From contig NC_013849.1 in NCBI RefSeq assembly GCF_000025505.1, positions 2,070,001 to 2,102,000 of the forward strand: a stretch of 32,000 nt of DNA, in the 5' to 3' direction. The notes under the pieces were generated by a model, which had not been told where the DNA came from, ran no database searches, and was given only the letters and a program-made list of their open reading frames with translations. Source of the stretch: Ferroglobus placidus DSM 10642. GTDB lineage: Archaea; Halobacteriota; Archaeoglobi; Archaeoglobales; Archaeoglobaceae. Shown here in pieces: positions 1 to 32,000 of the stretch (within the stretch, counting starts at the first letter, position 1; each line of letters opens with the position of its first letter). Both the position numbers and the translations under genes were made by a program.

Positions 1-1
1 A

Positions 2-64
2 GAGAAGGGCGATTTTTCCGAGTTTATTCCGCTCGAAAAACTCGATGAGGCTTTGGAAGAATGA
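2..64 (+). CDS. 3' end of a small ORF running in from outside the window; probable antitoxin partner of the RelE-like gene
   Basis: Open frame ...EKGDFSEFIPLEKLDEALEE*. Its TGA (62-64) overlaps the ATG (61-63) of the next ORF (ATGA coupling), the usual antitoxin-toxin layout. Only 20 aa are visible, so no domain can be recognised. Confidence 0.3.
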   Translation, partial: EKGDFSEFIPLEKLDEALEE

Positions 65-315
65 GCTACAGCGTTTTTCTTCATCCGCAGGTCGTTAAAT
101 TTCTCAAGAAGATTCCTAAAACGGATGTCGAAAGGATCAAAACTAAACTCGCCGAACTTTCCGATCCTACTCCGTAAAAGCCGTCAAGCTGAAAGGTAAA
201 GATGCATTCAGAGTTAGGATCGGAGACTACAGAAATTCTCTATACCGTTGATGATTCCAAGAAAGTCGTTGTGGTCTTCAAAATCGATAAGAGAAGCAGA
301 GTTTATGATCGATAG
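61..315 (+). pseudogene. relE: RelE/ParE-family toxin (archaeal RelE-like), disrupted by two compensating 1-nt indels
   Basis: Frame 1 gives MSYSVFLHPQVVKFLKKIPKTDVERIKTKLAELSDPTP* (stop 175-177). A shifted frame gives KAVKLKGKDAFRVRIGDYR. The original frame then resumes with ILYTVDDSKKVVVVFKIDKRSRVYDR* (stop 313-315). Joined, this is a typical RelE with the R-x-GDYR-I-L-Y core. Both shifts lie at A-runs (176-179 and 233-235). It is missing from the ORF track because each piece is under 60 aa. Confidence 0.65.
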
Positions 316-395
316 TTCTCATCAACTGGCTCGGATGCAAATTTGCACCTGATTAAATTAAAGCTTGGACAATAGAACATTTCAGCGAAAGATAG

Positions 396-896
396 CTATA
401 CGCCTAAGCGTTCTCTTAACCACCGATTGTACTCCTCGAAGATTTTTTCTGGAATGGGGTTCATGACTGGAACATCCCTTACTTTCCGCATTAGCTTTAA
501 ATCGACAGTGTAAATTGTGGCTTTGAACATTTTGGCTAATGCTACAATGTATCCATCCCAAGACTCAACGCTGTAACCTAAGGCATTCGTTAGCGAATCC
601 AATGCAGTATCAACGCTGATATCTTCGTAAAAAGCTGGGGATCGAGTTTTCAGCGTTCTCGTAAGGGCTTCGTATGCGGATACCTTTTCTACTTTCAGAT
701 ATCTTGTCAAAATGTGGTAAGCATCTAAGATTGCTGACATTGGGATTACACACTTCTTCTTCCACTTTAGAACATCCGATAAAAATTCAAGTGCAACATC
801 TTTGGCCGGATTCTCAAAGTGAGATATCACTATTAGCCCAACATCTATTACTCCTTCAATCCGATCTTTTCCAAACCGTATTTTCTCGTCATCCAT
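396..896 (-). CDS. vapC: PIN-domain protein, VapC-like toxin
   Basis: 166-aa ORF with a PIN-like spacing of acidic residues (GVIDVG..., SWDGYIVALAK, IYTVDLKL). It lies directly downstream of, and overlaps, an AbrB-type antitoxin gene. Confidence 0.65.
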   Translation of the reverse strand: MDDEKIRFGKDRIEGVIDVGLIVISHFENPAKDVALEFLSDVLKWKKKCVIPMSAILDAYHILTRYLKVEKVSAYEALTRTLKTRSPAFYEDISVDTALDSLTNALGYSVESWDGYIVALAKMFKATIYTVDLKLMRKVRDVPVMNPIPEKIFEEYNRWLRERLGV

Positions 897-1120
897 TTTT
901 CTTCCTCCTCAACTTCAGAAACAAAAGCTTTCGGTGCGTTATTCTTCAAAAATTCAATCAAATCGTCCACCTTTTTCTCAAGATCCTCTCTTTGAACTCT
1001 AATTACTATTTCGTCTTCTCTTACACTCAGCGTAAGCTCGGAGTTCTCGTGAATGCCAAGCCTCTCCCTAATCTCCTTCGGCAGAACTATTCTCCCATAC
1101 CTGTCAACCCTCACTTTCAC
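848..1120 (-). CDS. vapB: AbrB/SpoVT-family antitoxin (VapB-like)
   Basis: N-terminus MKVRVDRYGRIVLPKEIRERLGI is the swapped-hairpin AbrB/MazE/SpoVT signature. GTG start. An acidic C-terminal tail overlaps the PIN gene by 49 nt. Confidence 0.8.
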   Translation of the reverse strand: MKVRVDRYGRIVLPKEIRERLGIHENSELTLSVREDEIVIRVQREDLEKKVDDLIEFLKNNAPKAFVSEVEEEEKWMTRKYGLEKIGLKE

Positions 1121-1149
1121 GTTAAACCATTGGATTGGAAATTTATAAA

Positions 1150-1508
1150 ATTTTTGGCGAATGGCAAGTTGAATGGCAAAAAACTGCTTTTGGTCATTCT
1201 CTGGAACGAATTTACTTCAAAACTTCATTATTTCTTCGCCTGAGCCAAATACAGCGCGTCGTAAATCGGAACGCTTTTCTCGACTGCGGTCTCTAGGGTA
1301 TTATTTTTGCTTTTTCGTCCGAAATACTTCTGTACAGAACGTGGTGCTTCCAGATAGCGTTTAAAACTTCAGCCAGCGCCAGTGTTATAGAACGTAAATC
1401 GCTCTCCTGCAAATATCGCTCAATAGCCGCTCAGTTTTCCTCTCTCAAGACGTATTTGGCGAGAGAAGAGGAGTCAATTACTATCGCGATTCCCCTCTCA
1501 CGTACTTT
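1150..1508 (-). pseudogene. Decayed PIN-domain (VapC) gene
   Basis: The minus-strand translation, pieced across frames, reads KVRERGIAIVIDSSSLAKYVLREEN*AAIERYLQESDLRSITLALAEVLNAIWKHHVLYRSISDEKAKIIP*, then in another frame VPIYDALYLAQAKK**. The PIN N-terminal IVIDSS and the later IYDALYLA motifs are both present. There is no start codon, and there are at least two in-frame stops and at least one frameshift. Boundaries are approximate. Confidence 0.5.
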
Positions 1509-1640
1509 TCAGCGGTTCCCTTTTCAGCTCCCGGTAAGTTTGCCAATTAGATGTTGCATTTTGAGTTTACGTGTGTCAGCACAGAAGTTGCTTAAATGCA
1601 ATTGATGAGTTTAAGTGAGAGAGGTAAGAAATAAACAGGC

Positions 1641-2129
1641 TCAGATCTGCCCTAGATACCTTTTCTTCAAATCTTCCAAGACTTCTTCAAGCTTTTTACC
1701 TTTAGCAAGCTTTTCAACTGCTTCTGTGTCCAAAACTAAATACTTGCCACTCTTCAAGCCGTATTTGATCATCTCCTTGTCTCCTGTCCAGATAGGGGCG
1801 TTTAGCTTTAAAGACAGAGCAATAAAAGGAGTGTCACTTTCATCAAATTGCCTTGCTATTTCATAAGCTTCTGGGATTTTGTCAAAATAAACATACTCTC
1901 CGCATATACGAATTCTCTTGGGCAAAACTTGTGTGATTGCAAACCACAAATCCCTCTCGCTAAAATCCGTATATTTGGAGATCTTGTCGTAATGTCTGAG
2001 AATTTCGAAATACGTGTAGGCGGGAGTGAAAAGAGATATTCGATCTTCCTTCATCAACAAATCCTTAATCTTCTTACTTTTTAACAAAGCTGAGATGATA
2101 ATGTTTGTATCGATGATCAACCTAATCAT
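1641..2129 (-). CDS. PIN-domain toxin (copy 1)
   Basis: 162 aa. MIRLIIDTNIIISALL is a canonical PIN N-terminus with the first catalytic Asp. Later motifs are FDESDTPFIALS and WTGDKEM. It overlaps the upstream small ORF by 8 nt. Confidence 0.8.
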   Translation of the reverse strand: MIRLIIDTNIIISALLKSKKIKDLLMKEDRISLFTPAYTYFEILRHYDKISKYTDFSERDLWFAITQVLPKRIRICGEYVYFDKIPEAYEIARQFDESDTPFIALSLKLNAPIWTGDKEMIKYGLKSGKYLVLDTEAVEKLAKGKKLEEVLEDLKKRYLGQI

Positions 2130-2361
2130 TGATCAATCCTTTTTCTTTCAATTCTTCCTTGAGTTTTTTCCATGCAGAATCCTTTATAGCTTCGCTCAGC
2201 ATTTCAACATCCTCATCAGTAATTTTTGATTTTTCAAGAGTTTTATTCCATACTGCCTCTATCATTATCTCGTCGATTCTCTCGGAGACAACTTTTCGAA
2301 TCTGCTCCACGATACTTTCATCAACCCAGTCAGGGACTTCTATCTGGATGATCTTACCCAT
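2122..2361 (-). CDS. Putative antitoxin of PIN copy 1 (family not recognised)
   Basis: 79-aa acidic ORF, translationally coupled to the PIN gene. It shares its N-terminus MGKIIQIEVPDWVDE and C-terminus GLIND with the paralog at 2843-3079. Confidence 0.55.
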   Translation of the reverse strand: MGKIIQIEVPDWVDESIVEQIRKVVSERIDEIMIEAVWNKTLEKSKITDEDVEMLSEAIKDSAWKKLKEELKEKGLIND

Positions 2362-2376
2362 ACTTATTTATTAGTC

Positions 2377-2850
2377 CTAAGAAGATAAATACCTTTTCTT
2401 CAAATCCTCCAAAACCTCTTCGAGCTTTCTGCCTTTGGTAAGCTCTTCAACTGCCTGAGTGTCTAAGGCTAAATACTTATCACTTTTCAAACCGTATTTG
2501 ATCATCTCCTTGTCTCCTGTCCAGATAGGGGCGTTGAGCTTCAAAGACAGAGCAATAAAAGGAGTGTCACTTTCATCAAATTGTCTCGCTATGTCATAAG
2601 CTTCGGAGATTTTGTCCCTGTAGTATTCCCGTGGGACAATACCAATCCGAGTAAACAAAATGTGAAAGCACTCCTCCAATTCTTCAGAATTAAACTTCTC
2701 AAAGTGTTTCTGTATTTCGATTAGGAGCTCCTCTGGAGCAATTAGCTCTATAATTGAGCTGAAAAATATTATTTTCCTTAATATCCTACTCTTTTTTCCC
2801 TTGATCAAAGAGCTAAAAACGATGTTCGAATTCACAACAAGTTTAATCAT
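2377..2850 (-). CDS. PIN-domain paralog (copy 2) in which Asn replaces the first catalytic Asp
   Basis: 157 aa. The N-terminus is MIKLVVNSNIVF, with codon aat where copy 1 has the Asp of IIDTN. The C-terminal half is nearly identical to copy 1 (AYDIARQFDESDTPFIALSLKLNAPIWTGDKEMIKYGLKS...). Confidence 0.75.
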   Translation of the reverse strand: MIKLVVNSNIVFSSLIKGKKSRILRKIIFFSSIIELIAPEELLIEIQKHFEKFNSEELEECFHILFTRIGIVPREYYRDKISEAYDIARQFDESDTPFIALSLKLNAPIWTGDKEMIKYGLKSDKYLALDTQAVEELTKGRKLEEVLEDLKKRYLSS

Positions 2851-3079
2851 TTATTAGCCCTTCTCTTTTGTATATTTCCTTAATTTCTGCCCAAACTCTC
2901 TTTCGAGTTTCTTCGAATGCTTTTAAGTCTCCCTCCGATAACTCGATTTTTTCGATTAAATCTTCAAATCTTTTATAGAGCAAGATGTTCTTTAACTTTT
3001 CATTTATTGCTCTCCTTAACTCTATTAAAATGTCCTCATCAACCCAGTCGGGCACTTCTATCTGGATTATCTTGCCCAT
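2843..3079 (-). CDS. Putative antitoxin of PIN copy 2
   Basis: 78-aa ORF, paralog of 2122-2361, overlapping PIN copy 2 by 8 nt. A TATA-like gatatttaag sits about 25-30 nt upstream on the minus strand. Confidence 0.55.
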   Translation of the reverse strand: MGKIIQIEVPDWVDEDILIELRRAINEKLKNILLYKRFEDLIEKIELSEGDLKAFEETRKRVWAEIKEIYKREGLIND

Positions 3080-3331
3080 GTTTGTTTATTCGCTCCGAAA
3101 TCTTAAATATCTTTTCTTCTATCTGTTTCCCTTAAAAAAGCTCAAGAAGTCAAAAATCGGCGCGGCTTAAACTCTGATTGATGTAAAAAACTGTGTCCAA
3201 AAGCCGAAGAACTTTGAGATACGTGAGCGACTGCGTTTGAGGTAGTGCGTCGAGACGGAGAAAACCCACACCATACGAAGCTTCACAAAGCTACCCCAAA
3301 CTTTATCAACTTTCCGTACTCGTTCAGATAA

Positions 3332-3934
3332 ATGAAGCATAAAGTCAAGCTGAAAGGCACGTTTAGCTTAAGCGAGAAAGATATTTTGGAGTTTCATCCT
3401 TGGGTAAAACCGCTTCTGGAGGAGATAAGAAGCAGAGGATGGAATTACGAGTTTTCCGATGTGAAAGCTGAAGTCGTGGTTGAACTCGATTTAGATGAGT
3501 TGAAACTCAACCTAAGATACTACCTACCCCCTCTGGAGAGATTCGAAGAAGAGGGAACTTACGAGATCTCAGCCGAAGTGGGAAGTGAACCTCCGGCAGT
3601 TCTAAAGATAATCTCAATTGAAAGTTCGCGTATCTACCAAAACTGCTGGAATGCTGCAGAAGTAGACCCCTTCAAACGTGAAATTAACAGCATTAAGGAC
3701 GTTTTGTGGGGCTTTGGGGAAGAAGTCGGTAAGCTTTCTCAGGCGAGGGAAGTTTTCGAAGTTGCAAGATGGTTGATTGAAAAGGGATTCAAACCGGCAA
3801 ACGACTACGTGATCAAAGACTACAAGAAACTCGTCGAAATGTTCGAAAAGTCCTACAAGTTTACATTAACGCTGGAAATTGCGGTTGAAGACGAAAATAA
3901 GGTGCCGGGATGGGGGAGCTTAAAAAGGAGCTGA
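3332..3934 (+). CDS. Hypothetical protein, no recognisable domain
   Basis: Clean 200-aa ORF with an ATG start. A TATA-like aactttatc sits about 25-30 nt upstream. No motif is recognisable by eye. Confidence 0.5.
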   Translation: MKHKVKLKGTFSLSEKDILEFHPWVKPLLEEIRSRGWNYEFSDVKAEVVVELDLDELKLNLRYYLPPLERFEEEGTYEISAEVGSEPPAVLKIISIESSRIYQNCWNAAEVDPFKREINSIKDVLWGFGEEVGKLSQAREVFEVARWLIEKGFKPANDYVIKDYKKLVEMFEKSYKFTLTLEIAVEDENKVPGWGSLKRS

Positions 3935-4035
3935 GCAAATTTTTCTACGAGAGGGGACTTTTGGCGGAGCTGAAGGCGGATCCGTTCAGAAAGCCCATAC
4001 CTTAGTTTCTCTTTACCCTTCAGCGAGATCGAGAG

Positions 4036-4422
4036 TTACCAGCACGAGCTCATTTCAAAACTTCTCGCGCAGTAGTCGAGCACGAGCTTAAATCCTTCTA
4101 AAAACTCCGTTCCGAGCACTATTTCGTCCACTCCTTGGGTAGTTTCCACAAATCCGTCTCTAAATGCTTCAATCTCAGGAATCACGATTCTGGCATAAGA
4201 GCCTGTGGATTCGACAAGCTTTCCTGTAGGAAGAGTTAAAACTCTCTTGTACTGACTCAGCTCGTCGAGACGGAGCTTTTTGAAAACCTCTCTCGGGACG
4301 ACTGCAAAACCTTCGTAGCCCGTGTCGATGACCGCAAGCACCCTGCCGGATTCAGGAAAAGTCACGGAAAGAAGAGGGTTGCTCAGAACGATCTCGATAA
4401 CAGGAGTTCCGTTAACGAACAT
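4036..4422 (-). CDS. Retropepsin-like (clan AA) aspartic protease, single-domain
   Basis: 128 aa with VLAVIDTGYEGFAVVP (a D-T-G active-site triad in its usual hydrophobic context) and a later ILGTEFL motif. The size fits a homodimerising retropepsin fold, as in the AF_0612-type archaeal family. Confidence 0.7.
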   Translation of the reverse strand: MFVNGTPVIEIVLSNPLLSVTFPESGRVLAVIDTGYEGFAVVPREVFKKLRLDELSQYKRVLTLPTGKLVESTGSYARIVIPEIEAFRDGFVETTQGVDEIVLGTEFLEGFKLVLDYCARSFEMSSCW

Positions 4423-4423
4423 A

Positions 4424-4732
4424 CTACTTCCAACCCATTCTCGCGACCGGCTTTATAGGCTCGGAAGAAACTATTTTCACGCTTCTCGGATCTATATTCT
4501 TCTCTTTCAATATTCTCGCGAGCTCTTCGAGGTCGCGAGCTTCAGCGACGAGCTCCTCTCCTCTGTAAGCTCTGAAGACCTTTTTCTTCTTCTCCAGCAT
4601 CGAAAAGTAGATCTTTAAAGCTTCTTCTATAATTTTCGACATCGCACCCTTGCTCGAACCGTATTTTTCTTTCACAAAGCTTCTCAACTTCTTTTCGACC
4701 TCGTCGCTTATCGAGATAGTTAATGTTCCCAT
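4424..4732 (-). CDS. Ribbon-helix-helix (CopG/Arc-like) protein with a C-terminal extension
   Basis: The N-terminus MGTLTISISDEVEKKLRSFVKEKYGSSKGAMSKIIEEALKIYF fits a beta-strand plus two helices (RHH). About 55 aa of extra C-terminal sequence follow. The stop is 1 nt from the protease ATG. Confidence 0.6.
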   Translation of the reverse strand: MGTLTISISDEVEKKLRSFVKEKYGSSKGAMSKIIEEALKIYFSMLEKKKKVFRAYRGEELVAEARDLEELARILKEKNIDPRSVKIVSSEPIKPVARMGWK

Positions 4733-4750
4733 GTAATTACGTATTACATG
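4730..4750. promoter_or_regulatory. Inverted repeat CATGTAAT-N5-ATTACATG overlapping the RHH start codon; candidate autoregulatory operator
   Basis: Perfect 8-nt arms at 4730-4737 and 4743-4750 with a 5-nt spacer. The left arm contains the ATG of the RHH gene on the minus strand. A TATA-like aaatatttaaataag (minus strand) lies about 30-40 nt upstream. Confidence 0.4.
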
Positions 4751-4785
4751 AATCTTATTTAAATATTTTCTCCTCTCTCCAATTT

Positions 4786-5184
4786 TTAGAAAACCCTCTT
4801 AATACCGGTTTTGTCGAAATCGCTATCGTTTGAGATTATTTCCTCAGCATTCTTTCTCTTAGCAACGGCTAAATGCAAAGAATCTTCGAAGTCCAGTCCG
4901 AAATCGCTCATGATATCTAAAGCTTTTGCGAAATCTTCTTTGACAAGTGGCTCGATTTTCAAACCTCCTATGCTCGTGAATGACTCAACGACGGTTTTAA
5001 CAAATTCTTCATCCGTTAAACTTTTGTTCGTCAATCCGGCGACGATTACGAGAGTTTCGTAGAGAGTCAGAGTGGAAGTTAAGTAATTTCCCTCCTTATC
5101 AATTCTTTTGATCCAGTTTTTGGCTTTTTCACCAAAAGAGGGGTGTCCACAGAGCCAGTAAACGAATACGTTGACGTCAATGAA
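4786..5184 (-). CDS. PIN-domain protein (VapC-like) lacking a canonical start codon; possibly a pseudogene
   Basis: The frame is open from the stop at 5230-5232 down to 4786. It reads ...SFSFIDVNVFVYWLCGHPSFGEKAKNWIKRIDKEGNYLTSTLTLYETLVIVAGLTNKSL...DFEDSLHLAVAKRKNAEEIISNDSDFDK. The PIN motifs (FIDVN, EDSLHLA, SNDSDF) are intact. However, the first in-frame ATG/GTG/TTG is the TTG at 5034, which is why the ORF track reports only 82 aa. Confidence 0.55.
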   Translation of the reverse strand, partial: FIDVNVFVYWLCGHPSFGEKAKNWIKRIDKEGNYLTSTLTLYETLVIVAGLTNKSLTDEEFVKTVVESFTSIGGLKIEPLVKEDFAKALDIMSDFGLDFEDSLHLAVAKRKNAEEIISNDSDFDKTGIKRVF

Positions 5185-5465
5185 GCTAAAGGATCTGATC
5201 GAGGAGCTTGGACTTTTCGAGAGAAGAACTCAGCAAAAGACATAGCAACGCGTAGAAATTATAGTAGGGCTTTATCAGAAGGTCAAGTTCGTCTGGATTT
5301 TGCATCTGAGAATAGTGAATATATAGTATGCCGTTCTGGTTTTGATCGTATTTTTGGCATTTTACTTCTTACTTGCTCAGCAGAAGTGTCGATAAAGAGG
5401 TTGAGCTGTTGATTGCGATAGAGAAAAAGCGGGGAGTAGAATTCCGAAAAGATTTACGTAAATCT

Positions 5466-6647
5466 TTACTTGAACAGTTCTATAAGGAATTTCGGTATTT
5501 CTTCATCGCTCAGCACGATTACATCTCTGGGATACCTTCTGTGGGGCTTTCCTGCTTTAACTTCAACCTTCAAATCATCTGCAATACAATCTATTTCGTA
5601 AGAGTTCCTGTAGTAGTAAATTTCACCGAATTTTCTGTAGAGGTGCTCCTGAACAACGTTTTCGATGAGTGCGGAGTATAGATAACTCGTATTGCTCCAA
5701 GCGGAAAAAACGTTTAAGAGGAGAGGATCTCTGAAGAATACCTTCCTCTCTTTCCTGTAAAGAACTCTTGAACCTTGCTTTAAATATGCGAAGTCCAGCA
5801 CGTAAAGGTTTTTGAAGAACTCAAGGTATTCCTGAACAGTTTTGTAGGAGTATCCTGAGGTGTCCTGAGCTATCGCTCTAAAGCTAACAGCTGAGGGCAT
5901 TTTGGATATTAGCGAGGCGAGGGTTTCTTTTGCTATCTCCAGACTCTTCCTGAATCTTACAATTTCGCCGATTATAGCGTTAAGGATGTGGGAAGATGAG
6001 AAACCGTTGATCGTCAGTGGAAAACCACCAGTCTCAAGATATTTTTTGAAAAGCTCAACCACTCTGTCGTATTCGAGCTTGTAGTTTTTAACTCCGTGAA
6101 CCTCCACGTATTCTTTAAAGCTGAGAGGTAAAACCTCTACCACTTTTCCCTTCCCAGTTCTTCCCGGAAAGAGCTCAATGTCTCTCCTCACTTTTAGAGA
6201 ACTCGAGCCAGTAACTGTTACAACGCAGTTTCCAAATTTACCTGTGTCGATCATGTATTTCACAGCCTTCCACCACTCTGAAATGCTTGTAACTTCGTCG
6301 AGAAAAACGTACTTCGTCTCTTCGGATCTCACCGCATTGAGATACTCTATTATAGCTTCTCCAAGACTTTCAAAGTCTGGAAAGATGTCGCAATCGATGT
6401 AGATCACGTTTTCGGCCTCAATGGTTTTGACGAGCTCTCTTATAAGTAACTTTAATCCCGTCGTCTTTCCTATCTGTCTCAAACCCAGAACGAAGTTCAA
6501 ACTGAAAGGTTCGAGTGAAAGCTTTTTGATCCACTCCGGAACCCACCTTATCCTCTGGTTTCTATAGTCAACGAGATTTTTGTCCCTCTCCTCCCATTCT
6601 TCTTCAGTCCACCAGGGATTCGAATCTCTCAGTATTTTTAAATACAT
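5466..6647 (-). CDS. AAA+ ATPase of the COG1373 type (AAA_14 plus DUF4143 architecture)
   Basis: 393 aa. The N-terminal NPWW motif, Walker A GLRQIGKTT, Walker B VFLDEV and the C-terminal region are typical of this archaeal ATPase family. A TATA-like ctttatatag lies about 27 nt upstream. Confidence 0.8.
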   Translation of the reverse strand: MYLKILRDSNPWWTEEEWEERDKNLVDYRNQRIRWVPEWIKKLSLEPFSLNFVLGLRQIGKTTGLKLLIRELVKTIEAENVIYIDCDIFPDFESLGEAIIEYLNAVRSEETKYVFLDEVTSISEWWKAVKYMIDTGKFGNCVVTVTGSSSLKVRRDIELFPGRTGKGKVVEVLPLSFKEYVEVHGVKNYKLEYDRVVELFKKYLETGGFPLTINGFSSSHILNAIIGEIVRFRKSLEIAKETLASLISKMPSAVSFRAIAQDTSGYSYKTVQEYLEFFKNLYVLDFAYLKQGSRVLYRKERKVFFRDPLLLNVFSAWSNTSYLYSALIENVVQEHLYRKFGEIYYYRNSYEIDCIADDLKVEVKAGKPHRRYPRDVIVLSDEEIPKFLIELFK

Positions 6648-6714
6648 GAGGAGTTAAACTTCTCACAACTATATAAAGCTTGCTACTATCAGTTCTCCAA
6701 AAGTTATGAAGGAG

Positions 6715-6775
6715 TTTAGGCTTTTTCTCTGGCAAGCTTTTCAACTACTTCGGTATTTAAGGTTAAAAAAGGCTA
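6715..6775 (-). pseudogene. Short relic of the C-terminus of a third member of the duplicated PIN family
   Basis: The minus strand reads PFLTLNTEVVEKLAREKA*, compared with YLVLDTEAVEKLAKGKK in PIN copy 1. The DNA shares caagcttttcaact (14 nt) with 1706-1719. The relic is truncated by the adjacent GT4 gene end. Confidence 0.3.
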
Positions 6776-6797
6776 TATAAAAGGATAAAATCTTTAT

Positions 6798-7865
6798 TTA
6801 GAGCAGATAGGTATTTACCAATCTTTCCACGACTTCATCCCAATCCAGCAATTTTACATCTCCAACATTAACATTCGAAACTCTCTCTATCAGTCTGGCA
6901 AGCTCCGAAACGTTTATTGGGTAATCAATACCGAAAACGTTCTTGTTGTCTATCCATTCACTCAAAGCGGATGTGTTAGCAACAATACAAGGTGTTTTTG
7001 CCGCTAAAGCCTCAGCGACAACGATTCCGTAAGCTTCGTGCTTGGATAAAAGGATGAGGGTGTCAGCCTTTACATACCTCTCGATAAGTTCTTTTCTGCT
7101 TAAGTCCTGATAAAACCTAATCCTGTCGATAACATCTAACTTCTTGGCGAGTTTAACTATCTTCTGCTTGTAACTACCTTTACCGACAATCTCAAGTGTG
7201 AAGTTATCGGGCAAGTATTTCAGCGATTTTACGACGTAATCCAGCCCCTTGTACTTCTCGATTCTCCCGACGTAGAGGATAGTTTTCTTTTCCGTTTCTT
7301 TATCTTTCTTCATCTCACCAACGTCTTTAAACTCATCCAAATTTATTCCGTTCGGGATAACATACATTCTATCGGCAACCTTAAAATTCCTTAAAACCAA
7401 ATTTTTTTCGTAGTTGGAAACGCAAATTATAGCGTCAGCTTTCTCAAAAATTTTCCTGCCTACGAGCTTATACGGTTTGTGCAACAGATTTCTGAAAAAG
7501 CTGTGTCCAGCAGCATGGTAATGCGGAGTGAAGAGAAACTTGTTTTTCTTCTTCGTCAAAGCTGCGAACAAAGCGGGAAATGCGTGGTAGTTGTGAGCGT
7601 GAACCAAATCGTATCTCTCACTATTTTTCTTTAAATATCTGTAAAGCTCAAGTGAGAAATAATAAGCCTCCGAAGGTGCAAAAGATCCAAATCGCCTTAC
7701 GGTAATTCCATCGATCTCTTCAACTTTCGGCAGCTTTCCGCCCGGATCTGTGGTTAGAACCTCAACATCGAACTTCTTCGCTATCCTCTTGGCTATTTCG
7801 TAAACGTGGGTTTCAACTCCTCCGATGTAAGGATGAAAGCGGGGTGTGACGTAGGCAATTTTCAC
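6798..7865 (-). CDS. Glycosyltransferase family 4 (GT-B fold)
   Basis: 355 aa. MKIAYVTPRFHPYIGGVETHV is a GT4 N-terminus, and the C-terminal E-x7-E region is KHEAYGIVVAEALAAKTP. GTG start. Confidence 0.85.
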   Translation of the reverse strand: MKIAYVTPRFHPYIGGVETHVYEIAKRIAKKFDVEVLTTDPGGKLPKVEEIDGITVRRFGSFAPSEAYYFSLELYRYLKKNSERYDLVHAHNYHAFPALFAALTKKKNKFLFTPHYHAAGHSFFRNLLHKPYKLVGRKIFEKADAIICVSNYEKNLVLRNFKVADRMYVIPNGINLDEFKDVGEMKKDKETEKKTILYVGRIEKYKGLDYVVKSLKYLPDNFTLEIVGKGSYKQKIVKLAKKLDVIDRIRFYQDLSRKELIERYVKADTLILLSKHEAYGIVVAEALAAKTPCIVANTSALSEWIDNKNVFGIDYPINVSELARLIERVSNVNVGDVKLLDWDEVVERLVNTYLL

Positions 7866-7920
7866 GTTCTTAACTTCGCCAACGAACGTATAAGCGTTTT
7901 TGCGTGCACCGATATAGAAG

Positions 7921-9574
7921 ATGTTTTCATATCGAAAACTTTATCATAGAAAGTTCTCAACAATCAGCGTGAATCTGAAAAAGTTTGACGTAGACGAGCT
8001 TTTCGTAACGCTCTTAATCGTGGTTCTCGTCGTAACAGCTTCAAACGTCTACTTCGTCCTCTCGAACGACATTCCTCGTCTTGGGATCCGGCGCTCCACA
8101 TGTACTACTCGCTGATATACTTTTACCTGATAAAATCGTTCGATTTTGGAAGCGTCGCAAAGGTCAGCAACTACTACCCGCCGTTCTTCCACCTTTCGTC
8201 CACTCCTCTCTACTTCGTTTTCGGCTTCTCCGAGAAGGTCGCAATTCTCACGAACGTGGTTTACTACTTCGTCCTCGTTTACTCGGTTTTTAGGATCGGA
8301 GAAATTCTAAAGGGATAGAAGAGCTGGCTTGATCTCATCCATCGTCGTCTCCGTCTTTCCGGTCCTTATAAAGTTTCAGCGGGTTTACATGCTCGACTTC
8401 GCCTTAATGTCGCTCGTCGCGCTGACAGTATATCTTTACCTCAAATCGAAAGATTTCAGAGATCTAAAATATTCATTGCTCTTCGGGGATTTCGTTTGGT
8501 CTCAGCGAGCTCACGAAGTGGAACGCCTTCATATACGTTCTTCCTACGATTTTTGCGATCTTTCTGATCAACTACTTCACTAGGTGTCCCTATTGCTATG
8601 AGGTTGTTCGAGAGGGTCTAAAGCACAGGTACAGGAAATTCCGCTCGAAGAAACATCTGCAGCTCTATGAAAATAGAAAGAATAAAAATAGTCAATATTT
8701 AAACGGTACATTCTCCATAATTCTGGCGTTCTTCGTAGCTGCGTGGTGGTATCTGCCGAACCTTAGAGTTACTCTTGCGAGACTTACGTACTTCGCAAAC
8801 ATCGGCGGAAGGGAAGGGGATCCGACTTTTCTGACTCTTCGGGGCTGGATTTATTACGCGAACGCTCTGCTCGATCACTTGGGGCTATTCTTCGCTCTGC
8901 TGTTTTTGATCTCTCTTTACTACCTCTACAAGCGAGATCGCAGAATTGCCGTGACAATTTTGGTAGCTTTTGCTGTTCCCTACGTGATCTTAACGATACT
9001 CTCGAACAAGAACCCGAGATATATAATGCCCGTGCTCCCGATCATTGCAGTTTCGATCGGAGCCTTCGTCGGGGATATTTTCGAGAAGAAATTCGGAAAG
9101 GCGTTGGTCGTTCTGATACTCGCGATCGGAATCTTAAACATCTCTGCCGTCACGTTCGGTCAGCCAGGTGTGGATAACAAAATACTGCCGAAGCCCGATC
9201 GTCCGAGGAAAGAGGACTGGAGGATAAACGATCTGCTCGAAGCTATCGAAGAGAGCGGCGGAGAAGGAAAAGTCGTCGTGGTTTTGCCGGACCACCCTTA
9301 CTTAAACGGACAGTCTCTCGAGTTCTACAGGCTGAAAGGCGGATACAAATTCGCTATCTTCAACGGCGTTTACATCGGCTACGAAACGTTCGTTCGCAAC
9401 TTCGACAAAATAGGTTACGTCGTGGTAATAGAACCGAGGGACCACAAGGGCGTGTACGGTGACGTGGAAAAGAAGCTCTACGAATTCTTCTACGAGCACA
9501 GAGACGAGTTCGAAAAAGTGGCGACGTTCAAACTCCCCGACAGCAGCAACATGATTCTCTACAAGAGAGCATGA
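7921..9574 (+). pseudogene. GT-C fold membrane glycosyltransferase (ArnT/PMT_2/GT39-like) broken by about three frameshifts
   Basis: Four consecutive ORFs in frames 1,0,1,2 read through as one polytopic protein. The pieces are ...VLSNDIP | SWDPALHMYYSLIYFYL...RIGEILKG | RRAGLISSIVVSVFP...KYSLLFG | ISFGLSELTKWNAFIYVLPTIF...KNPRYIMPVLP..., followed by a soluble C-terminal domain. The shifts lie near 8075-8082, 8311-8317 (aaaggga) and 8470-8490 (gggg). Confidence 0.65.
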
Positions 9575-9836
9575 TAGATGTCACGAGGGTGCTCAAGTTT
9601 GCGATCGTCGGAGGATTTGGTGCTCTCGTGAACACGTCTCTCCTCTACGCGCTAACAGAATACTTGGGGCTTGAAGAGTAACCTGTGGAGAGTTTTCGGA
9701 ATTGCGCTGAACGTCCTTGTCCTCTACGTTCTGACAGAGTTACTTAAACGTCTACTACCTCCTGTCGAACTTCGCAGGAATTCTTTGCGCTTTCGCTCTC
9801 AACTACACTCTCGAAAGCAAGTTTACGTGGAGGTAG
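9571..9836 (+). pseudogene. GtrA-like membrane protein, frameshifted and shortened
   Basis: MIDVTRVLKFAIVGGFGALVNTSLLYALTEYLGLEE* (stop 9679-9681) is a GtrA N-terminus. The second half appears in two other frames (SNLWRVFGIALNVLVLYVLTELL, then NVYYLLSNFAGILCAFALNYTLESKFTWR*). The pieces total about 92 aa, shorter than typical GtrA proteins. The ATG overlaps the upstream stop (ATGA). Confidence 0.55.
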
Positions 9837-10699
9837 CCGCGAACTCTCCCCAGCGCGACGAACGTGACGGCGATCAGAATTCCCAAGCTTTCAGTAAGCT
9901 CACCTCTCGCAATTCTCTGCAGCGCAGACTTCAAAACGAAGTTGAGGTAGCGCTTCTCCGTGGAGAGCTCGTGTTCTCTACTTAAAATCGCCTTCGAGAA
10001 ACCTTCGTAGTAGGCTCTCCTCAAAGCGTAGCTAAGCTTCGCTCTGCTTTCTGGAACTCTGTGGTAAACTACAGCTGAGGGATCGTAGATTATCTTGGCT
10101 TCCGGCTTCAACTTTTTCAGCCTTAAACAGAGTTCAGTCTCTTCGCTTCCGAGCAGTTTTTTACCGTACCTCCCGACTTCCGCTTTAAATTTTCCAGCGA
10201 CCTCAAAAACTACCCTTCTAAAAGCCATATTCGCGCCGATTGGATTCCTTACTTCAGCTCTGCTTTCCGGCATCCCCTTGTACGTGCAGCCGACGATCCA
10301 GTCGAGCTCTTCGGCAAGCCATCTTGGTCTTTTTTTATCAAATACAGGAACGATTTTTCCTCCCGCTATCCAAACCTTTTCGTCTTCGAAATTCCTCAGC
10401 AAGTTCTCCAGCCACCTCTTATCAGCCCAGGCGTCGTCGTCTACGAAAGCAATTATATCGCCTTTTGAGACCTCGATCCCCTTGTTTCTCGCATTCGAAA
10501 GACCGAAACCGTTGGACTTTACTATCCTTATTCCTTCTCCAATCCGACTTTCGTAGAAACTCACGAGTTCGTCAACGGGATCGAGAACGAGAATTATCTC
10601 ATCTGGCTCCCTCGTCTGACTCTTTAGCGACTCGACGCACCGCTTGACGTCTTCGAGTCTCTCCTTAGTGTACGTCGAAATCACGACCGAAACTCGCAC
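9803..10699 (-). CDS. Glycosyltransferase family 2 (GT-A fold)
   Basis: 298 aa. VSVVISTYTKERLEDVKRCVESLKSQT and the DxD region IIAFVDDDAWAD are present. GTG start. Confidence 0.85.
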   Translation of the reverse strand: MRVSVVISTYTKERLEDVKRCVESLKSQTREPDEIILVLDPVDELVSFYESRIGEGIRIVKSNGFGLSNARNKGIEVSKGDIIAFVDDDAWADKRWLENLLRNFEDEKVWIAGGKIVPVFDKKRPRWLAEELDWIVGCTYKGMPESRAEVRNPIGANMAFRRVVFEVAGKFKAEVGRYGKKLLGSEETELCLRLKKLKPEAKIIYDPSAVVYHRVPESRAKLSYALRRAYYEGFSKAILSREHELSTEKRYLNFVLKSALQRIARGELTESLGILIAVTFVALGRVRGYLHVNLLSRV

Positions 10700-10977
10700 A
10701 GCTTAAAAATGGATTTACGAATTTAAATTTGTATCTAACCGACTTCTCTATACTTCTTACCTCTTCAAGGTTCGTCTCAAGATCTTTGAAATATTTCTTT
10801 CTACTCTTGTAAATACCTCTCAGGAAGTTTATTGCAGTTCTTTCAGCTGAGATTCCTCGAGACGACTTAATTATCTTCCACGAACCTCTCCAATTCATTG
10901 CTTTTAACAACCGAGGCGAGTTCCCTCAGCAACCTCCTGAGGCTGTGTTCTTTTCAAAAGAGTTTCGGCATCTCTTT

Positions 10978-11205
10978 TTATCGTAGGCGATTAGGCTCAA
11001 AATGATAAAAAGTCGTCTGTGTGTTAGATTGAACGTTTCTGGAGGTGCAAGCTTCAATAGGCAATCTAGGATTTTTCTTCCTTCCGTACATTAGTAGAAA
11101 CCTTATCGCCTCGTTAAAATTCACTCTCCTGCCGAGCTTCATCTGCAATTCGGAAGTGAACTTTAGTAATTCTTTAATGCCTTTTATTAAGAAGTTAAGC
11201 AACAA
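10978..11205 (-). pseudogene. Possible remnant of a small DUF217/UPF0330-type (VapB-like) antitoxin
   Basis: LGRRVNFNEAIRFLLMYGRKKN resembles the (K/R)SFSEVIR-LL...GN core of that family as I recall it. After an a-run the expected continuation (KILD...) is in a different frame. The call is weak and based on memory. Confidence 0.2.
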
Positions 11206-11230
11206 GCTGAAGGCAAAAAACTTTGAAAAA

Positions 11231-11239
11231 TTTTTATAA
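11231..11239 (+). promoter_or_regulatory. TATA-box-like element for the HEPN/MNT pair A
   Basis: tttttataa is centred about 28 nt upstream of the ATG at 11263, the spacing expected for a leaderless archaeal transcript. Confidence 0.4.
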
Positions 11240-11262
11240 CCTCCAAGAAGAAAAATAACCTA

Positions 11263-11646
11263 ATGAAAGAAGAAGTAAAAGTGTACCTCGAAAGGTCTAA
11301 GAAGTTCGAGAGAGACGCTAAATTCGACTTCGACAACGGAGATTACGACTTGGCTATGTTCCACATAGAACAGGCGATGCAGCTTTTAATAAAAGCGAAG
11401 TTGCTCGACTTGAAAGGTTACTTTGAAAGAACACACAGCTTGAGGAAGCTCTTAAGCGAGCTTAAAGACGTAGAAGGTGTTGAAGATTTTTTGAAAAAAT
11501 ATAAAATCGTTTTGAGAAATCTCGAAAGAGCATACGTAACATCGAGATATTACTTCGAAGAATTTTTCAGAGAAGAGGTGGAGGAGGCTTTCAAAGCTTT
11601 AGAGGAGCTGAGGAGGATACTATGGAAAGAGCAGAATACTTCCTGA
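11263..11646 (+). CDS. HEPN-domain protein (pair A)
   Basis: 127-aa all-helical ORF with ERTHSLRKLL and YVTSRYY motifs typical of archaeal COG2250-type HEPN. It is coupled to a downstream MNT gene. Confidence 0.75.
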   Translation: MKEEVKVYLERSKKFERDAKFDFDNGDYDLAMFHIEQAMQLLIKAKLLDLKGYFERTHSLRKLLSELKDVEGVEDFLKKYKIVLRNLERAYVTSRYYFEEFFREEVEEAFKALEELRRILWKEQNTS

Positions 11647-11933
11647 ACTTCAAAAAATACGCTGAAGAAATAAAGAGAATCTTGAAAGAGCATCTTTCGG
11701 AGTTTGAGGTTTACGTTTTCGGCTCGGTCGTGAGGGGAGATTATTCGATAGGATTGAGCGATATAGATATTGCTGTCGTGTCTGACGAGCTGAAAGATAG
11801 GGAAAAGAAACTGGAGATATACGATTTACTCTTAGAAAAATTCTTCGAAACCCCTTTCGAGTTCCATCTTTTAACGAAGGAGAAGTGGAAGTTCTATCTA
11901 AGGTTTATTAAAAACGACTACGTAAAAATTTAG
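11622..11933 (+). CDS. Minimal nucleotidyltransferase, MNT (pair A)
   Basis: VFGSVVRGDYSIGLSDIDIAVV is the G-S-x(n)-D-x-D pol-beta-type NTase signature. It overlaps the HEPN gene by 25 nt. Confidence 0.85.
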   Translation: MERAEYFLNFKKYAEEIKRILKEHLSEFEVYVFGSVVRGDYSIGLSDIDIAVVSDELKDREKKLEIYDLLLEKFFETPFEFHLLTKEKWKFYLRFIKNDYVKI

Positions 11934-12673
11934 CGGAGTAAAATAATTCCCATGAAGAGTATGACGAAGGATAGAATCAGCCTCAAAGCTCTATCGTCAA
12001 CTTTCGAGTTTGCGTAAACTCCTAAAATTACCCCGGGAGCTGAGGAAGTTATTAAGATCGACGCAAGCTGAAAATCCACGTTACCGATTTTAGCGTGGAT
12101 AATAGAAGCTAACAAAGTTAGAACGAAGCCGAAGAGAAGCTCCGTTCCGACAACAACTTTCGAAATCATCCCGGTAAAAATCAGAAGAAAGAGAGTTACG
12201 AGAACTCCGCTGCCAACGGAGGTTAGCTGAACCAAAAATCCAACGACGAAGCCGATGAGAATTAAGAGGGAATTTTTCGGGATTTCGTCGCTCTTCTTTC
12301 CGAAGAAGGTTTTGTAAATCGTTGCGGTTGAGGAAATTATCAATACTAAAGCCAGAACCCTCGTCAAAAGAATATCTAAGTAATTTACTCCATAATTCTC
12401 AACAACAAACAGCATTAAGAAAGTTGACAAAGCCAAACCCGGAATAGCTCCCGAAAGCAGAAAAACGGAAGCTTTAACGTTGACGTTTCCCCTTTTGAAA
12501 TGGAATACGGTTGCAAAAAACCTCGTTATTGAGTTGTATAGCAAATCCGTTCCCACAGCAACAACCGGAGGAATGCCTAAGAAAATCAAAGCGGGGGTCA
12601 TCAAAGCCCCTCCGCCCATTCCGGTTAATCCCACTAAAAATCCGACGAAAAATCCGAGGACGTAGAGTTCCAA
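11930..12673 (-). CDS. TSUP/TauE-SafE family anion permease
   Basis: 247-aa polytopic protein with GFLVGLTGMGGGALMTPALIFLG, the hallmark of the DUF81/TSUP family. TTG start. It is the last gene of the sat operon. Confidence 0.8.
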   Translation of the reverse strand: MELYVLGFFVGFLVGLTGMGGGALMTPALIFLGIPPVVAVGTDLLYNSITRFFATVFHFKRGNVNVKASVFLLSGAIPGLALSTFLMLFVVENYGVNYLDILLTRVLALVLIISSTATIYKTFFGKKSDEIPKNSLLILIGFVVGFLVQLTSVGSGVLVTLFLLIFTGMISKVVVGTELLFGFVLTLLASIIHAKIGNVDFQLASILITSSAPGVILGVYANSKVDDRALRLILSFVILFMGIILLR

Positions 12674-12676
12674 ACT

Positions 12677-13201
12677 TCAAACCTCCAGGTATCCCAACTC
12701 CTTTGCTTTTTCGATGATAGCCTCAACCTCCTCTTCGACGCTCATTTTGTGGGTTTCGAGAATTAGTTCAGGATCGTCTGGCTCTTCGTAAACACCGTCG
12801 TAGCCAGTTAAGTTTTTAATCTCACCTCGCATAGCTTTAGCGTACAGTCCTTTTGGATCCCTCTTCATCCTTACTTCGAGGGGGCACTTGAGGTAAACTT
12901 CTATGAATTTTCCAATTTCCTCCCTCGCCTTTTCCCTCACTGACTTGTAAGGAGAGATTAAAGAAACGACTGTAACAACTCCGTTCCTTGACAAAAGCTT
13001 AGCCATGTGGATCACTACGCGATTATGCATTTCCCTCGCTTCCTTGCTGAAGCCTATGTCCGGGTAAAGCTTTCTTCTAATTTCATCTCCATCCAAGACC
13101 TCTACCTTCAGCCCCATCTCTTTAAGCCTTTTTTCCAATGCCCTCGCAAGGGTCGTTTTTCCTGCCCCGCTCGGACCGGTAAGCCATACAACGAAGCTCA
13201 T
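12677..13201 (-). CDS. cysC: Adenylylsulfate (APS) kinase
   Basis: 174 aa. FVVWLTGPSGAGKTTLARALEKRL...VLDGDEIR shows the P-loop and the LDGD motif of CysC. Confidence 0.9.
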   Translation of the reverse strand: MSFVVWLTGPSGAGKTTLARALEKRLKEMGLKVEVLDGDEIRRKLYPDIGFSKEAREMHNRVVIHMAKLLSRNGVVTVVSLISPYKSVREKAREEIGKFIEVYLKCPLEVRMKRDPKGLYAKAMRGEIKNLTGYDGVYEEPDDPELILETHKMSVEEEVEAIIEKAKELGYLEV

Positions 13202-14571
13202 ATCAATGCATTCCCCCTGAACTCAGCTTCTATGCCGAAAAGCTTTAGAATGGTAGGAGCGAAGTCGTATATCGAGCAGCTAATCCGCTTACTCTCTATT
13301 TCCGGATGGCTTAGTAGGAAAACTCCGTATTCTGAATGGACGGCATCGTCTGGCCCGGTATCGTTCTCAGCGAGATAGTTCGACTCCCAGCCGAGAGTTC
13401 CGGCAGCCCTCCAGTAGAGATCGTCGAAGTAAACCATTAAGTCCGGCTTGTCTCCCAAAGCGATCGGATATATTTCTTCTGGATAGAAAACCTTCGTATC
13501 CCACTTCTCCCCGTTAGGTCCTCTTATCGACTTTACGTGATCCGCTATTTCTTCCCTAACTTTCTCGTATTCGGATTTCTTTATTATCCCGTTCTTTTCT
13601 CTCCCTTCAACATTGAGGAAAATTCTCGAGTAGTATCCGCCCCAAGCCCACGCAACGGTTTTATTCCAATCGACGTCCAGCTCCTCGAATTTTACTCCGG
13701 CTCTTTTTTCGAGAATTTCAGGATTTCTGATTTTTAAATAGCCCTCCTCGATTAACCACTGATTAACTGCAAAAGCACCCTTCATTCTCTTTACCCCGTG
13801 ATCTGAAACTACAACTACGTAAGTGTCTTCCTCTACAAGCTCGAGGGTCTTTTTTATTTCCCTATCGAGGAGCTTGTAGTAGTCTTTTATAACGTTCTTG
13901 AACTTGCTGTTCTCTTCGTATAGGTGATGCTCTTTGTCGAAATACTTCCAGAAAGCGTGATGAATTCTGTCCAAACCAATTTCAACGAGCCAGAACAAGT
14001 CCCAGTCTTTTTCCTGAATTAGATGCCTTGCAACTTCAAACCTTTTCTCGGTCATTTCCCAGATTTTTTCCTTCACTTCCATCCTCTCGTCTTTTCTGAA
14101 AACGACGTCAAAGATGTACTCTCCAACAATCTTTTCCACCTCTTTCTTAAGCTCTTCGGGATAAGTGTAATTGGAGTTTGCGTCGGGAGTTATAAAGCAG
14201 CTTATTAGCCAACCGTTCACTCTCTTAGGCGGATAGCTTGGCGGAACTCCGATTAAAACGCTTTTCTTACCTTCCATTCCGAGGAAATCCCATATGGCAG
14301 GCTCAACTACCTTTCTGCTGTTCGCTATCCACATTTCATCGTAACTTCCAGCCTTTCTGTGCCTAAATCCGTATAATCCAAGCTCTCCCGGAGTTTTTCC
14401 CGTAAACATCACCGCCCAGGCTGGGATTGTTATTGCCGGAATGCAACTCCTCATCTCCCCGTAAATGGAGTTCTTTAAGAGCTTCTTTATCGCGGGCAGC
14501 TCATCTATGAACTTGCTGAATAAAAGTTCCGGAGGGGCTGAATCCAAACCGAAAATTAAAACCCTTACCAT
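13198..14571 (-). CDS. Alkaline-phosphatase-superfamily enzyme of the nucleotide pyrophosphatase/phosphodiesterase type; function unknown
   Basis: 457 aa. Motifs are LIFGLDSAPP (metal Asp), IPAITIPAWAVMFTGKTPG (T-x-P nucleophile context), GLDRIHHAFW, VVVSDHG and DDAVHSEYG. This is the AlkP/NPP metal-site pattern. Confidence 0.75.
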   Translation of the reverse strand: MVRVLIFGLDSAPPELLFSKFIDELPAIKKLLKNSIYGEMRSCIPAITIPAWAVMFTGKTPGELGLYGFRHRKAGSYDEMWIANSRKVVEPAIWDFLGMEGKKSVLIGVPPSYPPKRVNGWLISCFITPDANSNYTYPEELKKEVEKIVGEYIFDVVFRKDERMEVKEKIWEMTEKRFEVARHLIQEKDWDLFWLVEIGLDRIHHAFWKYFDKEHHLYEENSKFKNVIKDYYKLLDREIKKTLELVEEDTYVVVVSDHGVKRMKGAFAVNQWLIEEGYLKIRNPEILEKRAGVKFEELDVDWNKTVAWAWGGYYSRIFLNVEGREKNGIIKKSEYEKVREEIADHVKSIRGPNGEKWDTKVFYPEEIYPIALGDKPDLMVYFDDLYWRAAGTLGWESNYLAENDTGPDDAVHSEYGVFLLSHPEIESKRISCSIYDFAPTILKLFGIEAEFRGNALI

Positions 14572-15515
14572 ATGCTTTCACCGAAATGTTTCTCAATAAT
14601 TTTCACAACTTCACCAAGCTTTTCTCTCTCGCAAATTACTCCGAGAACGTCTTTTTTTCCTCCAGCGTTCAAATTTTTGCTTTTCAACTTTTTGATCAGC
14701 TCTTCAATCTTGTAATGCTCAGCTCTATCCTCTTTAACTCTCACGTAGAATTGAGAAAAGCCATAGTAGTTCTCGTTAACAACTACTGCAACTTCGCTAT
14801 TTAAGTCCCAAACGAGTTTTCTCGCGATGATAGATGCAATGTTGCAATCCGAAGAGAACTTTGCCAGACTAAACTTACCGTTTTCGCGAACTCTCTTCAA
14901 AACCCTGATTATCTCTCTTTCGATTTTTTCAACATTTCTGTTCCACGCCTCATCCTCAAGCAAATGCTTCGGATCGTTTTTTGCAACTTTCTCTACCGCT
15001 TCCTCAACTCCTCTTCTATCGAAAAGCAGAGACGGGGAGTTTATCAATTCCGCTAAGCGTGAAGCCTCCTCTTCGCTCAACTCATACTTTTTCAAAATTC
15101 TTAAAACCCATCCGAGTTTGAAAGCTCGTCTTCCGAGATCTCCCACAGCTCCCAAAGCAGATTTCCAGTTCCAGTGAGAAAAAAAGGATGAGACAACATA
15201 GCTTGCTGAAGGGGCTTGCTTTCCTTCAAAAATTGGATTTACGTGAACTACATTCTTCTTTTCGATTTTACTTTGAATGTGGTGATCCAAAAAGACTACA
15301 GGCTTTTCTATCCTTTCAACCTCGCTGGGAAGGTTTACGTCAACCACGTAGACTCTCTCCGCCTCTTTTACGGCATTCCAGATTCTTTCATCGAATTTGA
15401 AAATGCCCGGAGGCAATGTGATATTTTCAGAGTTATCTACAGCTTCCAAGATTAGAGATGCTGAACAGATTCCGTCTGTGTCCCAGTGGTGAATTATCAG
15501 ATTCATACTAATCAA
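14565..15515 (-). CDS. DHH/DHHA1-family phosphoesterase, candidate 3'-phosphoadenosine 5'-phosphate (pAp) phosphatase
   Basis: 316 aa. IIHHWDTDGICSA (DHH motifs I/II), VVFLDHHI (motif III) and a C-terminal AGGKKD in place of the DHHA1 GGGH. The function is inferred from its position between sat and cysC and from NrnA-type pAp phosphatase precedent. Confidence 0.7.
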   Translation of the reverse strand: MISMNLIIHHWDTDGICSASLILEAVDNSENITLPPGIFKFDERIWNAVKEAERVYVVDVNLPSEVERIEKPVVFLDHHIQSKIEKKNVVHVNPIFEGKQAPSASYVVSSFFSHWNWKSALGAVGDLGRRAFKLGWVLRILKKYELSEEEASRLAELINSPSLLFDRRGVEEAVEKVAKNDPKHLLEDEAWNRNVEKIEREIIRVLKRVRENGKFSLAKFSSDCNIASIIARKLVWDLNSEVAVVVNENYYGFSQFYVRVKEDRAEHYKIEELIKKLKSKNLNAGGKKDVLGVICEREKLGEVVKIIEKHFGESIW

Positions 15516-16662
15516 CGAAGGGTTTTTCGAAGCTTAAAATCACTTCAGCCACTTCTGGACGCATCATTTCTCTTGGCGGGAATTTTCCTTCCATAAGCAT
15601 CTCTCTTATTTTCGTTCCGCTTGGAGGAATTATGTCATCCCCTCTGTGGGGGCAAACTGCCTCGTTCACGTATCCGTAGCACTTCTTGCAGTAGTAAAAC
15701 TGCTTGAAAAATATTGGAGTAATTCCCAAATCTGGAAATTCCTCGAATATCTCCTGAGCTTCGTAAGGTTTGTAATAGCTTCCAACTCCGGCGTGATCTC
15801 TTCCAACTATGAAATGAGTACATCCAAAATTCTTCCTCACTATAGCGTGAAAAATCGCCTCCCTTGGACCAGCATAACGCATTTCAGTTCTAAGAATTGC
15901 CAAAACCGCTCTGTTCTTTAGGTAGTACTTTTCGATCAAAACTTCGTAGGCTTTGAGTATAACCTCGTCTCTGAAATCACCTTTCTTCTTTTTTCCTATG
16001 ACTGGGTTGATGAAAAGACCGTCTACGAAAGTTAAAGCCGTTTTCTGAACGTACTCGTGCCCTAAATGCGGGGCGTTCCTCGTTTGAAATCCGACGATGG
16101 TTCTCCATCCAAGCTCTTTAAACAAAACTCTCGTCTCTATTGGCTGGAGAGTGTACTTTTCGAAGGGATTTTCGATTCGATTCAAAAGCTCTATTTTCCC
16201 TCCAACGAGCCTATCTCTCATTTCGAAGACTTTTTTTACTCCAGGATGATCCAAATCTGTTGTCTTGAAAACTTTTTCAGCGTACTCTCTTTTATCGAAT
16301 TCGTAAATTTCCTCCACTTCCATCAAAGCTTCCACGTCGCCGTTGGTAACTAAAGCTACAACGTCCCCTTCACGAATTTCTAACTTTTCAAGCTCATCGA
16401 GGGAAACGTCGAGAACAATCGGAATAGTCCACGGAAGATCGTTTTCCAAACGCATGGTCTCAAGAACTGAAATGAAGTCGTTTCTCGTCATGAATCCTTC
16501 AAGAGGCGAGTAAACTCCGTGAGCTATGTTTTCTACCTCTACAGCCGTTTCCTTTGAAATCTCTATTTTCGGCAATTCTTTAGCTTCTTCAAGTAATTTA
16601 CTTCTTCTATCTTCAGCGACAACTCTATTAACGAGCTTTCCTCCGTGAGGTTTTGCTGGCAT
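15508..16662 (-). CDS. sat: Sulfate adenylyltransferase (ATP sulfurylase)
   Basis: 384 aa. Motifs are GFQTRNAPHLGHEYVQK and VGRDHAGVG. The C-terminal Cys/His cluster YYCKKCYGYVNEAVCPH matches the short archaeal/thermophile type. Confidence 0.92.
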   Translation of the reverse strand: MPAKPHGGKLVNRVVAEDRRSKLLEEAKELPKIEISKETAVEVENIAHGVYSPLEGFMTRNDFISVLETMRLENDLPWTIPIVLDVSLDELEKLEIREGDVVALVTNGDVEALMEVEEIYEFDKREYAEKVFKTTDLDHPGVKKVFEMRDRLVGGKIELLNRIENPFEKYTLQPIETRVLFKELGWRTIVGFQTRNAPHLGHEYVQKTALTFVDGLFINPVIGKKKKGDFRDEVILKAYEVLIEKYYLKNRAVLAILRTEMRYAGPREAIFHAIVRKNFGCTHFIVGRDHAGVGSYYKPYEAQEIFEEFPDLGITPIFFKQFYYCKKCYGYVNEAVCPHRGDDIIPPSGTKIREMLMEGKFPPREMMRPEVAEVILSFEKPFVD

Positions 16663-16668
16663 AAAAGA

Positions 16669-16911
16669 TCAGTCCAGGTATCCTAAAGCTCTGAGTCTCT
16701 CCTTTACCTTTTCCTCTTCTTCCTTGCTAAAAGCCTCTTCTTTCTCCTCTTCCTCCAAACTTGCGAGAACCTCTCTTAAAACGTAGGTTACGTAGTCAGA
16801 AACGGAGGTAAAGCCAGTCCCTTCAATTCTCTGCTTTATTTTCTCATACAACTGCACCGGAATGCTAACGGTAGTGTACTTCCTCTTCTCCTCCTCGCTC
16901 ATACAAACCAC
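16669..16911 (-). CDS. Ribbon-helix-helix (CopG-family) DNA-binding protein, first gene of the sat operon
   Basis: KYTTVSIPVQLYEKIKQRIEGTGFTSVSDYVTYVLREVL fits RHH, followed by an acidic tail ending RLRALGYLD. The start is GTG at 16911 or ATG at 16902. Its stop is 6 nt from the sat start. Confidence 0.7.
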   Translation of the reverse strand: MVCMSEEEKRKYTTVSIPVQLYEKIKQRIEGTGFTSVSDYVTYVLREVLASLEEEEKEEAFSKEEEEKVKERLRALGYLD

Positions 16912-16914
16912 CTT

Positions 16915-16938
16915 AATTACATTTAATTAAATGTCATT
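16915..16938. promoter_or_regulatory. 24-bp near-perfect palindrome in the 40-nt gap upstream of the RHH/sat operon; candidate promoter-overlapping operator
   Basis: AATTACATTTAA|TTAAATGTCATT: 11 of 12 positions pair across the dyad. It is AT-rich and placed where the TATA box of the RHH gene should be. Confidence 0.4.
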
Positions 16939-16951
16939 AAAATAGTTTTCG

Positions 16952-17281
16952 TTACAAAACTCTAATCCAGTATTTGCGAGCATCCCTCAGAACTATACTT
17001 TCTTTTCTCTTTAGCTCTTCAGTAGTTACCGGAATTACTTCGACATTTCCGAGCTTCTCTTTCCAAATAATCTCGTTAACAATATCGAGTCTTTTTAAAA
17101 AAGCTACGCCTTCCCAATCGTCGGAAACAACAATCAGATCGATATCGCTACGCTTTAGGTAATCTCCTCGTGCGTAGCTTCCGAAGAGGTAAATTCCACT
17201 AATCTTAATTCCCCTTTTATAAAGAGCCTCTTTTAATTTTTCAGCCACTTCTATTACTCTCTTCGGCAAATTTCTTTGCAT
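16952..17281 (-). CDS. Minimal nucleotidyltransferase, MNT (pair B)
   Basis: LFGSYARGDYLKRSDIDLIVVSD is the NTase signature. It overlaps the upstream HEPN gene by 41 nt. Confidence 0.85.
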   Translation of the reverse strand: MQRNLPKRVIEVAEKLKEALYKRGIKISGIYLFGSYARGDYLKRSDIDLIVVSDDWEGVAFLKRLDIVNEIIWKEKLGNVEVIPVTTEELKRKESIVLRDARKYWIRVL

Positions 17282-17654
17282 AATCTAAAACCTCTTTCGC
17301 AATTTTCAAAGCTCTTTCCGCCTCTATTTTATCCACGCTTTCCGAAGGTAATCCGTTTGCAGCATCTGGATATCTTGAGACGGTGTAGTATTTGTTTAAA
17401 ATGTAGAGCTGCTCTTCTATCTCCTTAGGCAAGTTAAAACCGCTTTTCTTTAATTCAGCGTATAGCTCAGTGACAGTATGAATTTTCGGCGGATCTTCTT
17501 TTTTAACAATGAAAAACATAGCCTTAAATGCCTTTTCTACAGCTTGCTGGGAGAAAAAAGCCGTTCTAAAGTACCTTGAGTTTTTAAAGAATAGTTCTGC
17601 GTCGTAAACGTCGTCTTCAGCAGCTTTCAGCCATAAAGCAACCTCCCTTCGCAT
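17241..17654 (-). CDS. HEPN-domain protein (pair B)
   Basis: 137-aa helical ORF with PPKIHTVTELY and YYTVSRYPD motifs of archaeal HEPN. Confidence 0.8.
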   Translation of the reverse strand: MRREVALWLKAAEDDVYDAELFFKNSRYFRTAFFSQQAVEKAFKAMFFIVKKEDPPKIHTVTELYAELKKSGFNLPKEIEEQLYILNKYYTVSRYPDAANGLPSESVDKIEAERALKIAKEVLDYAKKFAEESNRSG

Positions 17655-17695
17655 TCAAAAGATAGTCTCATCTATTTGATTTAACATTTTCCGCA

Positions 17696-17707
17696 AAAAT
17701 TATAAAA
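17696..17707 (+). promoter_or_regulatory. TATA-box-like element for the methyltransferase/aglB unit
   Basis: aaaattataaaa lies about 25 nt upstream of the GTG at 17728, inside a 73-nt divergent intergenic region. Confidence 0.4.
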
Positions 17708-17727
17708 CCTCTCGAAGCCCAACTGCG

Positions 17728-18216
17728 GTGTTCTTTTCAGAAGTTTACGAGAGCTGGAGGGAAATACAGTACGAGAAGTACGAAGAAATACTGAAAAGAA
17801 TTGAAGCTAACGGCTTAAGCCTCGGAAAGTTCGTTCTCGATCTCGGTTCAGCTTCCGGCTTTCTGTACGATTTTCTGGCTGAAAGAGCTGCTGAAGTTGA
17901 GATAGTTGCACTGGACGTTGATAAAAAATCTCTGATGAAGAACTCTTCCGACCACAGAGTTATTGCCGACGGAGATAACCTCCCCTTCAAAAAAAGCGTA
18001 TTCGACAGTCTTTTCTGCGTCGATGTCGCTCATCTCCTCGACTATCTGGAATTTGACTGCATAAAAAAAGAAGGGACTATCGTTCTTGCTCTTCCAGCGA
18101 GACACAAAAACGTTTTCGAGGAAATTCTGAAGAATAAGAGAAATTGCGAACTCGTGGAAAAATTCGTAGTCAACGGCAGGGAAAAGGAGTTAGTGGCACT
18201 TTTGAAAAAGCTATAA
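17728..18216 (+). CDS. Class I SAM-dependent methyltransferase (small)
   Basis: 162 aa. VLDLGSASGFL is SAM-binding motif I, followed by VALDVD and GDNLPFKKSVFDSLF. GTG start. Confidence 0.7.
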   Translation: MFFSEVYESWREIQYEKYEEILKRIEANGLSLGKFVLDLGSASGFLYDFLAERAAEVEIVALDVDKKSLMKNSSDHRVIADGDNLPFKKSVFDSLFCVDVAHLLDYLEFDCIKKEGTIVLALPARHKNVFEEILKNKRNCELVEKFVVNGREKELVALLKKL

Positions 18217-18245
18217 CAGTAAAATTTAAATCCAAATTTCCGAAG

Positions 18246-20771
18246 ATGTTTGCCATGTCTCAAAAGCTTGAAAGGTACTGGCACGTTCCGTTTATTCTCC
18301 TCGCGATTATTCTCGCTCTCTACATAAGAATCGTAAATCCTTGGAATCTTGTATTCGTTCCTTGGATGGAAGGGGCAAGGCTGAGCGGGAACGACCCCTG
18401 GTATTACTTTAGACTCGTTGAAAGCACCATACACAACTTTCCGAACAGGATTTGGTTTGACGCTTTTACACATTACCCCTACGGCACCTACACGCACTTT
18501 GGCCCCTTCTTAACTTATCTGAGCGCTTTTGCAGCAATGATCGCCGGAGCATCGTCTTCGGCTGAGATTAGAACTGTCATAGCTTTCATCCCAGCAATCG
18601 GAGGAGCTTTGTTAGCTTTGCCAACGTATCTACTAACGAAAGAAGTCTTCGGAAAAAAAGCTGGAGTCATCGCTTCCATTTTAGTCGTTCTGATTCCGGG
18701 ACAGCTGATGGCAAGGAGCGTATTAAGTTTCAACGATCATCACATATGGGAAGTTTTTTGGCAAATTGCAGCTCTCGGAACGTTTATTCTGGCTTACAAC
18801 AGATGGAAGAGCAGAGATTACGGAGAAAATATAAAAGACAATAAGCAGCTGGCCTATCCTATCCTTGCGGGTATTTGCATGGGGTTGTATATACTGGCGT
18901 GGGGACCCGGATTCATCTCAGCTCTTCTCATTCTCGTATTCGTCTTTTTCGCATTTCTGTTAAAGGACTTCTTCAAAATAGATACGAAAAGTCTGGCATT
19001 TGTTTCGGTAATCGCTTTTCTCGTTGCAGCTGTGATTTATCTTCCATTCTCTTTCAAAGCGCCCGGGCTTAGCACTACACGTTATACCGCATTTCAACTT
19101 CTTGTTCTGATCGGCTCAGCTTTAATCGTTAGCCTATTCTATTTTGTCGAAAAATTCGTTGAAAGCAAGATAGACAAAAGGTATGCATTTCAGATCATTA
19201 TTCTGTTGCTATCAGCAACTCTTACAGCGATTGCCTTTATCATCGCTCCGGATTTCGCGAGAAATTTGCAATACATTTTCAGAGTCGTTCAGCCGAAAGG
19301 AGGAGCTTTAACGATAGCGGAAGTCCAGCCATTCTTCTCTCTCGGAGGAAAGTTCAGCTTGACACCAGCGTGGCAGAACTTCAGCGTTACTTTCTTCTTC
19401 GCAATCCCAGCAATGGTGTACTACCTTTATAGACTCGTAAAGACGAGAGACGAAAGATTGCTCTTCATACTGATCTGGGGCTTCGCAATGCTTGTTGCCT
19501 TAGCCGGTCAGAACAGATTCGCCTATTATTTCGGAGTAGTTTCGGCAGTTTTCGCAGCTGCAATAGCTGACAAAATTCTCGAAAAGCTGAGCTTTTACGA
19601 CTACATTTCAGCTGCTGTTAAGAATGATGAGAAAACGATGAAGAAGATAGGAGCGAGTAAAGTTATAGCCGGAGCGCTCGTTCTTGCAGTTTTAATATAC
19701 CCGACGTTCTCTCAAGCTAACTTCTACAGCAAGTATTCAGCTGGAGGTATAAACAAGCAGTGGTATGATGCACTAATTTGGATGCGGGAAAACACTCCGG
19801 GAAAGGAGATGTACGATAAGTTCTACTACGAACTCTACAAACCTCCAGAAAATCCGAGGGAAAGGTATCCTTACTATCCCGAGGGAGTCTACAGTGTTAT
19901 GAGCTGGTGGGACTACGGGCACTGGATCACGGCAATAGCTCACAGAATCCCCGTTGCCAACCCTTTCCAGCAAGGAATAGGGAACAAGTACAACAACGTT
20001 CCCGGAGCAGCACCTTTCTTCACAGCTCTAAACGAAAGCTACGCAAATAGCATAGCGGAAAAGCTTGATGTTAAATATGTCGTGAGCGATGTGGAAATGG
20101 CTACCGGAAAGTTTTACGCCATGGCAGTTTGGGCTGAGGGGACTCTCGAAAAAGGGTGGAGAACTTATTACGCCGGAACTGGCATAATCTACCACGATCT
20201 GAGAGGAAACATAGGCATCTCCCTCTCCCCAAGACTTCCTCCGGGAGTGACTCCTATGGGAACTATAAGCGTTCCGAACGAAAACTACTACAAGACTATG
20301 GAAGCCAAGTTCCACATCTTCGACGGAATCGGATTAAAGCACTACAGAATGGTATACGAAAGCGAATCTTCAGCCGGAACTTTTCCCGGGATTCAAGAAC
20401 TTTTCTATCGAAAAAGATTCAACAGCATCTACTCTAAGAGCTTCGGCTTCAAAGTGAATGAAACGTCCACGGGCTACGTCAAAGTTTTCGAATACGTGAA
20501 AGGTGCAATTGTGAAAGGAAAAGCTTCTGGAGACTACGTTGTTGCTAAAGTGAAAATAAAAACGAATCAAGGGAGAGTTTTCGAGTACGTTCAGAGAGTT
20601 AAAGTTGAAAACGGAGAATACGAGCTCGTATTACCTTACGCTCAGGAAACAAAATATCCGGTGAAGCCGATAGAAGATTACAGAATAGAAAGCGGAGGTG
20701 TCGTGAAAACGCTGAAGCTGAGCGATGAGGAGTTGGAGAAGGGAGAGGTAATCCAGCTCGATCTGATTTAG
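18246..20771 (+). CDS. aglB: Archaeal oligosaccharyltransferase AglB (STT3 family), long form
   Basis: Polytopic N-terminal domain with GNDPWYYFR and SFNDHH acidic-loop motifs. The diagnostic SWWDYGHW (WWDYG) motif is present, followed by a soluble C-terminal domain. The start is placed at MFAMSQKLERYWHVPFILL (18246; alternative ATG at 18255), because the track ORF start at 18144 lies inside the methyltransferase gene. Confidence 0.92.
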   Translation: MFAMSQKLERYWHVPFILLAIILALYIRIVNPWNLVFVPWMEGARLSGNDPWYYFRLVESTIHNFPNRIWFDAFTHYPYGTYTHFGPFLTYLSAFAAMIAGASSSAEIRTVIAFIPAIGGALLALPTYLLTKEVFGKKAGVIASILVVLIPGQLMARSVLSFNDHHIWEVFWQIAALGTFILAYNRWKSRDYGENIKDNKQLAYPILAGICMGLYILAWGPGFISALLILVFVFFAFLLKDFFKIDTKSLAFVSVIAFLVAAVIYLPFSFKAPGLSTTRYTAFQLLVLIGSALIVSLFYFVEKFVESKIDKRYAFQIIILLLSATLTAIAFIIAPDFARNLQYIFRVVQPKGGALTIAEVQPFFSLGGKFSLTPAWQNFSVTFFFAIPAMVYYLYRLVKTRDERLLFILIWGFAMLVALAGQNRFAYYFGVVSAVFAAAIADKILEKLSFYDYISAAVKNDEKTMKKIGASKVIAGALVLAVLIYPTFSQANFYSKYSAGGINKQWYDALIWMRENTPGKEMYDKFYYELYKPPENPRERYPYYPEGVYSVMSWWDYGHWITAIAHRIPVANPFQQGIGNKYNNVPGAAPFFTALNESYANSIAEKLDVKYVVSDVEMATGKFYAMAVWAEGTLEKGWRTYYAGTGIIYHDLRGNIGISLSPRLPPGVTPMGTISVPNENYYKTMEAKFHIFDGIGLKHYRMVYESESSAGTFPGIQELFYRKRFNSIYSKSFGFKVNETSTGYVKVFEYVKGAIVKGKASGDYVVAKVKIKTNQGRVFEYVQRVKVENGEYELVLPYAQETKYPVKPIEDYRIESGGVVKTLKLSDEELEKGEVIQLDLI

Positions 20772-20814
20772 AGTAGTAAAGTATAATTAAGCTTTACGAC
20801 AACTAACTTTTCGA

Positions 20815-21303
20815 ATGGAAAACGTTCATCTGAATCTTGCGAGAAAACTCGTGGATCTTTTGAAAAGAAAGTTCCGTGAAAGACTAATCTCTGTGGCTGT
20901 ATTTGGATCTGTGGCAAGGGGAGAAGCGAGAAAGGACAGCGACATAGACGTTTTGGTAGTAATCGAAAATCCTCCTAAAAGTAGAATTAGGAGGCAGCTC
21001 GAATTTGCAGAAGCCGAAAAGGATTTGGAAAATCTAAAAGATGAGCTGATCGACAAAGGTTATTTCATCGACTTCTCGCCGTTAATTCTTTCTCCGGAAG
21101 AGGTGAAAAATCATCCGCCAATTCTTCTCGACATGGTCGAGGATGCTATAATCCTTTACGACAAGAACGATTTTCTCAGAAAAACCCTTGAAAATTTAAA
21201 GGAGAAACTTCGAAAGCTCGGAGCAAAAAGGGTGAGAATTGGCAAAAGATGGTACTGGATCCTAAAGCCGGACTACAAGTTCGGAGAGGTGATAGAGATT
21301 TGA
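20815..21303 (+). CDS. Nucleotidyltransferase-domain protein, MNT-type with C-terminal extension (pair C)
   Basis: VFGSVARGEARKDSDIDVLVV is the NTase signature. 162 aa. A TATA-like aaagtataatt lies about 27 nt upstream. Confidence 0.8.
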   Translation: MENVHLNLARKLVDLLKRKFRERLISVAVFGSVARGEARKDSDIDVLVVIENPPKSRIRRQLEFAEAEKDLENLKDELIDKGYFIDFSPLILSPEEVKNHPPILLDMVEDAIILYDKNDFLRKTLENLKEKLRKLGAKRVRIGKRWYWILKPDYKFGEVIEI

Positions 21304-21314
21304 ACAGTCTTTCG

Positions 21315-21746
21315 ATGGCTAAAGCTTACATTAGACAGGCTGAGGAAAGGAAGAAACACGCTGAAGAAGCTTTCGAAAGCGGGAATTACCCTTACGTAAT
21401 AAGGCAGTGTCAAGAAGCGGTTGAGCTGTCTTTGAAAGCGGCTCTGAGGATTGTAGGGATAGAGCCGCCCAAACTTCACGATGTCGGTCCAATACTCAGA
21501 AAAAACAAGGATTTGTTTCCCGAATGGTTTAGAGAGAATGTTGATAAAATGGCGTCTATTTCGAGAACTTTGAGAAGGGAAAGGGAAACGAGCATGTACG
21601 GAGATGAAGAATTGTCTTTACCTCCGGAAGAAATTTACTCTAAAGAGGATGCTAAAATGGCTTTGGAAGGTTGCAACTTCGTCCTAAAAAATTGTAAAAA
21701 ACTCTTGGAAGAATTCATTCAAAATACTTCTTCGCAAAATCCTTAA
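21315..21746 (+). CDS. HEPN-domain protein (pair C)
   Basis: The start is placed at MAKAYIRQAEERKKHAEEAF (ATG 21315), 11 nt after the MNT stop. Motifs are PPKLHDVGPIL and RRERETSMYGDE. The track ORF start at 21249 overlaps the MNT gene. Confidence 0.75.
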   Translation: MAKAYIRQAEERKKHAEEAFESGNYPYVIRQCQEAVELSLKAALRIVGIEPPKLHDVGPILRKNKDLFPEWFRENVDKMASISRTLRRERETSMYGDEELSLPPEEIYSKEDAKMALEGCNFVLKNCKKLLEEFIQNTSSQNP

Positions 21747-23067
21747 CGCTCTCGACAACTCTATCAATTCTCTCTAAAGCAGTGCCGAGATAATTTTCCG
21801 GCTTTATCAATTCCTCTATTTCCTCCTCGCTGAAAAACCTCCTTATCGTCTCGTCTTCGAGTAAAACCTCTTTGAGATGCTTGTCCTCTTCGTAAGCTTT
21901 CATCGATAGTTTTCTCAGCAACTCGTGGGCTTGCTGTCTGCTCATACCCTTCTTAGTCAGGGCAATCATCACTGCTTCGCTCATGTTCAAGCCACGCTGC
22001 CTCTCCAAATTTTCCCTCACAGCTTTCTCATCAATTCCCAGTTCTTCTACAACTTTGATAGTCTTTGTGAGAATGTGATCGAGAAGAACTGTGGCTTCGA
22101 CCAGAATAATTCTCTCCGCTGACGAGTTCGTTAGATCCCTCTCTTCCCAGAGGATGGAACTCTGATATTGCGGCTCGACGAAGCCTCTTATAACCCTCGC
22201 CAATCCGCAGATTTGCTCGCTGTCTATCGGATTTCTTTTGTGGGGCATAGTAGAGCTTCCCACTTGCTTTTCCTTCTCGAACCTTTCGAAGACTTCAGCA
22301 GTTTCGGCTCTCTGCAGAAGTCTTATGTTCGTAGCTATTTTTTCGAGAGTTGCCGCAACGATGGCTAAAAAGCTGACGTATTCGCAGTAAATGTCCCTCG
22401 GAATTACCTGGCTGCTTATCTCAGCTGGTTTTAGATTGAGGAGTCTCATAACTTCTTCTTCAATTTTAAGCCCTTCCTTTCCGAAAGCGGCTTGCGTTCC
22501 GACAGCTCCGCTCATCTGCCCGACTAAAATTCTCTTCTTCATCTCTTCCAGCCTCTCTAAATGCCTCTTTACTTCGCTCGCCCACAGAGCGAATCTGAAG
22601 CCGTAGGTTGTTGGCAAAGCAGCCTGCCCGTGGGTTCTTCCCAAACAAACGAGGTCTCTATACTTCTCAGCTTTTTCCGCAAGCTTCAAAGCGAGTTTCG
22701 CAAGTTTAATCTCAAGTATTTTTATCGAATCTCTCAGCTGGGTTGCTACAGCCGTATCTATTATGTCGTTGGAAGTCGCTCCGAAGTGAATCCACCTGTC
22801 GTCTTCAGCCACCTCCGCTATAGCTCTAACCAAAGCCATAACGTCGTGCTTTATCTCAGCCTCGATCTCCTTCACTCTCTCAGGAGTTATTTTCCTCGCT
22901 TTTTCTGCAGTTCTCCTCACAGAATCTTCGCTTAAGTAACCAAGTTTGGCGAGGGCTTTAAGAAGAGCGATCTCAACCCTTATCATCCTCTTTATTCTGC
23001 TTTCCTCGCTCCAGATTCTCTTCATTTCTTCCGTTCCGTATCTGTAATCTATCGGATGAACTATCAT
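21715..23067 (-). CDS. purB: Adenylosuccinate lyase
   Basis: 450 aa. The fumarate-lyase signature GSSTMPHKRNP is present, and the N-terminus MIVHPIDYRYGTEEM is typical of PurB. Confidence 0.92.
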   Translation of the reverse strand: MIVHPIDYRYGTEEMKRIWSEESRIKRMIRVEIALLKALAKLGYLSEDSVRRTAEKARKITPERVKEIEAEIKHDVMALVRAIAEVAEDDRWIHFGATSNDIIDTAVATQLRDSIKILEIKLAKLALKLAEKAEKYRDLVCLGRTHGQAALPTTYGFRFALWASEVKRHLERLEEMKKRILVGQMSGAVGTQAAFGKEGLKIEEEVMRLLNLKPAEISSQVIPRDIYCEYVSFLAIVAATLEKIATNIRLLQRAETAEVFERFEKEKQVGSSTMPHKRNPIDSEQICGLARVIRGFVEPQYQSSILWEERDLTNSSAERIILVEATVLLDHILTKTIKVVEELGIDEKAVRENLERQRGLNMSEAVMIALTKKGMSRQQAHELLRKLSMKAYEEDKHLKEVLLEDETIRRFFSEEEIEELIKPENYLGTALERIDRVVESVKDFAKKYFE

Positions 23068-23185
23068 CTGAGAGAAAACGTTAACGAGAATTTAAAATGT
23101 TTAGGTTAAGCATCAAAAATTCCTCAGTGAAAATCAAGAGCGATAAACTCTGACACGCTTTCGAAATGCTTCTTGAAGGTGAAAG

Positions 23186-23194
23186 TTTTATATA
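23186..23194 (+). promoter_or_regulatory. TATA-box-like element for tuf
   Basis: ttttatata is preceded by the purine-rich gaaag and lies about 40 nt upstream of the ATG at 23233. A strong Shine-Dalgarno ggaggtg (23220-23226) sits 6 nt before the ATG, so this transcript appears leadered. Confidence 0.45.
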
Positions 23195-23232
23195 CCCTCC
23201 AGCAATTAGCTCAAGAAAGGGAGGTGGATAGA

Positions 23233-24504
23233 ATGGCAAGGGAGAAGGAGCACATTAACGTGGCTATGATCGGACACGTCGACCACGGTAAGTCGACGTT
23301 AATTGGAAGGCTGCTTTACGATGCTGGAGAAATTCCGGAGCACCTGATCGAAAAATACAGAAAGGAGGCTCAGGAGAAAGGTAAAGCAACTTTCGAGTTC
23401 GCTTGGGTAATGGACAAGCTGAAGGAGGAGAGGGAAAGAGGTATTACGATCGACGTAGCTCACAGAAAGTTCGAGACCGACAAGTACATTGTTACGATCG
23501 TCGACTGCCCCGGGCACAGGGACTTCATAAAGAACATGATCACCGGAGCTTCCCAAGCTGACGCTGCCATCCTCGTCGTTGACGTCGTAGACTGCGTACA
23601 GGCTCAGACTAAGGAGCACGTATTCCTTGCGAGAACTCTCGGAATTAACCAGCTGATAGTGGCTATCAACAAGATGGACAGGGTAAACTACGATCAGAAG
23701 GCTTTCGAGAAGTGTAAGGAGGCTGTTGCTAAGCTGATAAAGCTTGTAGGTTACAAGCCGGAAGAAGTGCCTTTCATTCCGGTCTCAGCCTACTACGGAG
23801 ACAACGTTTTCAAGAAGAGCGACAAAATGCCGTGGTACAACGGTCCGACCATAAGAGAGGCTTTGGACTTGCTGAAGCCACCGGAGAAGCTGATCGACAA
23901 GCCGCTGAGAATTCCGATTCAGGATGTCTACTCAATCAGCGGTGTCGGAACAGTGCCGGTGGGAAGAGTTGAGAGCGGAGTGCTCAGAGTTGGAGACAAG
24001 GTAATCTTCGAACCGCCGGGCGTTGTAGGAGAAGTTAAGAGCATTGAAATGCACCACGAGCCAATCAAGGAGGCTTATCCTGGAGACAACATCGGATTCA
24101 ACGTGAGAGGAGTCAGCAAGAACGACATAAGGAGAGGAGATGTCGCTGGACATCCGGACAACCCGCCGACTGTGGCAAGAGACTTCACAGCTCAGATCGT
24201 AGTCTTGCAGCATCCAACGGCAATAACAGTCGGATACACTCCAGTCGTTCACGCCCACACAGCTCAAGTGGCTTGCAGATTCGTAGAGTTGCAGAAGAAG
24301 ATCGATCCGAGGACTGGAGCTGTAAAGGAGGAGAACCCGCAGTTCCTCAAGACTGGAGACGCTGCGGTTGTCAAACTTGAGCCAACGAGACCGATGGTAA
24401 TAGAGAGAGTGAAGGACATCCCACCGCTCGGCAGGTTTGCTGTGAGAGACATGGGAATGACTGTGGCAGCGGGAATGGTTCTCGACGTAACTCCGAGGAA
24501 GTAA
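23233..24504 (+). CDS. tuf: Translation elongation factor EF-1 alpha (aEF1A)
   Basis: [23 protein letters not shown] (G1), DCPGHRDF (G3) and NKMD (G4). 423 aa from the ATG with the SD. The track start at 23173 is an upstream in-frame extension. Confidence 0.95.
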
Positions 24505-24512
24505 TTCCCTTA

Positions 24513-24527
24513 ATTTTTATTTTGTTT
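24513..24527 (+). terminator. T-rich tract after tuf; possible partial terminator
   Basis: atttttattttgttt lies in the 34-nt gap between tuf and rps10. Oligo-T tracts are the known archaeal termination signal, but tuf and rps10 are often co-transcribed. Confidence 0.25.
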
Positions 24528-24538
24528 GGGTGTTTGAT

Positions 24539-24859
24539 ATGGCTATTAAAGGCTACAAAGCAAGAATCAGACTTTCGGGTTTGAATCCTAAGGATCTCGA
24601 CAGAATATGCAGGCAGATAAGAGAGATAGCGGAGAAGATGGGGGTCGAAATTTCTGGACCCATTCCGCTACCGACGAAAAGGTTAGTAGTTCCAGTGAGA
24701 AAATCGCCGGACGGAGAGGGAAGTGAAACGTGGGACCACTGGGAGATGAGAATTCACAAGAGGTTAATTGACATTGCAGCTGACGAGAGAGCTTTAAGGC
24801 AGATAATGAGAATTCAGATTCCTAAGGACGTGAACATCGAGATCGTGCTCGAAAGCTAA
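24539..24859 (+). CDS. rps10: Ribosomal protein uS10
   Basis: [47 protein letters not shown] is the S10 signature, with the conserved position after tuf. Confidence 0.9.
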
Positions 24860-25768
24860 ATGTTTTTGAAAGTTACTTTTCTCGGAACTTCTGGGACAGT
24901 TCCGAGTGTCGATAGAAACACTTCTTCTATCCTCCTTAACTACTCCGGCTGTAAAATTCTCTTCGATTGCGGGGAAGGTACTCAGAGACAGATGATGAAA
25001 GCGAAAACCGGATTCAACATAGAGGCGATATTCATAACTCACCTCCACACAGATCATTTCATCGGCGTCTTTGGTTTGCTCGAAACGATGTCTCTCAACA
25101 GCAGAGAGAAACCTCTTTCGATATACACTCCTAACTCTAAATTCTTGAGAAAGCTTTTCAGAGAATTCGGCTACCACAACTTGGGGTTTCCGGTTAGGGT
25201 TGTCGGTTTGAGGGATGGAGATTTCGTTAGGTTTGAGAACTTCAAAGTTCTGGCTTTTAAAACCGATCACATAGTTGAAAGCTTGGGCTACGCTTTCGTA
25301 GAGGATGAGAGGAGGGGAAAGTTCAACGTGGAAAAAGCGAGAGAGCTTGGAATTCCTCCGGGGCCTCTTTACTCGAAGCTCGCGAGGGGAGAGGCAATTG
25401 AGTTCGGAGAGAAGATAATAACACCGGACATGGTTTTAGGGGAAAAAAGACCGGGGTGGAAAGTAGTTTATACCGGCGATACTGCTCCGGTGGAAAAGCT
25501 TGTGGAAATCGCTAAGAACGCCGACTTGCTTATACACGACGCAGCCTTCACTTCGGAGCTCGATGACTGGGCTAAAGAGACGAAACACTCAACAGCGAGA
25601 GATGCGGCTGAGATTGCGAAAAAAGCTAACGTGAAAAAGCTCGTTTTAACGCACATAAGTGCGCGCTACTCCAAAGAGCCGGAAAAACTTCTCGAAGAGG
25701 CTAAGAAAATTTTTGAAAATGTGGTTGTTGCCGAAGACTTCATGGAAATTGAGTTAGAGAGGGATTAA
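24860..25768 (+). CDS. rnz: Ribonuclease Z (tRNA 3' endonuclease)
   Basis: 302 aa. VTFLGTSGTVPS and the ITHLHTDHFIG metallo-beta-lactamase motif are present. The ATG directly abuts the S10 stop. Confidence 0.88.
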   Translation: MFLKVTFLGTSGTVPSVDRNTSSILLNYSGCKILFDCGEGTQRQMMKAKTGFNIEAIFITHLHTDHFIGVFGLLETMSLNSREKPLSIYTPNSKFLRKLFREFGYHNLGFPVRVVGLRDGDFVRFENFKVLAFKTDHIVESLGYAFVEDERRGKFNVEKARELGIPPGPLYSKLARGEAIEFGEKIITPDMVLGEKRPGWKVVYTGDTAPVEKLVEIAKNADLLIHDAAFTSELDDWAKETKHSTARDAAEIAKKANVKKLVLTHISARYSKEPEKLLEEAKKIFENVVVAEDFMEIELERD

Positions 25769-26386
25769 TCTCGCGAGGAGAGCTACTATTTTCGAATAAA
25801 TTCCAAAAGCGAAGAGAAAGGCGTAGAGCACGACTATTATTCCGGCTGCTTTTCTTATTTTGTCCTCGTATCTTGCTATTTTTCCGTAAGATATTTTCTC
25901 AGAAAAAAGAGCCACGAAGGAAAGGGTTAAAGCTAAGCCTATCCCAAAGCTTAACATTATCGAAGCTCCCTTCTCGCTCCCGGATAAAGCTGCGTAGCTC
26001 AACAAAGCTCCGACGAAGGGACCTATGCAAGGAGACCAAACCAGACCGAGGGAGAAACCGAGGAGGAGCGGAGAGGTTACGTTGGAGAATTTTCCGGATA
26101 TTCTGCTAACGAGAATGACATACTTTTCGTAGACCTTATTCTCAAGAAGTATAACGCCGAAGAGTAGGAGGAGAGCAGATGCTACTACTCTCGTGAGAAG
26201 GTAGTTGGAGAAAATTCCCGCAAAGTAGCCGAGGATAACGAAAGTTGCCACCATCGTGAAAACTATCAGGAAAACTTCCTTCCAAGAGAATCGGCTTGCA
26301 GAGAAAATGACTGGAATTAAAGGAAGAACGCAAGGAGAGATTACGGAAACTACTCCGGCTAAAAAAGCTAAAGCAAACTCGATCAT
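25754..26386 (-). CDS. ccdA: CcdA/DsbD-family thiol-disulfide transmembrane electron transporter
   Basis: 210-aa polytopic protein with the two conserved Cys motifs SPCVLPLIP and SPCIGPF. Confidence 0.8.
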   Translation of the reverse strand: MIEFALAFLAGVVSVISPCVLPLIPVIFSASRFSWKEVFLIVFTMVATFVILGYFAGIFSNYLLTRVVASALLLLFGVILLENKVYEKYVILVSRISGKFSNVTSPLLLGFSLGLVWSPCIGPFVGALLSYAALSGSEKGASIMLSFGIGLALTLSFVALFSEKISYGKIARYEDKIRKAAGIIVVLYAFLFAFGIYSKIVALLARLIPL

Positions 26387-27027
26387 ATCTTCAGCTTTCT
26401 TCTGATATACGCGTCGATAACATCTGGAAGTTCTATTCCGTTTTCCGTTATTTCAAACTCGCTCATATCAACTGGAATGTATTCCGAAGCTCTTATAATT
26501 TTCAAAAACCTTTTCACCTTTCCGTCAACCCACTGCCTTTCCAACTCTATAATGTCTGAGAAGATCAAGCTGACGGAAGTTTCGGTGTGAATGTCGTGAG
26601 CGTTCTTAACGAGGGTGAAAATCCCGCTGCTGTTTTCACTTTCTACTCTAACCACTATGTTTCTGAGGAAGTGTATAAGCTTCTGGGGAGGGTGATAAAG
26701 GAGCAAACCGGAAATCGAGTCGAAGGCTAAGAAGTAATTACTTTTTAAGTTGTCGAGGGCTTTGCCTATCGCCAAGCTCACCTCGTTGAGGTTGAGAGGA
26801 TTAGAGACGATTAAATCCTTGTTTGTGTGGGTCGGTCTTCTTTGCCAGGTGTGAGTGTCGACTATCCACAAATCTATTCCTTTAAACGTTGATTCAACTT
26901 CTTTTCTGACGATATCAGCGCTTTTCGTCGTAGTAATCCAGAGGGCTTTATCAAATTCTCCAAGATACTTATAAATTAACCTCGTTTTTCCGGTTCCCGG
27001 TTCCCCTATGATGAGTATTGTGGACAT
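26383..27027 (-). CDS. RecA-superfamily, KaiC/FlaH-like single-domain ATPase
   Basis: 214 aa. Walker A IIGEPGTGKT, Walker B-like FLAFDSIS. The size and layout match archaeal KaiC-like signalling ATPases. Confidence 0.65.
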   Translation of the reverse strand: MSTILIIGEPGTGKTRLIYKYLGEFDKALWITTTKSADIVRKEVESTFKGIDLWIVDTHTWQRRPTHTNKDLIVSNPLNLNEVSLAIGKALDNLKSNYFLAFDSISGLLLYHPPQKLIHFLRNIVVRVESENSSGIFTLVKNAHDIHTETSVSLIFSDIIELERQWVDGKVKRFLKIIRASEYIPVDMSEFEITENGIELPDVIDAYIRRKLKI

Positions 27028-27089
27028 TACATCAACCTCACGTTAATTTTTTCTTTGCTTGTTAATAAATTTTTCTTTCCATATCGTAA

Positions 27090-28217
27090 CTACCCTCTGA
27101 GGAATTCACCTATTCTCTCTACCGCTCTCTCCAAATTTTCCATGGAAGTTGCGTAGCTTATTCTTATCCAGTCGGTGAACTTCCTTCCGAACGCGCTTCC
27201 GGGAGTTACGGCGACTTTCTTCTTCTCGAGTAGCTCTTCGCAGAACTTTTCGCTGTCCATCCCAACTTTCACGAACATGTAAAAAGCACCTTTGGGAGGA
27301 GCGAATTCGAGACCCATTTCTTTGAGTTTTCTCTCGAGAAATTCCTTTCTTTTCTTAAACTCCTCGACCATTTCCTTTAAAAAGCTGTGATCTCCTTTTA
27401 AAGCTGCTAAACCCGCGTACTGCACGAATGTTGTTGGAGAACTAACGCTGTGAGACTGTATTTTCTCCATTCCCTTCACGATCCATTCTGGAGCGGCTGC
27501 ATAGCCGAGTCTGAAGCCTGTCATTGAGTAGGTTTTGGAGAAGCCGTTTATCGTGATCGTCCTTTCGAGCATATCATCAAAGGAGGCTAAGCTAACGTGC
27601 TCTCCTTCAAAGATTATCTTTTCGTAAATTTCGTCCGACATAACCAAGATGTCGTGATCGACAGCCAAATCTCTTACTTTCTTCAAAAACTCCTTCGGAT
27701 AGACCACTCCGAGCGGGTTGTTGGGAGAATTAATGACTATCATCTTAGTTTTATTCGTCACATAATCTTCGATAGGAGCGTCCTCGAAATTTTCCTCGTG
27801 CTCCACCCAAACAGGCTTTCCTCCTGAAAGAATTACGCATGGCTCGTAACTAACCCAGGCTGGATCGAGCAAAATCACCTCGTCTCCTTCCTCAATCGTT
27901 GTCATCATAGCCTCGTAAATAGCGTACTTCGCTCCAGGAGTGACAATCACGTTTTTTGCCTCAATGTCTATTCCATTCTCCTCCCTTAGCTTCTCCGCTA
28001 TGGCTTCGAGAAGCTCCGGAATCCCTTTCGTTGGAGCGTATTTCGTCTTTCCCTCCATCGCAGCTTTACAAGCAGCCTCTACGATGTGCTTGGGAGTGGG
28101 AAAATCCGGTTCTCCTACTCCGAGGTCTATAACGTCTTCTCCTCTCCTTTTTAACTCCTTGGCGATGGAAGAAATTTTCATTGTGGCGGAGGGCTTTATC
28201 TTATCTACCCTTCTCAT
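27090..28217 (-). CDS. Class I/II pyridoxal-phosphate aminotransferase (aspartate aminotransferase-like)
   Basis: 375 aa with NSPNNPLG and the PLP-lysine motif FSKTYSMTGFRLGY. Confidence 0.85.
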   Translation of the reverse strand: MRRVDKIKPSATMKISSIAKELKRRGEDVIDLGVGEPDFPTPKHIVEAACKAAMEGKTKYAPTKGIPELLEAIAEKLREENGIDIEAKNVIVTPGAKYAIYEAMMTTIEEGDEVILLDPAWVSYEPCVILSGGKPVWVEHEENFEDAPIEDYVTNKTKMIVINSPNNPLGVVYPKEFLKKVRDLAVDHDILVMSDEIYEKIIFEGEHVSLASFDDMLERTITINGFSKTYSMTGFRLGYAAAPEWIVKGMEKIQSHSVSSPTTFVQYAGLAALKGDHSFLKEMVEEFKKRKEFLERKLKEMGLEFAPPKGAFYMFVKVGMDSEKFCEELLEKKKVAVTPGSAFGRKFTDWIRISYATSMENLERAVERIGEFLRG

Positions 28218-28629
28218 ACTCTCTCAGCCTCCTCACGAGCTTTACGGCTGCTTCAACTGCTCTCTTGGCGTAATCTACTCTTTCATGAGCGGCCAACCTT
28301 CCCATTCCCGGACCGCTTATGCCGAGCGTTACCGGTTTGCCGTATTCTATGCTCAAATCCATTATCTTTCTTGCTGCGTGCTGAGCGACAACTTCGTCAT
28401 GCTCCGTCTCTCCTTCAATCACGCAGCCGATAGCAACTACGGCGTCAACATTTCCCTTTTCGAGCATTTTTTTAACGGCAATGGGTATGTCAAAAGCTCC
28501 AGGAACCCTGATAATTTCGGAAATCTCTGCTCCAAGGAATTCAGCGTGCTCCTTTGCGAGGATTTCCATCATGTAGGTTATATCTCTGTTGAATTCAGAA
28601 ACGACCAAGCCGAGCTTGATTTTTTCCAT
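28201..28629 (-). CDS. ribH: 6,7-dimethyl-8-ribityllumazine synthase
   Basis: 142 aa. LGLVVSEFNRDITYMM, RVPGAFDIP and GCVIEGETEHDEVV closely resemble the archaeal lumazine synthase as I recall it. A TATA-like aaatttataaat lies about 25-30 nt upstream. Confidence 0.85.
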   Translation of the reverse strand: MEKIKLGLVVSEFNRDITYMMEILAKEHAEFLGAEISEIIRVPGAFDIPIAVKKMLEKGNVDAVVAIGCVIEGETEHDEVVAQHAARKIMDLSIEYGKPVTLGISGPGMGRLAAHERVDYAKRAVEAAVKLVRRLREYEKGR

Positions 28630-28671
28630 GTTTTTCCCTGAACGCTCAGAATATTTATAAATTTGTATGCC

Positions 28672-29181
28672 TCAGTAGAGATCTTCGTTAAAAACGTAAG
28701 TGACGACGAACCCCTCCTCAAATTCTTCAAATCCTTCAACCTTAGCGTTCAAGTCCACTATTAAATCCTCGAAGTAATCGTAAACTCCGCAAGACACGCA
28801 GAAAGGTCCGGTAAACAGAACCTTCGCTTTTCTTTTTTCGAATTCTAAAAGTTCCGCGTGAGCTTCCGGGCTTCGGTATTTGTTGAATTTCTCGATTTCC
28901 TCCTTAAGCTTGAGAAGTGGGGTGTATTTGTACTTCCCCTCCAAACCTTTCTTCTCGATTCTGCTTTTTATGTAGGGGCAGGAAATTTTAACTTTCCTTC
29001 CTTCGAGCATATTTAAAACTTCCTCGACGAGTTTGGAAGCGTAACCCTTCCCTTTAGCTTCTTCAGCGGTTACAGTTTCAATTAAATGCACCTCATCGTT
29101 CTCTTCAAAAACTATCCAGCTCAACGGCTTTTCTCCTTCTTTTAAAACGAACTTACCTTTCTCTTTGACGACCTCCATCAC
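28672..29181 (-). CDS. YjdJ-type GNAT-like domain fused to an unrecognised C-terminal domain of about 85 aa
   Basis: N-terminal HLIETVTAEEAKGKGYASKLVEEVLNMLEGRKVKISCPYI fits the small GNAT-like (Acetyltransf_CG type) fold. The C-terminal part, with FTGPFCVSCGVYDYFEDL, has no family I can name. Confidence 0.5.
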   Translation of the reverse strand: MMEVVKEKGKFVLKEGEKPLSWIVFEENDEVHLIETVTAEEAKGKGYASKLVEEVLNMLEGRKVKISCPYIKSRIEKKGLEGKYKYTPLLKLKEEIEKFNKYRSPEAHAELLEFEKRKAKVLFTGPFCVSCGVYDYFEDLIVDLNAKVEGFEEFEEGFVVTYVFNEDLY

Positions 29182-30011
29182 CAGACCTCCTTAACTACTC
29201 CGAACTTTCTAACGATATCGTTTCCGTCTTTATAACTTTCGCTCTGGTCAATTCTGAGGATTGCCGCTGAGCTTAAGCCGTAGGGAATTGCCGTAGAGCC
29301 GAGGGTAATTAGATACCCATCTTGTTCAACTAAGAGAACTTTGTAGGGCTGATGAGACCTTATGACGCAGACAAAACCTTCCTCCTCGCAGAAATTTCTC
29401 GTCAAGTCCTTTCCGAAGTAGTACCCTATGCCTCTATCGTAATTAAATTCGCAACCGCTCATTTCCATCGGGTCGTTCCAGAGTATTTCGGTTTCGTATT
29501 TTGCCGGATCTCTTTTCAACTCGCTGAGAGACACAACCCCTTTGCAAGAATTCGTGGCGATTCCTCCGTGGCATAAAAACAAATCTCCGGCAACTGCAAA
29601 AAGAGGTAATTTTTCCCAGAGCTTTCTAAACAAGCCGTACAGCTCTCCCATTCCTTTCTCTTCGAGAAGAGCCGGAAAATCGTGGGGAAAAGCTTCGCCG
29701 GTTTCGTGGTTTCCTTTAAGCATAACCGCTTTCCCTTCAACGTATAGCTTCAATACTTCTTCGTAAACCTCTAATGCCTCCCTCCCCCTATCTTCGTAGT
29801 CGCCGAGAAAAATGAAGAAGCCGTGAGCGTCCTTCATGAGCTTCTTCATAGTCGAGTAATCTCCGTGAATATCACCAAAAATCGTTATCTTTTCTTCCTC
29901 TATCTCCACGAACTTCTTTCCCGAAAGTTTTATCGCCTCTTCGAGCAGATCTTCGATCATATTTCGAAAAGTATTTAGCTGCTTTCTAAAATTTTCGTTC
30001 ATGGTAGTCAT
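29178..30011 (-). CDS. PPP-family Ser/Thr protein phosphatase (calcineurin-like metallophosphoesterase)
   Basis: Motifs GDIHGDY, GDYEDRG and GNHE are in the canonical order, followed by CHGG. The start is ambiguous: 30011 (overlapping the thiolase ATG) or the internal ATG at 29960 (M18), which has a TATA-like aaaattttag about 30 nt upstream. Confidence 0.8.
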   Translation of the reverse strand: MTTMNENFRKQLNTFRNMIEDLLEEAIKLSGKKFVEIEEEKITIFGDIHGDYSTMKKLMKDAHGFFIFLGDYEDRGREALEVYEEVLKLYVEGKAVMLKGNHETGEAFPHDFPALLEEKGMGELYGLFRKLWEKLPLFAVAGDLFLCHGGIATNSCKGVVSLSELKRDPAKYETEILWNDPMEMSGCEFNYDRGIGYYFGKDLTRNFCEEEGFVCVIRSHQPYKVLLVEQDGYLITLGSTAIPYGLSSAAILRIDQSESYKDGNDIVRKFGVVKEVW

Positions 30012-31278
30012 CGTCGATGGAGTTAGAACGCCCGTTGGCAGGTTTGGGGGAAGCTTGGCGAGTCTGAAAGCTTACGAGCTCGGAAGCATCGCCATAAAGG
30101 GTCTCCTTAAAAAGTTAAAAGTAAAACCCAAAGTCAGCGAAGAGTCCTACGAGTTTTACCCGGAGAAACTTCCGAAAGGAATGATCGAGCTTGAAAAGAA
30201 GTACTTCGATTACGAGGGAGACGAATTAATTATTGACGAGGTCGTAATGGGTAATGTAATTCAGGCGGCTCAAGGACAGAATCCGGCAAGGCAGGCTTCG
30301 ATTTTTGCCGGCATTCCTAAAGAAGTGCCAGCCTACACAGTGAACAAGGTTTGCGGCTCGGGATTGAAAGCAATAGCTTTAGCCGCTTCTGAGATAAAAG
30401 CGGGGAACGCGAGGTGCATAATAGCTGGGGGGATGGAAAGCATGAGCAACTCTCCCTACGCTTCGCTTAAAGCCAGGTGGGGTTACAGAATGAGCATAAA
30501 CGTTTACGATGAAGTTATAGATGTCATGGTTTACGACGGTCTCTGGGAGAAGTTCTACGGCTACCATATGGGAGTCACAGCGGAAAACATAGCGGAACTT
30601 TATCAGATCAGCAGAGAAGAGCAAGACAAACTCGCTTTTGAGAGTCACATGAGAGCCGTTAAAGCCATAGACGAGGGGAAGTTCAAGGAAGAAATAGTTC
30701 CGGTCGTTGTTAAGGAAAAGAAGGGGGAGAGAGTCGTTGACACCGATGAGCATCCGAGGAGGGATACGAGTTTGGAAAAACTGGCTAAGCTTCCACCGGT
30801 CTTCAAGGAGGGAGGAACAGTAACTGCTGGAAACGCAAGCGGAATAAACGACGGAGCGGCAGCTTTGCTTGTTATGGACGACAAGGCAGCTGAAGAGAGC
30901 GGACTCGATGCTAAAGTAAGAATCTTAAGTTACGCTTCAGCCGGAATCGATCCAGCTTACATGGGTCTCGGACCTATTCCGGCGATAAAGAAGGCTTGCA
31001 AGCTTGCTGGAGTTTCCTTAGACGACATCGATCTTATCGAGCTGAACGAAGCTTTCGCAGCTCAAGCTCTTGCAGTAATAAAAGAATTGAACCTCGATTT
31101 AAATAGGGTGAACGTCAACGGAAGCGGAATAAGCTTGGGACACCCCATAGGAGCTACCGGAGCGAGGATAACCGTCACGTTAATTCACGAGATGGAAAGG
31201 AGAAAAGCTGATCTCGGCTTGGCGGCGTTATGCATAGGTGGCGGAATGGGAATAGCGATGGTTTTCGAGAGAATCTAA
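30001..31278 (+). CDS. Acetyl-CoA C-acetyltransferase (thiolase II type)
   Basis: 425 aa. Motifs are VVIVDGVRTPVGRFGG, the active-site NKVCGSGLKAI, NEAFAAQ and the C-terminal CIGGGMGIAMVFERI. Confidence 0.9.
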   Translation: MVVIVDGVRTPVGRFGGSLASLKAYELGSIAIKGLLKKLKVKPKVSEESYEFYPEKLPKGMIELEKKYFDYEGDELIIDEVVMGNVIQAAQGQNPARQASIFAGIPKEVPAYTVNKVCGSGLKAIALAASEIKAGNARCIIAGGMESMSNSPYASLKARWGYRMSINVYDEVIDVMVYDGLWEKFYGYHMGVTAENIAELYQISREEQDKLAFESHMRAVKAIDEGKFKEEIVPVVVKEKKGERVVDTDEHPRRDTSLEKLAKLPPVFKEGGTVTAGNASGINDGAAALLVMDDKAAEESGLDAKVRILSYASAGIDPAYMGLGPIPAIKKACKLAGVSLDDIDLIELNEAFAAQALAVIKELNLDLNRVNVNGSGISLGHPIGATGARITVTLIHEMERRKADLGLAALCIGGGMGIAMVFERI

Positions 31279-31290
31279 TTTTCCCTTTTT
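31279..31290 (+). terminator. Oligo-T tract after the thiolase gene
   Basis: ttttcccttttt follows the stop directly, consistent with archaeal oligo-T termination. It is followed by a TATA-like aaaattttaaaaa (31296-31308) about 30 nt before the next ATG. Confidence 0.35.
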
Positions 31291-31332
31291 CGGAAAAAAT
31301 TTTAAAAAAGAGTTCCCAAAGAATTTAGGAAA

Positions 31333-32000
31333 ATGTCAATATTCGTAACGTCGGATATCAGGGAGGGTAAGATAGAGAGAATCTACGCAAACACGAGGTA
31401 TCCTTCCGTTCAGGAGGGCTTGACTTTTTTTGATGCGGCAGAAAAACCGAAAATATCGGAAAAAGCTCCGGTAGAGAACAGAATGCTCTACTATGTCGTT
31501 TCCTTCAAACCGTCCCACGTTTTCATATCGAGAGACGTTCTTGGCTCGAAGCCTATATACTTCTCCGAAGATTTGACGATATCCTCGTTTAAATGGTACT
31601 TCGAAGAAGAGCCGATGAAAGTCTTGCCGGGAGAAGTTTTGAAGATTTCCTATGACGGAGAGGTAATTTACAGGAAAACCTACAGCTTCTTCGACGTTTT
31701 CGAGAAGAAAGCAGTAGATGACCCCGCTGAGGAGATAATAAAAATACTCGAAAAAGTAAAGATAAAAGACGCCTGCATCTCCTTCTCCGGAGGAGTCGAT
31801 TCGGGGCTTTTGGCTGGAATTTACGACGCCCCACTAATTTCCGTTACAGCTTCTGAAAAAGAGGAAGAGTGGTTGAGAGAAGCTGCCAACATGCTCGGGA
31901 AAGAGATCGAGATCTTCAGATTTTCAGCCAAGGATGTTAGAGACAACTTGAGGAAAATAGTCGGAAGCATCGAAACAACAAATACTCTCCAGGTTTCGAT
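31333..32000 (+). CDS. Asparagine-synthase-like PP-loop ATPase, 5' part (continues beyond the window)
   Basis: The frame is open from the ATG at 31333 to the window end, which is why the track omits it. SRDVLGSKPIYF resembles the AsnB RD-x-G-x-KPLYY motif, and CISFSGGVDSGLLA is the SGGxDS PP-loop. The N-terminus is MSIFV, not the Met-Cys of glutamine-hydrolysing AsnB. Confidence 0.7.
   Translation, partial: MSIFVTSDIREGKIERIYANTRYPSVQEGLTFFDAAEKPKISEKAPVENRMLYYVVSFKPSHVFISRDVLGSKPIYFSEDLTISSFKWYFEEEPMKVLPGEVLKISYDGEVIYRKTYSFFDVFEKKAVDDPAEEIIKILEKVKIKDACISFSGGVDSGLLAGIYDAPLISVTASEKEEEWLREAANMLGKEIEIFRFSAKDVRDNLRKIVGSIETTNTLQVS

Follow-up and report, generated by a model that had tools for sequence, protein, structure and literature searches.

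Which process uses the PAPS that a compact gene cluster of Ferroglobus placidus appears equipped to make is the question raised by the stretch of DNA analysed here (32,000 nt, hereafter the window). Our answer, to which we assign as a whole a probability of about 0.75, is that the locus would represent a self-contained archaeal PAPS module whose consumer lies outside the window, with the sulfation of surface glycans as its most likely use. The cluster itself is already known, its genes (ferp_2428-2433) being drawn in Jin et al. 2021 (PMC8268124), and the parts of that paper dealing with it also raise the puzzle of the missing consumer; in this respect the earlier note on this DNA is superseded.

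Gene content and predicted chemistry of the PAPS module

The cluster consists of six densely packed minus-strand genes (11930-16911; RHH, sat, DHH, AlkP-family, cysC and TauE), preceded by a palindrome:

16919..16934, no strand assigned: perfect 16-nt palindrome ACATTTAATTAAATGT
16669..16911, minus strand: CopG-like RHH regulator, operon gene 1 (RHH_1 16.4 bits, below the cut-off of 20.5)
15508..16662, minus strand: Sat, ATP sulfurylase (PF01747, 5e-93; PF14306 (PUA_2), 1e-57)
14565..15515, minus strand: predicted DHH/DHHA1-type pAp phosphatase (PF01368, 4e-8; phmmer match to PDB 8A8K)
13198..14571, minus strand: AlkP-superfamily protein of the NPP type (PF01663, 2.8e-46)
12677..13201, minus strand: CysC, APS kinase (PF01583, 1e-58)
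11930..12673, minus strand: TauE/SafE (TSUP) anion permease, final operon gene (PF01925, 8e-43)

The gene coordinates bear out the order, positions and uniform orientation first given for these genes, and the junctions computed from them (+6, -8, -7, -4 and +3 nt) agree with those listed in the earlier note, with the exception that the sat/DHH junction is likely to be +1 instead of -8, since independent gene calls in assemblies of the same organism start the DHH gene at the ATG at 15506 (313 aa). Pfam scores uphold the proposed families of Sat, DHH, AlkP, CysC and TSUP, while the RHH_1 match is weak. We would expect the six genes to form one translationally coupled operon under the control of the RHH protein, presumably read as a single transcript.

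Sat enzymes convert sulfate and ATP to APS and PPi (a reaction with a very unfavourable equilibrium), and CysC enzymes convert APS and ATP to PAPS and ADP. By orthology to characterised enzymes both roles can be regarded as established for the F. placidus proteins: Sat scores 548 bits against NF003166 (cut-off 387) and 419 against TIGR00339 (cut-off 323) and shows the QTRNAPHLGH and GRDHAG motifs in its translation, and CysC reaches 233.5 bits against TIGR00455 (cut-off 138.7). These family scores support the earlier proposal that the pair makes PAPS, in which Sat would release APS and PPi and CysC would phosphorylate the APS. The TauE gene, which directly follows cysC in Thermococcus, Pyrococcus, Methanocaldococcus, Geoglobus and other loci, would encode a permease moving a sulfur oxyanion, most simply in the import of sulfate. 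The DHH protein matches the PAP phosphatase of M. thermolithotrophicus (MtPAPP, PDB 8A8K) over its full length (phmmer, E 1.4e-80), with the metal-binding motifs HHWDTDG, DVN, DHH and GAVGD aligned; orthology identifies it, as the earlier note had presumed, as a predicted pAp phosphatase of the MtPAPP/TON_1706/PyapApase type, which would clear the inhibitory by-product pAp after PAPS use. T. onnurineus TON_1706 has itself been characterised as a PAP phosphatase (Lee et al. 2009, as cited in later papers).

The AlkP-family protein encoded in the window shows 100% identity to that of F. placidus DSM 10642 and 69% identity to P. yayanosii PYCH_17550 (P0081), and its homologs share 52-89% identity across domains, with residues D10, T48, D201, H205, D257, H258 and H412 invariant among 24 of them. 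Its AF2 model (pLDDT 74) lies nearest to NPP structures (ENPP1 and Xanthomonas (Xac) NPP 2GSN; Foldseek, E ~1e-13), with which it shares the fold, PF01663 and the conserved Thr nucleophile and six metal ligands, which we take to correspond to the NPP residue numbers. It differs from them in being only 13-14% identical, cytoplasmic and devoid of a signal peptide, in reading TIPAW where the NPP family has the TxPNH motif, and in the reported substrate of its homolog, which is inorganic PPi rather than a nucleotide diester. This protein is no unexplained member of the operon: the characterisation of its counterpart TON_1705 by Lee et al. 2009 (as cited in PMC4463584, PMC9653972 and PMC8268124) had already shown an inorganic pyrophosphatase, with a kcat of 2.1 s-1 and a Km of 18.8 uM on PPi as reported in those citing accounts. 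As the syntenic counterpart of this single characterised homolog, the operon protein is (less directly than Sat, CysC and the DHH protein) shown by orthology as a putative PPase, and such an NPP-type AlkP enzyme would hydrolyse PPi and so pull the Sat equilibrium forward; PPi removal is described as rate-limiting for ATPS/APSK in vitro (Jespersen et al., PMC10322725).

A pure role as helper of Sat does not predict that the AlkP gene is kept in cassettes without sat, or that primary-type copies without sat or cysC occur in Desulfurococcales. Moreover, as the reported kcat of TON_1705 is far under those of dedicated PPases, the substrate in the cell may be something other than PPi. The protein could instead act on sulfonucleotides (as a PAPS/APS hydrolase, a pool regulator or the sulfotransferase itself), with which this low turnover, the persistence of the gene beside cysC where sat is missing, the fold of a nucleotide phosphodiesterase and the very high sequence conservation would agree. 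We nevertheless find this improbable: the measured Km and the published assignment point to a PPase, hydrolysis of APS or PAPS would be futile in a module that spends two ATP on synthesis, the constant gene order in very different contexts fits PAPS synthesis better than an acceptor-specific role, and the adjoining nucleotide-sugar synthesis genes likewise release PPi. As we read it, the module is self-contained, since it would activate sulfate, phosphorylate APS to PAPS and dispose of the two inhibitory by-products, PPi and pAp.

The palindrome that the earlier note had placed upstream of the RHH gene is real and perfect. On one side of it the upstream MNT gene ends with its stop codon (16952), and on the other follow the Shine-Dalgarno sequence and start codon of RHH (likely true start ATG 16902, preceded by aaGGTGg); the palindrome overlaps an AT-rich promoter region. 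One 16-nt palindrome per 32 kb of AT-rich DNA is not in itself beyond chance. ATTAA half-sites (2-4 copies with exact 10-nt phasing) occupy the same position upstream of RHH in ~17 archaeal loci, against a background of 0.14 per 100 nt, and G. acetivorans, G. ahangari and M. bathoardescens carry the repeat motif as well. An RHH homolog (named a putative copG factor in PMC8268124) precedes the module in 44 of 57 loci and is up to 97% identical across the DNA-binding part. The palindrome is a probable operator of the RHH regulator, which would act as a CopG-like repressor and probably binds the ATTAA repeats over its own promoter.

Conservation of the module and its glycan-gene neighbours

The neighbourhood comparison drew on 80 related loci (with denominators that vary by gene) from Archaeoglobi, Thermococci, Methanococci, DPANN, Asgard, Bathyarchaeia, Aigarchaeota, Thermoplasmatota and Thermoproteota, as well as from bacterial Aminicenantes/Acidobacteriota. 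The lasting linkage that the earlier note had suggested looking for emerged strongly, the AlkP gene keeping its place between sat and cysC in phyla of archaea and bacteria alike: cysC comes directly after it in 67 of 74 loci, sat stands before it in 41 of 57, and 38 of 55 have both. Thirteen loci of the Archaeoglobi type keep RHH-(DHH)-AlkP-cysC without sat, and A. neptunius and A. sulfaticallidus, two sulfate reducers in culture, are among their holders. An organism that produces plenty of sulfide has no need of PAPS for assimilation.

Within the window, the operon interrupts an N-glycosylation island, sitting between an AglG-like GT2 and AglB:

6798..10699, no single strand: glycosyltransferase block, comprising the next three entries
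6798-7865, minus strand: GT4
7921-9574, plus strand: GT-C, fragmented
9803-10699, minus strand: AglG-like GT2
11263..11933, plus strand: HEPN/MNT toxin-antitoxin-like pair on one flank of the operon
16952-17654, minus strand: second HEPN/MNT pair, on the opposite flank
18144..20771, plus strand: AglB oligosaccharyltransferase (STT3, AglB_core and AglB_L1; TIGR04154 801 bits, cut-off 450)

All members that the earlier note had attributed to this island (GT4, GT-C, GT2, methyltransferase and AglB) were confirmed, the GT-C being fragmented and the GT2 AglG-like. The two flanking HEPN proteins are only 29% identical, and a search for flanking DNA repeats around the operon found none. Comparable neighbours accompany the module elsewhere, namely AglB and UDP-sugar genes in G. 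acetivorans, GlmS/GlmU-like/DegT/GFO genes with GT/flippase genes in G. ahangari and A. neptunius, Wzx flippase, GT2, DegT and FdtA in P. yayanosii and M. bathoardescens, and the order UbiA-AglB-AglH-Wzx-[module]-RmlABCD-GT2 in DPANN loci (L016/L019). AglB or nucleotide-sugar genes adjoin it in Ferroglobus, Geoglobus, A. neptunius, Pyrococcus, Methanocaldococcus and one DPANN archaeon, and glycan-type neighbours were found in 37 of the 60 loci of at least 9 kb. The link between the module and glycan genes is real and recurrent. This position among sugar-chain genes suggests a sulfate supply for surface glycans, not for sulfur nutrition; the literature searched documents no sulfated glycans in Archaeoglobales, Ferroglobus included.

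Candidate uses of PAPS

No window ORF of at least 100 aa gave a Pfam match to CysH, sulfite reductase or sulfotransferase, and motif and phmmer scans of all six frames of the window were equally empty for these classes, in keeping with the earlier statement that the window holds no recognisable PAPS consumer; in six cultured relatives no sulfotransferase was found within 10 kb of the module. On the other hand, canonical sulfotransferases stand beside the module and GT genes in two other genomes (loci L042, PF00685, 2e-18, and L031, PF13469, 7e-7), and the G. ahangari genome paper reports aprAB homologs and a sulfite-reductase-like homolog elsewhere in F. placidus (PMC4600277). In view of both, the enzyme class not yet linked to PAPS that the earlier note had called for is not required. 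The consumer would be encoded outside the operon and the window, and its context leads us to favour, at little better than even odds, the sulfation of an N-glycan, a lipid-linked oligosaccharide or another surface glycan by a sulfotransferase encoded elsewhere. The earlier suggestion that a glycan or lipid carrier is sulfated thereby gains real comparative support from the recurrent glycan-gene neighbours, although the window contributes no sulfotransferase to it.

Alternatively, PAPS or APS could feed assimilatory reduction, in which a reductase encoded elsewhere (AprAB-like, as in M. thermolithotrophicus, or thioredoxin-type) would yield sulfite and a sulfite-reductase-like enzyme sulfide, the position in the glycosylation island being incidental. 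The published accounts name the cluster 'sulfate assimilation', which favours this reading, and their treatment of it does not raise the neighbouring glycosylation genes (PMC8268124); furthermore, the orthologous ATPS/APSK/PAPP genes of M. thermolithotrophicus are described as grouped with an AprAB-like PAPS reductase and as supporting growth on sulfate (PMC10322725). Also in its favour, the G. ahangari genome paper places aprAB in one cluster with a second sat and a gene with a nitrite/sulfite-reductase domain, but this Geoglobus/Ferroglobus aprAB cluster, having its own sat and no cysC (PMC4600277), looks APS-dependent and leaves the separate PAPS branch unexplained. Moreover, dissimilatory sulfate reducers, which need no assimilation, retain AlkP-cysC whether or not the DHH gene is there, glycan genes but no reductase cluster turned up repeatedly beside the module, and the published description of the P. 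yayanosii cluster identifies no reductase (PMC8268124). We consider assimilation unlikely, albeit the most credible competitor of glycan sulfation.

Two further readings appear weaker still. If the consumer were of an enzyme type new to PAPS, the foremost candidate would be 'AlkP-L', a ~540-aa AlkP-superfamily paralog (PF01663 with weak sulfatase/SGSH_C matches) that accompanies the module in glycan clusters and could transfer sulfate by a ping-pong mechanism with sulfo-threonine as the intermediate. To our knowledge, no enzyme of the AlkP fold uses PAPS. In P. yayanosii and M. bathoardescens (copies with 68% mutual identity), and again in the DPANN locus L016 (37% identity), AlkP-L adjoins the module in the company of Wzx flippase, GT2 and DegT, further AlkP paralogs lie beside the module in Asgard, Bathyarchaeia, Aigarchaeota and Desulfurococcales loci, the protein retains the catalytic D/T/D-H/D-H motifs, its large family bears generic names only, and P. 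yayanosii is presented as having no annotated sulfotransferase in what PMC8268124 says of the cluster. The gene is, however, absent from the F. placidus window, no F. placidus protein figures among the best 120 matches, the glycan cluster that holds AlkP-L in G. acetivorans SBH6 lacks a PAPS module within 10 kb, canonical sulfotransferases do adjoin the module elsewhere, and the protein could just as plausibly act on glycans as a phosphodiesterase or phospho-group transferase, so that we give this candidate a small chance. The other reading, in which PAPS or pAp has a signalling role (e.g. in stress or pressure adaptation) with no bulk consumer, was raised by Jin et al., whose account of the cluster has the module proteins rising under high pressure in P. 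yayanosii (PMC8268124). It strikes us as very improbable, as it comes with no receptor or target, the dedicated permease, PPase and pAp phosphatase indicate flux, and the recurrent glycan context would stay unexplained.

Comparison with known systems

The operon of M. thermolithotrophicus (Jespersen et al. 2023, PMC10322725) resembles that of F. placidus in encoding ATPS, APSK and a DHH-type PAP phosphatase together, and differs in carrying its consumer, an AprAB-like PAPS reductase, whereas the F. placidus window is without a reductase; the description of that locus makes no mention of an AlkP-type PPase and proposes a pyrophosphatase under a separate accession. Closer still are T. onnurineus TON_1704-1707 (Lee et al. 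2009 J Bacteriol 191:3415) and P. yayanosii PYCH_17520-17570, whose content and order, as published, match F. placidus (copG, ATP sulfurylase, DHH pApase, type I phosphodiesterase-family PPase, APS kinase and tauE). Nothing substantive separates these clusters, except that the one in F. placidus is inserted among N-glycosylation genes with HEPN/MNT pairs on either side. In rhizobia, the PAPS synthesis genes of the NodPQ/NodH system are dedicated to the sulfation of Nod factor, which offers a likeness in the form of a dedicated, separately regulated PAPS supply for glycoconjugate sulfation instead of sulfur assimilation. NodPQ are CysDN/CysC-type enzymes encoded beside the canonical sulfotransferase NodH, whereas the F. 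placidus Sat is of the homo-oligomeric type and has no sulfotransferase adjacent to it. In the low-salt N-glycan pathway of Haloferax volcanii, Agl7 contributes to the sulfation of dolichol-phosphate-bound hexose (PMC3892788). Published accounts of its cluster, in contrast to the Ferroglobus operon, do not describe PAPS-synthesis genes there; Agl7 nonetheless provides a precedent for sulfation during archaeal N-glycan assembly on a lipid carrier, encoded within a glycosylation cluster.

Gene content and proposed control of the PAPS operon

The Ferroglobus placidus operon consists of six closely packed genes on one strand, as the earlier note had it, and both the coordinates of the open reading frames (ORFs) and the junctions computed from them (+6, -8, -7, -4 and +3 nt) match exactly.

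ORFs of the PAPS operon (window positions)
16669-16911, minus strand, putative RHH regulator
15508-16662, minus strand, sat
14565-15515, minus strand, DHH gene
13198-14571, minus strand, AlkP-family gene
12677-13201, minus strand, cysC
11930-12673, minus strand, TauE/TSUP permease

Independent gene calls start the DHH gene at the ATG at 15506 (giving 313 aa, shorter than the longest ORF), and a GGTG ribosome-binding site precedes an ATG of the RHH gene at 16902; the true starts of these two genes thus probably differ from those of the longest ORFs, which leaves the tight packing unaffected. The GC content of the region is unremarkable. Families were assigned by Pfam and NCBIfam profiles with curated cut-offs. 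Sat (NF003166, 548 bits vs cut-off 387; curated thresholds of PF01747 and TIGR00339 also exceeded; PUA-like N-domain present) and CysC (TIGR00455, 233.5 bits vs cut-off 138.7; P-loop GPSGAGKTT in the translation) both scored far above their cut-offs, which bears out their assignment to PAPS synthesis. The last gene encodes a multi-pass membrane protein of the TauE/SafE family (PF01925, 147 bits vs cut-off 32.6), and the product of the first gene reached 16.4 bits against the Pfam RHH_1 cut-off of 20.5; its putative place in the CopG/RHH family is backed by a conserved array of repeats upstream and by the published copG annotation (PMC8268124).

The palindrome previously noticed upstream of the first gene is a perfect 16-nt one (ACATTTAATTAAATGT, 16919-16934), within the 40 nt that precede the RHH gene. 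In approximately 17 archaeal loci the region upstream of the RHH gene carries ATTAA half-sites (2-4 copies with an exact 10-nt spacing; background 0.14 per 100 nt), flanked by a TATA-like box on one side and the ribosome-binding site on the other; the motif also occurs in G. acetivorans, G. ahangari and M. bathoardescens, and the consensus of the aligned operator region is TTTAATTAAATRTMATTAAATATCATTAA. We read the palindrome in the window as the local version of this putative ATTAA operator, and an RHH repressor would be expected to bind such tandem, 10-bp-phased sites over the promoter.

Three HEPN/MNT (nucleotidyltransferase) pairs lie within 10 kb, two of which bracket the operon in inverted orientation.

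HEPN/MNT pairs (window positions)
11263-11933, plus strand
16952-17654, minus strand
20815-21746, plus strand

The upstream pair shares the strand of the RHH gene and stops 40 nt short of it, so read-through transcription would be possible. The flanks gave no sign of a mobile cassette: we found no significant DNA repeats there, the HEPN proteins of the flanking toxin-antitoxin-like pairs are only 29% identical and the GC content is not distinctive.

Proposed removal of pAp and pyrophosphate

The DHH protein aligns along its whole length (residues 5-310, E 1.4e-80) with PDB 8A8K, the crystal structure of a PAP phosphatase from Methanothermococcus thermolithotrophicus, with identical metal-binding motifs (HHWDTDG, DHH and GAVGD); its Pfam match is weak and limited to the N-terminal DHH domain. 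By this full-length orthology and motif retention it is assigned to the archaeal DHH-type PAP phosphatases (MtPAPP / TON_1706 / PyapApase), for homologs of which Mn-dependent hydrolysis of pAp to AMP and Pi is reported as demonstrated (PMC8268124, PMC10322725), and the proposal that it would recycle pAp is thereby strengthened.

The AlkP-family protein belongs to PF01663 (Phosphodiest; 2.8e-46, 159 bits vs cut-off 23). A PDB sequence search with it gave no match, and its AlphaFold model (pLDDT 74, with active-site loops of low confidence) is closest in fold to ENPP1, snake-venom phosphodiesterase and Xanthomonas NPP (Foldseek E ~1e-13, 13-14% identity). Seven residues, which we take to be the NPP nucleophile and metal ligands, are invariant among 24 homologs (D10, T48, D201, H205, D257, H258 and H412). 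Together with the NPP-like fold, this identifies an intact Thr-nucleophile metalloenzyme of NPP type, which is consistent with a phosphoanhydride hydrolase. The protein is 65-71% identical to the copies in all Thermococcus loci (with the order sat-DHH-AlkP-cysC throughout) and 69% identical to P. yayanosii PYCH_17550; its position between the DHH gene and cysC indicates orthology to TON_1705 of T. onnurineus. The latter is reported to act on PPi with a kcat of 2.1 s-1 and a Km of 18.8 uM (table in PMC9653972). Since PPi removal is reported to limit the ATPS/APSK reaction in vitro (Jespersen et al., PMC10322725), a pyrophosphatase belongs in a PAPS module, and the AlkP-family gene can no longer be regarded as the unexplained member of the operon, given the published pyrophosphatase function of its homolog. 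In this setting such an enzyme would also draw forward the sugar-nucleotide syntheses that neighbouring genes encode and that release PPi. A role limited to that of a Sat helper does not fit four Desulfurococcales/Thermoprotei loci (L055, L058, L062 and L078), in which primary-type AlkP genes (57-59% identity to the operon protein) have neither sat nor cysC next to them and are followed downstream by a GT4 gene and one or two AlkP paralogs. The module as a whole is one of PAPS synthesis with predicted removal of both by-products.

Conservation and glycan context

A genome scan yielded 287 relatives, of which the best 80 loci were analysed (52-89% AlkP identity; Archaeoglobi, Thermococci, Methanocaldococcus, DPANN, Asgard, Bathyarchaeia, Aigarchaeota, Thermoplasmatota, Thermoproteota and the bacterial Aminicenantes/Acidobacteriota). 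Neighbours were counted only in loci with enough flanking sequence. The gene directly 3' of AlkP is cysC in 67/74 loci and sat lies 5' on the same strand in 41/57, which is decisive for the linkage that the earlier note had wished to see checked across genomes; both genes occur in 38 of 55 loci. An RHH gene heads the cluster in 44/57 loci, and 29 of 66 contain a DHH gene. By these counts the core is RHH-sat-AlkP-cysC, often extended by the DHH gene and TauE. A sat-less version, RHH-(DHH)-AlkP-cysC, was found in 13 loci, all of Archaeoglobi type (L003, L005, L006, L008, L009, L011, L013, L014, L017, L020, L025, L028 and L029), and among the organisms that carry it are two sulfate reducers in culture, A. 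neptunius and A. sulfaticallidus (L083 and L084). In A. sulfaticallidus an IS605 OrfB gene is located between the RHH and DHH genes.

The Aminicenantes/Acidobacteriota loci (L041, L044-L047, L049-L051, L056, L057, L059, L060, L064, L068-L071, L074, L076, L077 and L080) harbor an RHH-sat-AlkP-cysC cassette that is 52-58% identical to the archaeal proteins, has a sigma-70-like promoter in place of the ATTAA operator and looks like an inter-domain transfer. Immediately after cysC comes a gene for a TviC/GalE-like SDR epimerase; UDP-sulfoquinovose synthase was considered for this Aminicenantes SDR and discarded, as its best score was for a TviC/GalE-like epimerase, below all cut-offs.

The location of the operon inside a glycosylation island was corroborated: it is flanked by an AglG-like GT2 on one side and by a methyltransferase and AglB on the other, with a GT4 and a fragmented GT-C further left. 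The GT-C (Alg9/PMT-like, 7921-9574, plus strand) is split into at least 4 ORFs in different frames (7921-8115, 8100-8318, 8329-8583 and 8879-9574), of which independent assemblies annotate only the last (8879-9574), and is probably a pseudogene. The longest AglB ORF, opening with a TTG at 18144, shares 73 nt (18144-18216) with the end of the methyltransferase gene, and the real AglB start probably lies further downstream.

Comparable neighbourhoods recur elsewhere. The module adjoins AglB, DUF354, UDP-sugar dehydrogenase and 2-epimerase genes in G. acetivorans, and GlmS, two GlmU-like genes, DegT, GFO/IDH, acetyltransferase and UDP-sugar dehydrogenase in G. ahangari; in A. neptunius, RHH-AlkP-cysC sits amid GT4/GT2/flippase/epimerase genes and a gene for a PF00884 protein. 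In P. yayanosii and M. bathoardescens the module is followed by a Wzx-type flippase, an AlkP paralog of ~540 aa, GT2, DegT and FdtA, and DPANN loci read UbiA-AglB-AglH-Wzx-[sat-AlkP-cysC]-RmlABCD-GT2-AlkP paralog. Altogether, 37/60 loci of at least 9 kb have glycan-type neighbours, a raw count without a matched random control, and the cases are partly non-independent owing to shared ancestry (Archaeoglobales) and to a transferred supercluster (Pyrococcus and Methanocaldococcus, paralogs 68% identical).

Possible uses of PAPS

The absence of a CysH-type reductase, a sulfite reductase and a canonical sulfotransferase from the window was borne out by domain and motif scans of its ORFs, which returned no PF01507, AprAB or NIR_SIR domains, no PF00685/PF13469 and no 5'-PSB / 3'-PB motifs. 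A strict regular expression for sulfotransferase PAPS-binding loops had no match, and a relaxed one combined with reading of the sequences retrieved two genuine sulfotransferases, none in the window and both in other loci, beside the module and GT genes: an Aigarchaeota one (L042, PF00685, 1.8e-18) and a Thermococcus one (L031, PF13469, 7e-7), which serve as positive controls for the search. They agree with the sulfotransferase gene reported adjacent to the cluster in other archaea (PMC8268124). Since canonical sulfotransferases adjoin the module elsewhere, and since a reductive route may exist elsewhere in the genome, the empty window does not establish a novel consumer, and the evidence does not require the enzyme class new to PAPS that had been proposed.

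That reductive route underlies the reading in which PAPS serves sulfur assimilation, made possible by aprAB and sir-like homologs elsewhere in F. placidus (PMC4600277). According to the G. ahangari genome paper (PMC4600277), aprAB and a gene with a sulfite-reductase domain form a cluster with a second sat; however, having its own sat and no cysC, the aprAB cluster looks APS-dependent. We regard assimilation as unlikely. The likeliest use of PAPS is the sulfation of a glycan or lipid-linked oligosaccharide, given the glycan context and the fact that sulfide-producing Archaeoglobi keep cysC and, mostly, the pAp phosphatase; we put its probability at roughly 0.5-0.55. The recurrence in N-glycosylation and surface-glycan clusters, together with the sat-less Archaeoglobi version, points to cell-surface glycan sulfation over sulfur assimilation. 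Of the original proposal, sulfation of a glycan or lipid stays plausible, and a new enzyme class is not called for. If confirmed, glycan sulfation would join the N-glycan chemistry of Archaeoglobales, Thermococcales and Methanococcales, and would indicate where the responsible sulfotransferase should be sought.

In at least 12 loci, the module or the glycan genes around it are accompanied by AlkP-superfamily paralogs of the operon protein (22-33% identity, 480-547 aa, catalytic motifs kept, weak sulfatase/SGSH_C matches). The ~540-aa type (hereafter AlkP-L) matches PF01663, has basic C-terminal tails and is found together with flippase/GT2/DegT/FdtA glycan genes, often directly beside the PAPS module.

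AlkP-L genes (positions within loci from other genomes)
L086:14386-16023, minus strand
L087:14271-15887, minus strand
L016:15589-17232, minus strand
L036:7841-9421, plus strand
L042:5178-6722, minus strand
L089:10001-11635, plus strand

The AlkP-L proteins of P. yayanosii and M. bathoardescens are 68% identical, and a DPANN archaeon shares almost the same C-terminal sequence, a pattern suggestive of recent transfer between vent archaea. AlkP-L is a large family that bears generic names only; in G. acetivorans SBH6 a member belongs to a glycan cluster that has no module close by, the F. placidus window holds no copy, and no F. placidus protein was among the best 120 matches. AlkP-L may be a glycan-modifying enzyme, and no other concrete candidate for a non-canonical sulfotransferase emerged, although nothing links it chemically to PAPS. 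We consider it a long shot that hyperthermophilic archaea such as Ferroglobus, Geoglobus, P. yayanosii and Methanocaldococcus use the module to sulfate N-glycans or lipid-linked oligosaccharides via a non-canonical sulfotransferase, with AlkP-L as the best candidate; were it true, AlkP-L would be the first sulfotransferase of alkaline-phosphatase fold to depend on PAPS. Next to AlkP-cysC, the glycan cluster of A. neptunius also encodes a 425-aa protein of the PF00884 'sulfatase' family (L083:5958-7235, plus strand), whose nucleophile motif is WTIPSH (Thr, NPP-like), not the C/S-x-P-x-R of true sulfatases.

Both the cluster and the puzzle of its missing consumer are already in print. Jin et al. 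2021 (PMC8268124) describe a conserved archaeal cluster of copG (their annotation of the RHH gene), ATP sulfurylase, DHH pApase, type I phosphodiesterase/nucleotide pyrophosphatase and APS kinase, with tauE adjacent, and name the F. placidus locus itself (ferp_2428-2433) as an example; the operon AlkP-family protein is 100% identical to a F. placidus DSM 10642 protein. As the module is already published, the finding as originally stated adds little: the module is close to textbook knowledge, and what the present analysis sharpens is the question of why anaerobic hyperthermophiles living in sulfide make PAPS. The operon matches the published copG-sat-DHH-AlkP-cysC(-tauE) cluster in gene content, order and strand, and the order is identical in the Thermococcus, Pyrococcus, Methanocaldococcus and Geoglobus loci. 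In T. onnurineus, TON_1707 to TON_1704 are the same four enzymes, of which TON_1705 (inorganic pyrophosphatase) and TON_1706 (PAP phosphatase) are reported as characterised (Lee et al. 2009, cited in PMC4463584), and the order sat-DHH-AlkP-cysC is common to that cluster and the F. placidus operon.

Follow-up and report, generated by a model that had tools for sequence, protein, structure and literature searches.

To our knowledge, all PAPS-dependent sulfotransferases share a single P-loop-type fold. Group transfer through a covalent Thr or Ser intermediate is found in the AlkP superfamily, in EptA/MCR-1, LtaS and the GPI ethanolamine-phosphate transferases, the last of which carry a PF01663-type domain. 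An operon for PAPS synthesis has been described in Methanothermococcus thermolithotrophicus (Jespersen & Wagner 2023, PMC10322725), and its genes for Sat (64% identity), PAP phosphatase (46%), CysC (73%) and TauE (39%) are orthologous to those reported here and follow the same order. It differs in having no AlkP gene and in ending with a dissimilatory-type PAPS reductase, PAPS being reduced and not used for sulfation. In methanogens equipped with ATPS, APSK and PAPP yet unable to grow on sulfate, the same authors postulated an unidentified 'non-canonical sulfo-transferase'. Jin et al. 2021 (PMC8268124) detected neither a sulfotransferase nor a sulfite-forming enzyme in P. yayanosii, an organism with the AlkP operon, and guessed that the AlkP gene product degrades PPi. 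They had already listed the Ferroglobus operon, as ferp_2428-2433, and called its first gene a CopG regulator.

The window analysed here is a 32,000-nucleotide stretch of the Ferroglobus placidus DSM 10642 genome (NC_013849.1, positions 2,070,001 to 2,102,000) that contains this operon. An earlier, sequence-only reading of the window had singled out the AlkP gene as the candidate for a missing step in APS/PAPS metabolism, either sulfuryl transfer or hydrolytic control of APS and PAPS pools.

Results

The operon and its surroundings

The Ferroglobus operon comprises six genes, in the order CopG, Sat, DHH, AlkP, CysC and TauE, and is surrounded by aglB, GT2 and GT4 glycosyltransferase genes and a methyltransferase gene. 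The features are as follows:

16669–16911, minus strand: CopG-like small ribbon-helix-helix protein (weak RHH_1 match), first gene of the operon
15508–16662, minus strand: Sat, ATP sulfurylase (PF01747, PF14306; NCBIfam PRK04149, 548 bits)
14565–15515, minus strand: DHH-family PAP (3′-phosphoadenosine 5′-phosphate) phosphatase, MtPAPP ortholog (PF01368)
13198–14571, minus strand: AlkP/NPP-type enzyme, 457 aa, ATG start; candidate non-canonical PAPS sulfotransferase
12677–13201, minus strand: CysC, APS kinase (PF01583; TIGR00455, 233 bits)
11930–12673, minus strand: TauE/SafE-family (TSUP) anion permease (PF01925, 147 bits)
18144–20771, plus strand: AglB oligosaccharyltransferase (STT3, AglB_core-like, AglB_L1); context, marking an N-glycosylation island
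9803–10699, minus strand: GT2 glycosyltransferase; context
6798–7865, minus strand: GT4 glycosyltransferase; context

The overlaps read from the sequence are exact: AlkP shares ATGGTAA (7 nt) with the DHH stop and ATGA (4 nt) with the cysC start. Both neighbours also turned out as that reading had named them. Its pAp phosphatase candidate is the ortholog of a characterised enzyme, the M. thermolithotrophicus PAP phosphatase (PDB 8a8k; E 1.4e-80 over residues 5-310), and the TIGR00455 match confirms the APS kinase as CysC. The TTG start of the DHH gene was assigned mechanically, and an ATG at residue 4 is the alternative. The CopG-like protein is presumed to regulate the operon; in 47 of 77 loci its gene is conserved ahead of Sat or DHH. 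We infer that TauE brings in the sulfate used by the operon; it lies downstream of CysC in 13 AlkP-seeded loci, and S-type operons have a Na+/sulfate symporter in its place.

The AlkP protein has an intact NPP-type active site

Profile-HMM assignment, which had been proposed as a check, confirmed a full-length match to PF01663 (Phosphodiest) at E 2.8e-46 and 159 bits (cut-off 23), with residues 4-408 covering the model completely (profile positions 1-342). All of the motifs claimed for the 457-aa protein are present at their places: G8-L9-D10-S11, P45-A-I-T48-I-P50, D201-R-I-H204-H205, S256-D257-H258-G259 and H412. The codons of the metal ligands and nucleophile are:

14542–14544, minus strand: D10
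14428–14430, minus strand: T48, nucleophile
13969–13971, minus strand: D201
13957–13959, minus strand: H205
13798–13803, minus strand: D257 and H258
13336–13338, minus strand: H412

These seven residues are invariant among 43 close homologs, and each is found in about 115-142 of 150 sequences chosen to represent 50%-identity clusters. Judged by its sequence, the protein has an intact two-metal site and Thr nucleophile of the NPP type. The subfamily is further marked by an Arg/Lys-rich signature (R70, R72, R159, R202, K261, N270, R316, R324, D404, D408), in which R70/R72, R202 and K261 adjoin the nucleophile loop and metal ligands in the sequence and would be compatible with a polyanionic substrate. 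It is large and conserved, with about 2,850 clusters at 50% identity, and the core protein is unusually conserved, at 55-70% identity between phyla. The subfamily has neither a solved structure nor a curated family, and an NCBIfam search with the protein returned no model for AlkP. Its public annotation is 'AlkP superfamily phosphohydrolase/phosphomutase'.

Several other identities were considered and rejected. The Pfam E-value, together with thousands of homologs, rejects a chance ORF at 13198-14571. A secreted NPP-like phosphodiesterase was discarded since the protein has no signal peptide and its first strand bears the metal ligand D10. Identity as a sulfatase fails for want of the formylglycine motif: C-x-[PA]-x-R occurs nowhere along its sequence, the nucleophile is set in T-I-P-A-W, and the Pfam search gave no match to PF00884.

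Structure prediction and comparison with NPPs, also suggested at the outset, bore out the alpha/beta core fold. The AlphaFold2 model (pLDDT 89.7, pTM 0.91) has NPPs as its best PDB fold matches, namely Xac NPP and ENPP1/3 (Foldseek probability 1.0), with TM 0.55-0.67 at 11-16% identity. At the scores obtained, chance is no concern for the family or fold assignment. PDB sequence searches, whether with the protein alone or with a profile of 43 sequences, yielded no usable match, and the placement is by fold comparison only. Searches of Pfam and NCBIfam found no match to canonical PAPS sulfotransferases (PF00685/PF13469/PF09037), no 5′-PSB or 3′-PB motif is present, and a local c5 HMM and phmmer with the sulfotransferase of locus L107 (see below) did not match the protein. 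Nor does it belong to inorganic pyrophosphatase family I or II, as its sole Pfam match is PF01663 and its fold that of NPPs; this rules out family membership, not a PPi-hydrolysing activity.

AlkP is linked to PAPS synthesis and PAP removal across phyla

The AlkP-seeded sample comprised 80 loci from many archaeal phyla and from Aminicenantes/Acidobacteriota, at 52-89% identity. Downstream of AlkP, 64 of 71 loci have CysC at a distance of no more than 1.5 kb; upstream, Sat is found in 43 of 56 and either Sat or DHH in 53 of 56. Orthologs occurring mostly in genomes that lack sat and cysC had been named as the outcome that would speak against a role in this pathway; they overwhelmingly adjoin both genes. 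The minimal unit, which is also the commonest, consists of Sat-AlkP-CysC; its genes overlap by codons, and none of them is a sugar gene. In 13 loci without Sat, mostly from Archaeoglobaceae, AlkP-CysC is retained in all and DHH in 10, and AlkP is thus tied to the part of the pathway that handles PAPS and PAP, not to the step that yields PPi. Operons without DHH (Aminicenantes, Bathyarchaeia and others) retain AlkP. Remoter members of the subfamily (≤40% identity), sampled on short contigs whose neighbours are uninformative, were found without Sat/CysC nearby. One halophile-type member (P0179) is isolated, with neither Sat/CysC nor agl-like genes around it.

Signature-bearing AlkP domains are also fused to CysC, GT2, methyltransferase and NTP-transferase (sugar nucleotidyltransferase) domains, and one locus has the architecture Sat-CysC-AlkP::GT2 (L082). 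A Sat-AlkP fusion (P0135) has an AlkP domain minus two metal ligands, and AlkP is found fused with a pyruvate-kinase barrel plus Sat as well.

Genes for surface glycans recur around these operons. Adjacency to aglB is seen in the Ferroglobus genome only, plus weakly in one other locus (L122); other AlkP loci, including those of DPANN genomes, have RmlA-like or GlmU-like nucleotidyltransferases, SDR epimerases, RmlC/D, flippases and glycosyltransferases. With aglB and glycosyltransferases flanking the operon in Ferroglobus, AlkP probably feeds glycan synthesis. The same surroundings could mean that AlkP acts, as a phosphomutase, phosphatase or phosphodiesterase, on a sugar phosphate or nucleotide sugar on its way into the glycan, and is tied to the PAPS genes only through the shared glycan. 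Nucleotidyltransferases, SDR epimerases and GlmS are common neighbours, the NTP-transferase fusion and the remote members without Sat/CysC would fit, phosphomutases do exist in the AlkP superfamily, and the public annotation points the same way. We nevertheless regard this as distinctly unlikely: the minimal and commonest unit has no sugar gene, AlkP has direct fusion partners in CysC and in Sat (the latter with a degenerate AlkP domain), and sister operons swap AlkP for sulfotransferases, not for sugar enzymes.

AlkP, sulfotransferases and PAPS reductase replace one another

For the displacement analysis, operons were collected via DHH only, independently of AlkP, and counted if they contained CysC and at least 2.5 kb downstream of it. 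AlkP was present in 22, a canonical sulfotransferase in 17 and a PAPS reductase in 1; 1 had no candidate consumer of PAPS and none had two. In 16 operons the sulfotransferase is a protein of about 192 aa, of which 12 of 12 tested members match PF00685 and PF13469 and whose profile matches SULT and TPST structures. Locus L107 has instead a 311-aa PF00685 sulfotransferase (77.6 bits) within a flippase/UGDH/GT cluster, and L116 has a PAPS reductase, as in M. thermolithotrophicus. AlkP and a sulfotransferase were never found in one operon (0 cases; Fisher p = 1e-9, counted on metagenome contigs with a simple ORF caller, related loci being non-independent observations). Within homologous Sat-DHH-CysC operons, AlkP, canonical sulfotransferases and PAPS reductase are mutually exclusive alternatives. 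A neighbor-joining tree of the DHH proteins scored two switches from AlkP to sulfotransferase, plus that of L107, and one to reductase, which implies at least three switches of the first kind and one of the second, in a direction that hinges on midpoint rooting.

At the level of the neighbourhood there is a sole exception, L042, an AlkP locus in which phmmer found a homolog of canonical sulfotransferases at a distance of about 4 kb. A crude motif scan of the AlkP-seeded loci, too insensitive to have picked up L042, found no sulfotransferase or PAPS-reductase motifs. Across the 16 kb of the A. fulgidus-type locus, CysC and DHH are present, but both AlkP and sulfotransferase genes are missing. 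The genome record of M. infernus begins inside the locus, and any AlkP gene there would fall outside the record. One contig encodes a DHH protein identical (100%) to MtPAPP, and its gene order is Sat-DHH-CysC-TauE-PAPSR alpha/beta. AlkP is absent from it and is therefore dispensable for PAPS synthesis in the one organism whose PAPS has a known fate.

These patterns bear on the published guess that AlkP hydrolyses PPi, which concerned PYCH_17550, the ortholog in P. yayanosii (Jin et al. 2021, PMC8268124). Removing the PPi from ATP sulfurylase and from neighbouring sugar nucleotidyltransferases would drive the unfavourable synthesis of APS; ATPS activity in vitro is limited by PPi removal, and alkaline phosphatases can hydrolyse PPi. 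The fusions with Sat, with NTP-transferase, and with the pyruvate-kinase barrel plus Sat resemble PPi- or ADP-removing modules, and a site of the phosphomonoesterase or PPi type would need additional Arg/Lys close to its Thr and two metals. However, AlkP is missing from the sulfotransferase and PAPS-reductase operons, whose need for PPi removal is equal, and where Sat is elsewhere it stays with CysC and usually with DHH (the 13 loci above). A pyrophosphatase would also leave AlkP-type operons with a PAP phosphatase but no producer of PAP, and would leave the GT2 and methyltransferase fusions unexplained; in M. thermolithotrophicus, an ordinary PPase is assigned. The displacement pattern weakens the PPi proposal, which we now consider quite improbable.

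A further possibility is that AlkP limits toxic intermediates, as a PAPS/APS phosphodiesterase or a second 3′-phosphatase. It has the NPP fold and catalytic residues, NPPs cleave nucleotide phosphoanhydrides, of which APS and PAPS are examples, the basic signature would suit a nucleotide bisphosphate, and AlkP persists in operons without DHH. Against this, it would be wasteful to co-transcribe a synthesis pathway with a destroyer of its product, DHH, where present, already fills the role of PAP phosphatase, and neither the exclusivity with sulfotransferases and reductase nor the GT2 and methyltransferase fusions are accounted for. Such pool control is very unlikely in our view. The two halves of the sequence-only proposal for the missing step thus fared differently: exclusivity, linkage, fusions and the AlkP-less M. 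thermolithotrophicus operon speak for sulfuryl transfer, whereas hydrolytic control of APS and PAPS is not favoured by the pattern.

Discussion

We propose that AlkP is a non-canonical PAPS sulfotransferase, the PAPS consumer of its operon, which would transfer the sulfuryl group to a hydroxyl (or amino) acceptor and release PAP. The case for this role comes from comparative genomics, and we place it just on the probable side of even. The pathway would begin with sulfate import by TauE; Sat would convert sulfate and ATP to APS and PPi, and CysC would convert APS and ATP to PAPS and ADP. AlkP, as a cytoplasmic two-metal enzyme of the NPP fold, would then pass the sulfuryl group of PAPS, presumably the donor rather than APS, to its acceptor, and the DHH phosphatase would split the resulting PAP into AMP and Pi. 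Catalysis could proceed via Thr48, either through a covalent sulfo-Thr comparable to the phospho-Thr of NPPs and phosphoethanolamine transferases or by in-line metal-assisted transfer. The acceptor may be a conserved small precursor of the sugar type: a phosphate of a hexose or hexosamine, a nucleotide sugar, or a sugar carried on polyprenyl phosphate. In its sulfated form it would enter N-glycan or surface-polysaccharide synthesis.

Some observations count against the sulfotransferase proposal. Conservation at the level seen between phyla is not typical of glycan sulfotransferases, and a housekeeping enzyme working with Sat/CysC would show it too. L042, with its nearby canonical sulfotransferase, and the remote subfamily members without Sat/CysC do not follow the pattern, and neither does the A. 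fulgidus-type locus, where CysC and DHH occur without either consumer. Finally, the fusions with Sat, nucleotidyltransferase and pyruvate-kinase barrel suit an enzyme that pulls the reaction by removing by-products equally well.

A more specific version, to which we give rather little credence, is that AlkP represents a new class of PAPS sulfotransferase that has the two-metal NPP fold, acts through a covalent sulfo-threonine and takes as acceptor a small sugar precursor of universal occurrence, for instance a nucleotide sugar or the 1-phosphate of a hexose or hexosamine. This version would explain both the dedicated nucleotidyltransferase beside the operon and the very high conservation of AlkP. 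If this version is true, sulfate enters the glycans of archaea and Aminicenantes as a pre-sulfated activated sugar, not by modification of the finished glycan.

Were the sulfotransferase role borne out, a metal-dependent enzyme of the AlkP fold would constitute a second, mechanistically different route to sulfuryl transfer from PAPS, and the catalytic range of a textbook superfamily would be widened. It would resolve why Thermococcales, Methanocaldococcus, Archaeoglobales, Asgard, DPANN and other archaea retain genes to make PAPS and dispose of PAP, and would point to widespread sulfation of surface glycans in archaea. The archaea named have no known PAPS-using enzyme and cannot grow on sulfate. 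The operon itself was noticed previously (Jin et al. 2021); if AlkP is a PAPS sulfotransferase, the structural class would be new. The sequence-only reading knew of no characterised member with such a role, and our literature search likewise turned up no AlkP-superfamily Thr-nucleophile enzyme for sulfuryl transfer from PAPS.

How AlkP compares with described enzymes can be stated family by family. With NPPs (Xanthomonas NPP, ENPP1/3) it shares the fold, PF01663, the ligands of both metals and, within T-x-P, the Thr nucleophile. Unlike them it is cytoplasmic, without a signal peptide, its gene sits inside a PAPS operon, and it is about 80 residues longer, with a conserved insertion at about 270-360 that bears R316 and R324. 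Its Arg/Lys signature is apparently absent from NPPs, judged from a weak profile alignment to Xac NPP (E 0.097). The same alignment sets F69/R70 opposite the Asn through which NPP touches the phosphoryl oxygen, and I49, which follows the nucleophile, opposite the Phe that in Xac NPP contributes to holding the nucleotide.

The phosphoethanolamine and phosphoglycerol transferases provide a mechanistic model for sulfo-Thr ping-pong in AlkP, but they are membrane-anchored, act at the outer or luminal face and move phosphoryl-type groups, not sulfate, from lipid donors, with no detectable sequence relationship to AlkP. Type I sulfatases and phosphonate monoester hydrolases (PF00884) belong to the AlkP superfamily too and have their nucleophile at the position of T48. 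These enzymes perform sulfate-ester chemistry at sulfur; they differ in using a formylglycine derived from C/S-x-P-x-R and a single metal, and in hydrolysis rather than transfer. Agl7 (HVO_2046), of the low-salt N-glycan pathway of Haloferax volcanii, is a possible relative by gene context: it is clustered with rhamnose-synthesis genes, glycosyltransferases and a flippase, as are several AlkP loci. The canonical P-loop PAPS sulfotransferases (PF00685/PF13469) have an unrelated, metal-free fold with 5′-PSB and 3′-PB motifs, yet they occupy the same operon slot as AlkP and catalyse the reaction that we propose for it.

Operon structure and genomic setting

AlkP, the 457-aa PF01663 protein, is encoded in a minus-strand operon whose neighboring genes overlap or stand no more than 6 nt apart throughout.

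Genes of the operon, in operon order (window coordinates)
16669-16911, minus strand: CopG-like RHH protein, first
15508-16662, minus strand: ATP sulfurylase (Sat), second
14565-15515, minus strand: DHH, PAP phosphatase, third
13198-14571, minus strand: AlkP, PF01663, fourth
12677-13201, minus strand: APS kinase (CysC), fifth
11930-12673, minus strand: TSUP permease (TauE), last

The 7-nt and 4-nt overlaps described in the sequence-only reading were borne out, as ATGGTAA belongs both to AlkP and to the end of DHH, the gene before it, and ATGA both to AlkP and to the beginning of cysC. What that reading called a pAp phosphatase candidate deserves a firmer label than candidate: DHH aligns end to end (E 1.4e-80) with the Methanothermococcus thermolithotrophicus PAP phosphatase (MtPAPP), an enzyme already characterised (PDB 8a8k). 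The operon is cluster ferp_2428-2433 as listed by Jin et al. 2021 (PMC8268124).

The surrounding island encodes GT4 and GT2 glycosyltransferases, a methyltransferase, the oligosaccharyltransferase AglB and a fragmented GT-C (Alg9-like) gene. The latter consists of three successive short plus-strand ORFs within 8100-9574 (8100-8318, 8329-8583 and 8879-9574) which resemble fragments of a single gene for a membrane GT-C glycosyltransferase, probably frameshifted or in decay; the Alg9-like GT22 family is matched by the last of them. As called mechanically, from a TTG, AglB runs over the final 73 nt (18144-18216) of the methyltransferase ORF upstream (17728-18216); translation probably begins at a Met codon further downstream. 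Three toxin-antitoxin-like pairs of HEPN and minimal nucleotidyltransferase genes (11263-11933, 16952-17654 and 20815-21746) exactly separate the modules of the island, namely the GT genes, the PAPS operon, methyltransferase-AglB and the downstream genes.

AlkP is a remote member of the NPP fold

Profile-HMM assignment and structure prediction, both proposed as checks in the sequence-only reading, gave concordant placements. AlkP matched PF01663 (type I phosphodiesterase/nucleotide pyrophosphatase) in Pfam with E 2.8e-46 over the whole model, and no NCBIfam model matched it. No solved structure in the PDB was detectable by sequence, profile search included. The confident AlphaFold2 model (pLDDT 89.7, pTM 0.91) retrieved exclusively NPPs as top PDB matches (TM 0.55-0.67), comprising Xanthomonas NPP, ENPP1/3/5/6 and autotaxin. 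Because these matches share 11-16% identity with AlkP, the model places it as a distant relative of them within the alkaline phosphatase superfamily, of NPP fold and ~80 residues longer. The motifs named from sequence are all in place (GLDS 8-11, P-A-I-T48-I-P, D201-R-I-H-H205, S-D257-H258-G and H412) and unchanged across 43 close homologs. By fold, profile and catalytic residues AlkP belongs to PF01663/NPP, and it lacks the defining features of canonical sulfotransferases and of sulfatases.

The family comprises 2,848 clusters at 50% identity (E < 1e-30). Beyond the metal/Thr site, its top 150 representatives share R70, R72, R159, R202, K/Q/R261, N270, R316, R324 and D408. R70/R72, R202 and K261 adjoin the nucleophile loop and metal ligands in the sequence, and such basic residues would fit a strongly anionic substrate. 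The Arg/Lys signature was not seen in distant PF01663 paralogs or in the sole NPP alignment, a weak one. With no signal peptide, and with metal ligand D10 on its first strand, AlkP is expected to be a cytoplasmic enzyme.

The distant paralogs (22-35% identity) adjoin core AlkP in several loci, often by glycosyltransferases. They retain the metal/Thr site and could be further glycan-modifying transferases.

Distant PF01663 paralogs (locus:coordinates)
L016:17589-19232
L035:5802-7232
L036:7841-9421
L042:5178-6722
L055:1534-2979
L058:3271-4713
L062:5306-8693
L078:1810-3273

AlkP accompanies the PAPS-forming step

An AlkP-seeded scan, with one genome per species, yielded 80 loci (52-89% identity) from Archaeoglobi, Methanococci, Thermococci, Thermoplasmatota, Asgard, Bathyarchaeia, Aigarchaeota, Thermoproteota and DPANN archaea and from Aminicenantes/Acidobacteriota among bacteria. 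CysC lay ≤1.5 kb downstream at 64 of the 71 loci with enough sequence, Sat ≤2.5 kb upstream at 43/56, and Sat or DHH upstream at 53/56; orthologs occurring mostly without sat/cysC, which would have spoken against a role in APS/PAPS metabolism, are clearly not what was found. The 13 Sat-less loci, mostly from Archaeoglobaceae, all keep AlkP-CysC, and 10 keep DHH too. AlkP is thus most steadily partnered with PAPS formation (CysC, frequently joined by DHH, which removes PAP) and not with PPi formation, which argues against the speculation of Jin et al. 2021 (PMC8268124) that the AlkP gene product degrades PPi.

Fusion proteins tell the same story as the neighborhoods. They include CysC-AlkP, AlkP-methyltransferase, nucleotidyltransferase-AlkP, AlkP-pyruvate-kinase-barrel(-Sat) and, in a Sat-CysC-AlkP::GT2 locus, AlkP-GT2. 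Those to Sat, nucleotidyltransferase and pyruvate-kinase barrel would also suit an enzyme that removes a by-product. Hydrolysis of APS, PAPS or PAP, akin to the pool control entertained in the sequence-only reading, seems to us an improbable role for AlkP. In the 856-aa Sat-AlkP fusion P0135, the D257 and H258 positions are aligned as Ala and Tyr, removing two metal ligands; this domain may be catalytically dead, or the alignment wrong there. The pyruvate-kinase fusions (L081:7459-10914, L083:4297-6657, also L084 and L085) occur as AlkP-PK and AlkP-PK-Sat (1151 aa), with the PK-like domain in the usual position of CysC; the contigs show no APS-kinase gene. The fusion in L081 is followed by a gene for a PHP-family phosphatase, and close by are GTs, a flippase and another AlkP/sulfatase-like gene.

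Other recurrent neighbors are RmlA/GlmU-like nucleotidyltransferases, SDR epimerases, RmlC/RmlD, GT2/GT4 and flippases, including in DPANN genomes, for which reductive sulfur assimilation is unlikely. Amid such genes AlkP might instead transfer phosphoryl groups in a sugar pathway, a role to which we assign a low probability. The dTDP-glucose-4,6-dehydratase-like SDR (~836 aa) at L027:15393-17903 (minus strand), and also in L032, looks from its sequence as if interrupted by an intein-like insertion. The AlkP-CysC junction tolerates insertions: in some Thermococcus loci (L021:11371-11840 and L024:8261-8731) it holds two small genes of ~82 and ~74 aa that, as we read them, resemble a toxin-antitoxin pair.

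More distant subfamily members occur without Sat/CysC, a weakness of the sulfotransferase reading. One core-subfamily member without them is P0179 (L089:4487-5896), a very acidic haloarchaeal-type protein (20% Asp+Glu, 40% identity to the window AlkP) adjoining an acetyltransferase, a class-I tRNA-synthetase-like gene and a glycerophosphodiesterase.

One candidate PAPS consumer in almost every operon

For sampling independent of AlkP, a DHH alignment was searched against metagenome contigs, and operons with DHH, CysC and ≥2.5 kb of downstream sequence were counted. AlkP lies between DHH and CysC in 22, and a ~192-aa protein stands beside CysC, or ahead of Sat, in 16. All 12 tested members of the latter match Sulfotransfer_1 and Sulfotransfer_3, and their profile matches cytosolic and tyrosylprotein sulfotransferase structures. 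L107 encodes a 311-aa Sulfotransfer_1 protein within a flippase/UDP-glucose-dehydrogenase/GT cluster, L116 has PAPS reductase instead of either, and L126 alone shows none of the candidate consumers. No DHH-sampled operon combined AlkP with a sulfotransferase (Fisher p = 1e-9, a value that makes the loci seem more independent than they are). On an M. thermolithotrophicus-type contig, whose DHH is 100% identical to crystallised MtPAPP, the order is Sat-DHH-CysC-TauE-PAPSR alpha-PAPSR beta, with no AlkP and a DHH-CysC gap of only ~180 bp.

In a neighbor-joining tree of DHH, sulfotransferase-type and reductase-type operons are nested inside AlkP-type lineages. On our reading, a sulfotransferase took the place of AlkP at least three times (two by parsimony count, plus the reclassified L107) and the reductase did so once, with directions depending on midpoint rooting and counts depending on metagenome contigs, simple ORF calling and the NJ tree. 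This either/or pattern is expected if AlkP occupies the PAPS-consuming slot. It is unexpected for a pyrophosphatase, since sulfotransferase-type and reductase-type operons would need one equally yet lack AlkP, and we consider that role improbable.

Two loci weaken the case for AlkP as PAPS consumer. One AlkP locus, L042, is an exception in having a canonical sulfotransferase ~4 kb off. On L086, an A. fulgidus-type contig, CysC and DHH (7083-7550 and 9801-10736) flank an ABC transporter, and AlkP, canonical sulfotransferase and PAPS reductase are all absent within 16 kb. Sulfotransferase-type operons (L142 and L158, e.g. L142:2595-3515, and L149:9162-10592) sometimes replace Sat with a sulfate adenylyltransferase of CysD/CysN type, which has one PAPS_reduct-fold and one EF-Tu-like subunit, and carry a Na+/sulfate symporter and universal stress protein in place of TauE.

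Proposed function and relation to known systems

On balance, these comparisons incline us to propose that AlkP is the PAPS-dependent sulfotransferase of the operon, with some probability left over that we give to neither this role nor the three rivals. Sulfate would enter, probably via TauE, and be converted to APS by Sat and to PAPS by CysC; AlkP would pass the sulfuryl group to an acceptor, releasing PAP for conversion to AMP and Pi by the DHH enzyme. By analogy with NPP and with phosphoethanolamine transferases, which belong to this superfamily too, a covalent sulfo intermediate may form on Thr48, with activation by the two-metal site. A sugar phosphate, nucleotide sugar or polyprenyl-phosphate sugar is a reasonable guess for the acceptor, given the glycosylation island in the window and glycan genes at other loci, a nucleotidyltransferase common to AlkP-type (22 loci) and sulfotransferase-type (8 loci) operons, GlmS in four DHH-sampled loci (three sulfotransferase-type, one truncated), and the unusually high conservation of AlkP.

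Literature searches turned up no Thr/two-metal AlkP enzyme known to transfer a sulfuryl group from PAPS. The operon, with another, speculative role for its AlkP gene, was already known (PMC8268124). Jespersen & Wagner 2023 (PMC10322725) showed that M. thermolithotrophicus PAPS goes to an unusual reductase, and for other methanogens with ATPS, APSK and PAPP that are unable to grow on sulfate they proposed "a non-canonical sulfo-transferase", the enzyme not being named. Joining the AlkP gene to this missing enzyme, with displacement evidence, appears new within the literature searched; the activity, if confirmed, would give a well-known reaction a new class of fold. A lead for comparison is Haloferax Agl7, genetically required for sulfating a dolichol-phosphate-linked hexose. 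Functionally, the nearest known enzymes are the canonical sulfotransferases that replace AlkP in sister operons; mechanistically, AlkP stands closest to those members of its superfamily that transfer groups covalently.
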